Shown one piece after another: positions 1 to 64,000 of a stretch of DNA of 64,000 bases. The first letter of the stretch is position 1, and the number at the start of each line of letters is the position of its first letter. The stretch is from an uncultured delta proteobacterium. Its GTDB lineage: Bacteria; Myxococcota_A; Polyangia; Polyangiales; Polyangiaceae. Below the pieces are notes generated by a model. It was not told where the DNA came from, did not search any database, and was given only the letters and a program-made list of their open reading frames with translations. The translations under genes were made by a program, and so were the position numbers. Where the stretch lies: contig CAVQUB010000013.1 of assembly GCA_963716725.1 (NCBI GenBank), positions 384,001 to 448,000 of the forward strand, given 5' to 3'.

Positions 1-90
1 GCACACACGCCCGCAGCGGCATGTGCACGTGCCATTTGTCGGGCAAGCCGGCGTAGGGCCCGAAACGCCCCCGAAAGGGGGCACGTCCGA

Positions 91-666
91 TCAGGGGGCT
101 CGCCGGCCTCGCTCGGCGACCAAGGCGCGCAGAGCTGCCTGATGCTTGCGGCGATTCGAGCCGGCCCCTGGCCCACGGCCGAGCCCGAGCTTCTCGGCAA
201 CGGGACCGATCCGGAGGTGGGTGACGGCGAGCGCGAGCGCGTCGGCGGCGTCGCTCGGCGGCAGGTCCGGAAGCGCGAGCACGGCGCGCACCATCATCGC
301 GACCTGCCGCTTGTCGGCCTGTCCGCGCCCCGCCACCGTGAGCTTCACCCGGGCGGGTGGGTACTCGGCCACCGCCACCGCCGCGCGCGCGAGCGCCAAG
401 AGCACCACACCCCGGGCGTGGCCGAGCTTCGAGGCAGCCTGGGCGTCCTTGTGGAAGAACAGGCTCTCGACGGAGCCAACGTCCGGACTGAAGCGCGCAA
501 TGACCTCCGTGAGTTCGATGTCGATGCGGTGCAATCGGTTCGCGAGAGCGGCCTTGGCGTCCAGTCGGATCACGCCGTGGGCCAGATGGGCGAGGCGCTG
601 TCCCCGCCTTTCGACCACCCCCCAGCCCAGGTTCAAGGTGCCCGGATCGATGCCGAGTGCGATCAC
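91..666 (-). CDS. ruvC: Crossover junction endodeoxyribonuclease RuvC
   Basis: IALGIDPG, VESLFF, KLGHARGV, G.G.ADK.QV..MV and DAADALALA motifs; GTG start at 666 chosen to match the RuvC N-terminus. Confidence 0.95.
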   Translation of the reverse strand: MIALGIDPGTLNLGWGVVERRGQRLAHLAHGVIRLDAKAALANRLHRIDIELTEVIARFSPDVGSVESLFFHKDAQAASKLGHARGVVLLALARAAVAVAEYPPARVKLTVAGRGQADKRQVAMMVRAVLALPDLPPSDAADALALAVTHLRIGPVAEKLGLGRGPGAGSNRRKHQAALRALVAERGRRAP

Positions 667-766
667 CCCACGGTCGTAGCAGGCATCGAGACGGATGGAA
701 AGCAGAGGCCCGAGCGCGGAGTCCCCGTGCGCCAAAGGAGGCGCGCGCCTGCCTACCAAGCGAGGC

Positions 767-1936
767 TCAAGCTCCGCCGCTGGTTGAGATTGGTTCGGGC
801 TCGGTAGTGGCGGGCGAGGCCCACTTGCCCATCGCCTCCGCGTCCAGGCGGTCAGGACCGGGCTCGTCGGCGGCCCGCCGGCGGATCAGCTCGTCCACGC
901 AGGCGAAGAGCATCGAGTTGTCGCAGCGCGCGAAGCGCTCGAGGTTGTTCGAGAGCTCGTCGGTGCGAGCCAAGAATCCCGCTATAACGTCCTGATCGAG
1001 CCGCTCTGCCCACTGGCCGTAGCCCAGGTGCTCGAGGTAGCGCGCGTTGAGCTCTTGCTCGTACTGCTGCTCGATGGGAACCGACAGCATCGGGACATGA
1101 AGGCTGACGGCCTCGCTCATGAGCGAGAACCCGCCTCCGGCGATCACCGCGCGAGCTGTGCGTAGGTCATCGACGAAGCCAGACTCCGAGAACGCGCGCA
1201 GCGTGACGTTACCGTCGGTGCCCTCGCGCCCCATGCCGTAGACCCGAAAACGGTAGGGCAGCTTCTTGAGGGTGGGGATCAGCTCGTCGTTGTTCGCGGC
1301 CGTTTGGTAGACCAGCACGTGGTCCCCAGGTTCGCGTCGGGCGGCGAGGATCTCGGGGCGCAGGATCGGCGGCACCAGCGTGGTCCGCCGCTTCCTGACC
1401 GGCGGGTAGAAGAAGCTCGTCACCAGGTAGTGGTACGCGCCGGGCATCTTGACCTTCACGGCGAGCTTCGCGATGCGAAAGTTCATGCCGCGGGATTTGG
1501 TCACGGACTTCTCTTGCCGACAGCGGTTGATCACCTGCATGTTGTCGATGCTGACCACGGGCAAGAAGTGGTTCAGCGCATAGAACGCAGCCCACGACTC
1601 GAAGTCGCTCACGACGAGCTCCGGAGTGAAGCCGTCTTCGGCGACCTTCCGGTACACCTCGATGTTCTTCTTGATGCCCTTCGGCGCCTTCTTCAAGTTG
1701 TGGAAGAGTGACTCGCTCTTGTCGAGCCGATTGCCAAAGTAGCGCAGGGACAGCCCGTGGATCTCTTCCACGCTGAGCTTCGGCCGCCCCGCCAAGCGTT
1801 CGGTCAAGAACTTGTGCGCGCGTCCCGAGACCACCACCTTGATCTCGTGGCCTTGGCCGAGCAGGTGCTCCAAGACCACGCGGCTGCGCGTAGCGTGTCC
1901 CATGCCCTCGCCGACCACTCCGTAAAGGATCTTCAT
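767..1936 (-). CDS. GT-B glycosyltransferase, MJ1255/VC2487-like family
   Basis: MKILYGVVGEGMGHATRS N-terminus; VVSDFE; GGGFSLMSEA and EQELNA C-terminal nucleotide-sugar-binding motifs. Confidence 0.85.
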   Translation of the reverse strand: MKILYGVVGEGMGHATRSRVVLEHLLGQGHEIKVVVSGRAHKFLTERLAGRPKLSVEEIHGLSLRYFGNRLDKSESLFHNLKKAPKGIKKNIEVYRKVAEDGFTPELVVSDFESWAAFYALNHFLPVVSIDNMQVINRCRQEKSVTKSRGMNFRIAKLAVKVKMPGAYHYLVTSFFYPPVRKRRTTLVPPILRPEILAARREPGDHVLVYQTAANNDELIPTLKKLPYRFRVYGMGREGTDGNVTLRAFSESGFVDDLRTARAVIAGGGFSLMSEAVSLHVPMLSVPIEQQYEQELNARYLEHLGYGQWAERLDQDVIAGFLARTDELSNNLERFARCDNSMLFACVDELIRRRAADEPGPDRLDAEAMGKWASPATTEPEPISTSGGA

Positions 1937-2029
1937 GAACGCCGAGCCTCGTGCGCCTGAGTCGGGGGGTCGAGCGGGGCAAATGTTCACCAGTGGCCGC
2001 GGGGCGGCCGCCGGGATAGAGGCCAGCGC

Positions 2030-2347
2030 GTGATTCCCACCCTCAGCGGCAAACAGCGAAGCTTCCTCCGGGCCCTGGCCCACGATCTGCGGCCCGTGGT
2101 TCAGATCGGCGTCGCCGGAGTCACCCCCGGCGTCCTGGCCGAAATCGCCCGCGCCCTGGAGACTCACGAGCTGATCAAGGTGCGGGTGAGCAAAGAATCC
2201 CCGCTCAGCCCGGACGAGGCCAGAGCGCCCGTCGAGAGCGAGACGAGCTCCCAAGTAGCGCAGGTCATCGGCCGCATGCTGGTCATCTATCGCCGTCGCA
2301 AGAAGGATCCGAAGATCGTGCTGCCGAAAGAAAGCGCCAAGAAGTAG
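2030..2347 (+). CDS. yhbY: CRM-domain RNA-binding protein YhbY
   Basis: LSGKQRSFLRALAHDLRPVVQIG, HELIKVRV and QVIGRMLVIYR motifs. Confidence 0.93.
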   Translation: MIPTLSGKQRSFLRALAHDLRPVVQIGVAGVTPGVLAEIARALETHELIKVRVSKESPLSPDEARAPVESETSSQVAQVIGRMLVIYRRRKKDPKIVLPKESAKK

Positions 2348-2358
2348 ACTGCCTCACC

Positions 2359-2856
2359 ATGCACGGCGGCCGCCCGACTACCTTCAACAACATCCTCGTG
2401 GCCACGGACTACTCGGACACGGGGCAGGACGCGCTCAGCGAAGCCCTCCTGCTCGCCTCGGAGCGCGACACGACGACCATGCACGTGGTCCACGTGGCCA
2501 GCTCGGCCGGCGAAAACGTCGAGATCACGACGGCGGACGGCTCGTTGGTGACCAGCGTTGGGAACGCCGTGACGCAGCTGGAGGCCCACGTCGAGCGGGC
2601 TCGAGTTGCCGCGATCGTGCAGGGCGAGCCCATTGAGAGCGAGCGTGTGAGCGTTCACGTGCGCGTGGGCATCTCCGAAGACGAGATCCTCCGGCTGGCG
2701 GCGGACCTCGCCGCGGATCTGATCGTGCTCGGCACCCATGGCCGCCGGGGGCTTCGAGCCCTGGTGCTCGGCTCGGTGGCGGAAAGCGTCGTCCGGAGAG
2801 CCGAGTGCGCGGTGCTCGTCGTGCGCTCCAAGCAGTACGCTCCCCACGAGGCTTGA
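2359..2856 (+). CDS. Universal stress protein (UspA family)
   Basis: NILVATDYS; ADLIVLGTHGRRGL..LVLGSVAESVVRRAECAVLVV. Confidence 0.93.
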   Translation: MHGGRPTTFNNILVATDYSDTGQDALSEALLLASERDTTTMHVVHVASSAGENVEITTADGSLVTSVGNAVTQLEAHVERARVAAIVQGEPIESERVSVHVRVGISEDEILRLAADLAADLIVLGTHGRRGLRALVLGSVAESVVRRAECAVLVVRSKQYAPHEA

Positions 2857-2858
2857 GC

Positions 2859-3428
2859 ATGGCCGACAAGACGCATCGCGTGCAGAGCCCAGACCACCTG
2901 GTCTGGCTCGACCTGGAGATGACCGGGCTCGACCCCCGAGCAGACGTGATCCTGCAGGCGGCCGTGATCATCACGGACGCCGATCTGAACCCGCTCGAAG
3001 AGCTGAGCATGGACGTGTGGCAGCCGCCTGAAGCGCTGGCAAAGATGGTGCCCTTCGTCCGCGACATGCACGAAAAGACCGGGCTGCTCTCGCGTCTCTC
3101 CGCGTCCAAGACCGATCTTCGCGCGGCCGAGAAGAAGCTGATGGAACGGGTGACGGGCTGGTGCCCCTACGGCGCCGTCTTGTGCGGCAATAGCGTGCAC
3201 AACGACAAGGCGTTCATCGATCGCTGGATGCCCGGACTCGCCGGCTACCTCTCGTACCGACTGGTCGACGTCTCGAGCTTCAAGGTCTTGGCTCGACTCT
3301 GGTACGGCGACGGCGCGGTGTTCGACAAACCGAGCGAAGGCGAGCACGACGCGCTGGTGGACATTCGAAACAGCATCGCCGAGCTCGTGCACTACCGCGC
3401 ACTGATGATGCGCCCCAAAGCGGGCTGA
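2859..3428 (+). CDS. orn: Oligoribonuclease
   Basis: LVWLDLEMTGLDP, MHEKTGL, LCGNSVHND, YRLVDVSS, HDALVDIRNSIAEL (DEDDh exonuclease). Confidence 0.95.
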   Translation: MADKTHRVQSPDHLVWLDLEMTGLDPRADVILQAAVIITDADLNPLEELSMDVWQPPEALAKMVPFVRDMHEKTGLLSRLSASKTDLRAAEKKLMERVTGWCPYGAVLCGNSVHNDKAFIDRWMPGLAGYLSYRLVDVSSFKVLARLWYGDGAVFDKPSEGEHDALVDIRNSIAELVHYRALMMRPKAG

Positions 3429-3432
3429 CCCC

Positions 3433-4857
3433 TCAGCACGCGCGGTGGCCCGGCCCCGGGAAGATCTTGCCCGGGTTGAGCAGGCCGCGGGGATCGAAGA
3501 CGCGTTTGATGTCGCGCTGCAGCTCGATCAGCTCGCCCGACTGCTCCAAATGCAGGTAGGGCGCCTTCAGGACGCCGATCCCGTGCTCCCCGCTGAGCGT
3601 GCCCCGCAGCGCCACCACGTCGCAGAACAACTGCTCGATGGCGCGCTCGACGGCGGGCGCCTCGTCCTGATGATCCCAGAGAAAGTTCACGTGAAGGTTG
3701 CCATCGCCCGCGTGCCCGTAGGTGAGATGTCGCACGCCGAGCCCCTCGCAGCTCTTTGCCACTCGGTCGAGCAGCTCCGGGATTTGTTGGCGGGGCACGA
3801 CGACGTCCTCGCTCAGCTTGAAGCGCGTCAGCTTGCGCACCGCTCGACTCATCTCGCGACGCGCCGCCCAGAGCTTCTCCCGCTGGCCCGCGTCCTGGGC
3901 AACCAGGACTTCGATGGCTCCCTCGCAGGCATTGCCCACCCGTTCGGCCTGCTCCTCGGTCTCGCGGGGCTCACCGTCCACCTCGATCAGGAGCAGCGCG
4001 CCCGCTTGCTCGCGAAACTCGTTCCCGGCGGCGCGCATGGCATCCAGCGTGTGTCCGTCCAAGAGCTCGATGCAGCGCGGCACGAGCCCGGCGCCCGTCA
4101 TGGCCGTGACGGCGACGCTGGCGGCGCGCACGTCGGAGAAGAGCGCGAGCAAGGTCATCACGCTCGGCGGCTTCGGTACCAGGCGCAGGGTGATATCGCC
4201 AAACACCGCCAGGGTTCCCTCGCTGCCGACCAGCAACGCCGTCACGTCGTAGCCGGTCACTCCTTTCACGGTGCGCCTTCCCGGTGTGATGCGCTGCCCG
4301 CCGATCAAGAAGGCCTCGACACCGAGCACGTACTCGCGGGTGACGCCGTATTTGAAAGCTCGCGGGCCGCCGGCGTTCTCCGCGACGTTGCCGCCGAGCG
4401 CGCAGCTCTCGACGCTGTTGGGATCCGGTGGGTAGAAGAGCCCGTCGCGTTCGACGGCTGCGTGCAACTCACCGAGCACCAGGCCGGGTTCGACGACCGC
4501 GATCATTTCTCGCCGATCGATCTCCTTGATCTGGTTCATGCCCAGCGTGCACAAGACGATGCCCCCGGAGCGCGGAACCGCACCTCCGGTGCGACCGGTG
4601 CCGGCGGCGCGCGGCGTGATGGGGACCTCCGCTTCCCGCGCCACGGCCAGGGCCTTCGAGATGTCGCTCTGGGACTCCGCCCGTACGACGGCGAAGGGCA
4701 CCGCCCCCTCGGCCTCGGACTCGTCACGTCCGAAGCCGGCGCAGGCGTCGGGGTCGGTCAGGACCTTCGAGGGGCCCAGCGTGCGCTCGAGGAGCCGCAG
4801 CGCTTTTTCCCGCGCAGCGGCGGAGGGAACTGGCAGCACGGCAGTGGTGGTGCTCAT
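3433..4857 (-). CDS. FAD-linked oxidase, GlcD/D-lactate dehydrogenase family
   Basis: PRAAGTGRTGGAVP, YPPDPNS, GGNVAENAGGPRAFKYGVTREYVLG, GHAGDGNLH, SGEHGIG, LNPGK. Confidence 0.92.
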   Translation of the reverse strand: MSTTTAVLPVPSAAAREKALRLLERTLGPSKVLTDPDACAGFGRDESEAEGAVPFAVVRAESQSDISKALAVAREAEVPITPRAAGTGRTGGAVPRSGGIVLCTLGMNQIKEIDRREMIAVVEPGLVLGELHAAVERDGLFYPPDPNSVESCALGGNVAENAGGPRAFKYGVTREYVLGVEAFLIGGQRITPGRRTVKGVTGYDVTALLVGSEGTLAVFGDITLRLVPKPPSVMTLLALFSDVRAASVAVTAMTGAGLVPRCIELLDGHTLDAMRAAGNEFREQAGALLLIEVDGEPRETEEQAERVGNACEGAIEVLVAQDAGQREKLWAARREMSRAVRKLTRFKLSEDVVVPRQQIPELLDRVAKSCEGLGVRHLTYGHAGDGNLHVNFLWDHQDEAPAVERAIEQLFCDVVALRGTLSGEHGIGVLKAPYLHLEQSGELIELQRDIKRVFDPRGLLNPGKIFPGPGHRAC

Positions 4858-4981
4858 GAAATACAGGATAGCTCGGCTCGGGCCTCTCGATTTCTCGGAC
4901 TTTCTGGCGCTACGCGCGATCACCTTGACGACGGCGGCGCCACGGGTACCTTCTCGGCCTTCCGCAGGCTGACAAGCCACC

Positions 4982-5069
4982 GGAGAGGTGACCGAGTGGC
5001 CGAAGGTACCCGCTTGCTAAGCGGGCGTAGGTCAAAAGCCTACCGAGGGTTCGAATCCCTCCCTCTCCG
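4982..5069 (+). tRNA. tRNA-Ser(GCT), type II long variable arm; CCA not encoded
   Basis: Acceptor stem GGAGAGG/CCTCTCC; anticodon arm CCCGC-TTGCTAA-GCGGG; variable arm GTAGG..CCTAC; T arm GAGGG-TTCGAAT-CCCTC; discriminator G followed by CAA. Confidence 0.96.
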
Positions 5070-5092
5070 CAAACCAACTCGCGTCGGACGCC

Positions 5093-6382
5093 TCAGGTCC
5101 GTTTGCTGAACGGCGACGCGATCATCTCGTCACCGTAGCGTTCGACCAAGGTGTCCGGCGCCGCGTCACGCCCCGCGCTGAGCCACTCGGTGGTCTCGTC
5201 GAGACGCAGGCTCTGTCGAACGCCGAGGTTCCAAAGGAACTTCACGGCCAGGACGGAGTTCTGTTGGAACAGCGGGTACACCGCCTCGCGGGTCAGCGAC
5301 AGCAAGCGGCATGGCTCGATGGTCCTCACCGTAGCCGAACGTGGTCGGTTGGTGAGCAGCGCCATCTCACCGAAGTGACTGCCCGCCACGAGCTCCGCCA
5401 GGCGCTTGCCGCCGCGCTCCACCGAGGCCCGCCCGCTGGCGATGATGTAGAAGCTGGCGCTCGCCTCGCCCTCGCATACCACCGCGGTGTCCGCCGGGAC
5501 CTCTTCCGAACGCAACGCCCCGGCGACCTCGAGCAGCTCCGAGTAGCTGAGCTCCCTCAAGACCTCGATGCCCGCAAGCGCGCGCAGCGCTTGGGTCACG
5601 CGGCTCAGGCGGATGGAATCCTCGGCAGCGGCCGCGGCTTCGGCAGCCACTTCGACGGCGATCACGCTGATGTTGTCTTCTCCGCCGCGCTCGTTCGCCG
5701 CGTCGACCAAGCGGTCGGGGGCGGCGGCAAAGTCCGCGAGAAACGGCACGAGCTCGGCGGATTCGACGAAGTAGCCGTGCAGGCCGTCGCTGCAGAGCAG
5801 GAGTCTGTCGGCCGGCAGCAGGTCGAAGGAGAGCGTATCGACGTCCACGTGGCGATTGGGCCCTACCGCGCGCGACAGCATATTGGTGGGGATGTTCTGG
5901 ATCGCTTCCGCGCGACTCATGCCACGACGCACGGCCTCTGCAATGAAGGTGTGGTCGTTGCTGATCTGATGGATCTGACCGGCTCGCAACAGGTAGAGCC
6001 GACTGTCGCCGACGTGCGCGAGCGCCGCCGTGCCTGCGGCGATCAGCAGGGCTGTGCAGGTGGTGCCTGCTCCCCGCTTCGACGAGTCCTGCTCACCGAT
6101 GGCGTGCACACGAGCGTTGGCCCGGTCGACGCCGTCGCGCAGCAGCTCGGCGAGCCCCGTCGCCCGCCTCTCCGGCTCGAGCTCGTCGATGGCAGACAAG
6201 CCTTCTGCCACGCGCTCGGCGATGGTCGCCACCGCAGCCTGCGACGCGACCTCACCGGCGGCATGGCCGCCCATGCCATCGCAGACGATGAACAGACCGA
6301 GGTCTTCGTCCACAAGGACCGAGTCTTCATTGCCTTGTCGGAGTCGGCCGACGTCCGTCTTCGAAGTTGCAGTGATCCGCAC
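5093..6382 (-). CDS. PP2C-family Ser/Thr phosphatase with C-terminal cyclic-nucleotide-binding domain
   Basis: TDVGRLRQGNED, VCDGMGGHAAGEVAS, AHVGDSRLY, LLCSDGL, GGEDNIS; then FGEMALL...PRSATV cNMP motif. Confidence 0.92.
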   Translation of the reverse strand: MRITATSKTDVGRLRQGNEDSVLVDEDLGLFIVCDGMGGHAAGEVASQAAVATIAERVAEGLSAIDELEPERRATGLAELLRDGVDRANARVHAIGEQDSSKRGAGTTCTALLIAAGTAALAHVGDSRLYLLRAGQIHQISNDHTFIAEAVRRGMSRAEAIQNIPTNMLSRAVGPNRHVDVDTLSFDLLPADRLLLCSDGLHGYFVESAELVPFLADFAAAPDRLVDAANERGGEDNISVIAVEVAAEAAAAAEDSIRLSRVTQALRALAGIEVLRELSYSELLEVAGALRSEEVPADTAVVCEGEASASFYIIASGRASVERGGKRLAELVAGSHFGEMALLTNRPRSATVRTIEPCRLLSLTREAVYPLFQQNSVLAVKFLWNLGVRQSLRLDETTEWLSAGRDAAPDTLVERYGDEMIASPFSKRT

Positions 6383-6465
6383 GCCGCCCACGATATCGGG
6401 GCCCAAGCCGGCCGCAATGATGGAAGTGAGCTTGGCGGAACTGACGCGGCGGGCTAGCATCTTGC

Positions 6466-7125
6466 GTGCGGTTCGAGGCGCGGGTGAGGCACGTGCGGCG
6501 GGGGACCAGGGCGCTGGCGGCGCTGGTGCTGGGCTTCGTTTCGGCGGGTTGCGGCAGCGACGAGGGCGGCGAACCGGGCGCTCAGGGTGGCGGCGGCGGC
6601 CTCGGCTCTTCCTGCCAGCTGCCCTTCCTCGGCGACGCCTCGAAGCCCATCGAGATCAAGGTCACGGCGCGGGGTGCCGATCTGGTCTCGAAAGAAATCT
6701 CCGAGGGCGCCCAGGTCCCGTTGATCCTCCCGCCGCAGGGGGGCCGAGTGATGTTCATCGGCGTCTTGGCCACGAACCTCTCGCCTTGCAGCGTCGAGAT
6801 CAACGGAACGCTCCGCGACCTCGGCTCGAACGAGACCCGGGTCGACGGGCGCAAGACCAACCTGGCGACCACGGGGGACGGCTGGGGGTCGAGCGTCGAC
6901 ACGGACATCTCGACGTTTTCGATGATCCCGACCTGTCCGAACCAATGGGCGTCGACCGATGTGTTCGGTCACACCTTCGAGCTCGAGCTCAGCATCACCG
7001 CGAAGAACGGCCAGATGGCTTCGAAGAAGCTGAACGTCACCCCGGTTTGCGGCGAACCGGCAAACGAGGCCGAGTGCAAGTGCCAGTGCACCATGGGATA
7101 CACGCTCGGGACCACGTGCAGTTGA
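6466..7125 (+). CDS. Hypothetical Cys-containing lipoprotein
   Basis: Hydrophobic signal with lipobox (VSAG-C), Gly linker, coding-like composition; start uncertain. Confidence 0.7.
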   Translation: MRFEARVRHVRRGTRALAALVLGFVSAGCGSDEGGEPGAQGGGGGLGSSCQLPFLGDASKPIEIKVTARGADLVSKEISEGAQVPLILPPQGGRVMFIGVLATNLSPCSVEINGTLRDLGSNETRVDGRKTNLATTGDGWGSSVDTDISTFSMIPTCPNQWASTDVFGHTFELELSITAKNGQMASKKLNVTPVCGEPANEAECKCQCTMGYTLGTTCS

Positions 7126-7144
7126 GGCAACGAGGCAGGTAACG

Positions 7145-8434
7145 ATGACCACTCGATGGACGAAGGCAATGACCCTGGCGCTGGCGGCGACCGTGCTGTC
7201 GGTGGGCGCCTGCGGCGGTGACGACGCGGCCCAGGCAAAGCCCGGGCCGGACGCGGGGACCGACTCCGCTTCGGACGCAGCGAACTGCATCGACACCGGC
7301 CAGCACCCCATGCCGCGCACGGAGGCTTTCTCGGTGTTCGACGCCAAGCGCCAGCGCGTAGTGATCTTCGGCGGCGATCTCGGCGTGCCGGTGCAATGCA
7401 ACCCCGCACCCAAGCCCACCGGCGAACTGTGGCTCTACGACGTCGCCTGCAAGAGCTTCTCGCAAGCCAGCCCGAGCGGCGGACCGGGACCCCGAACGCG
7501 CGGCCTGGCCGTGCACGATCCGGAGGGCGATCGCTTGATCGTGTTCGGCGGTCGCTACCGCGAGGCGTCATCGGGCCCCTACACGGTCTACAACGAAGCT
7601 TGGGCGCTCGATCTCGAGACTCTCGCCTGGCAGCAGATCGCCACCACCGGCACCGCGCCATCGGGGCGCAGTAGCGTGGCCGGCGTGTACAGCCCGGCCA
7701 CGAAGGAGCTCGTCCTCTTCGGGGGCAACGCCAGCACCAGCGGGCTCTCGTTCACGCCGCTCGACGATGTGTGGGCCTTGAATCTCGCCACGGGCGCGTG
7801 GCGTGAAATCGTGGCGACGGGACCAAAGCCGCCCGCGCGGCTGTTTCATTCCGCGGCGCTCGATCCGGCAACAGGTCGGCTTTACGTCTACGCCGGCGGA
7901 GGGGCCGGAGCCTTCCAGGGTCCATTCATGACCGACCTGTGGTCCTTCGACCTCGCCACGAGCACCTGGGCGGAGGAGAGCGCGGGCACGGCCGGGGCCC
8001 CCCTGGGACGCATTCACTCTTCCCTGACCTTCGACTCGAAACAGAATCGACTCGTGGTGTTCGGCGGTCACGACGACGGCGCCGTCGGCAACAACAACGA
8101 CACGTGGTCCTTCGACCCTGCGAGCAAGAAGTGGACGGAGCTGGTGCCCGCCGAGACCGTGAAGACCCCGGCGCCGCAGTTCTGCTTGTTCCCGCCCGAT
8201 TTCACCGTGCCGAACCTGCAAGCGCCGGATCGCCGCTCGGCCCACGCCGCTGTCCTCGATGAAGCGAGCGGTCGCTGGCTCGTCTACGGTGGCAAGACGG
8301 ACTGCGGCAACGTCGATGACGTGTGGTCCTTCGACCTGACCACGAACCAGTGGCAGACCGAGGTGCCGTCGACGGTGGGTGAGGCCTGCGTCCGCGGCAA
8401 GAATGCGGGGCAGTGCAGCACGCTGTGCATTTAG
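7145..8434 (+). CDS. Kelch-repeat beta-propeller lipoprotein
   Basis: Lipobox VGA-C; six repeats of (V/L)FGG...D.W..DL....W. Confidence 0.88.
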   Translation: MTTRWTKAMTLALAATVLSVGACGGDDAAQAKPGPDAGTDSASDAANCIDTGQHPMPRTEAFSVFDAKRQRVVIFGGDLGVPVQCNPAPKPTGELWLYDVACKSFSQASPSGGPGPRTRGLAVHDPEGDRLIVFGGRYREASSGPYTVYNEAWALDLETLAWQQIATTGTAPSGRSSVAGVYSPATKELVLFGGNASTSGLSFTPLDDVWALNLATGAWREIVATGPKPPARLFHSAALDPATGRLYVYAGGGAGAFQGPFMTDLWSFDLATSTWAEESAGTAGAPLGRIHSSLTFDSKQNRLVVFGGHDDGAVGNNNDTWSFDPASKKWTELVPAETVKTPAPQFCLFPPDFTVPNLQAPDRRSAHAAVLDEASGRWLVYGGKTDCGNVDDVWSFDLTTNQWQTEVPSTVGEACVRGKNAGQCSTLCI

Positions 8435-9723
8435 CCTCGGTCTTCGCGATCCTCGTCGCCTCGAGCGTCCTCGCGATCGCGCCGGGCGTCAGCGCTCATG
8501 GCGCATTCCCGGCGGCACGACAGCTCGCCGTCGACCCCAACGACTCGAATCGGATCTTCGCACGCGCCACCTATGGTGTGCTTTCGAGCGACGACCACGG
8601 CCAGAGCTGGCGCTGGGTGTGCACCAAAGCCGCGGGCTACGGATCCACCGAGCAACCCGCGTTGGCAGTGAGCGGGAGCGGTGCGCTGCTGCTCGGCACC
8701 TTCGACGGTCTGTTGACCTCACCGGATCACAGCTGCAGCTGGGCACCGACTCCGTCCCTCGCCCGCACGGTGACAGGACTCGCGGTCGACGCCAAGAACC
8801 CCAAGCGCATTGTGGTGCTGATCTCGACCAGCGCTTCGAAGGGTGGGTTCGACAGCGAGCTGTGGCAGTCGTCGAACGCGGGAGCCAGCTACGACGAAGT
8901 GGCGGGCTCCCTCGATGCGACCACCCTGTTCACGGGCGTCGGCATCGCAGCTTCGGATCCGGCACGGATCTACTTGAGCGGCTTGCAGGGCTCCAAGAAC
9001 GTCGTCTTCACGAGCCACGATTCCGGAACGAGCTGGGAACCTGCCGTGGTTCTCGCGGTCACGCCCGGATCCACGACAGAGATCGTCGGAGTGCATCCCG
9101 AAGACGCCGATCGAGTGTACGTGCGAGCTGGACATGCGAAGACCCAGTCGAGCGAGGGGGCGCTGCTCGTGTCCGACGACGGAGCCAAGACCTTCGGCGA
9201 AGCTCTGAAGCGGCAGGCGCCGCTCTTGGGCTTTGCTCTCTCCCCGGACGGCAGCAGAGTCTTCGTCAGCTATGGCGATCCCCGCGGCGGCGTGAGCCTG
9301 GACGAAGCTGCGCTCGGGCTGTATTCGGCGAAGAGCGACGAGAACGTGTTCAGCCGCGTCTACCCGGGGCCCGTCGCATGTGTCTCATTCGTGGGTCCAG
9401 AGCTCTGGGCCTGCACCAGCCAAGCGGAGCACGGCTTCGAGATCGGGCGGTCCGAGGACGCGGGTGCGAGCTTCGCGCCGGTGATGAAGCTCTCGGGTTT
9501 GAGCGGCCCGCTCGGCTGCCCCGAGGCTTCCAGCGTCGGAACGACGTGCAGCCCGGCCGACTGGGACGACGTCTGCGTCGACACGGGCAAGTGCCACGAT
9601 GCGGCGCCACCGGGTGACCGGGCGGGGTGCGGGTGTCGGAGCGCGTCGGGAACGGGCGGCTCGTGGTTGGGCATCGCGCTGGTGGTCGCGGCGTTGGGTC
9701 GGCATCGGCCGCGTCTGCGCTGA
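8413..9723 (+). CDS. BNR/Asp-box beta-propeller surface protein with MYXO-CTERM-like sorting signal
   Basis: Repeated S.D.G.(S/T)(W/F) Asp boxes; C-terminus GCGCR...WLGIALVVAALGRHRPRLR. Confidence 0.82.
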   Translation: MQHAVHLASVFAILVASSVLAIAPGVSAHGAFPAARQLAVDPNDSNRIFARATYGVLSSDDHGQSWRWVCTKAAGYGSTEQPALAVSGSGALLLGTFDGLLTSPDHSCSWAPTPSLARTVTGLAVDAKNPKRIVVLISTSASKGGFDSELWQSSNAGASYDEVAGSLDATTLFTGVGIAASDPARIYLSGLQGSKNVVFTSHDSGTSWEPAVVLAVTPGSTTEIVGVHPEDADRVYVRAGHAKTQSSEGALLVSDDGAKTFGEALKRQAPLLGFALSPDGSRVFVSYGDPRGGVSLDEAALGLYSAKSDENVFSRVYPGPVACVSFVGPELWACTSQAEHGFEIGRSEDAGASFAPVMKLSGLSGPLGCPEASSVGTTCSPADWDDVCVDTGKCHDAAPPGDRAGCGCRSASGTGGSWLGIALVVAALGRHRPRLR

Positions 9724-9753
9724 GCCAACCGCGCGCGCCAACTCGCGGTTGGC
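9724..9753. terminator. GC-rich hairpin immediately after the BNR gene, probable terminator or pause site
   Basis: Perfect 10-bp inverted repeat GCCAACCGCG...CGCGGTTGGC; no U-tract. Confidence 0.45.
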
Positions 9754-9793
9754 GGGCGCCGATCCGAGCCCGCGAAATCCCGCAGCGCCAGCG

Positions 9794-9810
9794 TTGGTGT
9801 GGTGCTTGCA
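9794..9810 (+). promoter_or_regulatory. Putative sigma54 (-24/-12) promoter for the M23 peptidase gene
   Basis: TTGG-TGTGGTGCTT-GCA: GG-N10-GC spacing with TTGCA at -12, 16 nt before ATG 9826. Confidence 0.4.
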
Positions 9811-9825
9811 CAGTCATTGGCGCTA

Positions 9826-10911
9826 ATGCGTCTTCACACTCTCGCCCTCACGGCCGGGTTGGCCCTTGCCGGTTGCGCGCTCGACTCCGAGCCCGACCTC
9901 AGCCCGGAGCCGTCGACCGGGGGAGCAGCGGGCGCGGCCGGAATCAGCGGCACGGGCAGCGCCTGGGGAAGCGGCGGGGCGGCGGGCGCGGCGGGTGCGG
10001 CCGGTTCCGGCAGCGCGGCCGGTTCCGGCGGAACGACGGCGGCGGGCGGAACGACGGGTTCCGGTGGCGCGGCCGGTTCCGGTGGCGCGGCCGGTTCCGG
10101 CGGAGCGGCGAGCTCCGGCGGAACGACGGCGGCGGGCGGGAGCGGCGGCGGGAATAGCTCTTGTCCGCGGGTGAAGGTGAGCGTTGCCGCCGGCGCGAAC
10201 CTCAATGTGCGACCGACGCCATCGACCAAGCAAGCGGCGGTGGGCGAGCTCGCGAACGGCGACATCGTGGACCTGCTCGATCAGGTCAAGGGCGAGCCCG
10301 TGAGCGGCAACGATCTCTGGTTCCAGATCTCCGCGCCCAGCGTGAAGGGCTACATCTCTAGCACCTTCGCCAGCTGTACCCTCGAGAAGCCACCCGTGAT
10401 CACTGCGCCGGACGGCTACTACTTGCCGCTCGCTTGCGGCAAGTCTGCGAAGATCGCCCAGGGCAACAACGGCGGCTTCAGCCACCAAGGCAAGAGCTAC
10501 TACGCCTACGACTTCGCCATCAGCCTCAACACGCCGATGGTGGCCATGGCGGACGGCGTCGTGAAATACCGCTACGACAAGACCGGGCCGGGCGACCCTT
10601 GCTACAACGGCGGCAGCTCGTCGTGCTACCCCTACGCGAACTACGTCGTGCTCAAGCACGGCGACGGCAAGCTCACCACCTACAAACATCTGAACCAGGT
10701 GAAAGTCACGCTGGGGCAGAAGGTGAAGCGGGGTGCGGTGATTGGGCTGTCCGGTTCGACGGGTTATTCCACGGGTCCGCACGCCCACGTGATGCGCATG
10801 GACGACTGCGGGCAGTACTCGTGTCAGTCGATCCCGCTGAAGTTCGTCGACGTCAGCGGCGACCACATGCCGAACACCGGGCAGGTGGTGAAGAGCGGCA
10901 ACTGCCCCTAG
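9826..10911 (+). CDS. Lipoprotein with SH3b domain and M23 metallopeptidase domain (peptidoglycan hydrolase)
   Basis: Lipobox LAG-C; Gly/Ser/Ala linker; LNVRPTPST...W..I...GYISS (SH3b); H...AYDF, YKHL, GSTGYSTGPHAH (M23). Confidence 0.9.
   Translation: MRLHTLALTAGLALAGCALDSEPDLSPEPSTGGAAGAAGISGTGSAWGSGGAAGAAGAAGSGSAAGSGGTTAAGGTTGSGGAAGSGGAAGSGGAASSGGTTAAGGSGGGNSSCPRVKVSVAAGANLNVRPTPSTKQAAVGELANGDIVDLLDQVKGEPVSGNDLWFQISAPSVKGYISSTFASCTLEKPPVITAPDGYYLPLACGKSAKIAQGNNGGFSHQGKSYYAYDFAISLNTPMVAMADGVVKYRYDKTGPGDPCYNGGSSSCYPYANYVVLKHGDGKLTTYKHLNQVKVTLGQKVKRGAVIGLSGSTGYSTGPHAHVMRMDDCGQYSCQSIPLKFVDVSGDHMPNTGQVVKSGNCP
9996..10146 (+). repeat. Imperfect 18-bp tandem repeats encoding the (G/A)AAGSG linker
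   Basis: GCGGCCGGTTCCGG(T/C)GG(C/A) and GGCGGAACGACGGCGGCG units repeated. Confidence 0.7.
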
Positions 10912-10919
10912 CCCGACCG

Positions 10920-12740
10920 CTACCGCACTACGAACGCGAAGGGCAGGGTCGCCAGCGCCGTCTCGTCTTGCATGAGCGGCGCGAGCGCGGAGACGAAGGG
11001 GCGCAGGTCGCTCGCGACGGCGCGCGTGAGAGGGGCCCTCGCGCGAGTCACGCGCTCGACAGCCTGCTGGACCGCATTGGCTTCGGCGCTCTCGCCCAAG
11101 AGCAGCGACTCGATCAGACTCTCGTCCCGCCCCACGACAACGACGGGCGCGCGTTCGTCGAGCTTGCCGAGATCGCGCGCGACCGCAAGCGCACGCGACA
11201 GCCCGCCGAGTTCGTCCACCAGCTTCTTCTCGAACCCCTGCCGTCCGCTCCAAATGCGGCCCTCGGCTGCGGTCCGGACGGTGTCGATGGGAAGATTGCG
11301 GCTCTCGGCCACACGCTCGAGAAAGAGCTGGTAGATCTCCTCCATCTGCTTCTTCACGCGCTGGCGGGTTGGGTCGTCCCACTTGGCCAAGGCCGAGAGG
11401 TACGCGGCGCGGGACCCAGCTCCCGGCTCGGGGCTCGCGGGAAAGGTCACGGTGTTGACTCCGTATTCGGCCAGCGCTTCGTTCAGGACTATCTTGCCGC
11501 CAAACACGCCGATGCTGCCCACGATGCTGGTGGGCTCCGCGATCACGCGATCGGCAGCGCAGGCCAAATAGTAACCGCCGCTGGCGGCCATCTCGCCCAC
11601 CGAGGCGACGATGGGCTTCTTCTTCTTGAGTTCGCGCAGCTCGTACCAGATCAGATCGCTGGCGAGTGCCGAGCCGCCCGGCGAGTCGATGCGCAGCACG
11701 ACCACCTTGACGGAGTCGTCCTTTGCCAGCTTGCGCAAGGTCTTGGTCAGCGCCTTGGCGGTGATGCCCCCGCCGTCGAGCAGCCCTCCTGGCGCCATGC
11801 TGATGGCGCCTTCGGCCGGCACCACGGCGATGTGCGGGCGCCCCGCGGCGTTGTCGTCCGCCCCCGACAGGATACGAATGAGCTCGCCGATATCCGGTCC
11901 CTCGGAGGGCTGGCTCTTGGCTCCGAAACCCGTCGTCACGCGCTCCGCCGACGCTCGCCGCTTGGCGTCTTCCAATGCCTGGGATTCGTAGCCCAGCTCG
12001 TCCACCAGGCCACGTTCCTTGGCCTCGCGCGGTGACCATGGCCCGGTCTCCATATCCGCGCGGGCCGAGCGTCCACGCTTGGCGGCCTCGACGCCGTCGA
12101 GCCACGTCGTGCGAATCGACGCCAGGGTCTCGGTGAGCGCCAGTCTCGCCTCGTCACTCGGTCCGTCGCGCGTCAGCGGCTCGGAACCGCTCTTGAATTT
12201 GCCCGCGTGCAGGAAGTCGGCGCTGATCTTCAGCTTGTCGAGCGCCGACTTGAAATACACGGCCTGGCCGGCGATGCCGACCGTGGCGACTTCACCGGCC
12301 GGCGACAGCCAGATCCGGTCGCAGCCCGCCAGCGCGACCCAGGCGCCGGCGTTGTCGAGCCCGTGGGCGTGACAGACCACCGGCTTGCCCTGTTGCCGAA
12401 TCCCAGCCAGCAGAGTCGCGAGCTCATGCGCCCTCGCGAACCCCACGGAGCGTTCTCCCAAACGCACGAACACGCCCTTCGCGTCCTGGTCGTCCCGCAC
12501 GCGCTCGAGAGCTCGTACCAGGCCCACGTAGGTGCGCGCGGCCGGGAGCGGCAGGAAGCCGCCCTCGGTGGACTCGGGAGCTCCCCGCGACAGGTCGATC
12601 TCGACGACTTTGGCGCCGGCCTTTGCGAACAGCGACGACGACGCTCGCTTGCCGACGGTGCCGGTCCAGCTGCGCGGACGGCCTTCGCACGAAAGTGCCA
12701 CGCTCGCGCAGAGCACCAGCGAAAGCGCGGCGCGCTTCAC
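10920..12740 (-). CDS. sppA: Signal peptide peptidase SppA (long S49 form)
   Basis: GKFKSGSEP, LRIDSPGGSALASD, MAASGGYY, SIVGSIGV, AEGRIWSG, LVDELGG; GTG overlaps the upstream stop (GTGA). Confidence 0.9.
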   Translation of the reverse strand: MKRAALSLVLCASVALSCEGRPRSWTGTVGKRASSSLFAKAGAKVVEIDLSRGAPESTEGGFLPLPAARTYVGLVRALERVRDDQDAKGVFVRLGERSVGFARAHELATLLAGIRQQGKPVVCHAHGLDNAGAWVALAGCDRIWLSPAGEVATVGIAGQAVYFKSALDKLKISADFLHAGKFKSGSEPLTRDGPSDEARLALTETLASIRTTWLDGVEAAKRGRSARADMETGPWSPREAKERGLVDELGYESQALEDAKRRASAERVTTGFGAKSQPSEGPDIGELIRILSGADDNAAGRPHIAVVPAEGAISMAPGGLLDGGGITAKALTKTLRKLAKDDSVKVVVLRIDSPGGSALASDLIWYELRELKKKKPIVASVGEMAASGGYYLACAADRVIAEPTSIVGSIGVFGGKIVLNEALAEYGVNTVTFPASPEPGAGSRAAYLSALAKWDDPTRQRVKKQMEEIYQLFLERVAESRNLPIDTVRTAAEGRIWSGRQGFEKKLVDELGGLSRALAVARDLGKLDERAPVVVVGRDESLIESLLLGESAEANAVQQAVERVTRARAPLTRAVASDLRPFVSALAPLMQDETALATLPFAFVVR

Positions 12741-14869
12741 GGATTGACCCCCGGCAGATCCGTGGTGTCGACGTGGGGCTTCTCTTCCGGTGGCTTCGCC
12801 GCCGCGGCATCCGTCGCCTTCTCGGGCGGCTTGTCCGGTGGCTTTTCTGAGCCCGAGGGCGGAGGTGAGGGCGCGGTTTCGCCCTGACCGATGCGTTGTG
12901 CGGCGTGCTGCCCGTAGCTCGAACCCGCGCCAGCCTGCTCCAGCACCCGGCGATAGAGCGTGAGCGCACCCTTGCGGTCTCCCGATTCCCATTTCTGATC
13001 CGCGCGGGCCACCAACGCGGGCAGGTAGCTCGGGTTCTCTTTGAGGACCTTGTCGTACATTTTAGCCGCTGCTTCGGGGTCCTTCTTGGCCTTGGCAACG
13101 TCGGCTAGGCCGGCCATCGCCTCGGTGTTGTTTGGCTCATTGGCGAGCACCTCGTTGTAGAGTTGCTCGGCGCGATCGTAGTTGCCCGCCTTGTAGGCCG
13201 AAGCCGCCTGCTGAAGCTTCGCTCGGAAGTCGTTGGTCCCCTTCGGCACCAAGTCGTCGTCGACGGCTCCCCTGCCGGACGTGTCGAGCAGGGGTAGCGT
13301 CGCCGGATCGACTGCGGCAACTTCGGCGCCTCCGTCCACCCCCGCATCTCCCAGCCCGAGGTGCCGTTTGACGAAGTGCGCGAGGTCTTCGTAGAGGGGG
13401 TGCCCCGCGGCGCGCTCCCGTTGCTTCTCCAACTCGCTCTGCGCTTGCTCTGCCTGTCCGGCGCGAACCAGCGCGTAGATCAGCGCTGAACGCGCCCGGC
13501 CCAAGGCACGCTCGGCTTGTGCTGCGCTCCGCAGGCGATCCACCACGCTGCCCCACACAGGCTGGGACTCCGCGAGATCGAGCGCCGCGAGCACATACGC
13601 ATTTTCGCCCGTGGGGCTCGACGCCAGCGGCTTCACCAGAGCACGCGCTGCTTGGAGATCTCCGGCGAGCCGTAGGATGTCCACACGCGACCGCAAGACG
13701 GCGGGGTTGTCGGAAGCCACCGCCACGGCACGGTCGATGGCTTCTTGGGCCTTGCCGACTCGAGCACCGAGCTGCCGGTGAGTCGCCTGCACGAGTTGCT
13801 TGTCGGCGGGGTCGAGCAAACGCAGCCGCAACCAGAGCATGTCGGCTCGCATGGCTTCGAGTCGGGCCAGAGCCGCGAGAACCGTGGCTTCCTTGTCAGC
13901 GAGGACCGAGGCCTTGTCGAGTTCGCCTCGGGCGCCCTCGAAATCACCTTCTTCGAGCTTGCGCTCGGCCTCGAGCAAGAAGCCCGCGACGCGTGCGTCG
14001 GCGCTCGCTGCCGTCGCGGGTGCGGACTTTCGATACTGCTCGAGATAGCGGCGCCCCACCGTGGCGGCGAGCAGCACCGCAACACCCGCCAAGACCAGGG
14101 CCGCGATCCAGCGCGAGCGGAGGCGTCGGGAGTGCGGCTCCGGGAGGTACAGCGACGCTTGCTCCGACCGATAGCTGCCGGCGCGCACGTCACTGGGAGT
14201 CGGCGAGTAGTCGAGGTCCGGCACCGACTCGCGGATCGTGACCTGCTTCGGGGCGGCGGACCCGGCCACGCGGGCCGGCAGCTGGTTGCGCGGCAAGGTG
14301 GGCGGCTCGGCCTCTTGACTGCTGGCTGGGGCTTCGTCGACCAGCATCGTCCCGCCCGACATCACCCGGCGGTCGGCAGTCGGGACATCAGCGGAGGTCT
14401 GGGTCGGTGCCTCGGTGTCCGCGATGTTAGGTGGCAAGACTGGCGGCGGCGGCAGCGCCGCACCGGGCAGCGGTCCGGCGTAGGAGCCAGCGGCGGGTGG
14501 CGCGACGCCTGCCAAGGTTCGCGCTTGCGCGGGCGCGCGCAGACTCGCCCCGGCGCGCCCGTGGAAGAACGGCTCGAGCTCCGCGATGGCTCCCAGCGGG
14601 CGCGGGGGCTGACCGCCGCGGGCGAGCAGGTCTTCGGGCCCGACTTGGCGCTGAGCGATGCCTCGCTGCATCTCGCGCAGCGAGGTGTAGACCAGCTCAC
14701 GCCCACTCGCGGTGCGCACCACCCAGCGCTCGGGCACCGCCTGCTCGCGGGTCGAGTGCACCTTGAATTGGAAGCCACAATTGGTGCACTTGACCGTGGT
14801 CCCACGATCTGAGACCAGCGCGTCGTCGAACTCGTATTCAGTTCCGCAACGACCGCAGCGGACGTCCAT
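12737..14869 (-). CDS. MJ0042-type Zn-ribbon / GYF-like / TM / TPR protein
   Basis: MDVRCGRCGTEY...VKCTNCGFQFKV; GYF_2-like segment ending LEPFF; Pro-rich linker; single TM; TPR helices at C-terminus. Confidence 0.85.
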   Translation of the reverse strand: MDVRCGRCGTEYEFDDALVSDRGTTVKCTNCGFQFKVHSTREQAVPERWVVRTASGRELVYTSLREMQRGIAQRQVGPEDLLARGGQPPRPLGAIAELEPFFHGRAGASLRAPAQARTLAGVAPPAAGSYAGPLPGAALPPPPVLPPNIADTEAPTQTSADVPTADRRVMSGGTMLVDEAPASSQEAEPPTLPRNQLPARVAGSAAPKQVTIRESVPDLDYSPTPSDVRAGSYRSEQASLYLPEPHSRRLRSRWIAALVLAGVAVLLAATVGRRYLEQYRKSAPATAASADARVAGFLLEAERKLEEGDFEGARGELDKASVLADKEATVLAALARLEAMRADMLWLRLRLLDPADKQLVQATHRQLGARVGKAQEAIDRAVAVASDNPAVLRSRVDILRLAGDLQAARALVKPLASSPTGENAYVLAALDLAESQPVWGSVVDRLRSAAQAERALGRARSALIYALVRAGQAEQAQSELEKQRERAAGHPLYEDLAHFVKRHLGLGDAGVDGGAEVAAVDPATLPLLDTSGRGAVDDDLVPKGTNDFRAKLQQAASAYKAGNYDRAEQLYNEVLANEPNNTEAMAGLADVAKAKKDPEAAAKMYDKVLKENPSYLPALVARADQKWESGDRKGALTLYRRVLEQAGAGSSYGQHAAQRIGQGETAPSPPPSGSEKPPDKPPEKATDAAAAKPPEEKPHVDTTDLPGVNP

Positions 14870-15034
14870 CGAAGTGCCTCGGAAAAACGGCAAAATACTT
14901 AGCATGGGGGCCGGGGTTCGGGGGACTTTCGGACGGCGCACGTGCCGCCGGCTCAACGCCCGCTTGTCTGGCGCACGGCAGTTGCTAGGCTGGGCACACG
15001 ATTCGGCTCGAAAAGCCGTGCGAGAGGCTTGTTC

Positions 15035-15550
15035 ATGAAGCATGCGCTGCTCTTTGGACTGTCGCTGGTGGGCGCAGCGTTGGTCCCCGGCTGCCCCATC
15101 TATCCGGAAGAACGCCTGTTCTGTGAGTCGAGTCTGGACTGCCCGAGCGGCTACGCTTGTGACCCGGGATCGGGGTACTGCGTCATTCCGAGCGGAACCG
15201 GCGGTTCCACCGGGAAGAGCTGCGACGCGCCCAAAGACTGCGGGTTCAACCAGACCTGTAGCTCGAAAGGCGTCTGCAAGACCGGGGACTGCTCGTTCCA
15301 CGGCTGCGTGGGCGGATACACCTGCGCGGTCGATCAGGGCACTTGGACCTGCGTCTCGGGAAGCGGCGGCACGGGCGGGAACGACGCGGGAGCCGACGCC
15401 AGCAACGACGCCGCCGCGGATTCGGCGTCGGGAGGCGCGGGCGGAAGCGCCGGCGCAGGCGGGTCAGCCGGGAGCGGTGGCGCCGGAGGAACTGGCGGGA
15501 GCGCCGGCGCACCGGCGGGCGGCACGTCGGGCGACGCCGCGCCGGACTGA
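15035..15550 (+). CDS. Small Cys-rich lipoprotein with Gly-rich tail
   Basis: Lipobox VPG-C; C..S.DCPSGYAC...C repeats. Confidence 0.8.
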   Translation: MKHALLFGLSLVGAALVPGCPIYPEERLFCESSLDCPSGYACDPGSGYCVIPSGTGGSTGKSCDAPKDCGFNQTCSSKGVCKTGDCSFHGCVGGYTCAVDQGTWTCVSGSGGTGGNDAGADASNDAAADSASGGAGGSAGAGGSAGSGGAGGTGGSAGAPAGGTSGDAAPD

Positions 15551-15552
15551 GA

Positions 15553-16260
15553 TCACTTCACGACGCGCAGCCACGGGGGCAGCGGCTTCTTTCCTCGGGC
15601 TGCCGGCGGCTCGGGCGTCACGGGCCCGGGAGCGCCTTCGCTGCTGCTCTCAGCCGCGCCGGGCGCAGGCTCAGGGTCCGTCGCGACCTCCGCGAGCAGA
15701 GGTGCTGCCACGACACGAGCTGCCTCGGACAGCGCAGGCGCAGCGTCGGCGGGCTCGGGCGCAGCGTCGGCGGGCTCGGGCGCAGCGTCGGCGGGCTCGG
15801 GCGCAGCGTCGGCGGGCTCGGGCGCAGTGTCGGCGGGCTCGGGCGCAGCTGCAGCGGGGACTGCCCGCAAATGAGCGCGCTTCGCCGCCTTCTCTTCGAC
15901 CACCGCGGCGGCCTTCGCGGCCTGGGCCGCTACCTCTGGCGGAATGTCATCGGGCCACACCATGGCGCGCCCATCCGACCCGACCAACGCGTAGATGCTC
16001 TTCCACGGCAAGAAGCAGAAGAAGGGCGAACGATTGAAGCTCAACGTGCACGTGATGCTGTCGTCGTTGACTTCCAGATCACGAATGGGCACCGGCATGT
16101 TGAGCCCGATCTGGAGCACCAGCTGGGCTTGCTTCTTGAACCACTGAGGAACGCGCACCTCGTCGGGCCGCGGATCGATGTGGACGAAGACGTCACTCTG
16201 CTCGAGTAGAGCGATTGCGACATCTTTCTTCGCGGGGAGGCGCTGCTCGTCGGGACCCAT
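15553..16260 (-). CDS. sspB: ClpXP specificity-enhancing factor SspB-like protein
   Basis: VFVHIDPR..VRVP, IRDLEV, LSFNRSPFFCFLPW.SIYAL; C-terminal ClpX-binding-like LRVVK. Confidence 0.82.
   Translation of the reverse strand: MGPDEQRLPAKKDVAIALLEQSDVFVHIDPRPDEVRVPQWFKKQAQLVLQIGLNMPVPIRDLEVNDDSITCTLSFNRSPFFCFLPWKSIYALVGSDGRAMVWPDDIPPEVAAQAAKAAAVVEEKAAKRAHLRAVPAAAAPEPADTAPEPADAAPEPADAAPEPADAAPEPADAAPALSEAARVVAAPLLAEVATDPEPAPGAAESSSEGAPGPVTPEPPAARGKKPLPPWLRVVK
15738..15849. repeat. 21-bp VNTR, 5 full copies plus a partial copy, encoding APEPADA
   Basis: GCGCAGCGTCGGCGGGCTCGG at 15738, 15759, 15780, 15801, 15822 (one substitution in the last). Confidence 0.95.
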
Positions 16261-16338
16261 CGCCCGAGGCAAATACCCTCAGGCGGGGATGAACGCCAGC
16301 AGAACACCCTCGACCTCCGACCGGACCCGACGGTTTTT

Positions 16339-17767
16339 TGCGGGGAAAGCCAGATCGACACCGGCGGAGGCGTCGGCGGCAGCGGGGGCACTTCGGGGGC
16401 CGGCGGCGTCGCGGGCAGCGGCGGCGGCGCGGGCAGCGGCGGCGGCGGAGGAAGCGGTGGAACCAGCGGGGGCACCGGCGGCACCGGCGGCACCGGCAGC
16501 ACCGGCGGCGTCACCACCCCGCCGGCGACGCTGACCAAGGGCGCGCCCGTCATCGAGACCAACGGAGTGATCGTGCCGGGCCTCATTGACCCGCACAAAC
16601 CACGGACTCTTCAACATCTTCGACGAGACGGACTGGACGCCGAAGAAGCTCTACACGAACCACAACCACTGGGCGGACAAGAACAACGAGCCGCGCTACT
16701 CCCAGATGGTCGACGCGAAGCAGTCGCTCGAGTCGGCGGCGGGGGCCAACGTGGCCTGCGAGATGGACAAGTTCGGCGAGACCAAGGCTCTGATCGCGGG
16801 CACCACCTCGTTCTTGGTGGCGGCGACCTCACGCAAGTGCTTCAGCTCCTTAGTCCGCACGGTCGACACGAAGTACAACAACATCGAGAGCCCGCCGATT
16901 GACCCCGTTCGCACGTCGATCGCAGTACCGTCGGGCGGGGACGCCACCACGGTGTGCAACGCCATCACCGCGGGCGATACCTACGTCGTGCACGTGGCCG
17001 AGGGCACCGACGGGCCAGCACTGAACGAGTTCACGACGCTATCGAACGGCGCGAGCGGCTGCCTCATCAACAGCCACGTGACCGTCGTGCACGGCACCGC
17101 CCTGACCGCGACGCAGTTCCAAACCATGGGCACTGCCAACATGGGCCTGGTCTGGTCGCCGAAGTCCAACATGTTCTTGTACAACGCGACCACGAACATC
17201 CCTGCCGCTATCGCCGCGGGCGTGAAGAAGATCGCGCTGGGTCCAGACTGGGCGCTGGGCGGCAGCGTGAACATGCTCGACGAGCTTCGCTTCGCCGACG
17301 CTCACGACAACGCCAACTGGGGCAACATCCTCAGCACCAAGAAGATCGTGGAGATGGGCAGCATCGAGGGCGCCCGGGTGCTCGGCCTGGAGAAATACAT
17401 CGGCTCCCTCGAGGTCGCCAAGCGCGCCGATCTGTTCGTGGTGCCTGGCAACACCAGCAACGCCTACGAGGCGGTCTTGGCGGCAACTCCCACCACGGTA
17501 CGCATCACCATGGTGGACGGCCGCGTGCTCTACGGTGACAAGGCGCTGCAGGCCGCCGGCCCGGCGAACCCCGGGTGCGAGCCGCTGCCGGTGTGCGGAG
17601 TCGACAAGTTCCTGTGCGCAGCGGAGACGACCACCACGGACAAGCTGAACCAGACCTACGCGCAGTATCACGCGGCGCTGGCCAGCGCGACCAAGACCTA
17701 CGACGACACCGTGGCGCCCGCCGGCGGGCCGTTCTCGCCGATCACGTCACTGACCAAGTGCCCGTAG
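16339..17767 (+). pseudogene. Amidohydrolase-family lipoprotein, disrupted (no start/signal peptide, apparent internal deletion, +1 frameshift)
   Basis: PGLIDPH|NHGLFN split by an extra A near 16597-16600; HVAEG, VVHG, WSPKSN, ALGPDW and GSLEVAKRADL intact downstream. Confidence 0.75.
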
Positions 17768-17881
17768 ACCGCGCGCAGCGAAGAGACCGACGACCGAGTC
17801 CGGCGGCGCGCCCCAATCCGACCGAGGCCGCTTCAGAACGCCGCCCTCGCAGCCCAGGGCAAAACGCCATAGCATCGGAGG

Positions 17882-20800
17882 ATGCGAAGCTTCTGTCTAG
17901 GGCTCGGGTCAGTCACGTTCGGCCTCTGCGCGCTGATCGCCTGCGGCGGCGATCCGGAGTTCACGAGCAACCCGGCCACCGGTGGCGCGACGACCGGCGG
18001 CGTTGCGGGCACGAGCGGCAACGGAAGCAGCGGCGCTAGCGGCGGCAGCGGTGGACTCGTGCTCGATGGGGGCGGCGGCGATGCCCCCGCCGATGCCGAC
18101 GCCTGCGCAACGATCAGCTGTCCGAACGACCAGCACTGCGATCCCACCACGGGCGCCTGCGTGCCCAACGACTGCACGGCGCTCGGCTGCAAGGCCACGG
18201 AGATCTGCATCACCACCGATGGCGGTGCCTATTGCAAAGACAACTCGTGCACCGGCGACGTGGAGTGTCCCGCAGACCAGTACTGCAACGGCACCGTCTG
18301 TGTGATCGACGTCTGCGCCCCAGGAGACGAGAAATGCCAGGGGCAGGAGCTCTTGGTCTGCAAACCCAACGGCAGCGGCTCGGACAAGAAAGTCTCGTGC
18401 GGCGGAGGGTCACCCTATTTCCAGAGCAAGTGCCAAGACGGCGGCACCGGCAAGGCCGACTGCCCCTGCGAAGACGACTGGGATTGTCCGAACTTCACCG
18501 AGTGCGTCGCGGGGACCTGCGAGGGCACGGGCGTCGCGCCCACCTGCTCGTTGCCGCCCGAGCCGTTCAAGAACGTGCTGCCCGCCAACGAGATCAGCTG
18601 GGGCGGCACCTTCGCCAACCCCAAGGCCGTGGGCAGCCCCTTCCCGGACTCCACGCAGGTGGTGATGACCCCGCTGGTGGTGAACCTGGACGACGACACC
18701 GGCGACGGGGTGATCGACGAGCGCGACTTCCCTGAGATCGTCTTCGCGTCGTTCTGCAATTCGGAATACACCTCGAACGGCGTGCTCCGAGCCATCCACG
18801 GCGGCGGCAAGAACAAGGGCAAGGACTTCTTCGCCAATTGCGGCGGCACCGAGTGGCACGAAGGCGATCCGGCCTTCCCCTCGTGTACCTGCGCAAGCGC
18901 CGAGCTCGACTCGACCGCAGTGCTCGCGGCCGGGGATCTCGATGGCGACGGCAAGCCGGAGATCGTCGGGCTCAGCGAGACGGACGGCATCATCATCTAC
19001 AACAACCTGGGACAGGTCCTGTCCAAGAGCGCGAACTTCAGCCTGGGAGGCGCCGACCCGGCGCCGTCCCTGGTCAACGTCGACAACGCCGGCTTCGCGG
19101 AGATCGTGATTGGCCGCAGCGTTTTTTCGCTGGAGAAGGACGCCAACGGCAAGCTGAAGATTCTGGATCGCTTCGAGGGCTCGCTGATGCACGGCACCAA
19201 TGGACAAGGCCCGGTCTCCTGCGTGGCGAACCTAGTCGGCGACTCGAAACAAGAGATCGTCGCGGGCAGCAGCGTCTACCGCATGGCCACCCCACCCGCG
19301 GGCGCGAAGAAGCGCGCCGACTGCACCGGCAGCGAGACCGGCGAAGCCAAGACTTGGTGCGACGGCAAGCTGGTCGTGGTGTGGGACGGACAGACGGTCA
19401 ACGGCGCCACCGCCCTGCCCAACGGCAACCGCGAGGGCTTCTGCGCCGTCGCCGACGTGCTTGGCGCCAATCAGACCAAGGCCCCGGGCCCCGACAGCCC
19501 CCTCGACGGAACGGCAGAGGTCATCCTCGTCTCCAACGGCCGCCTGTTGGTGCTGAACGGCCAGACCGGCAAGCTGGCGTTGAACCTCGACTCGGCCGCC
19601 GGAACCGCCGGTGGCCCGCCCAACGTCGATGATTTCGACGGCGACGGTTTCCCTGAGATCGGCACGGCCTTCGCGCTGGCCTACGTGGTCTTCGACCTCC
19701 AGGCCACCGCAGCCGAGTGCCCGGCGTGGACGGGCGTCACGGACTCGAACGCCAACAAGCCACGCACGCCGCCGAGCGCGACGTGCCAGAAGGACTCCGA
19801 CTGCGGCAACACGGCCAAGTTCTCGTGCAACGAGTCGACCAGCCAATGCGTGTGCTTGCACAACAGCTGGCGGCGACTGACCGAGGACGACTCGAGCCGG
19901 GTCACGGGCTCGAGCGTCTTCGACTTCAACGGAGATGGCGCCGCCGAGGTCATCTACAACGACGAGTGCAACTTCCGGGTCTACGACGGCTTGAACGGCG
20001 GGGAGTTCTTCAAGCAGCCCAGCGAGAGCCGAACGCGCATCGAGTACCCGGTGGTGGCCGACGTCGACAACGACGGCAACGCCGAGATCGTGTTCTCGAC
20101 CAGCACCGAGAGCGGTTTCTGCTCCGAAAACAAGGACAGCCAGTACAACGCGGGCATCGAGGTGTGGGGGGACGCCAAGGACACCTGGGTCAGCGCCCGT
20201 CGCATCTGGAACCAGCACGCCTATCACGTGACCAACGTGACCGAAGATGGCCACGTCCCCAGCTTCGAGCCCGAGAGCTGGAAGCCCTACAACGGGCGGC
20301 TCTACAACACCTATCGATCGAACCCGCGCTCCAGCGGCGTCGCGCCGGATCTGGTGGTGCAAGCGGTCCAGGTCTCGTCACCCGACGCGACCTGCGGCAA
20401 GCTCTCGAAGAAGCTCGACATCACGGTGCAGATCGCCAACATCGGCGATCTGCGCGTGGGCCCCGGAGTCGTGGTGAGCTTCCAGGGCACCTGGACCGCC
20501 GTACCGCTCACCGAGGCCCTGAAGACCGCGGCGGCCGCGCCGCTCACGGTCGTCATCGGACAGAACATCGAGCCCGGCGAGGTGATCTGGCTCAGCGCCA
20601 GCTACGACGCGGCGAACAACTCACCCGGCGTGCTGCCGGACAAGATCGCCGTCACGGTGGACGAGGGCAACGCCGAGCGCGAGTGCAACGAGACCAACAA
20701 CACGCTCTCCAAGGACGTGAGCGCCGGGGCTCAGTTGCCCGATTTGCGGGTGAAGCTCGGCGCACCGACCTGCCTCCCGGGCCCCACGCCCAAGGTTCCG

Positions 20801-21085
20801 ACCACCGTCAGCAACGACGGCTCGGCACCCGCGAGCAACGTGCTCGTGCGCTACTACGCTGGCGATCCGCAGGCCGGCGGCAAGCCCGTCCACGACGAAG
20901 TGCTCCCCGGACCCATCGCCGCAGGCGGCAACGCGAGCGTCACCGCGACCATGACCAGCTTCCCGAAAGGCGTGAGCGTGCTGATCTACGCCGTGGTTGA
21001 TCCCGACAACGTCATCGCCGAGTGCAACGACGGCAACAACACCGACGACGCGGACTCGAAGGTCACCTGCGGGGGCGTGCAATGA
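17882..21085 (+). CDS. Large Cys-rich lipoprotein with FG-GAP (integrin-like) repeats and two CARDB domains
   Basis: Lipobox LIA-C; DLDGDGKPEIV, DFDGDGFPEIG, DFNGDGAAEVIY, DVDNDGNAEIV; PDL..., ECNETNN and ECNDGNN CARDB ends. Confidence 0.88.
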   Translation: MRSFCLGLGSVTFGLCALIACGGDPEFTSNPATGGATTGGVAGTSGNGSSGASGGSGGLVLDGGGGDAPADADACATISCPNDQHCDPTTGACVPNDCTALGCKATEICITTDGGAYCKDNSCTGDVECPADQYCNGTVCVIDVCAPGDEKCQGQELLVCKPNGSGSDKKVSCGGGSPYFQSKCQDGGTGKADCPCEDDWDCPNFTECVAGTCEGTGVAPTCSLPPEPFKNVLPANEISWGGTFANPKAVGSPFPDSTQVVMTPLVVNLDDDTGDGVIDERDFPEIVFASFCNSEYTSNGVLRAIHGGGKNKGKDFFANCGGTEWHEGDPAFPSCTCASAELDSTAVLAAGDLDGDGKPEIVGLSETDGIIIYNNLGQVLSKSANFSLGGADPAPSLVNVDNAGFAEIVIGRSVFSLEKDANGKLKILDRFEGSLMHGTNGQGPVSCVANLVGDSKQEIVAGSSVYRMATPPAGAKKRADCTGSETGEAKTWCDGKLVVVWDGQTVNGATALPNGNREGFCAVADVLGANQTKAPGPDSPLDGTAEVILVSNGRLLVLNGQTGKLALNLDSAAGTAGGPPNVDDFDGDGFPEIGTAFALAYVVFDLQATAAECPAWTGVTDSNANKPRTPPSATCQKDSDCGNTAKFSCNESTSQCVCLHNSWRRLTEDDSSRVTGSSVFDFNGDGAAEVIYNDECNFRVYDGLNGGEFFKQPSESRTRIEYPVVADVDNDGNAEIVFSTSTESGFCSENKDSQYNAGIEVWGDAKDTWVSARRIWNQHAYHVTNVTEDGHVPSFEPESWKPYNGRLYNTYRSNPRSSGVAPDLVVQAVQVSSPDATCGKLSKKLDITVQIANIGDLRVGPGVVVSFQGTWTAVPLTEALKTAAAAPLTVVIGQNIEPGEVIWLSASYDAANNSPGVLPDKIAVTVDEGNAERECNETNNTLSKDVSAGAQLPDLRVKLGAPTCLPGPTPKVPTTVSNDGSAPASNVLVRYYAGDPQAGGKPVHDEVLPGPIAAGGNASVTATMTSFPKGVSVLIYAVVDPDNVIAECNDGNNTDDADSKVTCGGVQ

Positions 21086-21354
21086 GCGAGGACGATCGAG
21101 AGACGATCCTCGCTCGACGCCGCCTCTTCGTGGTGTCCGCGCTGGCGAGCCTGGCGGTGACCCAGACCAGCTGCGACAAGGTCACCCAGCCCTGCCTGAG
21201 CATCGAGCGCGTTCCCGACGCAGCCGCGCCCATGTCCTGCCTGAAGCCAATCGCGCCTCCCCCAACCGCCAGTTCGAGCGCCGGCGCGGACGCGGGCCGG
21301 GCCATCGAACCCAGGCCGACGGCGTGCCTCGAGGTCCCGGCGCCGGCGAAGTAG
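21082..21354 (+). CDS. Small Tat/lipoprotein-like peptide with three repeated xCL motifs
   Basis: ATG overlaps the upstream TGA (ATGA); ILARRRLFVVSALASLAVTQTS-C; TQPCL, PMSCL, PTACL. Confidence 0.7.
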   Translation: MSEDDRETILARRRLFVVSALASLAVTQTSCDKVTQPCLSIERVPDAAAPMSCLKPIAPPPTASSSAGADAGRAIEPRPTACLEVPAPAK

Positions 21355-21399
21355 CAGCGCCACGCGCCGGCTCCGAACCGAGCGTGATACGCTGCCCTC

Positions 21400-21594
21400 G
21401 TGTCGCGCTCGTCGCCCCACCTCGAAGACGTCCGCGGCGTGCTGCTGGAGCAGTGGGGCTCGATGGATTTCGAGTACGTCGAACGCGTGCTGGCGGCCCG
21501 GATGATCGCGCTCGACGACCCCAGACTTGCGCCGCGCTTCGCCCGCGTCGTGCGGCAAGTGGAGCGACTGCTGGACCAACCCCCACGGCGGTGA
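21400..21594 (+). pseudogene. Probable internally deleted remnant of a nucleotidyltransferase-family (AbiEii/DUF6036-like) gene
   Basis: LEDVRGVLL...DFEYVERVL...ALDDPRLAPRF resembles the helical C-terminus of this family; TACGCT-6nt-GTG start signal. Confidence 0.4.
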
Positions 21595-21637
21595 CGATTG
21601 CACGTCGTCGAAGTGCTATTCTTCCGGCGAGGCAGCC

Positions 21638-22606
21638 ATGGATCTCGATGCGATGCTGGAGAAATGCGGGCGCGAGCAGTGGAGCGTCGGGGACCTCGAC
21701 TGGAGCGGTCGCCCCCGCGACATGAGCCCCGAGGACGAGATCGCCATCGTCCAGTACTTCACCGACATGGCGGGCATCGAGCGTCTAGCCGGGGCGTTGT
21801 TCGAGGCCCAACGCCGGAACGCTGACGATCCACGGCTCGAGGCTATCTTCAAGAGCTTCGTGAAGGACGAGATCCGCCACGCCCACGCCGCGCAGATGCT
21901 GGCGGACTACTACGACGTGCACCACTACCGGCGCTATGTGACGAGCCCCGCGCTGATGCGATTCGCGCCTCACTTCATGAACTTGATCCAGTACTTGCCG
22001 CCCGAGATCGCCAACACCTACATCACGAGCGGCGAGCTGATCCTGGACGTCGCGCTGCTGCGCTCGATCGACGACCACGTCGACGACGAGATGAGCAATC
22101 GCGCCATGGAACTCATCAACCGCGACGAGTCCCGACACATCGCCGTCGATTTCCGCATGGTCGAACACTATGCATCGAGGCAGTACAAACAGAAGCTGCG
22201 ACAGCGCCCACCGGCACCGCTGCCCAAACGGCTCCGGGCTGCCTGGGCCTTCGTCAGCGTCCTCTATTTCGGGGCGCCGTTCTTCCGGGACGTCTTCTTC
22301 GAGCCCATGCACCACATCGACCCGAGCGGGCGGCGGATTCGCGAAGCGTTCAAACGCATCCAGCTCTTGGGCACCAAGCAAGAGCTCCAAGAGCACCCCT
22401 TCACGCGCTTCATGACCGGGCTGCAAGACGTCTACAACGACCGACCGGCGGTGCGCTTGGTGTTCGGTCGACTGATTCGGCGCATCACCGGAGTCGATGA
22501 GAGCCTGATGGCGCGCCTCTACGATCAGAAAGAAGTCGAACGCTCGAATCGCATGAGCTTCGACGAGCTGGCCGAAGAAGCGCTGTCAGCGAAGTTCGCG
22601 AGCTGA
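21638..22606 (+). CDS. Ferritin-like diiron protein (AurF/desaturase-like fold)
   Basis: QWSVGDLDW; E...DEIRH...E...DESRH diiron ligand pattern. Confidence 0.85.
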   Translation: MDLDAMLEKCGREQWSVGDLDWSGRPRDMSPEDEIAIVQYFTDMAGIERLAGALFEAQRRNADDPRLEAIFKSFVKDEIRHAHAAQMLADYYDVHHYRRYVTSPALMRFAPHFMNLIQYLPPEIANTYITSGELILDVALLRSIDDHVDDEMSNRAMELINRDESRHIAVDFRMVEHYASRQYKQKLRQRPPAPLPKRLRAAWAFVSVLYFGAPFFRDVFFEPMHHIDPSGRRIREAFKRIQLLGTKQELQEHPFTRFMTGLQDVYNDRPAVRLVFGRLIRRITGVDESLMARLYDQKEVERSNRMSFDELAEEALSAKFAS

Positions 22607-22615
22607 GCCGCGGCG

Positions 22616-25135
22616 TCAGAAGCAGCTCTTCACCGCCGCCACCACGCGCTCGACGTCGGGCACGCTCAGGCACTCGAGGGCCTTGTTGTAGGCGATGGGA
22701 TGGTCGCCGGCGCCCACGCGGACCGGCGCAGCCGCCAGGAGCCCGTGGGCCCGGCCTGCGACCCGCGCCACGACCTCGGCCCCGAACCCACCTCGCAGGG
22801 GGCTCTCCTCCACCGTGACCAAGCGCCGGGTCTTCGCCACCGACTCGATGATCGTCTCGGTGTCGAGCGGCGCGACCGTGCGCGGGTCGACGACCTCGAC
22901 GTCAATGCCCTCTCGTTCGAGCTCCTGCGCGGCCTCGAGAGCGACCTGCACCATGTACGAGAGCGCCACGATGGTCACGTCCCTGCCCGCGCGCACCACT
23001 CGCGCCACGCCGAGCGGAGCCACGTCGTCACCCGACGGGACCGGTCCTTCGGTCAGGTAGAGCAGCTTGTGCTCGAAGAACAGCACCGGGTTGTCGGAGC
23101 GGATCGCCGCCTTCAGCAAGGCGCGGCAGTCTCGCACGGTGCCCGGCGCCACGATGATCAGGCCGGGGATATTCATGAACCAGGACTCGAGGGACTGCGA
23201 GTGCTGCGCCGCCATGCCGAGCCCGGCGCCGCCGGGCGTGCGCACGACCATCGGGATCGAGTACTGCCCGCCGGACATGTAGCGGAGCTTGGCGGCCTGG
23301 TTCACCAAGGGGTCGGCGCAGACGGTGAGGAAGTCCGAGAACAGGATCTCGGCCACCGGACGCAGGCCGTTCATGGCCGCGCCCACCGCACCACCCACGA
23401 TAGCGTTCTCGCTGATGGGAGTGTCGCGCACGCGCCGCTTGCCGAACTCGTCGACCAAGCCGGTGGTCACGGCGAGGTAGCCGCCAAGGGTGACGTCCTC
23501 ACCGAGCAGCACCACCCTCGGATCGCGCTGCATCTCTTCGCGGAGGGCAAGGTTGATGGCCCCGGAGGCGGTCATGGTCAGGGTCTCGCCCAGGCTCGCG
23601 GGCTGGACGCGCTTCGGCTCCGGCGAGAACACATGGGTGACTAGTGCCGAGGGCCCGGGCTCGGGCGAGCGGCGCGCGAAGTCCATGGCGGCATCGACGG
23701 TGGAACGCGCCTCGTCGGCCAAGGTCTTCGAGCCCTCGTCGTCGAGCGTTCCTTCGCCCAAGAGGGCGCGACGGTGGCGAACGCAGGGATCCTTCTGCTT
23801 CCACTCCTCGAGCTCGGTGGCGCTTCGATAGCTCTGCGCGTCACCTTCCATGTGGCCGCGCCAACGATACGTGACGCACTCGAGCAAGGCCGGGCCCTCG
23901 CCCGCGCGCGCCCGCGCCACCAGCTCGATCGCGGCGCGGTGCACCGCGTCGACGTCGTTTCCGTCCACGGTCACGCCAGGCATTCCGTAGGAGGCAGCTC
24001 GGTCCGAGAGCTGCGAGATGTTGGTGGAGCCGGCTCGCGGCGTGAACTCCCCGTAGCCGTTGTTCTCGATCACGAACAATACCGGCAGCTTCCACACGGC
24101 GGCGAGGTTCAACGCCTCGTGGAACATGCCTTGATTGGTGGCGCCATCGCCCATGAAGGCCACCGCGACCAAGTCGCGCTCCTGATGCGAAAACGCCAGC
24201 GCCGCTCCCATGGCCATCAGCGGGGAGCTGCCCACGATACCGTTGGCGCCGATGGCACCGACGCTGGCATCGGTCACGTGCATGCTGCCGCCCTTGCCCG
24301 CACAGAGCCCGGTCTCCTTGCCGAAAATCTCGGCCATCATGCGATCCGGCGGCGCGCCCTTGGCGAGCATGTGACCATGCCCGCGGTGAGTGGTGGCGAT
24401 GACGTCGTCGCGCCGCAGCGCGAAACACACGCCCACGGCCACCGCCTCTTGGCCCGTGCTCAGGTGGATCGCGGCCGTTGGCAAGCCGCCGGCCTGCCAC
24501 TCGCCCGCGAGTCGCTCTTCGAGCTCGCGGATCAACAGCATGCGCCGCAGCATCTCGATGCGCAGCTCACGCGGTGCTGTCGGGAGCTCGGCGTGGGCCG
24601 TGGCAGGCACGACTGGCTCGGTCCCGGTCGGAGGACGGGTGTCCGTCGAACCGCCCGCGGCGGTGGTTCCGCGCTTGCGAAAGCGAGCCAGCAGCCGCCG
24701 CCAGTCGATCCGGCGCTTCTTCACCGCTCCCGCGTCGCGCTCCTCGAGCCCCAGCTCCCGCAGCACCTCGGGGTAGATGCTGAAGGCGGGTCGAATGGCG
24801 GGCAGCAGCTTGAGCGCCCCGGTCACGTCACCGCGCGCCCGCACGCGTCCGGTGGCGATGGCGCGTACGGGGTTCAGCTGGCCGCTCCAGAACTCGTGGG
24901 CGGTGTCCGACGACTGCACCATCTCGACGTCGGCCGGGCCGCTGTCGCCGGTCAAGAAGCGCGCGGGTCGATGCTCGAGATCGAAGGTCAGTACCGATCC
25001 GAGGTCGGGGTATCGAAAGCGGACGACGAGTTCGGTGCTGGTGAGGGGATCGGCGACGGCGGGCGACGCCATCAGGCGCTCGAACAGCTTGGCCATCACG
25101 CGCTCGAACTCGGCTCGGTCGGCGAATTTGGGCAT
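22616..25135 (-). CDS. SCP2 lipid-binding domain fused to ThDP-dependent dehydrogenase E1 alpha and beta (AcoA/AcoB, PdhA/PdhB-like)
   Basis: N-terminal AHEFWSGQLNPVRAIATGRVRARGD (SCP2); GQEA, THRGHGH, GKGGSMH, GDGA..ENN (E1a); TPISE, QHSQ, FFEHK (E1b). Confidence 0.9.
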   Translation of the reverse strand: MPKFADRAEFERVMAKLFERLMASPAVADPLTSTELVVRFRYPDLGSVLTFDLEHRPARFLTGDSGPADVEMVQSSDTAHEFWSGQLNPVRAIATGRVRARGDVTGALKLLPAIRPAFSIYPEVLRELGLEERDAGAVKKRRIDWRRLLARFRKRGTTAAGGSTDTRPPTGTEPVVPATAHAELPTAPRELRIEMLRRMLLIRELEERLAGEWQAGGLPTAAIHLSTGQEAVAVGVCFALRRDDVIATTHRGHGHMLAKGAPPDRMMAEIFGKETGLCAGKGGSMHVTDASVGAIGANGIVGSSPLMAMGAALAFSHQERDLVAVAFMGDGATNQGMFHEALNLAAVWKLPVLFVIENNGYGEFTPRAGSTNISQLSDRAASYGMPGVTVDGNDVDAVHRAAIELVARARAGEGPALLECVTYRWRGHMEGDAQSYRSATELEEWKQKDPCVRHRRALLGEGTLDDEGSKTLADEARSTVDAAMDFARRSPEPGPSALVTHVFSPEPKRVQPASLGETLTMTASGAINLALREEMQRDPRVVLLGEDVTLGGYLAVTTGLVDEFGKRRVRDTPISENAIVGGAVGAAMNGLRPVAEILFSDFLTVCADPLVNQAAKLRYMSGGQYSIPMVVRTPGGAGLGMAAQHSQSLESWFMNIPGLIIVAPGTVRDCRALLKAAIRSDNPVLFFEHKLLYLTEGPVPSGDDVAPLGVARVVRAGRDVTIVALSYMVQVALEAAQELEREGIDVEVVDPRTVAPLDTETIIESVAKTRRLVTVEESPLRGGFGAEVVARVAGRAHGLLAAAPVRVGAGDHPIAYNKALECLSVPDVERVVAAVKSCF

Positions 25136-25138
25136 GGC

Positions 25139-26215
25139 TCACCCCGCAACGGATCGATGCGAGGCCAAGAGTGGCAGGCGCCGGCGCTGCCCGAGCTTCA
25201 CCCACGACTTCACCGGCTCGAGGTTGCCCTCGCACACCTCCGAGATCTCGACGCGATGAATCGATACGCATTTGTGACAGCTCTCGCCGGTCTTGCCCGC
25301 CAGCTCACGCAAGCGCGGGTGGCGCAGCACCTGCTCCAGACTCTGATCCTTCAAATTGGCGATCGGTCGGGTCCCCCAGTGCATGCAGTCGACCACGTCG
25401 CCGTTGGCCTCGATGGGCAGCATGAACTTGGGCCAGTGGCAGCTGTACTCCGGCGGGCCCTTCTGCATCATGCTCATGTGCGTGTTCGAGTTGAGAATGG
25501 GATAACCGCGCTGCTTGAGATCCTTCAAGACGCCGAACGCAGTGGAGAGTTCGGCCTGTGAGGGTGCAAAGCTCGAGATGTCAACGTCGCTCTCTGCGGT
25601 GGCCGCTTCTTCGCGCAGAGCGTTGAAGACACCGAGCACTCCCAGATCCGCCATCAGCTCGGCCATGCGCCGGAGTGTGGCTGTGTCGGCGTTGGCTTTC
25701 TGAAGCGTGCAGACGAATAGGATGGTCTTCTTCGGATCGCGCGCCCGAAGTGCCCGGGTGCCCGCCACGATCTCGCCGAACAGGCCGCGGATCCCGCGAA
25801 TTTCGTCGTGTTTGACCGAAGGGTGGTCGAGCGAGATGCTGACCTTGTCGATGTTATCGGCGACGGCGTCGAGCTTCTTCCGGAGCAAGAAGCCATTGGT
25901 CACCATGTTGCTGATCAAGCCCACGTCCCGAGCGTGACGGACGATCTCCTCGAAGTCGCGATGCAAGAGCGGCTCGCCTCCCCAGATCGAAAGGCCGATG
26001 AATCCGGCGCGGCGCGCGTCGGTGTAGAGCTGCTTGATGGCCGGCGTCGAGAGCTGATCCCGCGGATCGTAGAAGTCCGGATTCCAAGCGCAGAAGCCGC
26101 AGCGTGCGTTGCAGCGTGCGGTGAGGGCATGCACCAAGTAGATCGGGTGTTGGACTCCCAGACGGGCTCCGGCGAGCCGGCGGGTGAGTTCGAAGATATT
26201 CGCTCTTGCGTTCAT
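25139..26215 (-). CDS. Radical SAM enzyme with Cys-containing Twitch/SPASM-like C-terminal extension
   Basis: CNARCGFC, GGEPLL, MVTNG, ISLD; C-terminal C...GDVVDC...CHKC. Confidence 0.92.
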   Translation of the reverse strand: MNARANIFELTRRLAGARLGVQHPIYLVHALTARCNARCGFCAWNPDFYDPRDQLSTPAIKQLYTDARRAGFIGLSIWGGEPLLHRDFEEIVRHARDVGLISNMVTNGFLLRKKLDAVADNIDKVSISLDHPSVKHDEIRGIRGLFGEIVAGTRALRARDPKKTILFVCTLQKANADTATLRRMAELMADLGVLGVFNALREEAATAESDVDISSFAPSQAELSTAFGVLKDLKQRGYPILNSNTHMSMMQKGPPEYSCHWPKFMLPIEANGDVVDCMHWGTRPIANLKDQSLEQVLRHPRLRELAGKTGESCHKCVSIHRVEISEVCEGNLEPVKSWVKLGQRRRLPLLASHRSVAG

Positions 26216-26817
26216 GACGTGGACCTTTCGAGAAGCGTGGTGAGTTCGGCGACGTGGCGCCGACGAAGCGCCAGGCGCTCGGGCGACAGCGGGTCCTCTC
26301 CCAAGAATGCCCCGAGCACAGGCTCGTAGATGAAGTAGCCGGAGATCGCTCCGAACACGCTGATGGCGAGGTCGCGCGCGACGTCACGATCGCCGAAGTG
26401 CTGTTCGAGGAGCTCGCGCAGCGGGCCAACGATGGCGGCGGCGCTGTCGCGCACGACGTCTCCACGATCGATGAGCTGCCGGAGCAGGAGCCGCTGCAGA
26501 TCTCGTTCTTCGACCAAGAAGTCGAAGTGAGCGAGAGCGAGGCGGACCGGCAACCCGGCTCGGTCGCCTTCTGCAACCGCGGCAGAGAGCCGCTTCAGAA
26601 GGCGGCTCTGGGCATCGGCCACGACGGTGTCGTAGAGCGCCTGCTTGCCGCCAAAGTAGTAGTTGATCATCGCTGCGGTGGTGGCTGCGCGCTCGGCGAT
26701 GGTCCGCACCGAGGCGGCGCCGAAGCCGCTCTCCGCAAACTCGCTCCGCGCCGCCGCCACGATGCGCTCGCGCACGCCATCGCTCGCCGACCCAGGAATC
26801 ATGCTCGAATCAGCCAT
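26212..26817 (-). CDS. TetR/AcrR family transcriptional regulator
   Basis: RERIVAAARSEFAESGFGAASVRTIAERA...MINYYFGGKQALY. Confidence 0.95.
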   Translation of the reverse strand: MADSSMIPGSASDGVRERIVAAARSEFAESGFGAASVRTIAERAATTAAMINYYFGGKQALYDTVVADAQSRLLKRLSAAVAEGDRAGLPVRLALAHFDFLVEERDLQRLLLRQLIDRGDVVRDSAAAIVGPLRELLEQHFGDRDVARDLAISVFGAISGYFIYEPVLGAFLGEDPLSPERLALRRRHVAELTTLLERSTS

Positions 26818-26844
26818 TAAACACTCGTTCTAAACACGTGTTTA
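26818..26844. promoter_or_regulatory. Putative TetR operator: perfect 14-bp palindrome TAAACACGTGTTTA plus an adjacent TAAACAC half-site
   Basis: Palindrome at 26831-26844; half-site at 26818-26824; on the minus strand TTGACT-17nt-TAAACA overlaps it. Confidence 0.7.
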
Positions 26845-26886
26845 ACAACCGGCGATGGCAAAGTCAAGCGCCGGACGCGCCGGGCA

Positions 26887-28041
26887 TCATTCGACGGTGA
26901 TCAATGGCGCTGCGAACCCGCCGCCGGCGAAGTCCGCGTCGCGGATCAGCTCGGGCGCGGCGCCCGATCCGCCCAAGTCGAAGGCCTCGATGCTCTGGGT
27001 CGTCGCGGCCAAGACGCGCCCCGCCGGCGACAGCGCGAGCGAGCGGCAGAACCATGGTGACGACTCCACCGGACCGGAGAGCGGAACCATCGATGGTTCC
27101 GCGTCGAGGCGGAGCGGCAGGAGCACCAGGGCGCCGGTCGAAGATCCCCGGGACAAGAGCAGGACGAGCGCGTCCCGATCCGCGGCGACCTCCACGCACT
27201 CGATGCTGCCCTTCGCGCCCGGCACCGTCACGCTGCGGAAGCTCGTCGGCACCGCAGGATCGACCCGGGAGATCTCGGCGATCTCGATCTGCGACCCGTC
27301 CTCGTGCTTCCTCACCAAGTACGCTTCGTCGCGATCCTCAGCGCCCGCGAGACGCGAGCTCGGACGACCCGGGGCTGGGATGGAGTGGAAGTCGATCTGC
27401 CACTGCGAGTCGAAGCGCGCCACGAGCAGTGAGTCGAAGGTCTCGCCTGCGTCGAAGCCGGTACTGCTCAAGGACAAGAGCCGTCCCGGAACGCTCGCCG
27501 ATACGAGGCTCGAGGGGCGATTGATCGCTTGGCTGCCCGGCACCAGGCGCAGAGCGGAGTCGAGCAACGACCAGGTCACCGCCATGTCCTCGGTCAGGAC
27601 CAAGACGTAGGGCGGGAAGGGAAAGAGACGCGCGCCGGGTCCAAGCTCATCGCTCTCGCCCACCAGAGAGAGCTGCCCGTCGACGATGTCGAAGGCTCGA
27701 ACCCTGGAGGTCTCCAGGTCGTTGGGCGAGGTCGCCGCGAGGAGCCGCGAGCCATCGAGCACCAGATCGCCGACCACCTCGCCGACGACGGTCGTCGACA
27801 GCACGTGGCCCGTCGCCGGGTCGAAGGCCGCGACTTGGCTCGGTCCACTGCGAGCGTAGGCGCGCTTCTTCAAACTCGGAGCGACGGAGCTCACAGGAGG
27901 GCCGATGGCGGGGTCCGCAGGGATCGTCGCCGGACCAGGACCCGCGTCGTGTTCTTCAGCGACCGCTCGGAAGGGCTCACCCGCGCAGGCGGTGAGCACG
28001 AGCACACAGAGACTCGCGATGGACTTTCGGATCGGTGGCAT
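26887..28041 (-). CDS. Hypothetical lipoprotein, possible beta-propeller
   Basis: Lipobox LTA-C; beta-rich repeats; no catalytic motif recognised. Confidence 0.65.
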   Translation of the reverse strand: MPPIRKSIASLCVLVLTACAGEPFRAVAEEHDAGPGPATIPADPAIGPPVSSVAPSLKKRAYARSGPSQVAAFDPATGHVLSTTVVGEVVGDLVLDGSRLLAATSPNDLETSRVRAFDIVDGQLSLVGESDELGPGARLFPFPPYVLVLTEDMAVTWSLLDSALRLVPGSQAINRPSSLVSASVPGRLLSLSSTGFDAGETFDSLLVARFDSQWQIDFHSIPAPGRPSSRLAGAEDRDEAYLVRKHEDGSQIEIAEISRVDPAVPTSFRSVTVPGAKGSIECVEVAADRDALVLLLSRGSSTGALVLLPLRLDAEPSMVPLSGPVESSPWFCRSLALSPAGRVLAATTQSIEAFDLGGSGAAPELIRDADFAGGGFAAPLITVE

Positions 28042-28123
28042 GACCCCGCCTCGGCCCGCGCCGGCGGAGAGTTTCCGAAAAAGTCTTGCTCACGCATTCA
28101 GCACTTGGGCGCAGGTGCGCTGC

Positions 28124-28615
28124 TCAGTCCAACTCGCGCGGGCGCCACACCTGAACGAGCTCCGCTCCCGCTTCGCGGCCGACCTCCGCCCAATCATCGA
28201 CCGCGAGACTGAAGCGCGCGATGGCCGCCGTGGGCATCGCCTCACGCATGGCAGCAAGGTCGCTCACCAGCTCTTCGGTGCCGGGGTTGTGGCCGACCAC
28301 CAAGAGACAGCCGACTTCGTCGGAAACACCGGCGATCTCCTCGAGGATCTGCCCGGGGGACGCCAGGTAGAGCTCACGTCGGAGTCGCAGCTCGGGCTTC
28401 CAGCCAAATGCTTCGGCGACCGCCGACGCGGTGGTCCGTGCGCGCAGCGCGGTGGAGCTCAGGATCAGATCCGGAACCACGGCGTGCTGGACCAAGATCG
28501 CGGCCATCTGCGGCGCGCTGCGTTCACCGCGGGTGTTGAGCGGGCGATCGTGATCCGAGACGCCGTCGTCGTCCCAGCTCGACTTGGCGTGTCGCATCAA
28601 GAGCAGCGTCTTCAT
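28124..28615 (-). CDS. sixA: Phosphohistidine phosphatase SixA
   Basis: LLLMRHAKSSWDD, DHDRPLN.RG, SSTALRARTTA, LVVGHNP, MPTA. Confidence 0.92.
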   Translation of the reverse strand: MKTLLLMRHAKSSWDDDGVSDHDRPLNTRGERSAPQMAAILVQHAVVPDLILSSTALRARTTASAVAEAFGWKPELRLRRELYLASPGQILEEIAGVSDEVGCLLVVGHNPGTEELVSDLAAMREAMPTAAIARFSLAVDDWAEVGREAGAELVQVWRPRELD

Positions 28616-28616
28616 C

Positions 28617-30233
28617 TCAGGGCTTCTTCGCCGGGAGCCACTCGGCCTTGGTGGTGAGCGCGGTGCCAATCTCGACCCGGGTGATGTCCCCCTTGTCGCA
28701 GACGATCTTCACCTTCGGAACGCCCTCGTCCGTGGTGACGACGCTGGCGACCTTGGCGGTCTCGGTGTGGACCTGGCCCGCGCAGAAGGCCATGACCTTC
28801 AGCCCCGCGCTGACGACGCCCGCGCGCAGCGAGGCGACGTCGACCACGACGTTGGCCTTGTCCGCCATGCGCTCGACGGTGGCCTTGCGGCCCTCGACCT
28901 TCTTGACGGTGCCGAGGTGGTAGTCCTTGGCGGGTGCGCGCAGCGGCGCCCACACCACCACGCCCGTCAGCTGGTCGCCCGGCGGCAGCCAGGAGCTGGT
29001 GTCGGTCGGCTTGAGGTTCTTGGCCTCGACCCAGGCGCTGGCCTTCTCGAAGAGCGACGGGCCTTCGGCCGCACCGGGATCTTCTTTGGCGATCAGCGCA
29101 AAGGCCCCGCCCTTGCCCAAAAGCCACGTCTTCTGCCCGTGGTCGAGCTTGCCGGACTCCGCTCCGGCACTGCTCTCTGCGGGCCTCAGTGAGAGGGCAC
29201 CCCAGGCCCATGCCGCGCTAGGCTTCGTCAGCTTGCAGCGCAGGCGCTCGCACTCCACCGCAATCGCCAGCCGCCAACGTGCCATCTCGATCTCATCGGG
29301 CACCTTTTCCCAGCCCGCGACCTTCACCGCGTCGTCGATCTGCTTCTGAACTTCTCCGGGTTTCTTGGCGCCGAGCGCGGTCTTGATCAGCGCCTGGATG
29401 TGCAGCTTGACGGCGTCGCGCACCACGTCGTTGGCGATGGCCCGCTCGGCGGAGGTCAGCTTGCCTTCCTTTTCGAGCGCATCCAGCTTGGCGAAAGCCT
29501 CCTGCCACTTCTGCGCGTCGAGCAGCGGCTTCAGCACGCCGAGACCCCGATGCACCAACTGCTGTTGGAGGACCTTCTCGAGCTTCGCGTAGCTCTCCTT
29601 GTCGAAGGCCGTGGTGGTGTCGGGCGCGGTCAACAGCGAGCGCGCGGCCTCCACGTTTCCCGCCTTCACTTCCTCGGCCAACTTCTGCTCGAGACAGCCG
29701 AAGAGCGCGGCCTTGGTCTTGTCCTTGAGCGCAGTCTTGAAGTGCTGCCTCGCCTTGGCGCGCACTGGATCCGCGACTGCCTTCAGCGCGCTGGCGCACT
29801 TGCCCGCGCTCGCGTTCTCGATGGCCCGCTTGGCGGAGCGTTCGGCCCGCGCATCGTCGATGTCCTGCTGAACGGCTCGCGCGGCCTGGGTGAGATCGAC
29901 ACCGGCGTACAGCGTCGCCTCTTCCGCGCGATCGTCCGCCGTCGAGAAGTCCGAGGCCTTCAGCAGCGCTCGTGCTTCGTCGACCAGGAGCTGCGCGAGT
30001 TCGTCGCGACCTTCCGCCGCCGCATTGGTGTCACGAAACCGCGAGACCAGTCGCCGGTAGGGCTCGGGCTTCTTCTCGGCGCGAGCCCTGGCCAGGAGGC
30101 TTGCGGCGCGCTCCTCGTCACGCTGCGAACCCGCCGGAGTCTCCGATCCGGCCCCGCCGCCGCCGCATGCGGCGACTGTCGACGCGAGCACGCCCACCAG
30201 CCCCAGGACCCTGAAACCCGAAGTGAAGCTCAT
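28617..30233 (-). CDS. Hypothetical lipoprotein: helical N-terminal region with C-terminal SH3b-like and Tudor/SH3-like barrels
   Basis: Lipobox VAA-C; long helical Ala/Lys-rich region; beta-rich C-terminal modules. Confidence 0.7.
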   Translation of the reverse strand: MSFTSGFRVLGLVGVLASTVAACGGGGAGSETPAGSQRDEERAASLLARARAEKKPEPYRRLVSRFRDTNAAAEGRDELAQLLVDEARALLKASDFSTADDRAEEATLYAGVDLTQAARAVQQDIDDARAERSAKRAIENASAGKCASALKAVADPVRAKARQHFKTALKDKTKAALFGCLEQKLAEEVKAGNVEAARSLLTAPDTTTAFDKESYAKLEKVLQQQLVHRGLGVLKPLLDAQKWQEAFAKLDALEKEGKLTSAERAIANDVVRDAVKLHIQALIKTALGAKKPGEVQKQIDDAVKVAGWEKVPDEIEMARWRLAIAVECERLRCKLTKPSAAWAWGALSLRPAESSAGAESGKLDHGQKTWLLGKGGAFALIAKEDPGAAEGPSLFEKASAWVEAKNLKPTDTSSWLPPGDQLTGVVVWAPLRAPAKDYHLGTVKKVEGRKATVERMADKANVVVDVASLRAGVVSAGLKVMAFCAGQVHTETAKVASVVTTDEGVPKVKIVCDKGDITRVEIGTALTTKAEWLPAKKP

Positions 30234-30326
30234 CACGCGGAGGATGGTTCCGCCGGGGCGCCGTCATAGTCAAGTGGAGCGGTTCCATCGGGCCCCGAGT
30301 CAATCTATTGAGCAACGGAGACCGCC

Positions 30327-30923
30327 GTGCCCAACCCTGCCCCGCCGCTCCCCGAAGGCTCCGCTGACGTCGCCGCGTGGGCCCGGGGCCGACGCATGAA
30401 GCTGGAACCGTGGCCCGACCAAGCGTGGTTCTCGGCGTGGGAGCCCTTCGACACCATGGTCGGCGCAGAAGCGTGGTTCAACGCGGCTTCGTGGTCGGTG
30501 CCACCAGGCAGCGCGACCATCGCCGAGCCGTGGCACGCCCTCGTCGACAGCGAGCCCGTGGATCGCACGGCGCTGCTGTTCGTGACGCATCCTGGCTTCG
30601 TGCGCCGCGCGGCCGCCCGGGGCGGAGAACACTTCAATACCCGCGTGAGCTACCTGGAGAATCCGCCGATGCCGACGGTGAAGGTCGGCGACCCGGTTTG
30701 GGACGAGCACATGCTCACGCTCGCCGCGTCGCCGTCCGAAGCCGCAGCGGCGTTTCCCAAGGGAGCCCGAGCCCTCCTGGCCTCGTGGCGATTCTCGGGC
30801 CACATCGAGGTCCGACCGGGGGGGCTCGTCGTTCACTTCGCGGGGACGCGGCCCATGCCTGCCCACCTCGATCGGCTGTTTCACGCCACGGAAGCGCTGG
30901 TCAAAGAGCTTGCACGCAGCTGA
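30327..30923 (+). CDS. Hypothetical protein
   Basis: Coding-like ORF with GGAG RBS upstream; no motif recognised. Confidence 0.65.
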   Translation: MPNPAPPLPEGSADVAAWARGRRMKLEPWPDQAWFSAWEPFDTMVGAEAWFNAASWSVPPGSATIAEPWHALVDSEPVDRTALLFVTHPGFVRRAAARGGEHFNTRVSYLENPPMPTVKVGDPVWDEHMLTLAASPSEAAAAFPKGARALLASWRFSGHIEVRPGGLVVHFAGTRPMPAHLDRLFHATEALVKELARS

Positions 30924-30969
30924 GCCGCCCGCTGTGAAGCCCGGCGTCTAGTGCTACCGTGAGCCCACG

Positions 30970-31671
30970 ATGGCGCAGCGGATCTTGGTGGTCGAGGACG
31001 AACCCGCCATTGCGGAGTCCGTCGCCTACGCTCTGCGCCGCGACGGATTTGCCGTAGAGATCGCAGGAACCTGCGCCCAGGCCACGAGCGCGGGCGACGC
31101 CGAGCTGATCGTGCTCGACCTGATGCTGCCCGACGGCAGCGGGTTCGACCTGATCGGCAGCTGGCGTCGAGCCGGGCGCCTCACCCCCATCATCGTGCTC
31201 TCGAGCCGCGACGGGGAGGCCGACCGCGTCGCCGCCCTCGAGACGGGCGCCGACGACTACGTCATGAAGCCATTTTCGCCGCGAGAAGTCGTGGCCCGAG
31301 TGCGAGCCGTGTTGCGCCGCGTGGGTCCCGCCGCGAGCTCGCCCGGAGCCGCCGAGCTGAGCCCGCTCTCGGCCGATCAGTCGACACGACGCGCCCAAGT
31401 CGACGGCAAGCCGCTGGAGTTGACCCGCGTCGAGTTCGACCTGCTGGCAAACCTGCTCGAGAGTCCGGGACGCGTGTACACCCGCGCACAGATCATCGAC
31501 AAGGTCTGGGGCGACGGCTTCGCCATCACGGATCGCACCATCGATTCCCACGTGAAGAGCCTGCGCAAGAAGGTCGCGGACGCGGGCGGGGATCCGGGGC
31601 TCATCGAGACCGTGCGTGGCGTGGGCTATCGCGTCGCCGATCAGCCTCGCCCGCCAGCAGAGAAGCCGTGA
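30970..31671 (+). CDS. OmpR/PhoB family response regulator (CreB-like)
   Basis: ILVVEDE, LDLMLPD, GADDY..KPFSPRE, DRTIDSH, ETVRGVGY. Confidence 0.95.
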   Translation: MAQRILVVEDEPAIAESVAYALRRDGFAVEIAGTCAQATSAGDAELIVLDLMLPDGSGFDLIGSWRRAGRLTPIIVLSSRDGEADRVAALETGADDYVMKPFSPREVVARVRAVLRRVGPAASSPGAAELSPLSADQSTRRAQVDGKPLELTRVEFDLLANLLESPGRVYTRAQIIDKVWGDGFAITDRTIDSHVKSLRKKVADAGGDPGLIETVRGVGYRVADQPRPPAEKP

Positions 31672-33155
31672 CGCGACTGATCATCGTCGCGGCGGCTGCC
31701 ATCGCGCTGATCTTGTTCGCGGCGTTCATCGCGGCGCGCCTGCTCGCGACCCGCACCCGCGGACTCTCGATCCGCATGCAGATCTTCCTCGCCCTCGCCC
31801 TCATCGTCGGCGCCTTCGCCTTCGGCCTCGGCATCATGGTGATCGATCGCATCGAGGCCCGCGCGGTGCGCCTGGCCAATCAAGCTGCGCTGGACGAGAG
31901 CGCTATCGTGGCCGGGATCTTCGGCGCCGAAATGGATCGCGGCAACCTGCGCGTCGAAGACATCGCGGTGCGCCTCGAAGCGGAGCGCCTGCGCGGCGCG
32001 GAGCTGAGCTTCGAGTTGCTCGACCGCGAGGGGCGCATGCTCTTTCCCCGGGGCAAGGCCAGCCGAAAGGGCGAACCGGGCACCGTGACCGTGGACTCAC
32101 CGATCCTCACCCGCGGCGCCGTCGCCGGCTCAGCCCGAGTCGTCAAACCAACCGTCGTGATGCGACGGTTGCTCGAGGACTTCGCGCCCACCGTGCTGGT
32201 GATCAGCCTGGTGCTCGGCGCCGCCGCCGCCGCTGCCGCGGTGCTCATCGGGCGCGCCATCGCACGCCCCATCGAGAAGCTCACGGCCTTCGCCGAGAAA
32301 GTCAGCGCCGGTGAACGCGTCGCCGCGCCGCTGGAGCCCGCGGGTCGCGAGGTGACCCGGCTCAATCGCTCCATCGACTCGATGCGACGCCAGCTCCAGG
32401 GGCGGCCCTTCGTCGAGACCTTCGCCGCCGATTTATCCCACGAGCTCAAGAACCCCGTGGCCGCGATCCGAGCCAGCGCCGAGGTCCTGGAAGAGGGCGC
32501 CATCGACGAGCCCGAAGAAGCCCGCCGCTTCGTGGCTCGCATTCGCGAAGCCACCGAGCGAATCGAGCGCCTGCTCGGAGACCTCCTGAGCCTGGCGCGC
32601 ATCGAGGCTCGCGGCGCGGAGGATCTCGAGGTCGTGGAGCTCGCGAACGCTACGGAGATCGCCATCGACGCCCTCGGCGACGCCTCTGGGCGCGTCACCT
32701 TTCGCGCCGACGGCGACACGCGGATCCACGGCGACGAGGCCTGGCTCGTACGCGCGGTCGGCAACCTGCTCGAGAACGCTCTGATCCACGCCAGCGATGC
32801 CGATCCCATCGAGCTCGTCCTGCGCCGCGACGAGGACGGCGTCGTGCTCATCGTCTCGAATTCGGGCGCCGTGTCCAAGCACGTGCGCGAGCGGCTCTTC
32901 CGTCGCTTCGTCACCACTCGATCGGACAAGGGCGGCACCGGCCTCGGCCTCTCCATCGTCCGTGCCGTCGCCGAGGCCCACGGCGGCCGGGCGGAACTCC
33001 GGGATCCGGGTCCGCCGAAGGTCGTGCTTCGGCTCACCTTTCCGCCGGCGCGCCGCCGCGCGGCCGAACAAATTCGAGAGGCCGCCGACGAGGCCCGCGA
33101 AGCGCTCGAGCGGCGCTCGAAGCCAAGACACGACGCGCCGAGCGAGACTGAGTGA
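31668..33155 (+). CDS. HAMP-containing sensor histidine kinase (CreC-like)
   Basis: TM segments; H box LSHELKNP; N box NLLENA; G box GGTGLGLSIV; GTGA overlap with the regulator. Confidence 0.93.
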   Translation: MTRLIIVAAAAIALILFAAFIAARLLATRTRGLSIRMQIFLALALIVGAFAFGLGIMVIDRIEARAVRLANQAALDESAIVAGIFGAEMDRGNLRVEDIAVRLEAERLRGAELSFELLDREGRMLFPRGKASRKGEPGTVTVDSPILTRGAVAGSARVVKPTVVMRRLLEDFAPTVLVISLVLGAAAAAAAVLIGRAIARPIEKLTAFAEKVSAGERVAAPLEPAGREVTRLNRSIDSMRRQLQGRPFVETFAADLSHELKNPVAAIRASAEVLEEGAIDEPEEARRFVARIREATERIERLLGDLLSLARIEARGAEDLEVVELANATEIAIDALGDASGRVTFRADGDTRIHGDEAWLVRAVGNLLENALIHASDADPIELVLRRDEDGVVLIVSNSGAVSKHVRERLFRRFVTTRSDKGGTGLGLSIVRAVAEAHGGRAELRDPGPPKVVLRLTFPPARRRAAEQIREAADEAREALERRSKPRHDAPSETE

Positions 33156-33239
33156 GACTCGAGCCTCACGCCTCACGCCCTCTGATGTCGGACACGCACA
33201 CACCGAGTGGCGTACAAGCCTGTTTCACTCCGGGTGGCG

Positions 33240-33356
33240 CTCCCGCCGGCACGCCGACGGGCCGCCGAGTCGCTCAAAGAAGCTGCCGGCGAGGCCCGCG
33301 AGGCGCTCGAGCGGCGCTCCCGACCGCGTCACTATTCGCCCGAAGCACCAGGATAA
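33240..33356 (+). pseudogene. Diverged orphan copy of the last ~38 codons of the histidine kinase
   Basis: LPPARRRAAESLKEAAGEAREALERRSRPRH...* versus kinase FPPARRRAAEQIREAADEAREALERRSKPRH...* (33039-33155). Confidence 0.85.
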
Positions 33357-33508
33357 GCTGCCGCAATCACTCAGTTTATACAACTGCCAGCCGCGATTCC
33401 ATCAAACCTCCACACAGGGCCCCGAGTTCCCGCGCTTTTGTCTGCCACCTTGTCGAAAGTACAAGGCCGCTGAGCTTCAGCTTCGGCTTCGAGAAACGGA
33501 AAAAGAGC

Positions 33509-34282
33509 GTGTCTGAAAACGGCAAAATCAGGGTTCCTCGTCACGTTGCGATCATCATGGACGGCAACGGCCGCTGGGCTCGAGAGCGTGGGCTCGAGCG
33601 CGTCGAGGGTCACGCCGAGGGCGCGCGCGCCGTGCGCGACGCCGTCGAGACGGCCGCCCGCATCGGGGTCGAGTACCTGACGCTGTACGCTTTCAGCGTC
33701 GCCAACTGGGCTCGCCCGCGCGGCGAGGTCGAAGCACTGATGCGCCTGCTGGTCGACTTCGCCAAGAAGGAACGATCAGAGCTGCGCTCCCTGGGTATCC
33801 GCGTGAACGTCATCGGCGCTCTCGAGGATCTGCCGACCGGAACCCGGCACGCGGTCGAAGATCTGATGCACTACACCGCCGACGGCGACAAGATGACGCT
33901 GACGCTGGCGCTCTCGTACGGCGGACGCCAGGACATCGTCGAGGCCGCCCGCGCCCTCGCGGTGCGCGCCCGCGCTGGGCTCGTGCTCCCCGAAGAGATC
34001 GACGAAAGCTTCTTCCACCGCGAGATGACCACCCGCACCTTGCCCGACGTGGATCTGTTGATCCGTACCGGCGGAGAGAGCCGTCTGTCCGACTTCTTGC
34101 TCTACGAAGCCGCGTACGCCGAACTGGTCTTCATGCCGATCATGTGGCCCGACTTCCGGCCCACGACGCTGCTCGAATGCATCGAACAGTTCTCGAACAA
34201 AGAGCGCCGCTTCGGCCGCACCTCGGAGCAGGTCGTCCGGGGAGACGCCGCCGCCTTCGATCCGCTCGATCCAGCGGAGTGA
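33509..34282 (+). CDS. uppS: Isoprenyl transferase (undecaprenyl diphosphate synthase family)
   Basis: PRHVAIIMDGNGRWA, YAFS..NW.RP, LSYGGR, DLLIRTGGESRLSDFLL, ERRFG. Confidence 0.93.
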   Translation: MSENGKIRVPRHVAIIMDGNGRWARERGLERVEGHAEGARAVRDAVETAARIGVEYLTLYAFSVANWARPRGEVEALMRLLVDFAKKERSELRSLGIRVNVIGALEDLPTGTRHAVEDLMHYTADGDKMTLTLALSYGGRQDIVEAARALAVRARAGLVLPEEIDESFFHREMTTRTLPDVDLLIRTGGESRLSDFLLYEAAYAELVFMPIMWPDFRPTTLLECIEQFSNKERRFGRTSEQVVRGDAAAFDPLDPAE

Positions 34283-34458
34283 GGCGGAGGTCCGCGCCAG
34301 GCGAAGGCGACGCCGGTCGCACGTGGGGCTCGTGCCGCTCGAGTCAACGCTTTGACACCCGGCGCGGCTAGCCGCGCCAGATCTCGAACGCGGCGCTCCG
34401 CCCGATTCGCGGAAACCCCCGGGAACTTCCCGGCGCGGGACTTGCACGCGACCGGCCC

Positions 34459-35631
34459 ATGATCCCCGAGGATACCGAGTCTCCCCGCTGCCTGCTGTGT
34501 GACACGGCGCAGACGGGCATCGTGGTGGGCGAGCGCGGTCGCTTCGGCATGCGGGTGCGCAACATCGCCTGCGAGATCTGCGGCTTGGTCTACGTGACGC
34601 CGCGCCCTAGCCACAGCGCGATGATGGACTACTACCGGGGCACCTATCGCAAGCACTACGGCCAGGTGCGATGCGCGACGCCGTCGGGCGGTACGGCTGG
34701 CCCCGGAGAGCCCGGGTACGACGTCGCGCTCGAAGCGTGGCACAGCGTCCAAGCCGAGAACTGCATTGCCTTGGGCGAGACCCGCCCGGGCGCTCGCGTG
34801 CTCGAGGTCGGCTGTCGTCACGCGCGCACGCTCCAGCTGATGCGATCTCGACTGGACATCGTCGCCCACGGCGTGGAGCCAGGTCCCGAGGAGTCCGCGC
34901 AGGCCAGCGCCGCGGGTGTGCGGTGCTTCACCGGTACTCTGGAGGAATACGAACCCGACGCGCCCTTTGATCAGATCCAGTTGTTTCATGTCCTGGAACA
35001 CTTCCACGATCCGCTGTCCCAACTCGTACGACTGCGCGGCATGCTGGCGCCGGGCGGCAAGCTCGTGATCGAGGTGCCAAACCTGTATCAACCCTACGGA
35101 CTGCTGGAGGAGAACTTCTTCCAGAACGTGCACCTGGTTTCCTTCAGTCCGAACACCCTGCCGGCCTTGTGTCGACGCGCGGGGCTCTCCCCCGTGCGAG
35201 TGCTCGACAGGGGGGCGCTCTTCGTGGTGGCCCAGCCCGATCCGCTCGCGCCCGAGGATCTGCCCGTCGCCTTCGACACGACGATGCTGCCCGATCCAAC
35301 CGAGTCGGCGGAGTGGGTCGCCGAGCGCCTGGCCACCTATGCGCGCCTGGAGACGGAAAACTCCCTGATCAAGACCCAAGGCCCAAGCATGGAAGCCTTG
35401 GCGAACATCACGTCGCTGTTGGGCCGTCCCGGGCTGCCCACCCACACGGCCCACGTGGTCGCGGAGCTCTGCGAGTTCTTCATGCGACACGGTTCTGCCC
35501 GCGCGGCCTGTGTCATCGCTACCGCTGCGTCGGACGGCCCGCACGCCGCGCCGCTGCGTGACGCATTCCATCAGCTGGCCCGGGCTGCCGCCCAGGCGGT
35601 GCAGCCCGGTGCGCCGCCCTCCGCGGGCTGA
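34459..35631 (+). CDS. Class I SAM-dependent methyltransferase with N-terminal CxxC...CxxC
   Basis: CLLC...CEICGLVY..PRP; VLEVGC; HVLEH..DP; LAPGGKLVIEVPN. Confidence 0.88.
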   Translation: MIPEDTESPRCLLCDTAQTGIVVGERGRFGMRVRNIACEICGLVYVTPRPSHSAMMDYYRGTYRKHYGQVRCATPSGGTAGPGEPGYDVALEAWHSVQAENCIALGETRPGARVLEVGCRHARTLQLMRSRLDIVAHGVEPGPEESAQASAAGVRCFTGTLEEYEPDAPFDQIQLFHVLEHFHDPLSQLVRLRGMLAPGGKLVIEVPNLYQPYGLLEENFFQNVHLVSFSPNTLPALCRRAGLSPVRVLDRGALFVVAQPDPLAPEDLPVAFDTTMLPDPTESAEWVAERLATYARLETENSLIKTQGPSMEALANITSLLGRPGLPTHTAHVVAELCEFFMRHGSARAACVIATAASDGPHAAPLRDAFHQLARAAAQAVQPGAPPSAG

Positions 35632-35677
35632 TCCGAAATCGGAGCGCGCGGGCCTCGTTGAGCTGCTTCATGTAACT

Positions 35678-36826
35678 TCAGCCGTTGGCAGCGTCTGCCG
35701 GCGCGCCGCCGGTGCCCGTGCCGCCGGTGCCTGCGTCCGTGCCGCCGGTGCCTGCGTCTGTGCCGCCGGTGCCTGCGTCCGTGCCGCCGTCGTCGGGGCA
35801 GATTGCGATCCCAGCGCCCGCGTCAACGTTAGCGGTCGGCGAACAGGCGCCCACCCGGTTAGCCTGGGTAGCGTTTGCGTTCGGCACGCAGAGGTAGCCA
35901 GGCGCGCAATGAGCGTTGCAATCGCACAACGCCTGGCATGCGCCGATGTCGCCGGTCGTCGGAGCGGCGCCACCCAAATCGAATATCAGTGAGCAGATAC
36001 CGTCAGACTTCACCCCCACCGCGGTGAACCCACAGCCGGGAGCTCCGAGCACGCACCAGTTGCTGCAAAATCGCTCCTGGGACGGGCTGATCCCGATGCA
36101 GAGACCCTTGCATTGTCCGGGCGGCGTGGCCTGGCAGGATTCTCCAAGGTCCTTGCCAGCTGCCGCCTTCGTCGTGCACAGGCCGGTATCGAGGTTGCAT
36201 GTGTGCGCAGCAGGGCAATCGCTATCCGAGCCGCAGCGTGGATCGCACATGCTGAAGGTGTCGTGGCACATGCCGTCAGCAGCGCACATTTCCCCGGCCG
36301 GACAATCATCCTTGTTCGCGCCAGTACACGCCGCTTTGGGCGTTGACTCGAGAAGCAAGTTGCAGCCGACGTCGGGGCGGCCCTGGCACTTCTTCTGTGA
36401 TTCTTCACCAATCGTACAACCCGCGAAGCACCATCCGCGGTTGCATTCCCCTTTCGGATCGTGGGCTTTGCAGTCCTCGGACACGGCGCAGGTTGCGCTG
36501 CAGTACCCGTGGGCCGGACCCTCGCCGTCAAGCTTGCCGGAGTCAGGGAGAATGCACGTGAGGCCCCCGCCGCACTCGCCATCGTTGACGCACGCTTTGG
36601 CCAGCTTGGTCGTGGCCGTGGTTCCGCCGGTTCCGCCGGTTCCGCCGGTCGCCCCGGAGCCACCGCTGCCGCCGGTCGCTCCAAAAGCACCGCTGCCGTC
36701 GGGGAGCCCGCCGCCAGTGCCGCCGCCACCGCCGCCCTCGCTGTCGTCACTGCTACACGCGAAGGAGGAACCGCTCAACGACGCTGCGATCAAACCCACA
36801 CCCAACCAAGGCGATACTCTCTTCAT
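35678..36826 (-). CDS. Cys-rich repeat lipoprotein
   Basis: Lipobox SFA-C; Gly/Thr linker; many C..D.DC repeats; C-terminal GTDAGTG repeats. Confidence 0.82.
   Translation of the reverse strand: MKRVSPWLGVGLIAASLSGSSFACSSDDSEGGGGGGTGGGLPDGSGAFGATGGSGGSGATGGTGGTGGTTATTKLAKACVNDGECGGGLTCILPDSGKLDGEGPAHGYCSATCAVSEDCKAHDPKGECNRGWCFAGCTIGEESQKKCQGRPDVGCNLLLESTPKAACTGANKDDCPAGEMCAADGMCHDTFSMCDPRCGSDSDCPAAHTCNLDTGLCTTKAAAGKDLGESCQATPPGQCKGLCIGISPSQERFCSNWCVLGAPGCGFTAVGVKSDGICSLIFDLGGAAPTTGDIGACQALCDCNAHCAPGYLCVPNANATQANRVGACSPTANVDAGAGIAICPDDGGTDAGTGGTDAGTGGTDAGTGGTGTGGAPADAANG
35706..35789. repeat. 21-bp tandem repeat (about 3 copies) encoding GTDAGTG
   Basis: GTGCCGCCGGTGCCTGCGTC(C/T) units. Confidence 0.8.
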
Positions 36827-36917
36827 GTCTTTCCCAAGCCTGCAACAACCCGCTCAGCCACCGGGCATCTAGCACGGTCCGCCGGACTCACAAGTCCTGG
36901 GCGCGCGCGAGGCACTC

Positions 36918-36959
36918 AAAAAAAGCCAACCCGATCCGACGTGAGTCAGACCGGGTTGG
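36918..36959 (-). terminator. Rho-independent terminator downstream of the metalloprotease gene
   Basis: Minus strand CCAACCCGGTCTGAC-TCAC-GTCGGATCGGGTTGG followed by a T-run. Confidence 0.85.
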
Positions 36960-36996
36960 ACTACGTTCGAACGGCGAGGGATCTGCCCGCCTGTTT

Positions 36997-39900
36997 TCAG
37001 TCGGGATCGGGGAGCGAGTTGTAGATTCCAGCCTTCGAGTAGATCGCTGCGACGCCCCGAGCCGCGTCGAGTAGGCCCACGTAACTCTGCAATTGAGTGG
37101 GGTTGTTAGCCTTCAGATCGTTCGCGCGTTGGAGCATCCGCGACGCAACCCCTTTGTCGACGATCTTTCCGTTGATCGTGTCGTTGCCATAGAGACGCGC
37201 AACGTAGGTGAAGCCGCTGTTGGGATCGGTGAACTTGACCAACTCCGTGTCCGGTATCGCCGCGATGAAATCCACGCCTTCAATGAAGATTTGCATCTTG
37301 TTGAGAAGCGTCGTGTCCGAGTTCATTCGCCCGAATAGATTCGCGTTGATTACCAACCAGACCTGCTGGCGGAAGCCGATGTTGGGGAAGAGCGCCGTAC
37401 TTCCTGCGGGCCGTGATGGATTGGGGACCGTCAGGTCGAGGGCTTGTATCGAACGGAACGGCAGGCCTCCATTCGGGTCCTCGATGTCGGTGTTGTCCAC
37501 CCACATGCCCACGCTCGCCCAGTCCTCGGCTAGCACGCCGCCGATCAAGCGATCCACGCCATCCGCCTCATCGTCGCGGTAGTTCCGCAAGACGTTGCGT
37601 CCGTCGAGGTACGTCTCACGAGAAATCGTGAACAACGTGGGGCGGCCATCCAGCAGAGCCCGCATGGCCATGCCGCGCTCGGCGTTGTATCCGGCGTGAT
37701 CGATCCAGGACAGGTAGTCCCAGTTTCCACCCTTCTCGTTGTTGAACTCCGCAGATACGTAGCGACCGTCGCCAATTCCGACCTGAAACTCCGCCGGGAA
37801 CTTCAGCGTATCGTTTGGATCCGCGTCATAGACGGCTTGGCCGCCCATGCTGGATTTCTTCATCGGTCCCGGCTCGGGAGCCAGGGCAGCGCGCGCCAAG
37901 AAATGGAAGGTCTCGAGCCGAGCCTTGTCGTACTCCGGGCCAAACGAGCGATCCTCCAAGATCCAGTGGAAGGAACGTGCGCGCTCCATGAAGCGATTCG
38001 CCGTAGACGCGGGCAGGTTCGAGTACCGGTACGTCTTGCTGTTTCTTCGGAAGTACGTGAGCGGGTACGTCAGGTCGAACATCTTGCTGTTCCCGATCGT
38101 CACCTCGTACACGTCCGCGCCGCTGTCACTGGGGTTCGTGTGCAGGTAGCCGTTGCCATAGGTCTCGCCGTAGCGATAGTTCCATCGCTGGCGAGCTGTC
38201 TGGTCCGGGGACGCCGCTTTTCGCGACTTCCAGGCGGTCAGGTTGACCCAGTCCGCGGGCATCGTGTTGTCGTCGGCGTTGTCGTTGATGAAGTCCTTCC
38301 AACGGAAGTGGTCCCGAGCGCTCTGGCTGCAGATCTTGCCGTGCACCACGCGCCACTCCCCCTGCGCCAGCTCTTCTGGTGTGGCGTCTCGGCAGTAGCT
38401 TGGCTTGAACACCTTGAGCTCTTCGCTCAGGTTCGTGTAGTGCGAGACGTTCGGTCCCAAGGTGCTCAGTTCGCTCAGTTGCAGACCGATGTTGAGAGCA
38501 AACTGGTCTTGGTCTGCTGCCGGAATGCCTCCCTCTGCGTCGCTACGGTCGTTGTCGTAGGTTTCGAGTACGCCGCCGTAGACGGCCTTCATGTACATCA
38601 TGTCGTAGGATCCGAAGCCAGGGGACAGATAGTCCTGCTCGTATTCCATGACCGAGGTATTGCCGAAGTAGCCGACTCCGGGCCGTCCCTGGCTTCTACC
38701 GGCGGCGTCTCGCGGTGCGAGGCCGAGCTCGTCGTCCGTCTCCGCGTCAATGTCTCGCCGGCCGTAGCACCCCTTGGCGTCCGTCGCGCCGAACGCGCAC
38801 GCAGGCTCTGAACCTTCCGCGGTACGAAGCTGCCAGTACTGCGGCATGAAGTTCGGGGCGTCGTAGCTCGATGCGAAGTTGTGACGCATGCCGAGGCAGT
38901 GTCCCAGTTCGTGGATGGCGATGCCCTTGGCCATGCCTTTGAAGAGGTCTTCGTAGATGTAGTCGCCGCGCTGTTTCAGGAGCCCGACGTCTCGAGGCCC
39001 GCCGGCCTTGATGTCGGCGTCCATGCCCATTTCCTCGAACTTGTCGAGGTACCAACGGCTGATACCCGCGAAGTTGATACTGCCGATGCGCGGCACGTCT
39101 TCAACGAAGCAGACGCCCTTGGCCGCGAGCTTGGCGTTGATCTGTGCGCGCCAGAGCTCCATCCGGCCCGGATCGAGGTTTCGAAACGGTGATGCCGCGT
39201 CGAGGGTGGAGCCAGAAATGGGTCCGCTCGGATCGGCACCGGTCGTGCTCATTGCCCAGTCCGCGTCGACAACCATGGCTTCGTATTCAGTGCCGCGAAC
39301 CTTCCCGGCCAACGCCTCCCACAGCGGTTGGGCTTGGGCCTGAAGCAGTGGATCGTAAGCGGTCTTGGTCTGAGCCTTGAGGAACGAGTGGAGCGACTGC
39401 TTCGGCATCTCCTTGAATTCGCCGGACTTCGGTCCGCTTTGCGGCGCGGGAGCATCGATGCTCTTGCCCGCAGCCTTTTTCGCCATGTCGCTGAGGGGCG
39501 AGTAGCCGTTCTGGGCGATCTTGTTGTAGATGAACTGCGGCATCCCGTCGGTGATGTCGCTCTCTTGGAAGTCGCCAATCGCGTACTGGATGTAGTCACG
39601 GTACATCGCCGCCGCGCGGGTCGCCGAGCGCCCCATGACGGTGGCCGTCGTGCCGTGGCTTTCGCCGGTTTCGGGATCCTGACCCAAACCAGCGACCCCG
39701 CCGTAGCGAGCGTCGGAATCGTGCGGCCAGTAGTAGATGAAGTTCTTGCGCTGGTCGCCGTTTCGAGCGACCTCGCCGGTCTCACCGCAGGTCTGGTGGT
39801 CGTCGTAAGCGCGCACGGGTGCGTGACAGGAGGTCATGGCACGCGCGGCGTCTTGAGGTTGGGGTCGTGGCGTCGCTACGCCCCAACCGCCGAAGGAGAG

Positions 39901-41313
39901 CATCTGCAAAACGTCTCGGCCGTCTGGGAGAGTCTCGAAGAACTGCGCGTGGCAGGTTGCGCGATCGGCATCAAGCGTGCGGCGACACTCGGCTTCTCGG
40001 CCGTAGGCCAAGGCAACCTTGGTCGATTGGTCCCAAGTGTGGACCACGTCCTCCATGGGCCCGCGAACGACGGGCTGTCCGGTCGCGTCCAAGGCGCCCG
40101 CGGGGTTTCCATCGGGATTGACGGCGTCCAGGAGGATCGTAGGAGTCTCCTTGTTGAGCCAGTAGCCAACCGTCTTGATGGAGCGCTCGCGCAGCGGCAT
40201 CGTGCACTTGTTGTGGTACAGGTCACATTGGGAGCCCTTCATGCCCTGGTACGCTTCACACTGGTCGGCAGTCCCGTTTTCGTTGCCATCGAAGTCGCTC
40301 CCGCAGGGGATGTCGACGTGGCTCTTCGCCCAGAAGTTGGTCTTGACCAGGTACTGACGGAAGCACGCTTCGGTGTAAGCGTACTGGGGATCCCAGCATT
40401 GAGTGGTGCCACCTGCGAACCCGGGCTGTAGGCTGTCGCCCGCGCCGCCGAAGCTCGCGACCACGTCCATCTTGCGCTTGGTATTCTCCGTGGGTTCGTA
40501 GTCGTGGTCCGCCTTGACCTTCCAGAAGCTGTGGCGAATCACGGCTTCTTGGTTGTTGCAATCGTAGGCGGTCGAGTTCGTGAAGATCCCAACCAGCGCG
40601 CAGGTCGGGAGGGTCTGACCCCAGGGCGCGAAGTACTCTTCTTTGGGCGAGACGTAGTACTTGTTGGTGATGTCGAAGTAACCGTCCTTGACGTCGAAGT
40701 GCGGCGCATCCTCGCTGGTCGGGTCGGTCACCGTGTAGGTCAGCGGCTCGACGGTCATGTCGCCGAAGAGCTTGCCGAAGAACATCTCGCTCCACATCGG
40801 GTCGATCACCACGTTGCTCGACCAATCCACGCGCATGAACTTCCGCTCCTGCCACGGGCGATCAGAGCTGTTCTCCGAGACCACGTTGAGCTCTTCGCCA
40901 GTTTGTGGGTTGTACTGGCGCTTCACGTCGAAGTGGCTCGTGATCCTGAACTTCGCCACGACGACGCCGTTCGGTTCGCCGTTGGGCAGTCCGTGGTGGT
41001 CTTGGCCCTGGGCGATTTGGTACGCCTTGTGGGCAATCAGGTAGTCTTCGCTGATCTCCCACTTGATGCGATCCGTCCCGGAGTACAGCCCAACGCTCAT
41101 TCCGTTCTGGCCGACGGACTGATCGATGACAAATGCCTTGGAGAAGAAGCTGGGGTTATCCAGGTTGTCGGCCAATTTCCCGACGAAGAACGCCTTTTCT
41201 AGGGCGTTTGGTTGCACTTGGTTGATTGGGTCGCGCTCTTCTGCACACCCAACCGCGTTCAACCCCACGAGCGAAAGGCCCATTGCAAGCCTTCTGGTCC
41301 ACCTCAGGTCCAT
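36997..41313 (-). CDS. Very large lipoprotein with zinc-dependent metzincin protease domain
   Basis: AAGGAG RBS; lipobox AVG-C; HELGHCLGMRH zinc motif followed by TSVMEY Met-turn. Confidence 0.88.
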   Translation of the reverse strand: MDLRWTRRLAMGLSLVGLNAVGCAEERDPINQVQPNALEKAFFVGKLADNLDNPSFFSKAFVIDQSVGQNGMSVGLYSGTDRIKWEISEDYLIAHKAYQIAQGQDHHGLPNGEPNGVVVAKFRITSHFDVKRQYNPQTGEELNVVSENSSDRPWQERKFMRVDWSSNVVIDPMWSEMFFGKLFGDMTVEPLTYTVTDPTSEDAPHFDVKDGYFDITNKYYVSPKEEYFAPWGQTLPTCALVGIFTNSTAYDCNNQEAVIRHSFWKVKADHDYEPTENTKRKMDVVASFGGAGDSLQPGFAGGTTQCWDPQYAYTEACFRQYLVKTNFWAKSHVDIPCGSDFDGNENGTADQCEAYQGMKGSQCDLYHNKCTMPLRERSIKTVGYWLNKETPTILLDAVNPDGNPAGALDATGQPVVRGPMEDVVHTWDQSTKVALAYGREAECRRTLDADRATCHAQFFETLPDGRDVLQMLSFGGWGVATPRPQPQDAARAMTSCHAPVRAYDDHQTCGETGEVARNGDQRKNFIYYWPHDSDARYGGVAGLGQDPETGESHGTTATVMGRSATRAAAMYRDYIQYAIGDFQESDITDGMPQFIYNKIAQNGYSPLSDMAKKAAGKSIDAPAPQSGPKSGEFKEMPKQSLHSFLKAQTKTAYDPLLQAQAQPLWEALAGKVRGTEYEAMVVDADWAMSTTGADPSGPISGSTLDAASPFRNLDPGRMELWRAQINAKLAAKGVCFVEDVPRIGSINFAGISRWYLDKFEEMGMDADIKAGGPRDVGLLKQRGDYIYEDLFKGMAKGIAIHELGHCLGMRHNFASSYDAPNFMPQYWQLRTAEGSEPACAFGATDAKGCYGRRDIDAETDDELGLAPRDAAGRSQGRPGVGYFGNTSVMEYEQDYLSPGFGSYDMMYMKAVYGGVLETYDNDRSDAEGGIPAADQDQFALNIGLQLSELSTLGPNVSHYTNLSEELKVFKPSYCRDATPEELAQGEWRVVHGKICSQSARDHFRWKDFINDNADDNTMPADWVNLTAWKSRKAASPDQTARQRWNYRYGETYGNGYLHTNPSDSGADVYEVTIGNSKMFDLTYPLTYFRRNSKTYRYSNLPASTANRFMERARSFHWILEDRSFGPEYDKARLETFHFLARAALAPEPGPMKKSSMGGQAVYDADPNDTLKFPAEFQVGIGDGRYVSAEFNNEKGGNWDYLSWIDHAGYNAERGMAMRALLDGRPTLFTISRETYLDGRNVLRNYRDDEADGVDRLIGGVLAEDWASVGMWVDNTDIEDPNGGLPFRSIQALDLTVPNPSRPAGSTALFPNIGFRQQVWLVINANLFGRMNSDTTLLNKMQIFIEGVDFIAAIPDTELVKFTDPNSGFTYVARLYGNDTINGKIVDKGVASRMLQRANDLKANNPTQLQSYVGLLDAARGVAAIYSKAGIYNSLPDPD

Positions 41314-41417
41314 GCCGTTCTCCTTAAACAAGTTGCTTTGTCATCCCGATGCCGCCGGACGGTGCGCCAAATACGCGCAATCTCCCGAGGACAGAATCCG
41401 AGCCGGCACCACCTTGG

Positions 41418-41433
41418 GCAAGAGCCGAGCCAG
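41418..41433 (-). promoter_or_regulatory. Putative sigma54 promoter for the metzincin gene
   Basis: Minus strand CTGGCTCGGCTCTTGC = TGGC..-N-TTGC with exact GG-N10-GC spacing; AT-rich tract upstream. Confidence 0.6.
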
Positions 41434-41654
41434 AACATCGCAAGGCTGTTTTCTTGCGGTTTTATGTTCTAACTCCCCCCAGGCGGGGGGGCGGCGCGGA
41501 ACCTAACCGTTAGGGGACTAACTCGCAACGAGATTGTCGCACACTCATGACGCGACGCGGCACGCTTTCGAGCGTGCGCGCGGCGTGATGTACCCGCCGT
41601 GGGGGCGGAGGTGGAACGCTCTGTCAGCGGGTAGGCTGGAGGCGCAGCGAAACG

Positions 41655-42296
41655 ATGACGACGCTACAGCAAGGCCCGAACGATGAGGTCGTCGCACTCA
41701 AGCGCGAGCTGTCGCTTCACCTCAAGCTGCTTGGGGGCTTCGTCGCCGTGTTCTGGCTCGTGCACCTCGTCAGCGCCATCGGCTTTGGCGGCCGCCTGGT
41801 CGTGTACGGCATCCGGCCCCGAACGCTTTCTGGACTTTGGGGCCTGCTCACCATGCCCTTCCTCCACGGCAACCTGCCGCACCTGATCGGCAACACCGTG
41901 CCCTTCGTCGTGCTCGGCTGGCTGGTGCTGGCACGGTCCGTGGCGCGCTTCGTCCTAGTGACGCTGCTCGGCATGGGGCTCGGGGGCTTGGGCGTCTGGC
42001 TCGTGGGTGCGTCCAACTCGGTGCACGTCGGCGCGAGCGGGCTGGTGTTCACCTATTTCGGTCACACCTTGCTCGCCGGTTGGTTCGAGCGCCGCGTCGG
42101 CAGCATCGTGCTCAGCGTGCTGGTGTTCTTCCTGTACGGCGCGTTGATCTTGGGCGTGCTGCCGGGCCAGTGCGGCGTCTCGTGGGAAGGTCACTTGTTC
42201 GGCTTCGCCGCCGGCGCAGCATCGGCGTGGCTCACCAGCGGGCGCGCGCCGGTCGGGCATAGGGCGAGGGTCCGCGCCGCGCAATCAGCTCGTTGA
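41655..42296 (+). CDS. Rhomboid family intramembrane serine protease
   Basis: PFLHGNLPHLIGN; GASG catalytic Ser; SWEGHLFG catalytic His. Confidence 0.92.
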   Translation: MTTLQQGPNDEVVALKRELSLHLKLLGGFVAVFWLVHLVSAIGFGGRLVVYGIRPRTLSGLWGLLTMPFLHGNLPHLIGNTVPFVVLGWLVLARSVARFVLVTLLGMGLGGLGVWLVGASNSVHVGASGLVFTYFGHTLLAGWFERRVGSIVLSVLVFFLYGALILGVLPGQCGVSWEGHLFGFAAGAASAWLTSGRAPVGHRARVRAAQSAR

Positions 42297-42327
42297 CGCT
42301 CATGGCCTCACGTGCGATGGGCCGCGA

Positions 42328-43998
42328 GTGGAACGAGGGTCTGGGGAGGGGTCGAGCGCTCCGAGCTCGCGCGAGACTCCGGATGCGCCGCAGGAGACCT
42401 CCGCGGCGGCGCCGAACCAGAACCCCGGCCCGTCGCTCGAAGCCTTGGCTCCGCTCGTTCTCGTGCTGGCGACGGCCCCCTGGCTCTACTTCTTTGCCAA
42501 GCACTACACCTCGCAACCGCTGTTCCGCGACCCAGGCATGTTCCAGTACGTCGGCTGGTGCCTGCGTCATGGCGAGCGCCTGTACGACACGGTATCGATG
42601 CCCGACGGGCCGTTCATCCACTTCTGGCATGCCTTCCTCCAGACGCTGGGCGGAACGACCGATCGGGCTTTTCGGACCATCGATCTGCTCGTGCACATCG
42701 TCGGCGGCGGCTTGCTCGGCGCAGCGCTCCGACCCAGGACCGGGTCGAGGCCGATCCTGGTCACGGCTGTGTGGGCGGCCTTGGGGACCTGTCTCTGGCT
42801 GACCTACATCTTCGCATTCTACTGGTCGGATTCGTCCCAGCGCGAGATGTACTACGCGTTGTTCGGGACCCTCGGCCTGGCGACGGCCTTCGCGGTCATC
42901 ACCGCCGAACGACCGAGCCGGTCGATGCTCGTGCTCGCGGGCGTGCTGTGCGCCGCGCCCGCGCTGGGCAAGCACACCGGCCTGGTCTACCCGGCACTTG
43001 CGGCGTTGTCGCTGTTCGTGGCGCGACGGCAAGCAAAGTCCTGGCGCGACGCCTGGCGCTGGTTCTTCACGGGCGTGGGCGGGGCCGTCTTGGTTGCTCT
43101 GGTGCTGGTCGCGATCTTCGGCAGCTTGCGAGGCTTCGTCTACTGGCACTACGTGTACGCGCTCGAGGTCTACCGGTTCATCCACTCGGTTCCGCTGGAT
43201 CAGGTCTTCCTCGGAATGGACCCGGCCCGAGGCTTTCCGCTCCTGGCGGTGCTCGCTACCGGCGGCGGACTGGTCGCGATTGCCACGCGGCTACTGTCCC
43301 CCGCCGCGGTGGGACTGGTGCTCGCCCCCTCGCTCCAGTTCTTGTCCGGCGTGATGCAGGGGAAGGGCTGGGGCTATCAGTTCCACCCCGCCGTCGCCGG
43401 TGCTTTTGCCGTCCTGCTGCTCGCTTTGGGACGGGTGAGCGAGTGCAAGCCTTCGGCAGCCAACCCGGTGCTGCGAGCCGGTGCGATTTGGGTCGCCTTC
43501 ACGTTGACGCTGGCCTATTGCGTTCGTGAGCTCCAGCAGAGTCCGTGGCGCAAGCCAGAAGACGCAGCGAACTCCCCCGAAGTGGTCACCCGTCAGAAGG
43601 TGGCCGAGTTGCTGCGGGCCAGGACGCCGCGCGAGGCTCGAGTGCTCTACTACGGCATCGACCCGTACACGCTCTATCTGGCGGAGCGTCGGCCCGCCAT
43701 CCCGCAGCTCGTCAGCTTCATGGTCAACTTCAGCGTGCCCACCGCAAAATCGAAGACCAGTGCGGCTCAGCGCGCACGCATCGGCCAGCTGGAGCGCGCA
43801 GCTGCGGCTGACGTCTGTCAGCGCTTTCGGGCCCATGCTCCGGCCGCGATTGTCGCCGCCACCAGCCCGCCCAACACAGGCCCGGATGCGCTCCAAGATC
43901 TCGCGCAGTTCTGCCCGGAGATCGGCGTGGCATTGCGCGATCGCTACGAGCGGGTCGCCGATATCGGGGGCACCGCGGTATTTCTTGCCCGTCCGTGA
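42328..43998 (+). CDS. Multi-pass membrane protein, probable GT-C glycosyltransferase (ArnT/PMT-like)
   Basis: RDPGMFQYVGW....GERLYD N-terminal loop; about 10 TM segments; extracytoplasmic C-terminal domain. Confidence 0.65.
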   Translation: MERGSGEGSSAPSSRETPDAPQETSAAAPNQNPGPSLEALAPLVLVLATAPWLYFFAKHYTSQPLFRDPGMFQYVGWCLRHGERLYDTVSMPDGPFIHFWHAFLQTLGGTTDRAFRTIDLLVHIVGGGLLGAALRPRTGSRPILVTAVWAALGTCLWLTYIFAFYWSDSSQREMYYALFGTLGLATAFAVITAERPSRSMLVLAGVLCAAPALGKHTGLVYPALAALSLFVARRQAKSWRDAWRWFFTGVGGAVLVALVLVAIFGSLRGFVYWHYVYALEVYRFIHSVPLDQVFLGMDPARGFPLLAVLATGGGLVAIATRLLSPAAVGLVLAPSLQFLSGVMQGKGWGYQFHPAVAGAFAVLLLALGRVSECKPSAANPVLRAGAIWVAFTLTLAYCVRELQQSPWRKPEDAANSPEVVTRQKVAELLRARTPREARVLYYGIDPYTLYLAERRPAIPQLVSFMVNFSVPTAKSKTSAAQRARIGQLERAAAADVCQRFRAHAPAAIVAATSPPNTGPDALQDLAQFCPEIGVALRDRYERVADIGGTAVFLARP

Positions 43999-44015
43999 CC
44001 AGGGCAGCTCGAATC

Positions 44016-44789
44016 TCAGGGAGCGTCGACGGGCCGACTCACGCGCTCGGTGGCGAAGAGCACGAGGGCGAGCAGGCGGCGAAGGGCTTCGCGGTGCGCC
44101 GGATCGTCGGGCTCCCAGGGTCTCTTGCCGCAGGCTTGCAGCGCATTCCTGAGCTCCGGTCGACCCCGCCGCTCGAGCTCGCCGAGCCACTCCGCAGCTT
44201 TGGGGTGGTGCGCCTGAACACGAGCGAGCGTGTCGGCCACGGCCTGCTCGGTGTGGCCGTCGAGCAATGCGTCGAGCACACCGCCGGGCTTGATGCGTGC
44301 CTTCTCGTCGTCGTGGGCCTTCAGCAAGAGCGCGCCATTGCAGCGCACCGCGCAGGCGACTACCCAAGACACCAGTTCGGGGGCATCCCCGGACAGCATC
44401 GATGACGCGCGCTTCACGGACATGCTGAGCTGGGTCCGGCGCTCCTCGGAAAGCTCGGTGTTGGCCAGCTGATCGGCGAACCAATAGGCGAGCAGCAGCA
44501 ACTGCTGCGCCAACGTCTCGTCTCCGCCTGAAGGGATCCACGGGGCGGGCCACGCCTGGTCTTTGCACCGCGACCTCCATCGAATCGGCGGCACAGTCGA
44601 CCCTTGGCGGACGCTGAAGCGCGACCCATCGTCGGACGCGGCCGCGGACCCGGGAACCTCCGCGGCTGGCAACTTCGCCGGCGTCTTCGTTTTTCGGGCG
44701 CGCGCTTTCGCCGCGACCGTCGCGGGCGGCGCGTTCGCCTCCGACTTGTCGGAAGGTCGCTTGGCCGAACGCTTCTTGGCCTGGGCCAT
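44016..44789 (-). CDS. Hypothetical protein with Lys/Ala-rich N-terminus
   Basis: Coding-like ORF; TAGCAT-7nt-ATG start signal. Confidence 0.6.
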   Translation of the reverse strand: MAQAKKRSAKRPSDKSEANAPPATVAAKARARKTKTPAKLPAAEVPGSAAASDDGSRFSVRQGSTVPPIRWRSRCKDQAWPAPWIPSGGDETLAQQLLLLAYWFADQLANTELSEERRTQLSMSVKRASSMLSGDAPELVSWVVACAVRCNGALLLKAHDDEKARIKPGGVLDALLDGHTEQAVADTLARVQAHHPKAAEWLGELERRGRPELRNALQACGKRPWEPDDPAHREALRRLLALVLFATERVSRPVDAP

Positions 44790-44851
44790 CGCGCTGATGC
44801 TATCGCGTCGGGTCGATGAAGGGCGAATGTCCTGCGGGCGATCGCGCCGGA

Positions 44852-45167
44852 TCACGCGCTGAAGCAGAGCACGCCGTCGTCGATTGCCCCGTCGCGTAGG
44901 CTTCGCTTATCCTCGCTGTAGCTCTGTGGGTTGAGCCAAGGCTCGCGATCACCCTGCTTCGGGAACAGGTGCATCGCCCGCGCGATGTAGCTGGGAGAAA
45001 AATCGGCGATCCAGGGGCGCCCCGGCATGTCCGCATCGGCGGGTCGCAGGCGCGGGGTGACCGTGCGAGCCCCGACCCGGTCCATGTGGTTCACGAGGCG
45101 GCAGACCCGCTCCGACGCCCGAGAGACCGCCCCCAACGATGAGCACGTCGAAGTGCTCTAGGTCCAT
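44852..45167 (-). pseudogene. Collapsed remnant of an EthA-like flavin monooxygenase (Baeyer-Villiger type)
   Basis: [20 protein letters not shown] joined out of frame to SERVCRLVNHMD...DFSPSYIARAMHLFPKQGDREPW...IDDGVLCF. Confidence 0.85.
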
Positions 45168-46243
45168 TTACCGCTCCTCGTCGTTCGTAGCGCGCCGACC
45201 CGGTGAACCGAGCTCTCTATGCGGATCCGGGCTCGGCGTTCGGCGACGACGGGCGTGGGCTCGCCACTGGTCGCGCTCTCGCGCAAGATCTCCAGCGCCG
45301 TGACCCCGAGCGCGTCGATCAGAGGCCCGGGATCCTCGAGCCCCATCACCGATCGCCCAACGCCTTCGATCACCGCGCCGGCCGAGGCCACCGGATCCGG
45401 GACGAAGAGCACGCCGCGATCGGTCAGGATCTTCGCCGCCGAATCGTCCGCGAGGATGTTGTTGGCCGCGCCGCAGACAGCCCACGCCCTGAGCGTCCGG
45501 GCTTCCTCGCCTCCGATGACGCCGCCCACGGCGCAGGGCGCGAGGATGTCGGTGTTTGCGGCCAAGATCGCCAGGGGATCGACCCGCTCCGCTCCAAGTT
45601 CGGAAGCGACCCGCAGGGCTCGGTCCCGATCGAGGTCGGCGAGCAGGATCCGCGCACCCGCCCCGGCGAGCCGTCGCGCAACCGCCTCGCCGATCACCCC
45701 AACCCCCTGCACGGCAACGCACAGCGAAGCGACAGCGACTCCGCGGGTGCTGGCACAGGCCTCGATGCAGCGCAAAAGGCCCCTCGCAACCGCGTCCGCG
45801 AGCCCGGACTCGTCGGTGTGAACGAAGCGACAGTTCGTCGCCATGGCTTCGAGGTCGCGCTTCGTGGTGCCGAGATCCCCAGCGGTGCGGAACTGCCCGT
45901 CGAGCTCGTCGACGAGCTGCCCCAATCGCGCGAAGGCCCGCGGGCGATCGAGCTCAGGTTGATCCATCACGACCAGCTTGGCACCACCAGCGTCGAGGCC
46001 GGCGAGCGCGCACTTGATGGTCATGGCCCGGGCCAGCTTCGCGCAGTCCTCAGCCGCGGCCCCGAGGGACGGATAGACGCGCGTGCGCACGCCGCCTGCC
46101 GCCGGACCGAGCGTCAGATCATCGATCACCAGAATGGCGCGCAGCCCCGACGCCGGATCGCTCCAAAGGCGGCAGCGCGCGCTCCCCCGAGCTTCGAGCG
46201 ACTCGAAAACGCTCTGCAACTCGGCGTCTGGGTCTGGGCTCAT
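45158..46243 (-). CDS. Glu/Leu/Phe/Val dehydrogenase (leucine dehydrogenase-like)
   Basis: [45 protein letters not shown]. Confidence 0.9.
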
Positions 46244-46253
46244 GGCCAGGCGC

Positions 46254-46760
46254 TCAGGTCTCGCGCAGGTGTGCGGGCAAGAGGGAGCGCCGCGCGCTAG
46301 CGGGACCGCCGGCGTCGGTGTGCTTCCGGACCTCTTCGACCAGCTCTTCGACTCGGTCAGCCTGCACGCCCGCGGCGGCGGCGATCTCGTGAATCAGAGA
46401 CTTTTCCGCCGCCGAGAGCCCCTCGCTCGCGAAGGCGATGGCCAAGGCGACTCGGAGGCCAGCCTCCGCGGCGTCGCAATCTTGGAGGATGGCGCCGACC
46501 AGGCGGACGCGCGGCTCGACACCTGCGGTTTTGATCACCTCGACGCTGGCATGGATCAGGGCATCGACCAACTCCCGGGTGAGCGTGGTCTCGAGCAAGG
46601 TCTGAAAGACCTCACCGAGCAGCGCGTGTTCGCGAGCGTCGACGGCGCCATCGGCGTTTGCGACCAGCACACCGATGTCGATGACCGGGGTGGGATTGTA
46701 GCCGCCGAGTTCGAACGCGGCGCACAGGTCTTCGATGGCAGGGGCAAGGACTTCGTGCAT
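46254..46760 (-). CDS. TerB-like (tellurite resistance family) protein
   Basis: [12 protein letters not shown]...[20 protein letters not shown] pattern. Confidence 0.7.
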
Positions 46761-46768
46761 GCATCACC

Positions 46769-47515
46769 TCAGGCAACGGGGGGCGGAGGCACCGTCGTCC
46801 GGCGCCTGGGTTCGAGCCCGAGGGTCATCTGGGCGCGCAGAGCTTTGAGCCCGTCCAAGACTTCGGGAGCAGCATCGGTCGCCTCGGCTCTGCGCAGCGT
46901 CGCGTCGAGCGTAGCTACCCGCGCGTGTTGGATCGCGCTCAGCGAATGGGTCATCTGCAAGAATGTCTCGAAGAGATCTTCCAGCTCGTCACCGCGTCGA
47001 AGGTGCTCATCCACGACGATGCGCCCAGTGCTCACGCGACGGAGTAGTCGCTTCAACTTGTACACTGGACCGACGATTCGATGGGTGATCACGATGCCCA
47101 TCAGCGTGAGCAGGACGAGCAGCGCGACTCCAGCGCCGATCAGCGCACGCTGGAGGTCCCGGCGATCGCGGCGGATCTCGTGGTGCATACGGTGAACCTC
47201 GGCGAGATTCTTCTGCTGCTGCGCCTCGACCTCTTTGAGCGATTCGTCCATGGCCGCCGCCAGCGGGACGTTGTCGGGCTGCGCCATCTCCACCGCGCCG
47301 CGGGCGAGGATGTTGTTGGCCTCCGATTCCTTGAAGGCTTTCTCGGCCTGGGACACCGCGATGTCCGCGGTGTCCGAAGCGCGGCTCGCCATGCGGCCGA
47401 TCAGCACCCCGAGTGAGGTCATCACGGCGAGCACGATGACGACGAGATATCCGGTCCACTTCAGTTGGAAGCGCGCGTCGATGAGATAGCGCTTCGTGCG
47501 CCGAGCCCGAGCCAT
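46769..47515 (-). CDS. Two-TM membrane protein with HAMP domain and no output domain
   Basis: RYLIDARFQLKW; THRIVGPVYKL...LRRGDELEDL..F..M. Confidence 0.8.
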   Translation of the reverse strand: MARARRTKRYLIDARFQLKWTGYLVVIVLAVMTSLGVLIGRMASRASDTADIAVSQAEKAFKESEANNILARGAVEMAQPDNVPLAAAMDESLKEVEAQQQKNLAEVHRMHHEIRRDRRDLQRALIGAGVALLVLLTLMGIVITHRIVGPVYKLKRLLRRVSTGRIVVDEHLRRGDELEDLFETFLQMTHSLSAIQHARVATLDATLRRAEATDAAPEVLDGLKALRAQMTLGLEPRRRTTVPPPPVA

Positions 47516-47812
47516 GCCAGCAAAGTACAACGGTTCACAGGCGGGTCCCAGCTCGGCGTCCGGCTGGCTCGGCGGGCGGCTCAGCCAGCAGTTCCTAGTT
47601 CGGAACCAGCTTCATCTTGCAGGCGGACTCGGCCCGCGGGACCCGGAGCTGAGAGCGAGCTCGGGCGGGCTCGCGGGCAGCGCGCCCCTGGGGCGGCGCC
47701 AGGCCCGTGCGCGTTCACCCGTGTGGACGACCGGGCGCTCCAAAGGCAGTCTCGCTGCCCGGCGCCGGACGTGCGCGGCTGAATCAGCGCGGGCCGGACC
47801 AGGCGCGAACAC

Positions 47813-49009
47813 TCACGACAAGAAGCTCTCGACGGCAGCGTACACCTCGCGACTGTCGAGCAAATCGAGGTGCCCGGTCTCGAACGCCACCAACTGGTGG
47901 GCGTCCGGAAAACCCAAGCTGAGCTCGCGCTTTGGGTGTCGGCCGAGCGCGCTGTCGACGGGCACCAAGCCGTCGCCCAAGAGCTTCTCGGCTGGCTCCT
48001 TGGTGGTCGTCCCGGCGATGGCGTAGCACCGAACTCCGGCCGGAAGCTCCAGGCGAGCCCGGGGATCAGCTTGCAACGCAAAGCGATCATGTCCTTGCCA
48101 GTGCTCGTCGAGCACGTTGCCGTGGCGCAAATCCGTGACGCCAGCGCTGCGGATCTTCCCGAGTCGCGCCAGCGGCGCGCTGTAGGGGGTCGCGCCCAGC
48201 AAAACGTCGATCCAATTGCCGCCGCGTTCGAGGGGTGCGCCGTGGTGCGGTGAGCCGAGGCACACCATCGCGCCGAGCTGGGTTCGCCAGCGGTGTCCGG
48301 ACGACTCTGCCACGTGGCACGCTGCGCGCGCGACCAGGCCCCCCATGCTGTGCCCGATCAGGGTCAGCTCTTGGAGCGGTGTCGGCCATTCGGCGACGAG
48401 TCTCTCGAGCAGCTCGGAGAACGCTCGGCCGTTGGTCGAGATATGAAGCCCACTGTTGTATTGCAGGTACACGCAGGTCTTGCCCAGGCTCTTGGCGAGC
48501 GCCGCGCCGTGGTCGTGCCCACGCCGCTCCCACTGGCCGGCGTGCATGCACGAGCCGTGGATGAGCACCACGAGCTCGCCATTCGCGTCAGGCAGCGCTC
48601 GATGGATCGCCGCGCGCTCGAGCTCCAGACCAATGCCGGCGCGACCCAGGCCCATCTCAATGGCCAGCGGGTTTCCTGTCTCGCTCAGGTAGTCGCCGAG
48701 CACACCGTTGAGCGCGGCGAGCACCGCCTCGCGCTCCGGGCCCGGGGCGCTCTGCCCCAAGACGCCGCCCAGCTCGGCCAGCGCGCGGTCGATGCCCACC
48801 CCGACCCAATCGGCGACGCCACGAATGCCGCCGTAGACGAGGCCGGTGGCGAGGCGCGTCGGGCCTTCGAGCGGGCGGCCCAAGATGGCAGGCCCGCTGC
48901 CGATGGCCATATGCATGGCCTCCACTAGATCCGTGACCCGCTTGGTCGCCTCGATGGCCAGACGGCTGGCACCGCGCAAATCGTGGACGTGGCTGCGTGG
49001 TTTTTTCAC
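47813..49009 (-). CDS. PGAP1-like alpha/beta hydrolase (lipase/esterase)
   Basis: LIHG, YNSGLHISTNG, GHSMGGLVAR, LGSPHHGAPLE, GDGLVP, HLDLL. Confidence 0.88.
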   Translation of the reverse strand: MKKPRSHVHDLRGASRLAIEATKRVTDLVEAMHMAIGSGPAILGRPLEGPTRLATGLVYGGIRGVADWVGVGIDRALAELGGVLGQSAPGPEREAVLAALNGVLGDYLSETGNPLAIEMGLGRAGIGLELERAAIHRALPDANGELVVLIHGSCMHAGQWERRGHDHGAALAKSLGKTCVYLQYNSGLHISTNGRAFSELLERLVAEWPTPLQELTLIGHSMGGLVARAACHVAESSGHRWRTQLGAMVCLGSPHHGAPLERGGNWIDVLLGATPYSAPLARLGKIRSAGVTDLRHGNVLDEHWQGHDRFALQADPRARLELPAGVRCYAIAGTTTKEPAEKLLGDGLVPVDSALGRHPKRELSLGFPDAHQLVAFETGHLDLLDSREVYAAVESFLS

Positions 49010-49106
49010 CGATCCTCCTTCACGACCCGGACGGGATCGGCGGGATCGGCGTGGCGCAACGCGGAGTAGACGTGATCTTCGAAGGCGGGCATCCCGAGCG
49101 GTATTC

Positions 49107-49655
49107 CTAGAACTGATACTCGACGGTGTTGAGCGACTTTACTTTGTCCCGCCAGGAGATGCCGTGGACCTGCTGCTTGATGCAGGCGACGGCCTTGTCG
49201 TTCTTCGGTGTTGCGCTCAGGTCGATGCCCACGGCCTTGCCGTCCCAGATGGCCACGCGCAGCTTGAAGTGCTGAGCCGGTGACATCTTGCACGGCTTGT
49301 ACAGGTTCTCGTCCATCAGCGGTTTGGCGAGTGACTCTTGCTCGACGTTGACGCGTGGCGTGCCCTGGGGAACCGCGGCGATTGCCTCCTCGACCGAACC
49401 GCCTTCCTTGAAGCTGGGCTCGATGGCAACGGGCTTCTTCTCCGTCTTGCCCTGGTCGCTCGCAAGACCGTCGCCTTGGTCTTCGTCACCGCCCGCCTCC
49501 GCCTTTGGCTCCTCGCTCGGCTCGGCCTTGGCTTCCAGGGTGAGCGGCTCCGGCTCCGCCGGCGATTCGGCCGGCGCCTGATTTCCCCCGCATCCGACCA
49601 GAAACCACCCGATGCAGCCCGCTGCGATGAAGCCCCTCATGACGCGCCGGAGCAT
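49107..49655 (-). CDS. Hypothetical lipoprotein, C-terminal AgmX/PglI-like fold possible
   Basis: Lipobox LVG-C; Pro/Glu linker; C-terminal C...VACI...W domain. Confidence 0.7.
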   Translation of the reverse strand: MLRRVMRGFIAAGCIGWFLVGCGGNQAPAESPAEPEPLTLEAKAEPSEEPKAEAGGDEDQGDGLASDQGKTEKKPVAIEPSFKEGGSVEEAIAAVPQGTPRVNVEQESLAKPLMDENLYKPCKMSPAQHFKLRVAIWDGKAVGIDLSATPKNDKAVACIKQQVHGISWRDKVKSLNTVEYQF

Positions 49656-49691
49656 ATCTCCGCCAACCACCCGCCGTCGAGGGGGCGCGTC

Positions 49692-52600
49692 TCAGACTGC
49701 AACGCCGAGCAGGGCGTAGAGTTCCTTCTTCACTTCCCCACGGCTGACCCGGGCCCGGGCCTCGACGTCGCTCCGTCCAAGCGGCCCGGCCAGACCGATC
49801 AGCACACGGCCGACGGTCGTGAGGACCAATACGCTCTCGCCCGGGCTGCCGGTCGCGTCCTTGATCATGGCCATGAAGGACATGCGTACCGGGCGCAGCG
49901 CTCGGCGCAGCACGTCGACGGCGGCCACCCGAGCGTCGACGGTCGCGGCACTCAAGGCGCCCGCCGCGGCAGCCCTCAGTTCTTCGCTGGCACCCGTGGT
50001 GGTGTTCAGGATGCGGTCGATTCGCGACACGGCGAGCTGATCGATGAGCCCGGCCTGGCGAAGCCCAGACAGGGCGGCGATACGTACGCCGTCGTCGGTG
50101 TCGTTGAGCGCGCTCACGAGGGCGTCGCGAGCGTGGGCGCCGAGGGCGGATGCCATCAGAGCCGTGGCCGACCGCCGAACCGCTGGCGCCTCGTGGCGCA
50201 AAAACTCCGCGATGATCGGCCCGAGTTTGGGAAACAACCGCTCCGGAAGCGCCCGCAGTAGGTCCTCCGCTTCGTGGGGATTTGAACGGGGTCCCTGGGC
50301 CGCGAGCTGTGCGAGTTGTTCGGCGACGACGGCGACGCCGGTCTCGCCGACGGACCGGAGCGCCGCGATGAATCGCCCGCGCACGGCCGGATCGTCGCCC
50401 TCTCGCTCCCGGGCGACGATCAGCGAACGTGCTCCGGCCGATCCGGCAAAGTGCAGGATCCCGATGCCGGCGTTGCGCTGATCACCAGTGCCTCGGAGGA
50501 GCGCTTGGGCGACGGCCCCGAGCACCTCGGGCTCCCGGATGGTTTCGGATGCCCGCGCGGTCAATGCCTCGTGACTGTTGCCCCCGGGTTCGACCCCCCC
50601 GGAGAGTTCACGCAGCCGCGCGGCGGTGGCCCAGAGCGCCGGGCTGTCCTCGCGTCGCGCCAGCACTCGCATCGCGCGACGCACACGTTCGATATCTCGT
50701 TCGAAGCCGGGCAGCTCCGGGATCGACTGCACCTTGGCGAGTACCTGTACGGCGTCGCGCGACAGATCGAAGGCCAAGAGCTCTGCATCGGCCCACTCTT
50801 GGAGGGCAACGGGCAGATCCTCGAGCTCGAGCACCGAGCCTTCGTAGAACCTCCGGAGCAGATCGTAGGTATCCGGTTCGTCCCGCGCCACCAGGACCTC
50901 GGCGAGCGCTCGGGCGATGCCCGCCTCGAAATCGGCATTGATCCCCGCTCGGCTCGAGAGTTCGTCCAGAACGATCGCCGATACGTCTGCGATCTCTTCC
51001 ACCGAGAGCGCCTGCAGCACGGCCCGGCGGACATCCACCTTCGCGACATGGGGCAGGTGCGCGAGCAAGGCGCGAACCTGCCCCAGATTGGCCAGGAGTT
51101 CGCGGATCTCTGCGGGCGCGAGCCCCGCGGTGACGTCGACCACCGCGGTACGAAACGGGTTCGAGTCGCGACCCGCGAGCGCGGCGCCGGCCACGCCGCC
51201 CAGATCGAAGACGATGCGAGTCAGCGCCAGGGCCACGGTCCGGGAGATGTGCACATCGACCGAGCCCACCAGGTCGCTCGCCGCCAGCACGACCACGCCA
51301 CGGCCCGTGCGCTCCCTGAGTCGAGTGATGACCTCTCGTGGAGAGAATCCGGTCTCGAAGGCCCAGACCAAGTCCGCCAGCTCGGCGCGACCCACCCCCT
51401 CTTTGATGGCCAAGCACGCCACGTCGTGGTGAGCGAGCACTTCGACGAGGCGACGCACGTAGGGCTCCGCCGTGTGGCCGACCAGCGCGCGGATCTCGTA
51501 GGACTCGCCAGTACCGCTCTGCACGCGCAGGTCGCCCCCGTCGATGGCGCGGGTCAGAAAGCGCACCTCTCCGCGGCCGCCGATCACGGTTCGCGTGGCG
51601 GTGGCCAGGCGGTCGAGCGTTCGCTCGCGTTCAACCTCGTCGGGAACACCGCCCGGAGCGAGGCCAGCCGTCACGGCGATGAATAGCTCGAGGAAGCCGG
51701 ACTCGGGACTGTCGAGCGACACGCTGGTCCGCTGGGCGTCCCGTGCGCTCGAACGCGCGTCGACGAGCGCACGCAGGTCGCCCCGCAGATCCCGCGCGGA
51801 CGGGTAGCGCGCGTCGCGGTTCTTGGCGAGGGACCGCAAGATGATGTTCTCGAGCCGCGGATCCACTCGCGGGTCGAGCGCCCGCGGGCGCGGTGGCTCG
51901 TTGTAGAGCTGCATCTGAACGACGTCCATCGCGCTCTCGGCGTCGAAGGGCAGCCGGCGCGTCCCAATCTCGAAGAGCATGACTCCGACGGCGTAAACGT
52001 CGGCCCGCCCGTCGAGGCGCTCACCACGGATCTGCTCCGGCGCCATGTACTGCGGGGTGCCGGCCACCAGATTCACGGCGGAAGCCGCCAACGAGCCATC
52101 GTCTTTGCCCGCGCGCGGCGATTCCACGGTGGCCAGGCCGAAGTCGCAGACCTTGACCACGTCCACGACGTTGCCGTCTTCGTCAGCGCCGGTCGCGATG
52201 ATCACGTTCTCGGGCTTGATGTCGCGATGCACGATGCCCTGCTCGTGGGCAGCGGCCAGCGCAGAGCAGACTTGAATCATCACCTCGATCTCACGCTCGC
52301 GGCCCAGCGTTCGCTCGTTGAAGATCGTCCGGAGCTCTTTGCCCGTGACGAGCTCCATCACCAAGTAGAGCAATCCGTCGGGCTCTTCCCCAAAATCGAG
52401 GACGCGCAGCACATTCGGATGATCGAGCTTGCTGGCCGCAAGCGCTTCGGCGTGGAACCGCTTGTCGAAGCCCGGGGCAGCGCGAAAGTGAGCGTGCATG
52501 ACCTTGACCGCCACGGCGCGCCGCAACGCAACCTGTTGGGCTCGGTAGACGACGCCGGTGGCGCCGGCCCCCAGGGCCACCTCGATCACGTACTTTCCTC

Positions 52601-53108
52601 CCGCCACCGATCGCCCCACCAGTGGATCGGCGGTGTCGAAGCGCGGTGGCGCCGAGAGCGCTTGACCCATGCCGGCAACGTGGGGAACCGTCGACAGCTT
52701 CCGGTAAGGCGCCTGTGAGGGTGGCGGCATCTCGAGTTCAATGCGGTTGTCACTCTCCATCCGATCGACGACGGAGAGCATTTCCCAGCGTCCGGGCGCG
52801 TACTTCTCGGCGACGCCGGTGCCCAGGTCATCCGACGCCGAGCAGGCGAGCACCAGCAGTTGCCCGGCATGTGCGTCGTCGAAGGGACGCAGGCGCACCG
52901 GGACCATGCCGGCGCTGCCTTCCCCGTCGGGCTGCCCGAGCAGCACCACCGGGCGCAGTCCCGGCACCCGAAGCTCGAACACGTTCGGGCGCGGACGGAC
53001 CTTCTGCTCGCCAACGGGAACGAGCACGACGTCGCCGCTGAGCGCGGCCTGAACCAAGCCGATCAACTCGGCGTGGTCGAAGAGATCGACAAAGACGACA
53101 GGGAGCAA
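49692..53108 (-). CDS. Cytoplasmic Hanks-type Ser/Thr kinase with C-terminal HEAT/ARM-like repeats
   Basis: LGAGATGVVY, AVKV, HRDIKPEN, DFG, GTPQYMAPE, DVYAVG; HEAT-like VRRSA/VRIAAL/LRAAAA repeats. Confidence 0.92.
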   Translation of the reverse strand: MLPVVFVDLFDHAELIGLVQAALSGDVVLVPVGEQKVRPRPNVFELRVPGLRPVVLLGQPDGEGSAGMVPVRLRPFDDAHAGQLLVLACSASDDLGTGVAEKYAPGRWEMLSVVDRMESDNRIELEMPPPSQAPYRKLSTVPHVAGMGQALSAPPRFDTADPLVGRSVAGGKYVIEVALGAGATGVVYRAQQVALRRAVAVKVMHAHFRAAPGFDKRFHAEALAASKLDHPNVLRVLDFGEEPDGLLYLVMELVTGKELRTIFNERTLGREREIEVMIQVCSALAAAHEQGIVHRDIKPENVIIATGADEDGNVVDVVKVCDFGLATVESPRAGKDDGSLAASAVNLVAGTPQYMAPEQIRGERLDGRADVYAVGVMLFEIGTRRLPFDAESAMDVVQMQLYNEPPRPRALDPRVDPRLENIILRSLAKNRDARYPSARDLRGDLRALVDARSSARDAQRTSVSLDSPESGFLELFIAVTAGLAPGGVPDEVERERTLDRLATATRTVIGGRGEVRFLTRAIDGGDLRVQSGTGESYEIRALVGHTAEPYVRRLVEVLAHHDVACLAIKEGVGRAELADLVWAFETGFSPREVITRLRERTGRGVVVLAASDLVGSVDVHISRTVALALTRIVFDLGGVAGAALAGRDSNPFRTAVVDVTAGLAPAEIRELLANLGQVRALLAHLPHVAKVDVRRAVLQALSVEEIADVSAIVLDELSSRAGINADFEAGIARALAEVLVARDEPDTYDLLRRFYEGSVLELEDLPVALQEWADAELLAFDLSRDAVQVLAKVQSIPELPGFERDIERVRRAMRVLARREDSPALWATAARLRELSGGVEPGGNSHEALTARASETIREPEVLGAVAQALLRGTGDQRNAGIGILHFAGSAGARSLIVAREREGDDPAVRGRFIAALRSVGETGVAVVAEQLAQLAAQGPRSNPHEAEDLLRALPERLFPKLGPIIAEFLRHEAPAVRRSATALMASALGAHARDALVSALNDTDDGVRIAALSGLRQAGLIDQLAVSRIDRILNTTTGASEELRAAAAGALSAATVDARVAAVDVLRRALRPVRMSFMAMIKDATGSPGESVLVLTTVGRVLIGLAGPLGRSDVEARARVSRGEVKKELYALLGVAV

Positions 53109-53143
53109 TTCTCGGTCATCTTAGCGGAAAACGCCCAGGCGGG

Positions 53144-54109
53144 TCAGCGCCACCGTGCAAGGAGTGCGTCGAGGGACCCCAAGAAGGGCACTCGTCCGTG
53201 GGCCAAGACGTCGAGGTCGTCTTGCATTCGTGACCGCACTCGCTCGTAGGAGCCGGCGAGTGCCTCGGGATCGCGCGGATCGACGTCACCGAGAAGGATC
53301 GGGCTGCCGAAGCGGAGCGAGGTCTGCGCCGGGAGCGGAATGTACGGAAGAAACCCGCTGGTGATGCCCCAGGGCAGGGAGAACACTATGGGAAATACCT
53401 CGGCGCGCAGGCGGCGCTTGAGACCCAGGGCGCGAGCGAGCCGGTCACCCCGCGAGAGCACTATGAACTGCTCGTGGGTCCCAACGCTCACCACCGGGAT
53501 GATGGGCACCCGGTGTCGGAGTGCCAGCTCGAGGAAACCGGTTCGCCCGCCGAGCTCGATCCGGTGACGATGGCTGAAGCGGCGCGTGGAGTCCAGATCG
53601 GACCCCGGATAGACCAAGACCAAGCGACCTCGGTCCAGCGCCCGCGACGCCGCCTCGTGATCGGCCCGGAGCGCGCCGAACCGGACGGCCAGCTCGCGCA
53701 GACGCTGCCGCTGGAACAAGATGTCGTGAGCCAGTGGGTGAACGATGCGCTCGGGGCCAACGCGATCCCGAATCGCTACCACCGTCAGCAGGCTGTCGAA
53801 GGTCTGGAGGCCACCGTTGTGGTTGCCAACGAGCAGCGCCGGCCCGTCCACGGGCACGTTCTCGACGCCCGACGCGGTCCAACGGAAGTATCGCTCGCCG
53901 ATGGCCCGAGACAGGTCGAGGACGAGCTCGACGAGCTCGGGATCGCGGGCGTCGATGCCGTCGGCGCCGCCCCGGACCTGGTGCCGTCCGGTCGCGAGGT
54001 CCAGCGCCGCTCCGATCAGGCCGCCCGGGCCGAGCTCCCAGAAGTCGCCGGGCCGGAAATGTTCAGAGGCCCGCTCCCGCCACTCATCGAAGGAGAACTC
54101 GCCACTCAC
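53144..54109 (-). CDS. Lysophospholipid/diacylglycerol acyltransferase family protein
   Basis: LLVGNHNGG...D, LVYPG, GRTGF..LAL, PIIPVVSVG; start assigned to the GTG 6 nt after TATGAA. Confidence 0.88.
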   Translation of the reverse strand: MSGEFSFDEWRERASEHFRPGDFWELGPGGLIGAALDLATGRHQVRGGADGIDARDPELVELVLDLSRAIGERYFRWTASGVENVPVDGPALLVGNHNGGLQTFDSLLTVVAIRDRVGPERIVHPLAHDILFQRQRLRELAVRFGALRADHEAASRALDRGRLVLVYPGSDLDSTRRFSHRHRIELGGRTGFLELALRHRVPIIPVVSVGTHEQFIVLSRGDRLARALGLKRRLRAEVFPIVFSLPWGITSGFLPYIPLPAQTSLRFGSPILLGDVDPRDPEALAGSYERVRSRMQDDLDVLAHGRVPFLGSLDALLARWR

Positions 54110-54218
54110 CCAGCTTTCATAGCGCAAAACACCCCACGTTTCGCGCTCCGCTTTCGGCGAGGCCCGCCGCGGCCCATGGCCGGGCGCCGCCCCTCGCGTT
54201 CGGCCCGTGCTCTGGGCG

Positions 54219-55319
54219 ATGATGAGCGCCCGCGTGGACTTCGTGGAACCTCAACCGGGATTGGTCGTCGGCGACCGCTACCGTCTCGACGTGCTGATCG
54301 GCGAGGGCGCGTTCGGCCGGGTGTACCGCGCCACGGACTTGAAGGACGGCGCCGGTGTCGCGCTGAAGCTGCTCGCGGCAGAGAGCGTCGATGCCGCCGG
54401 CCTCGATCGATTCCGACGCGAGGCCGAGTTGGCAACGCGCCTCCGTCATCCGAATACCATCCGCCTGATCGGCTTCAACCTCCGCTCCAAGCCCCTGCCA
54501 TTCATCGTCTACGAGCTGCTCGAAGGCGAGTCCCTCAAGCAGCTGATGAGCCGCGAGGGGCCGCTCTCGGAGATGCGCGCGGCGACCATCGGCATGCAGG
54601 TGCTGCGCAGCTTGATGGAAGCCCACGAGGTCGGGATCGTTCATCGGGATATCAAGCCAGGCAACGTGTTCGTCTGCAGCGACGACGCCCGGCTCGGCTC
54701 GGTCAAGGTGCTCGACTTCGGCATCGCGAAGAGCGTCGACGGCCTGGAGGCACAGGTCACCGCCGCCGGCATCCTGGTGGGAACTCCGCGCTACATGCCG
54801 CCGGAGCAAATCCGAGGCGAGACCCCCATTCCCGCGATGGACCTCTACGCTACCGGGACGATGCTTGCTGAAATGCTCAGCGGCGAGCCAACGCTCACCT
54901 GCTCGGTGGCTGAGGCCTGCCTCGCTCAGTTGGCTCCCAGACGCATTCCCCTGCCGAGCTTCCTCCAGAGCTCGGGCCTGTGGCCGATCATCTGGCGCGC
55001 GACGGACAAAGTGCTCGCCACTCGCTACGGCACTGCCAATGAGATGCTCGGCGAACTCGAGCGCGTCTACGCCACGCTCTCGACCGCGCCGCTGGTCGAG
55101 CGCGGGCCCACCGCAGACGGTTCACGAAGCTCCGTGGTGCCCACCGCGATCATGCAAACGCCGGATCCCATCCCGGCGCCGCAGACGCCACCGTCGGCGG
55201 CGGTCGAGCCAGAGCCCCGGAGCGCGCGCTGGCTCGTGGCCACCGCCACCCTGCTGCTCGTCGCCATCGCGCTGACGGCCTATGGTCTGTACTGGGCTCG
55301 GACGCAGGGCGCGCTCTGA
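54219..55319 (+). CDS. Membrane-anchored Ser/Thr protein kinase
   Basis: IGEGAFGRVY, ALK, HRDIKPGN, DFG, GTPRYMPPE; C-terminal TM. Confidence 0.93.
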   Translation: MMSARVDFVEPQPGLVVGDRYRLDVLIGEGAFGRVYRATDLKDGAGVALKLLAAESVDAAGLDRFRREAELATRLRHPNTIRLIGFNLRSKPLPFIVYELLEGESLKQLMSREGPLSEMRAATIGMQVLRSLMEAHEVGIVHRDIKPGNVFVCSDDARLGSVKVLDFGIAKSVDGLEAQVTAAGILVGTPRYMPPEQIRGETPIPAMDLYATGTMLAEMLSGEPTLTCSVAEACLAQLAPRRIPLPSFLQSSGLWPIIWRATDKVLATRYGTANEMLGELERVYATLSTAPLVERGPTADGSRSSVVPTAIMQTPDPIPAPQTPPSAAVEPEPRSARWLVATATLLLVAIALTAYGLYWARTQGAL

Positions 55320-55346
55320 GATCTCGAACGCACGAGCACTCGCGCG

Positions 55347-55661
55347 CTACTGAACAACGATCGGCGGTGTTGCAGCGGCGTCGTTGGCGCCGGCGTCCGG
55401 GGACTCGCGTTGCGCGCCGCCGTCCGGGCGAGACGCGCCGCCCCAGAGGCCGCCGTGGTCCGCGTCGGGCGCGAAATCGACCGGCGGCCCGGGATCTGTT
55501 GGGGTGCCCTTGGAGGTCTCGAGGTCATCGCTCGCCCCGGTCGCGCCCGCACTTCCGCCCGCACCCTGCGGCTCGTCGGAACCGGGGACTTCCGGCTGCG
55601 GATTCAGATCGCAGCCAACGAGCAGAAAAAACGGGAAAAAGACGAGGACGAGCCAGCGCAT
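55347..55661 (-). CDS. Small lipoprotein with LNPQP motif
   Basis: MRWLVLVFFPFFLLVG-C-DLNPQPEVP followed by a low-complexity tail. Confidence 0.7.
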   Translation of the reverse strand: MRWLVLVFFPFFLLVGCDLNPQPEVPGSDEPQGAGGSAGATGASDDLETSKGTPTDPGPPVDFAPDADHGGLWGGASRPDGGAQRESPDAGANDAAATPPIVVQ

Positions 55662-55835
55662 GGCCACCCCTGGGCAACGAGCGGAACGAGCCGCCCCGGC
55701 AGTGGGCCACGGAACGGACCAGTGCGCAACCGAGCCGCGTTCGGCTGCCGCGACGCCCCGCTTCCCGGCACGGGCCAGGTCGGGTACCTCCAATGAACCT
55801 CCGCCCGATCTCGATGGGTGCGGATTCGGCTCCGA

Positions 55836-57602
55836 ATGAAACAAGTCGACTTTTACGGCTTGCCCCGGCCAGTGCAGGACCGGGTGCTCGACTCGCTCGG
55901 CGGGCGGTTCGAGCCACGCCCCATGCTGCATCGGCTCGGCGCGGCTGCTCGAGCTCCCCGCTGGCTCGCCGTCGCGGGCACCGGCGCCATCGGCGCCTGC
56001 GTGGTCGCTTTCGCCGGTTTGGGCAAGGTCGAGAGTCCGCTGGCGCTGCACTCCATTCCGGTCGTCGCGATCTACGCCGCACTGATGGCCACCGTCGGCA
56101 TCGGGCTGCTGTCGGCGCTGGAGCACAAATCCCGCATCGGCGCCTTGCCATTCAGACCTGGCATCTACCTGTTCGGCTCGGCACTGATCGACGCGCGCGC
56201 CAGCCGCCTGAAAGTGTACCCACTCGATAGTCTGGCGCGACTCGCGAAGGGTCCAGGGTCGATGGTCACGCTGGTGTTCGGCTCTGCACACTTCTCCCTG
56301 CCGCTTGCCGACCCTGCCCGCGCTGACGAGGCCGTGCAGTTGATCGAGGGCGCCAAGAACCGCCTCGCCATCCTCGATGAGAGGGGCCGCTTCGAAATCG
56401 ATCCGCTCGAGCCCGCGGCGGTCGCGAGCCCCCTCGCTCCGACGGCCCCGCTCACGCGCCGGGCTCCGCTTTGGGAGCAGCAGCGATGGACGCTCGGCAT
56501 CCTGGTCGGATGCCTGCTGGGCGCGGTGATCTTCTGGCTACGAAACACCGCCAGCGACAACCGCATGCTGGCCTCCGCGCAGCGAAAAGACGACGTGGCC
56601 GCGTATCGCGGCTACTTGGCCCGCGGCAAGCGCCACCGGGAGATCGTCTCGAGCGTGCTGTTGCCGAGGGCGGTGCTGCGCGGCGCCATCGAAACAGGAT
56701 CCGTCGCGGCTATCGACGCCTTCACGCGGGACTTTCCCGAGACGGGGATCAAGCCCGAGGTGGAGGCCGCGCGCCGCAATGCCATGGTGGCCGAGTTCGA
56801 GCGCGCGCGCGCGAAAGGCACCCTGGCTGCGCTCTTGGACTTCGGGCAGGAGCACCCGGATCACGGCCTGGAGACCCCGTTCAACGAAGCACGCAGCGCA
56901 CTCTTCGCGCACGCCAAGGCCCGCTACCGAAGAGAGATGGCGGAAGGAGCCGAGGATCACGCCGCCCTCGTTGACCGCTTGATCAGCTACGCCGAAAAGG
57001 CGGGAGCCAAGCGGACCGACGCCGGCCATCGCGGGCCAGCGGTCGAGATTCGGTTTCAGCGCCTCGCTTCCAAGACCCTCGGGCGCGCCGACGCCGCCAT
57101 CCGTAAGAATCCGATGTTCAACGGCGCGGCGAGCTATCCCGCCCAGTACTTCGAGCCAAAGCGCCTCGAGCCGAACGAGGCCGCCGTGGCCAACGCCCTC
57201 AAAGAGCGTTTCGTGAAGGTGTTCGAGCCGGAGATCCTGACCTTCGTCGTCGGGGCCCCGGTCGAGGGCGAGTCGGAAGAGCCCCCGGAGCCGACCGTGC
57301 CAACGCTGTTCATCAGCCACCGACTCGAATGGTCCGGCGGCGCAGTGGCCCGCGACAAGCCCCGAGGTGTGTTCATCGGCATCTTGTTGTTCTTCAAGAC
57401 AGCCTTCGTCATCCCGGGTGACACCGCGCCGCTCAAGAGCAAGTACACGGCGGGCGAAAACGTCTCGCACGACTTGATCGCCAAGAATGCCGACAAGCCT
57501 TCGGCAGGGGCCCTCGAATCAGCAGTCTACGAGAGCTTGCTGAACGACGGCTTCGCCCAGTTCCGCAGCCGCTACCTGGCCAAGTGGTTCGCCAAGCCCT
57601 GA
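55836..57602 (+). CDS. Hypothetical membrane protein with extracytoplasmic helical repeats
   Basis: Three TM segments, then AAYRGYL / IDAF..DFP short helical repeats. Confidence 0.72.
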   Translation: MKQVDFYGLPRPVQDRVLDSLGGRFEPRPMLHRLGAAARAPRWLAVAGTGAIGACVVAFAGLGKVESPLALHSIPVVAIYAALMATVGIGLLSALEHKSRIGALPFRPGIYLFGSALIDARASRLKVYPLDSLARLAKGPGSMVTLVFGSAHFSLPLADPARADEAVQLIEGAKNRLAILDERGRFEIDPLEPAAVASPLAPTAPLTRRAPLWEQQRWTLGILVGCLLGAVIFWLRNTASDNRMLASAQRKDDVAAYRGYLARGKRHREIVSSVLLPRAVLRGAIETGSVAAIDAFTRDFPETGIKPEVEAARRNAMVAEFERARAKGTLAALLDFGQEHPDHGLETPFNEARSALFAHAKARYRREMAEGAEDHAALVDRLISYAEKAGAKRTDAGHRGPAVEIRFQRLASKTLGRADAAIRKNPMFNGAASYPAQYFEPKRLEPNEAAVANALKERFVKVFEPEILTFVVGAPVEGESEEPPEPTVPTLFISHRLEWSGGAVARDKPRGVFIGILLFFKTAFVIPGDTAPLKSKYTAGENVSHDLIAKNADKPSAGALESAVYESLLNDGFAQFRSRYLAKWFAKP

Positions 57603-57606
57603 AGGC

Positions 57607-58428
57607 ATGCACCCCATGTGGCGAGTCGAATATGTGAACCGCGGCGGGCACCGTATCGCGTTCTCGATCCATGGCGACCCATCGGCTCCCCCTCTGCTCA
57701 TGATCCGCGGCCTGGGTCGTACCAGCCGACACTGGGGCCGCATCGTGCACGAGCTCGAGCGGAGCTTTCGGCTGGTGCTGATCGACAACCGTGGCGTCGG
57801 TAAGAGCACTGTGCCCGTGCTGCCCTTCACGACTCGTGACATGGCGGACGACGCCGCCGCGGTCCTCGACTGGCTCGAGATCGAGACGGCCGACGCCATG
57901 GGCATCTCGTTGGGCGGTATGATCGCCCAGGAGCTGGCGCTTCGACACGGGCCGCGCCTGCGTCGGTTGATCCTCGGGTGCACCAGCGCAGGTCGACGCA
58001 CCGGCAAATCGATTCGGCTCGCCACCGTGCTGCAGCTGATCGGCCCCATGCGCCTGCCGCCGGAGCGCGCGATCCGGGAGACCGCCCGCCTGATCTTGTC
58101 GCAGGACTTCCTCGAACGCGAACCCGAGGTCGTGGACGAGTGGGTCCAAATCGCTCGCGAGCTCCCGCCGAGCCGTCGCGGTGTCTTCTACCAGCTGCTC
58201 GCCGCCGCTCGCCACGAGACCGGGTCGCGCCTGGGGGAGATTCGTACACCCACCTTGGTCGTGACCGGCGACACCGACAAATTGATCGACGCAGAAAATT
58301 CCGCCCGCTTGGCCCGCTCGATCCCGGGAGCGCGCCTCGAGCTCCTGCGGGGAGCCGGGCACGATTTCCCAACCGAGCAGCCCGAGGCCACGGCTGCGCT
58401 GATCCGCGAGTTCTGTCTGGGGGAGTGA
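57607..58428 (+). CDS. Alpha/beta hydrolase
   Basis: DNRGVGKS, GISLGGMIAQ, PTLVVTGDTD, GAGH. Confidence 0.92.
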   Translation: MHPMWRVEYVNRGGHRIAFSIHGDPSAPPLLMIRGLGRTSRHWGRIVHELERSFRLVLIDNRGVGKSTVPVLPFTTRDMADDAAAVLDWLEIETADAMGISLGGMIAQELALRHGPRLRRLILGCTSAGRRTGKSIRLATVLQLIGPMRLPPERAIRETARLILSQDFLEREPEVVDEWVQIARELPPSRRGVFYQLLAAARHETGSRLGEIRTPTLVVTGDTDKLIDAENSARLARSIPGARLELLRGAGHDFPTEQPEATAALIREFCLGE

Positions 58429-58452
58429 GCGAAGGCCAGGTAGAGTCCGCGC

Positions 58453-58959
58453 ATGGCACCAACCACTGTCGTCATCGACACGAGCCTGGGCAGCTTCACC
58501 ATCGCCCTCGACTCCGAGCGCGCGCCCAAGAGCGTCGCCAACTTCTTGAGCTACGTCGACTCGGGGCATTTCACCGGCACCATTTTCCACCGCGTGATCG
58601 ACGGCTTCATGACGCAGGGCGGCGGCTACACCGAGAGCTACGATCGCAAGCCCACTTCGGCGCCCGTGGAGAACGAGGCCGACAACGGGCTCAAGAACCT
58701 GCGCGGCACCGTGGCCATGGCACGCACCAGCGATCCCCACTCGGCGACCGCGCAGTTCTTCGTCAACGTGAAGGACAACGCCTCCCTGGATCACAAGGGC
58801 AAGAACGACTCGGGTTGGGGGTATACGGTCTTCGGCCAGGTCACCGTCGGCATGGACATCGTCGACCGAATCAAATCGGTCAAGACCGGCGCCGCGGGTC
58901 CGTTCACGAAGGACGCGCCCATCGAGCCCATCGTGATCACCGGCGCTCGGCGCGGCTGA
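58453..58959 (+). CDS. Cyclophilin-type peptidyl-prolyl cis-trans isomerase
   Basis: FHRVIDGFM.QGGG, RGTVAMART..PHSATAQFFVN, YTVFGQV. Confidence 0.96.
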   Translation: MAPTTVVIDTSLGSFTIALDSERAPKSVANFLSYVDSGHFTGTIFHRVIDGFMTQGGGYTESYDRKPTSAPVENEADNGLKNLRGTVAMARTSDPHSATAQFFVNVKDNASLDHKGKNDSGWGYTVFGQVTVGMDIVDRIKSVKTGAAGPFTKDAPIEPIVITGARRG

Positions 58960-58965
58960 TCGGGC

Positions 58966-59433
58966 TCAGACTCCGAGCTCGAAGCCCTGATGCGCCAGCG
59001 CGGCGCGAGCGCGATCCGTCCGCTGACAGGCAGCAATCGACAGCGCCGCCAAGAGCGCGCCCACGATGGCGGCGAGGCCGACCATCACCGACAAGAGCGA
59101 GAAGTACCCCCAGCTCAGCGCCAACAGCGTGAACGCGGCGGTGAGCAGCGCCGTCAGCGCCGCCAGCACGAAGCCAGCGATGGCCGCCCAGCCGCGCGCC
59201 CGAGACAGCTTCCAGCCCACCGCGGCGCTGGCGAGCCCCACCGGTACGAGCAGCGCCGGCAAAAGCCAGTGCCAGGAGAGAAAGCGAAGGTTTGTCAGCG
59301 ACTGGACACCATACAAGACCGTGAAGACGCCGAGCATGAGCACGATCCGGCCCGCGACGACCGCAACCAGCGGGGGCGCCGCCGCGGAAATCTCGGCGTC
59401 TGCCTGGGCAGTATCGGTGGGCGTAGCGTGCAC
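58966..59433 (-). CDS. Hypothetical four-TM membrane protein
   Basis: Four hydrophobic segments. Confidence 0.7.
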   Translation of the reverse strand: MHATPTDTAQADAEISAAAPPLVAVVAGRIVLMLGVFTVLYGVQSLTNLRFLSWHWLLPALLVPVGLASAAVGWKLSRARGWAAIAGFVLAALTALLTAAFTLLALSWGYFSLLSVMVGLAAIVGALLAALSIAACQRTDRARAALAHQGFELGV

Positions 59434-59513
59434 GGCTTGAATGACAGTCGCTGACGAACCCGTCGGGTCCTGCTACGCAAGTGGAGTGCCCCGTCTTCCC
59501 TCGGAAGCCCACC

Positions 59514-60377
59514 ATGTCACACGCCGAAATCGCCCCGACCGCCCACTACACCGCCTACGCCTGGCACCGCTTGGGCTTCCCGCACGCCGAGTACTTCGCC
59601 ACCGCGACCGGACGGCGGCTGTTCTGGTCATTCCGCGCCGCGGGTGAGTGGCTGGCAGTGGTGCACCCGACCGTACCGTCGATGCTGCAATATCTAGAAC
59701 TGCGGCACCGCTGCATCGAGCTGGCCCTCGACGAGGCAGCTCCAGACCGCATCGTCGAGATCGGTGCGGGTCTCTCCCGGCGCGGTCTGACTTGGGCCGC
59801 TGACCGTGGCGTGGACTACATCGAGGTCGATCTGCCGCACATGGTGGAGGCCAAGCGCGAGATCATCCGGACGCGAGTCCCCGAGGCCCTGCGTGCGCGC
59901 GCCGGTGACCGATTGAAACACGAGGCAGTCGATGTCACCGCTCCCGGCTTCGAAGACTGGCTCGAGCGTGCGCTAGAGGGCGCACAGCGTCCCGTCGTGA
60001 TCACCGAGGGTGTGCTGGGGTACTTCGAGCTCGGTGATCGAGAACGCTTCGCTCGGGCCGTCGCCCAGGCTCTGGGTGGGCGCGGCAGCTTCGTCTGCGA
60101 TTTGCGCTCGCGGGAGGGCGGGCGATCCGTCGCTGCGGCAGCCAGGCTGCTGCGCGCGGGGATCTGGCTGGTGACCCGTGGGCGTGGCGCCCGGGAAGAC
60201 TTCCCGAGTCGAGAGGCCATCACGCGCTACTTCGAGCGCGCCGGCTTCGAGCGCTCCGATCCGGTGTCGGTGGAGCGCGCGGCGGCGCACCTCGAGGGCC
60301 TGCGCACGCCCGCGCGGGTGTGGCAAGCCAGCGGCGCAGTCAGGCCTTCGCCGGCTCCTGATCGCTCCGCTTCATGA
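59514..60377 (+). CDS. Class I SAM methyltransferase (leucine carboxyl methyltransferase-like)
   Basis: IAPTAHYT, VEIGAGLSRR, IEVDLP, ITEGVLGY. Confidence 0.88.
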   Translation: MSHAEIAPTAHYTAYAWHRLGFPHAEYFATATGRRLFWSFRAAGEWLAVVHPTVPSMLQYLELRHRCIELALDEAAPDRIVEIGAGLSRRGLTWAADRGVDYIEVDLPHMVEAKREIIRTRVPEALRARAGDRLKHEAVDVTAPGFEDWLERALEGAQRPVVITEGVLGYFELGDRERFARAVAQALGGRGSFVCDLRSREGGRSVAAAARLLRAGIWLVTRGRGAREDFPSREAITRYFERAGFERSDPVSVERAAAHLEGLRTPARVWQASGAVRPSPAPDRSAS

Positions 60378-61026
60378 TCCGGTTCGAGATCATCACGTAG
60401 GCGACGAAGCCGACCAGCAGCACCGGAATGATGTAGAGCAGGTCGCCCTTGACCATGGCCTTGCCGCGGTGCACGAGCTCCGCATAGCTCAGCGAAGCGG
60501 TCGTGACACCGAGGTAGTAGCCAATGGCGGCCAAGATCGCGACCCAGATGCCAGCGCCAAGCCCCGTCCAGAGCGCGAAGCTCCGGATGGGCATGCGGGA
60601 GAGCCCGGCGGGGATGGAGATGAGCTGACGAATCGCCGGCAGCAGCCGGCACACGAAGGTGGCGCCCGGCCCGTAGCGGCGGAAGATCTCCTCGGCGCGG
60701 TCCAGCTTCGGTTTCGGAAGGAAGAAGTACTTCCCGTACTTCTCCAAGAACGGCGTGCCGAGCCAGGAGAACAGGTAGTAGTTGATGAACGCGCCGGCGA
60801 GCGAGCCGCCGGTGCCCGCGATCACCGCCACCGCGACGTCGACCATGGGCGAGCCAAAGCTCATCTCGCCGCGCGCCGCCAGGAAGCCGGCCGGAATCAT
60901 CACCACTTCGCTCGGGAAAGGGATGAAGGAGCTCTCCACGGTCATGAAGAAGAAGACCAGAAAGAACCCCCACACCGGAGCGTGGGTAGCGGCGGTCTGG
61001 ATGTATTGAATCAAAATCTCGGTCAC
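60340..61026 (-). CDS. DedA family membrane protein
   Basis: ESSFIPFPSEVVMIPAG, RLLPAIRQLISIPAG. Confidence 0.93.
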   Translation of the reverse strand: MTEILIQYIQTAATHAPVWGFFLVFFFMTVESSFIPFPSEVVMIPAGFLAARGEMSFGSPMVDVAVAVIAGTGGSLAGAFINYYLFSWLGTPFLEKYGKYFFLPKPKLDRAEEIFRRYGPGATFVCRLLPAIRQLISIPAGLSRMPIRSFALWTGLGAGIWVAILAAIGYYLGVTTASLSYAELVHRGKAMVKGDLLYIIPVLLVGFVAYVMISNRIMKRSDQEPAKA

Positions 61027-61288
61027 GGGCTCACTCCAAGGCGCTGGCAAGTAGCGCAAAGGCCGCCCGGAGTCGAAGGCTGAAGCCTCAGCTCGCAAAG
61101 CCCAGGGAAATCAGCTCTCTTTCGAAGCTCGACCTTCGAGCTCGTCGAGCGCGGCGTCGATCTCCGAATCGTCCTCGAGGGTCGCAAGCAGCAGGTGTCG
61201 GGCCTCGGCCTCCGCGGCCACTTCCGCCGCCACGCGACGGGAGCCAGCGGAAGGTGCCTCGCCCGCCGGGGCGGCGTAAGCTGCCGCC

Positions 61289-63439
61289 GTGGCGACCGTG
61301 GTCTTCGTGCTCGCCTTCGGTGAGCCCGAGGAGGCGTACTTCGCGGACACTCTGCTGACGCTGCTCGCCGCCGACGCCCGCCGCGCGGGGCATCGCGTCC
61401 ACGTCGTGCGGGTCTACTACCACGGCCGCGATGCCGGGAAGGATGCAGAGATCCGACGCCAACTCGCCGACTATCTGTCGGACCGCGATCCGGATCTGAT
61501 CGTGGTCGAGCGACTCTTCGATCCCGCGCCCGTGGTCGAAGGCGGACGCGCCGTCCTGCAGATCACTCGCGGCGATCCCGTCGAGCCCGAAGCAGGCGTC
61601 GACTACGTGCTCGGCGCGGTGACCGATCCGGTGCCCGGTCGCCCGGCAAGGCGCGCGCCTTCGGTAGGCGGACTGCGGGCCGCCTTTCACGAGGTGATCG
61701 CTGCGCTGGAGAAGGGCGCCGATCTGAGCCAGGTGGCCGGGGTTGGGAGGGTGGAGGCGGGACAAATCCGGATCGCGGCCCCCCTGCCCACGGCGTCGAC
61801 CCCGGGCCCCTTCGATCCGCTGACGCACGCGGATGTGATCGCGCCAGGCGAGCCGCCTCGGCCGCGACACAAGGTGCTGCTCGGCAACGTCGGCTGCCCC
61901 TTCGCGGCAGATCCGATGCAAGCGCCGCACTTCAGCGGAGTCGAGCTCCCCACTGGACTGCCCATCGCGCGCCTAGGCTGCGCCTTCTGCCATTTGGGCG
62001 GTGACTACGAGAAGCGTCCCGATGCCGAGGTCGTGGCGTCGCTGTTGGAGCAGGCCGAATACTTCTCGCGGGTCTCGCCCGACATCCGCTGCTTCACCAT
62101 CGACGACCAGCACTGCATTCGCTACCTGCCCTTGCTGGTTCGCGAGGCCGCAGCGCGGGGGATCGCCGCCGTGCGCTGGTTCTTTCCGGCACGCCCCGAC
62201 TCGCTGTCGCGAGAACGTACCCGGGTCGAGGATGCTGCCCGCATCGCCGCTGAAGTCGGCCACGTGATCGAGGTTCACCTCTCGGGTTTCGAAGCGTTCT
62301 GCGATCGCGAGCTCGCGCGCTACAACAAGGGTTGCACGAAGGCAGAGCTGCTCGACGCGGTGGCCCAGATGCGCGCGCTGCAGGCCGAGTACCCCACGAG
62401 CTTCGAGTACGCGGCCGCCCGGGCCCACAGCCTGCTCCTGTGGAACCCCTGGACCTCCCCCGCGGACCTGCGCGAGAGCGTCACCACCATCCGCGATCAC
62501 GACCTCGGTGAACTCTTCCACGAGATCGGCAGGAATCGACTGCGCCTGTATCGAGAGTTGCCCATCTACTGGGCGGCGCTTCGAGACGGCGCCGTCGTTG
62601 AGCACTGGCCCGGCGAGGACACCGGCACCGCCCGGCGCAAGGGCTACAGCACCGATCTCCCGTGGCGCTTCTTGGATCCGCGCACACGGGTGGCGCACGA
62701 GCTCGCTGCCAAGCTTCGCGATCGACTCGGGCGTGGGTCCGAGCTCGATCAGCTCGAAGCTGCGGTCGACTTCGCCGAATGCGGCCACGACAGCTGGGAG
62801 CCTGGGCTCGTGGAGCTGGAGGCGGAGCTGGCTCGCCTGCTCGCCCCCACTCGCGCGCTGGATCAGCCGGAACGCGGCGCCCAAGCCCGCGCCGCTCCGT
62901 GCGTTTTCGACCAGCGCACGCGACCGCGCGATCTCGACGCCGCGCTGAGCCAGGCTGCTCGGAATGCGCTCAGCGTCTTCGCCGTCGGCCCCTGTGTCCT
63001 CGCCCACCCCATGTTCGCCGAGTTCGCGGACCGCGCACGCGCGCAAGGCTCTCGGGTTGCGCTGCTGCTGCAGGCTGAGCACACGAGCCACGCTCGAGGA
63101 GCAGAGAGCGTGAGTGTGCGCGTCGATTCACCCGCAGCGCTCCTCGATCCCAACCTGTTCGCGCACTGCGCCGCCATCGAAGCACGGGTGCAGCCGGTCG
63201 GGGCCCGCCTCGACGAGCTGCCGCGCTGGGCCGAGTGGGCGGTGGCCTGCCGAATTCCTCAGCTCCGGCTCGAAGTCAGTCTGCCCGCTCTCGGTCTCGC
63301 GCGGCTTGGAGACGGCGCTCGGGCGATCGGCGCGCTCGCGGCCGCGTGCCGATCGCGGCGCGTGAAGCTCGAGGTCGCGCCGCTAGCCTCCGGCCTGCGC
63401 GACTTTCGCTTCGTGCCCACTCGCCCCGAGCGCCGCTAG
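61289..63439 (+). CDS. Radical SAM-like protein with expanded CX27CX2C motif and degenerate C-terminal domain
   Basis: GC-PF...RLG-CAFC; FTIDD; SGFEAF...L.RYNKG; LLWNPWT..DL, the class B/B12-type core signature. Confidence 0.75.
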   Translation: MATVVFVLAFGEPEEAYFADTLLTLLAADARRAGHRVHVVRVYYHGRDAGKDAEIRRQLADYLSDRDPDLIVVERLFDPAPVVEGGRAVLQITRGDPVEPEAGVDYVLGAVTDPVPGRPARRAPSVGGLRAAFHEVIAALEKGADLSQVAGVGRVEAGQIRIAAPLPTASTPGPFDPLTHADVIAPGEPPRPRHKVLLGNVGCPFAADPMQAPHFSGVELPTGLPIARLGCAFCHLGGDYEKRPDAEVVASLLEQAEYFSRVSPDIRCFTIDDQHCIRYLPLLVREAAARGIAAVRWFFPARPDSLSRERTRVEDAARIAAEVGHVIEVHLSGFEAFCDRELARYNKGCTKAELLDAVAQMRALQAEYPTSFEYAAARAHSLLLWNPWTSPADLRESVTTIRDHDLGELFHEIGRNRLRLYRELPIYWAALRDGAVVEHWPGEDTGTARRKGYSTDLPWRFLDPRTRVAHELAAKLRDRLGRGSELDQLEAAVDFAECGHDSWEPGLVELEAELARLLAPTRALDQPERGAQARAAPCVFDQRTRPRDLDAALSQAARNALSVFAVGPCVLAHPMFAEFADRARAQGSRVALLLQAEHTSHARGAESVSVRVDSPAALLDPNLFAHCAAIEARVQPVGARLDELPRWAEWAVACRIPQLRLEVSLPALGLARLGDGARAIGALAAACRSRRVKLEVAPLASGLRDFRFVPTRPERR

Positions 63440-64000
63440 TGCCGCGCGGCAGAAGTTTCGCTGGTTTCTTTTCCGTGTGCGTGTCGTCGGTGTAGTGGGG
63501 TGACATGATCGACTACAGCGCGTTCGCGGGTCGAGCGCACGGTGGTCGTCCGACGGTTCCGCTCGCGCTGAGGGCTGAAGAGCGCGCGCGGATCGAGGAG
63601 GCGTTGCGACCCGCCAGGGCGGAGCAGCGGCTGGTTCGTCGGGCGCAGGCCGTGTTGATGATGGCGGACGGAGTGCCTGCGACGGACATCGCCCGGCTCC
63701 TCGGGGTGCACGTGCGCACGGTGGACGACTGGCGCAAGCGCTTCGACTGCGCGGCACCTAGCGAGAGACTGGCGGACGCCCCGCGCTCGGGACGGCCGCC
63801 CTCTCTCTCTCGGACACCGTAGCGGCTCGAGTAGAAGCAGAAGCGTGTCGACCGCCGAGCGACGTCGGCGTGCCCGTCACGCACTGGTCAGCGTCGTTGC
63901 TTGGCGTGCACGTTCGCGCGCAAGGAATTCAGAATCAGCGACCGGTCGGTGGGCCGCATACTCAAGGATGCTGACCTGCAACCGCATCGGCAACAAATGT
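63437..64000 (+). mobile_element. IS630-family insertion sequence, left part, transposase frameshifted
   Basis: TA at 63437; HTH (RRAQAVL..ADG...IARLLGV...W..RF...LADAPRSGRP) then HWS..LL and ISDRSVGRIL...LQPHR in shifted frames; runs off the window. Confidence 0.85.

What the first reader, a model, noticed from the sequence alone, without database searches (positions are those of the whole stretch)
22616..26844. TetR-controlled operon: radical SAM enzyme plus SCP2-E1alpha-E1beta fusion, a candidate undescribed lipid pathway
Seen: three minus-strand genes tightly coupled (ATGA overlap tetR/rSAM, 3-bp gap rSAM/E1) behind a perfect palindrome. Known: SCP2 domains bind sterols and acyl lipids, TetR regulators often sense lipids, radical SAM enzymes do C-H and C-C chemistry, and ThDP E1 enzymes cleave or form C-C bonds next to carbonyls. 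Inference: a dedicated pathway in which the radical SAM enzyme makes a carbonyl-bearing lipid and the SCP2-guided ThDP enzyme cleaves or ligates it. I know no described pathway with this gene set.
Basis: partly seen in the sequence, partly recalled or inferred. Interest (0 to 1): 0.8.

Follow-up and report, generated by a model that had tools for sequence, protein, structure and literature searches.

The report
Repressor-controlled radical SAM and thiamine enzyme operon
A small gene cluster from an uncultured soil or groundwater myxobacterium pairs a self-regulating repressor with two unusual enzymes of unknown job, one carrying a built-in lipid-binding domain; it recurs in related uncultured bacteria and probably processes a greasy small molecule.

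Summary
Three minus-strand genes sit behind a perfect 14-bp palindrome at 26831-26844: TetR 26212-26817, a radical SAM enzyme 25139-26215, and an SCP2-E1alpha-E1beta fusion 22616-25135. TetR and the radical SAM gene overlap by ATGA. A 3-nt gap separates the radical SAM gene from E1.

The palindrome is a conserved operator, TAAAC-N4-GTTTA. It lies upstream of TetR in 27 of 27 orthologous loci, against 0 of 1775 control windows.

The conserved core is TetR plus the radical SAM enzyme. Of 29 loci with full flanks, TetR is adjacent in 21 and the SCP2-E1 fusion in only 11. Where present, the fusion is tightly coupled and occurs in several deep branches.

All 47 orthologous loci come from uncultured genomes, mostly Polyangia. 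None is from Actinomycetota.

The radical SAM enzyme is a twitch-type enzyme with four invariant auxiliary cysteines and no characterised close relative. The E1 keeps all catalytic motifs. No E2 or E3 lies in the window or beside any fusion.

Function remains unknown and I found no description in print. A ligand-induced pathway acting on a hydrophobic molecule is plausible. The evidence is the SCP2 domain, a second barrel protein in sister loci, and a PsrA-like operator. None of this shows it.

The parts
26831..26844 (.). Operator: perfect palindrome TAAACACGTGTTTA
   Evidence: It is unique in the window, with 0.04 expected by chance. TAAAC-N4-GTTTA is conserved upstream of TetR in 27 of 27 orthologous loci against 0 of 1775 control windows.
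26818..26824 (-). Extra operator half-site GTGTTTA, abutting the TetR start codon
   Evidence: Read from the sequence. A second (A)AC-N3-TGTTTA(A/G) half-site follows the palindrome in many orthologous loci.
26212..26817 (-). TetR-family repressor (201 aa), first gene of the operon
   Evidence: Pfam TetR_N 1.9e-12. The weak best NCBIfam hits are RefZ and PsrA, over the HTH only. Orthologues lie directly upstream of the rSAM gene in 30 of 47 loci.
25139..26215 (-). Twitch-type radical SAM enzyme (358 aa)
   Evidence: Pfam Radical_SAM and SPASM. C35-x3-C39-x2-C42 plus four further cysteines (259, 277, 313, 316) are invariant in 30 sequences. AF2 model pLDDT 86.5. The nearest structures are SkfB and BlsE at about 20% identity.
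24746..25135 (-). SCP2 domain (residues 1-130) of the fusion protein
   Evidence: Pfam SCP2 28.4 bits against cut-off 21.3. The nearest Atlas clusters are stand-alone SCP2 proteins, 27 of 30. The domain is present in 119 of 131 family members and has invariant positions of its own.
24566..24745 (-). Basic, low-complexity linker (residues 131-190)
   Evidence: Seen in the translation. No Pfam match. Poorly conserved in alignment A4.
23606..24565 (-). E1 alpha module (ThDP/PP domain, residues 191-510)
   Evidence: Pfam E1_dh 1.4e-82. Aligns to human PDH E1alpha at 1.8e-51, with the GDG...NN motif and the YRxxGH histidine kept. Both are invariant in the family.
22616..23605 (-). E1 beta module (Pyr and C-terminal domains, residues 511-839, plus stop)
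   Evidence: Pfam Transket_pyr and Transketolase_C. Best PDB match is PDH E1beta 1ik6 at 8e-82. DTPISE and AAQHSQ are invariant.

Best explanation
This is a self-repressed, ligand-inducible operon that recurs as a module in uncultured Polyangia.

Shown:
- A TetR repressor is encoded as the first gene. Its conserved operator, TAAAC-N4-GTTTA, lies over the region just upstream of its own start codon.
- The TetR gene overlaps the gene of a twitch-type radical SAM enzyme by 4 nt, which suggests translational coupling.
- In this lineage that gene is followed after 3 nt by an SCP2-tethered ThDP enzyme of the heterotetrameric E1 (alpha+beta) type.
- The E1 keeps every catalytic motif. It has no E2 or E3 nearby.
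- TetR + rSAM is the invariant core. The SCP2-E1 is an old but dispensable accessory.

Inferred:
- A hydrophobic small molecule releases the repressor.
- The rSAM enzyme carries out a two-electron radical oxidation on that molecule, such as C-H or alcohol to carbonyl, or a cross-link. Its single four-cysteine auxiliary cluster would act as the electron sink.
- Where the fusion is present, the SCP2 domain holds the greasy product at the E1 active site. The E1 then performs ThDP-dependent cleavage or decarboxylation next to the carbonyl.
- The acyl or aldehyde fragment goes to a housekeeping lipoyl-E2 or is released.
For: Operon and regulation:
- Junctions as described.
- The operator is unique in the window and conserved in 27 of 27 loci against 0 of 1775 controls.
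- ORF coordinates show the 4-nt TetR/rSAM stop-start overlap in 21 of 27 loci.
- The rSAM/E1 gap is at most 6 nt, or the genes overlap, in 9 of 12 loci.

Module:
- 47 orthologous loci at 47-78% rSAM identity.
- TetR is adjacent in 30 and the E1 fusion in 15.
- E1-positive loci fall in the window's clade (7 of 7, support 98), three other clades and the deep branch L034.

rSAM:
- Seven invariant cysteines, 3 + 4.
- A twitch domain binds one auxiliary cluster. A four-cysteine cluster goes with two-electron oxidation in BtrN, whereas MoaA has three cysteines and an open iron site (PMC9012708, passages read).

E1:
- ThDP motif, HRGHGH, H428, E576 and H645 are invariant in 19 sequences.
- No E2 or E3 among the 45 window ORFs.
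- The neighbours scanned at E1-positive loci gave no E2/E3 match.
- The nearest annotated split homologues, at 48-51% identity, sit in E1a-E1b-E2-lpdA operons.

Hydrophobic ligand:
- SCP2 domain.
- An unrelated roughly 150-aa protein ('c1') lies beside TetR-rSAM in 16 of 47 loci. It has a confident all-beta-plus-helix model that weakly resembles calycin barrels.
- The operator core AAAC-N4-GTTT equals the box of PsrA, a long-chain-fatty-acid-sensing TetR (PMC13104628, passages read).
- PsrA is the second-best NCBIfam hit of the HTH.
Against: - No substrate, product or ligand is known, and no close homologue of the rSAM enzyme is characterised. The best are 20% identity to structures and at most 28% to annotated plasmid genes.
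- In 18 of 29 fully flanked loci the rSAM gene has no E1 within 8 kb. No other conserved partner replaces it. The two enzymes therefore need not act in sequence.
- The SCP2-E1 family is large: 119 of the 131 hits carry the domain. I could not test whether its members are always rSAM-linked.
- BtrN itself is not among the sequence or fold neighbours listed. 'Dehydrogenase' rests only on the cysteine count.
- The c1 resemblance to lipocalins is weak: TM at most 0.41, E above 0.01. Its only significant neighbour is an uncharacterised protein, 4mve.
- The PsrA match covers the HTH only, at 40.8 bits against a cut-off of 300.
- The strict sigma-70 scan found no promoter in 22300-27100.
Confidence: 0.35

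Rival explanations
1. There are two functions on one transcript. TetR + rSAM is a self-contained unit: a single radical enzyme that modifies or detoxifies the TetR ligand. The SCP2-E1 fusion is a separate ThDP dehydrogenase E1 of the acetoin or 2-oxoacid type. It works with an E2/E3 encoded elsewhere and merely shares the promoter in some lineages.
For: - TetR-rSAM occurs without E1 in 18 of 29 fully flanked loci.
- The E1 catalytic core is 45-51% identical to E1 pairs in ordinary E1-E2-E3 operons and shares their THRGHGH motif.
- It passes the NCBIfam 'PDH E1 beta' subfamily cut-off, 340.4 against 321.
- The histidines and glutamate conserved in PDH-type E1 are invariant.
Against: - Tight rSAM/E1 junctions in 9 of 12 loci.
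- The linkage appears in at least four separate clades, including a deep branch where the order is E1-rSAM-TetR-c1.
- E1 and rSAM identities to the window fall together across loci.
- No E2 or E3 beside any fusion.
- The alpha and beta equivalog cut-offs are missed: 326 against 394, and 349 against 454.
Confidence: 0.25
2. The rSAM enzyme is a peptide or protein maturase of the RiPP kind, like SkfB, SuiB or PqqE.
For: - The best fold matches are SkfB, SuiB and PqqE.
- Many NCBIfam partial hits are to RiPP maturases.
Against: - There is no room for a precursor gene. The junctions are a 4-nt overlap, a 3-nt gap and a 9-nt gap to the convergent gene, and the 69-nt leader holds the operator.
- The protein is only 358 aa and its rSAM core starts near residue 20, so it has no N-terminal recognition domain.
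- It has only four C-terminal cysteines rather than the seven or so of a full SPASM domain.
- No peptidase or exporter is conserved nearby.
- One clade (L016) has a PqqD-like gene about 3 kb upstream, but it is not conserved.
Confidence: 0.08
3. The module makes or trims an isoprenoid cofactor such as a quinone. The SCP2 domain would act as in the ubiquinone-pathway carriers UbiJ and UbiT (recalled, not tested here).
For: Only two points: the SCP2 domain, and the fact that rSAM enzymes take part in quinone pathways (recalled).
Against: - No prenyltransferase, methyltransferase or other quinone gene is conserved nearby.
- A TetR-inducible, patchily distributed module looks more like an accessory or catabolic function than core cofactor synthesis.
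Confidence: 0.07
4. The rSAM enzyme is an antiviral viperin-like enzyme.
For: - PADLOC pVip models match residues 29-133 at 5.6e-17.
- Viperins are among the fold neighbours.
Against: - The match covers only the generic rSAM core.
- NCBIfam viperin scores 54.9 against a cut-off of 180.
- As I recall, viperins lack the cysteine-rich C-terminal domain seen here.
- No kinase or other defence gene is nearby.
Confidence: 0.02

Closest known systems
Heterotetramer-type ThDP E1 (alpha+beta) of pyruvate/acetoin-type 2-oxoacid dehydrogenase complexes
   Same: - Same three Pfam domains.
- 45-51% identity to plasmid-borne E1a/E1b pairs.
- Best PDB matches are PDH E1beta 1ik6 and human PDH E1alpha 1ni4.
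- ThDP motif and catalytic His/Glu are conserved.
   Different: - Alpha and beta are fused into one chain.
- An N-terminal SCP2 domain and a basic linker are added.
- No E2 or E3 lies adjacent, whereas the homologues examined sit in E1a-E1b-E2-lpdA operons.
- Equivalog cut-offs are missed.
- It is coupled to a radical SAM gene.
Twitch-domain radical SAM enzymes (BtrN, MoaA; BlsE as nearest solved structure)
   Same: - CX3CX2C core plus a short C-terminal iron-sulfur domain.
- Four invariant C-terminal cysteines, as for the BtrN auxiliary cluster (PMC9012708).
- BlsE is the best full-length fold match, TM 0.66/0.72, and the best PDB sequence hit at 7e-14.
   Different: - Only about 20% identity.
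- BtrN is not among the listed neighbours.
- The substrate is unknown.
- The genomic partners (TetR, SCP2-E1, c1) are unlike those of any of these enzymes.
PsrA-type TetR repressors (long-chain fatty-acid sensors of Pseudomonas)
   Same: - Autorepression through a palindrome close to its own start codon.
- The operator core AAAC-N4-GTTT is identical in sequence and spacing (PMC13104628).
- The HTH hits the PsrA model at 2e-10.
   Different: - The whole-protein score is far below the PsrA cut-off, 40.8 against 300.
- The ligand domain is not recognisably related.
- The flanking bases are T/A instead of G/C.
- The regulator is co-transcribed with its target enzymes.
QncN/QncL-type E1-like enzymes of natural-product pathways (recalled from memory, not tested here)
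   Same: A fused E1 alpha-beta ThDP enzyme recruited outside central metabolism to handle a C-C bond next to a carbonyl.
   Different: As recalled, those systems carry a dedicated lipoyl E2-like partner and a carrier protein. None is present here, and they have no SCP2 domain or rSAM partner.

Membership tests
TetR family repressor | N-terminal TetR-type HTH | tested here: met
   Pfam TetR_N 47.2 bits against cut-off 24.
TetR family repressor | Palindromic operator at its own promoter | tested here: met
   By conservation only. TAAAC-N4-GTTTA is upstream of TetR in 27 of 27 loci against 0 of 1775 controls. Binding was not assayed.
PsrA (equivalog) | Whole-protein score above the NCBIfam cut-off | tested here: not met
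   40.8 bits against 300, over residues 15-81 only.
Radical SAM superfamily | CX3CX2C cluster motif and Radical_SAM domain | tested here: met
   C35/C39/C42 are invariant. Pfam 65 bits against 29.5.
Full SPASM subfamily (two auxiliary clusters) | About seven C-terminal cysteines for two clusters | tested here: not met
   Only C259, C277, C313 and C316 are invariant beyond the core motif. The Pfam SPASM model itself scores 33.1 against 21.5.
Twitch subfamily (one auxiliary cluster) | Truncated SPASM domain with ligands for a single cluster | tested here: met
   Four invariant cysteines. Definition taken from PMC9012708. Cluster content was not measured.
RiPP maturase systems | Adjacent precursor peptide and/or recognition (PqqD-like) domain | tested here: not met
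   There is no intergenic room. The 358-aa protein has no N-terminal extension.
Prokaryotic viperin | NCBIfam equivalog cut-off | tested here: not met
   54.9 bits against 180. The PADLOC hit covers only residues 29-133.
SCP2 domain | Pfam PF02036 above the gathering score | tested here: met
   28.4 bits against 21.3. 27 of 30 nearest Atlas clusters are SCP2. Lipid binding was not tested.
PDH complex E1 (alpha/beta type) | ThDP-binding GDG-X26-NN motif and catalytic His/Glu | tested here: met
   Alignment to 1ni4_A. Invariant in 19 family members. The residue roles are recalled, not taken from a call.
PDH complex E1 (alpha/beta type) | NCBIfam equivalog scores for E1alpha and E1beta | tested here: not met
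   TIGR03182 scores 326.2 against 393.85, and NF008854 scores 348.6 against 454. Only the subfamily model NF006667 passes, 340.4 against 321.
PDH complex E1 (alpha/beta type) | Cognate E2 and E3 genes in the operon | tested here: not met
   None among the 45 ORFs of the window, and none among the neighbours scanned at E1-positive loci. The genome outside the window was not seen.
Acetoin dehydrogenase E1 (AcoA/AcoB) | Activity on alpha-hydroxyketones; acoC/acoL partners | not testable with these tools
   No Aco-specific model appeared in the libraries searched. The shared THRGHGH motif is only a lead.

The most novel reading that the evidence does not exclude
The module is an oxygen-independent route for breaking a C-C bond inside a hydrophobic, oxygenated lipid such as a vicinal diol, acyloin or 2-hydroxy/2-oxo lipid. 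A twitch-type radical SAM dehydrogenase would install the carbonyl. An E2-independent, SCP2-guided ThDP lyase derived from a dehydrogenase E1 would then cut next to it. A PsrA-like lipid-sensing repressor would switch on the whole pathway. That would be a new enzyme pairing, and a new job for an E1 scaffold, in uncultured Polyangia.
Probability: 0.15. Interest if true: 0.8.

Novelty: new variant of a known kind. Interest (0 to 1): 0.55.

Why it matters
Each part belongs to a well-known superfamily. The combination has no described counterpart in the papers I could search. It consists of a self-regulated TetR, a highly conserved twitch radical SAM enzyme, and a dehydrogenase E1 that has lost its E2/E3 neighbours and gained a lipid-carrier domain. 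It is confined to lineages with no cultured member among the loci recovered.

It offers three things:
- A defined operator and repressor pair for ligand fishing.
- A radical SAM subfamily of several hundred sequences with no assigned reaction.
- A test case for whether E1 scaffolds can work on lipids without a lipoyl partner.

If the hydrophobic-substrate reading holds, it would add an oxygen-independent lipid-modifying or lipid-cleaving route. That bears on how myxobacteria of anoxic or low-oxygen sediments and groundwater handle lipids.

Tried and rejected
- Complex prediction of the rSAM enzyme with the SCP2 domain gave no verdict, score 0.01. It counts neither for nor against binding.
- The sigma-70 and terminator scan of 22300-27100 found no sites. 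By eye, TTGACT (26862-26867), 17 nt, then TAAACA overlaps the operator. This fails the tool's criteria and is unverified.
- The Rfam scan of 21000-28500 at E up to 0.1 found nothing, so no riboswitch.
- PADLOC gave only generic viperin-core hits.
- Pfam of 132 neighbouring ORFs from the 47 loci showed no conserved partner beyond TetR, E1 and c1. My greedy ORF choice picked some antisense ORFs, which I partly rechecked.
- The next-nearest rSAM family (L048-L077, at most 36% identity) sits in conserved histidine-utilisation synteny in Gemmatimonadota and gave no clue.
- The rSAM enzyme against plasmids reached at most 28% identity, to MftC and PqqE.
- Extra rSAM genes near L028 (MoaA-like) and L007 are not conserved.
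- The upstream genes (384 aa, 539 aa) and the downstream convergent gene are shared only with L001/L002 and are not part of the module.
- Literature searches for SCP2 + E1 + radical SAM, and for TetR + radical SAM + Myxococcota, found nothing relevant in the search listings and abstracts. A 2026 review of lipid-modifying rSAM enzymes contains no mention of SCP2, thiamin or myxobacteria by term search (PMC13459092).
- A first tree run gave no answer. I reran it with FastTree.
  - Any search of metagenome contigs or viral contigs, which were closed.
  - bioRxiv supplements.

Full report
**What is in the sequence**

On the minus strand of the window lie three ORFs: 26212-26817 (201 aa), 25139-26215 (358 aa) and 22616-25135 (839 aa). 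Codon-position GC, with GC3 of 0.80-0.88, supports these frames. It argues against the overlapping plus-strand ORF 26855-27610. The real upstream neighbour is a same-strand 384-aa gene at 26887-28041.

The first gene's stop and the second gene's start share ATGA. The second and third genes are 3 nt apart.

Pfam assigns the following:

| Gene | Domains |
|---|---|
| First | TetR_N |
| Second | Radical_SAM + SPASM |
| Third | SCP2 (residues 20-110, 28.4 bits against cut-off 21.3), E1_dh (197-495), Transket_pyr (521-693), Transketolase_C (709-831) |

The perfect palindrome TAAACACGTGTTTA sits at 26831-26844, 13 nt before the TetR start codon. A further half-site, GTGTTTA, abuts the ATG. It is the only match in the 64 kb even with one mismatch allowed; shuffles give 0.04.

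**Is it found elsewhere?**

The radical SAM protein has many close relatives. The 120 listed are all at least 64% identical, and their only names are generic.

A scan of one genome per species with an alignment of these proteins returned 379 relatives. I was given the best 80, as 77 loci. L001-L047 are orthologues at 47-78% identity. From L048 on, identity drops to 36% or less.

All 47 are metagenome-assembled genomes. Most are labelled Polyangiaceae, Polyangiales, Myxococcales or Sandaracinaceae. A few are labelled Hydrogenedentes, Schekmanbacteria, Nitrospirales, Usitatibacter or Enterobacteriaceae. None is labelled Actinomycetota, and none is a cultured strain.

tblastn of the window's proteins against these loci, supplemented by Pfam, gave:

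| Partner next to the rSAM gene | All 47 loci | 29 loci with at least 3 kb on both sides |
|---|---|---|
| TetR | 30 | 21 |
| SCP2-E1 fusion | 15 | 11 |
| c1 | 16 | 10 |

The stable unit is therefore TetR + rSAM. The fusion is frequent but dispensable.

Where the fusion is present, it is tightly joined. In 9 of 12 loci the rSAM stop and E1 start overlap or lie at most 6 nt apart. ORF coordinates show the TetR/rSAM 4-nt overlap in 21 of 27 loci.

I built a FastTree of 43 orthologues and 2 outgroup rows. Five partial rows (L037, L043, L044, L045, L047) were left out. On this tree the window groups with L001/L002 and lies in a clade of seven rows that all have the fusion (support 98). Fusion-bearing loci also occur in three other clades and in the deep branch L034, where the order is E1-rSAM-TetR-c1. 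At least 3 to 6 gains or losses are needed. The linkage looks old and repeatedly lost or separated, not a one-off accident.

**The operator**

Twenty-seven loci have a TetR that I could anchor. In all 27, the 200 nt around its start contain TAAAC-N4-GTTTA, exact in 20 and with one mismatch in 7. None of 1775 control windows of 200 nt from the same loci has a match with at most one mismatch. A second half-site often follows. This is a clear phylogenetic footprint in DNA of about 67% GC.

The core AAAC-N4-GTTT, with the same spacing, is the box of PsrA. PsrA is a TetR repressor that represses its own gene and senses long-chain fatty acids (PMC13104628, passages read). PsrA is also the second-best NCBIfam hit of this TetR. 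That hit covers the HTH only and falls far below the cut-off, 40.8 bits against 300. I treat this as a lead on DNA recognition, not on the ligand.

**The radical SAM enzyme**

In 30 orthologues, seven cysteines are invariant: C35, C39 and C42, plus C259, C277, C313 and C316. That fits one auxiliary cluster with four cysteine ligands, which is a twitch rather than a full SPASM domain.

According to the review I read in passages (PMC9012708):
- The twitch domain binds one cluster.
- The BtrN cluster has four cysteine ligands and the enzyme performs a two-electron oxidation.
- MoaA has three cysteines and an open iron site that binds its substrate.

The AlphaFold model is confident, with pLDDT 86.5 and pTM 0.86. 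Its nearest solved structures are SkfB, BlsE (TM 0.66/0.72), SuiB, PqqE, DesII, viperins and MoaA, at 13-20% identity. By sequence, BlsE is best at 7e-14.

No NCBIfam model comes near its cut-off. Annotated plasmid genes reach at most 28% identity. This is an uncharacterised subfamily. A two-electron oxidation is suggested only by the cysteine count.

**The E1 fusion**

The catalytic part is closest to PDH-type E1beta (1ik6, 8e-82) and human PDH E1alpha (1.8e-51). In 19 family members the following are invariant:
- the GDG...NN ThDP motif
- the HRGHGH stretch
- H428 in YRxxGH
- E576 in DTPISE
- H645 in AAQHSQ

The roles of these residues are recalled from the PDH literature, not taken from a call. 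The enzyme should be catalytically competent.

It passes only a subfamily model of PDH E1beta and fails the alpha and beta equivalog cut-offs.

The nearest annotated relatives are split E1a/E1b pairs at 48-51% identity. The two I inspected lie in E1a-E1b-E2-lpdA operons next to sugar regulators, and they share the THRGHGH motif. By contrast, there is no E2, E3 or lipoyl protein among the 45 ORFs of this window. None appears among the neighbours scanned at fusion-bearing loci.

The N-terminal domain is a real, conserved part of the family:
- 119 of 131 retrieved relatives carry it. The 12 without are 558-740 aa and look like short gene calls.
- It has its own invariant positions.
- Its nearest Atlas clusters are stand-alone SCP2 proteins of about 140 aa, 27 of 30.

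**A second accessory protein**

In 16 of 47 loci a protein of about 150 aa ('c1') lies beside the pair. It is often divergent from TetR, so that the operator lies between them. In some loci it follows the rSAM or E1 gene, and in others it stands in place of TetR.

It has no Pfam match and only 92 representatives among 1.84 billion proteins. It is rarely fused, once each to an SDR and a FIST domain.

Its model is very confident, pLDDT 95. The only significant structural neighbour is the uncharacterised Tcur_1030 (4mve, E 1.3e-4, TM about 0.5). Weak similarities to eight-stranded barrels such as lipocalins follow, at TM 0.41 or less. It is absent from this window.

Two unrelated small-ligand-carrier-like folds recurring around the same rSAM gene is a modest argument for a hydrophobic substrate.

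**Interpretation**

What is shown:
- a conserved, self-regulated operon architecture
- an invariant TetR-rSAM core
- an old, tight but dispensable link to an E2-less SCP2-E1 fusion
- restriction to uncultured lineages

What is inferred:
- a hydrophobic inducer and substrate
- oxidation by the rSAM enzyme
- ThDP-dependent cleavage or decarboxylation by the fusion

I put about 0.9 on the operon and regulation statement. I put about 0.5 on a hydrophobic small-molecule substrate. I put about 0.15-0.2 on the specific order 'rSAM makes a carbonyl, E1 cuts next to it'.

The main rival is that the two enzymes are functionally separate and the E1 uses an E2 encoded elsewhere. A RiPP role is unlikely. 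There is no room for a precursor, no recognition domain, and only four auxiliary cysteines.

**Novelty and limits**

I found no description of this gene set in the searches made, nor in a 2026 review of lipid-modifying rSAM enzymes searched by term. The library lacks most subscription journals.

I also could not search metagenome or viral contig collections, which were closed. Whether 'E1-less' genomes carry the fusion elsewhere remains open.

Other attempts that gave no evidence are listed under Tried and rejected.

I rate the finding as a new variant of known kinds of parts, with moderate to good interest.

Noticed in passing
L003, L005-L008, L012, L013, L015, L022, L024, L029, L034, L036, L038, L045, L046 (e.g. 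L024:228-686, minus strand): A conserved protein of about 150 aa ('c1') has no Pfam family and carries the motifs SRWRDT, LYDEVKPL and GDLFFFAL. It lies next to TetR-rSAM in 16 of 47 loci. Its model is confident, and its only significant structural neighbour is the uncharacterised 4mve. It is absent from this window.
   Followed up: yes
L045:3-1430: An E2 catalytic domain (2-oxoacid_dh) and an E3-like Pyr_redox_2 gene lie just upstream of c1-rSAM in one MAG. This is probably a housekeeping operon next door. It is the only E2/E3 seen near any rSAM locus.
   Followed up: partly
L025, L026, L027, L041: Loci labelled Hydrogenedentes or Nitrospirales form one well-supported clade nested inside the Myxococcota rSAM tree. 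They lack TetR, E1 and c1. L025, L026 and L041 share a convergent downstream ORF cluster; the L025 copy is an iron alcohol dehydrogenase. This suggests horizontal transfer of the rSAM gene alone.
   Followed up: partly
L004 (MAG labelled Candidatus Schekmanbacteria): Its rSAM and SCP2-E1 genes nest within the Polyangiaceae clade that holds the window. A methyltransferase gene replaces TetR upstream. This points to transfer or mis-binning.
   Followed up: no
window 36000-42000: GC drops to about 0.62, against 0.67-0.69 elsewhere. The stretch holds a 1444-aa ORF (36997-41331, minus strand) with only a weak Met-zincin match. It may be acquired DNA.
   Followed up: no
window 21527-22606 (+): The convergent downstream gene ends 9 nt from the E1 stop. 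It has a weak, sub-threshold AurF-like diiron match (E 0.004). A counterpart occurs only in L001/L002, so it was not counted as part of the module.
   Followed up: partly
L018:3116-5053: An acetolactate-synthase-type ThDP enzyme (TPP_enzyme_N/M/C) lies about 2.5 kb upstream of TetR-rSAM-SCP2-E1 in one locus. It is not seen in the others.
   Followed up: no
window 12737-15301 (-): A long ORF in the GC-richest stretch of the window (0.71) did not pass my codon-position filter and was not annotated.
   Followed up: no
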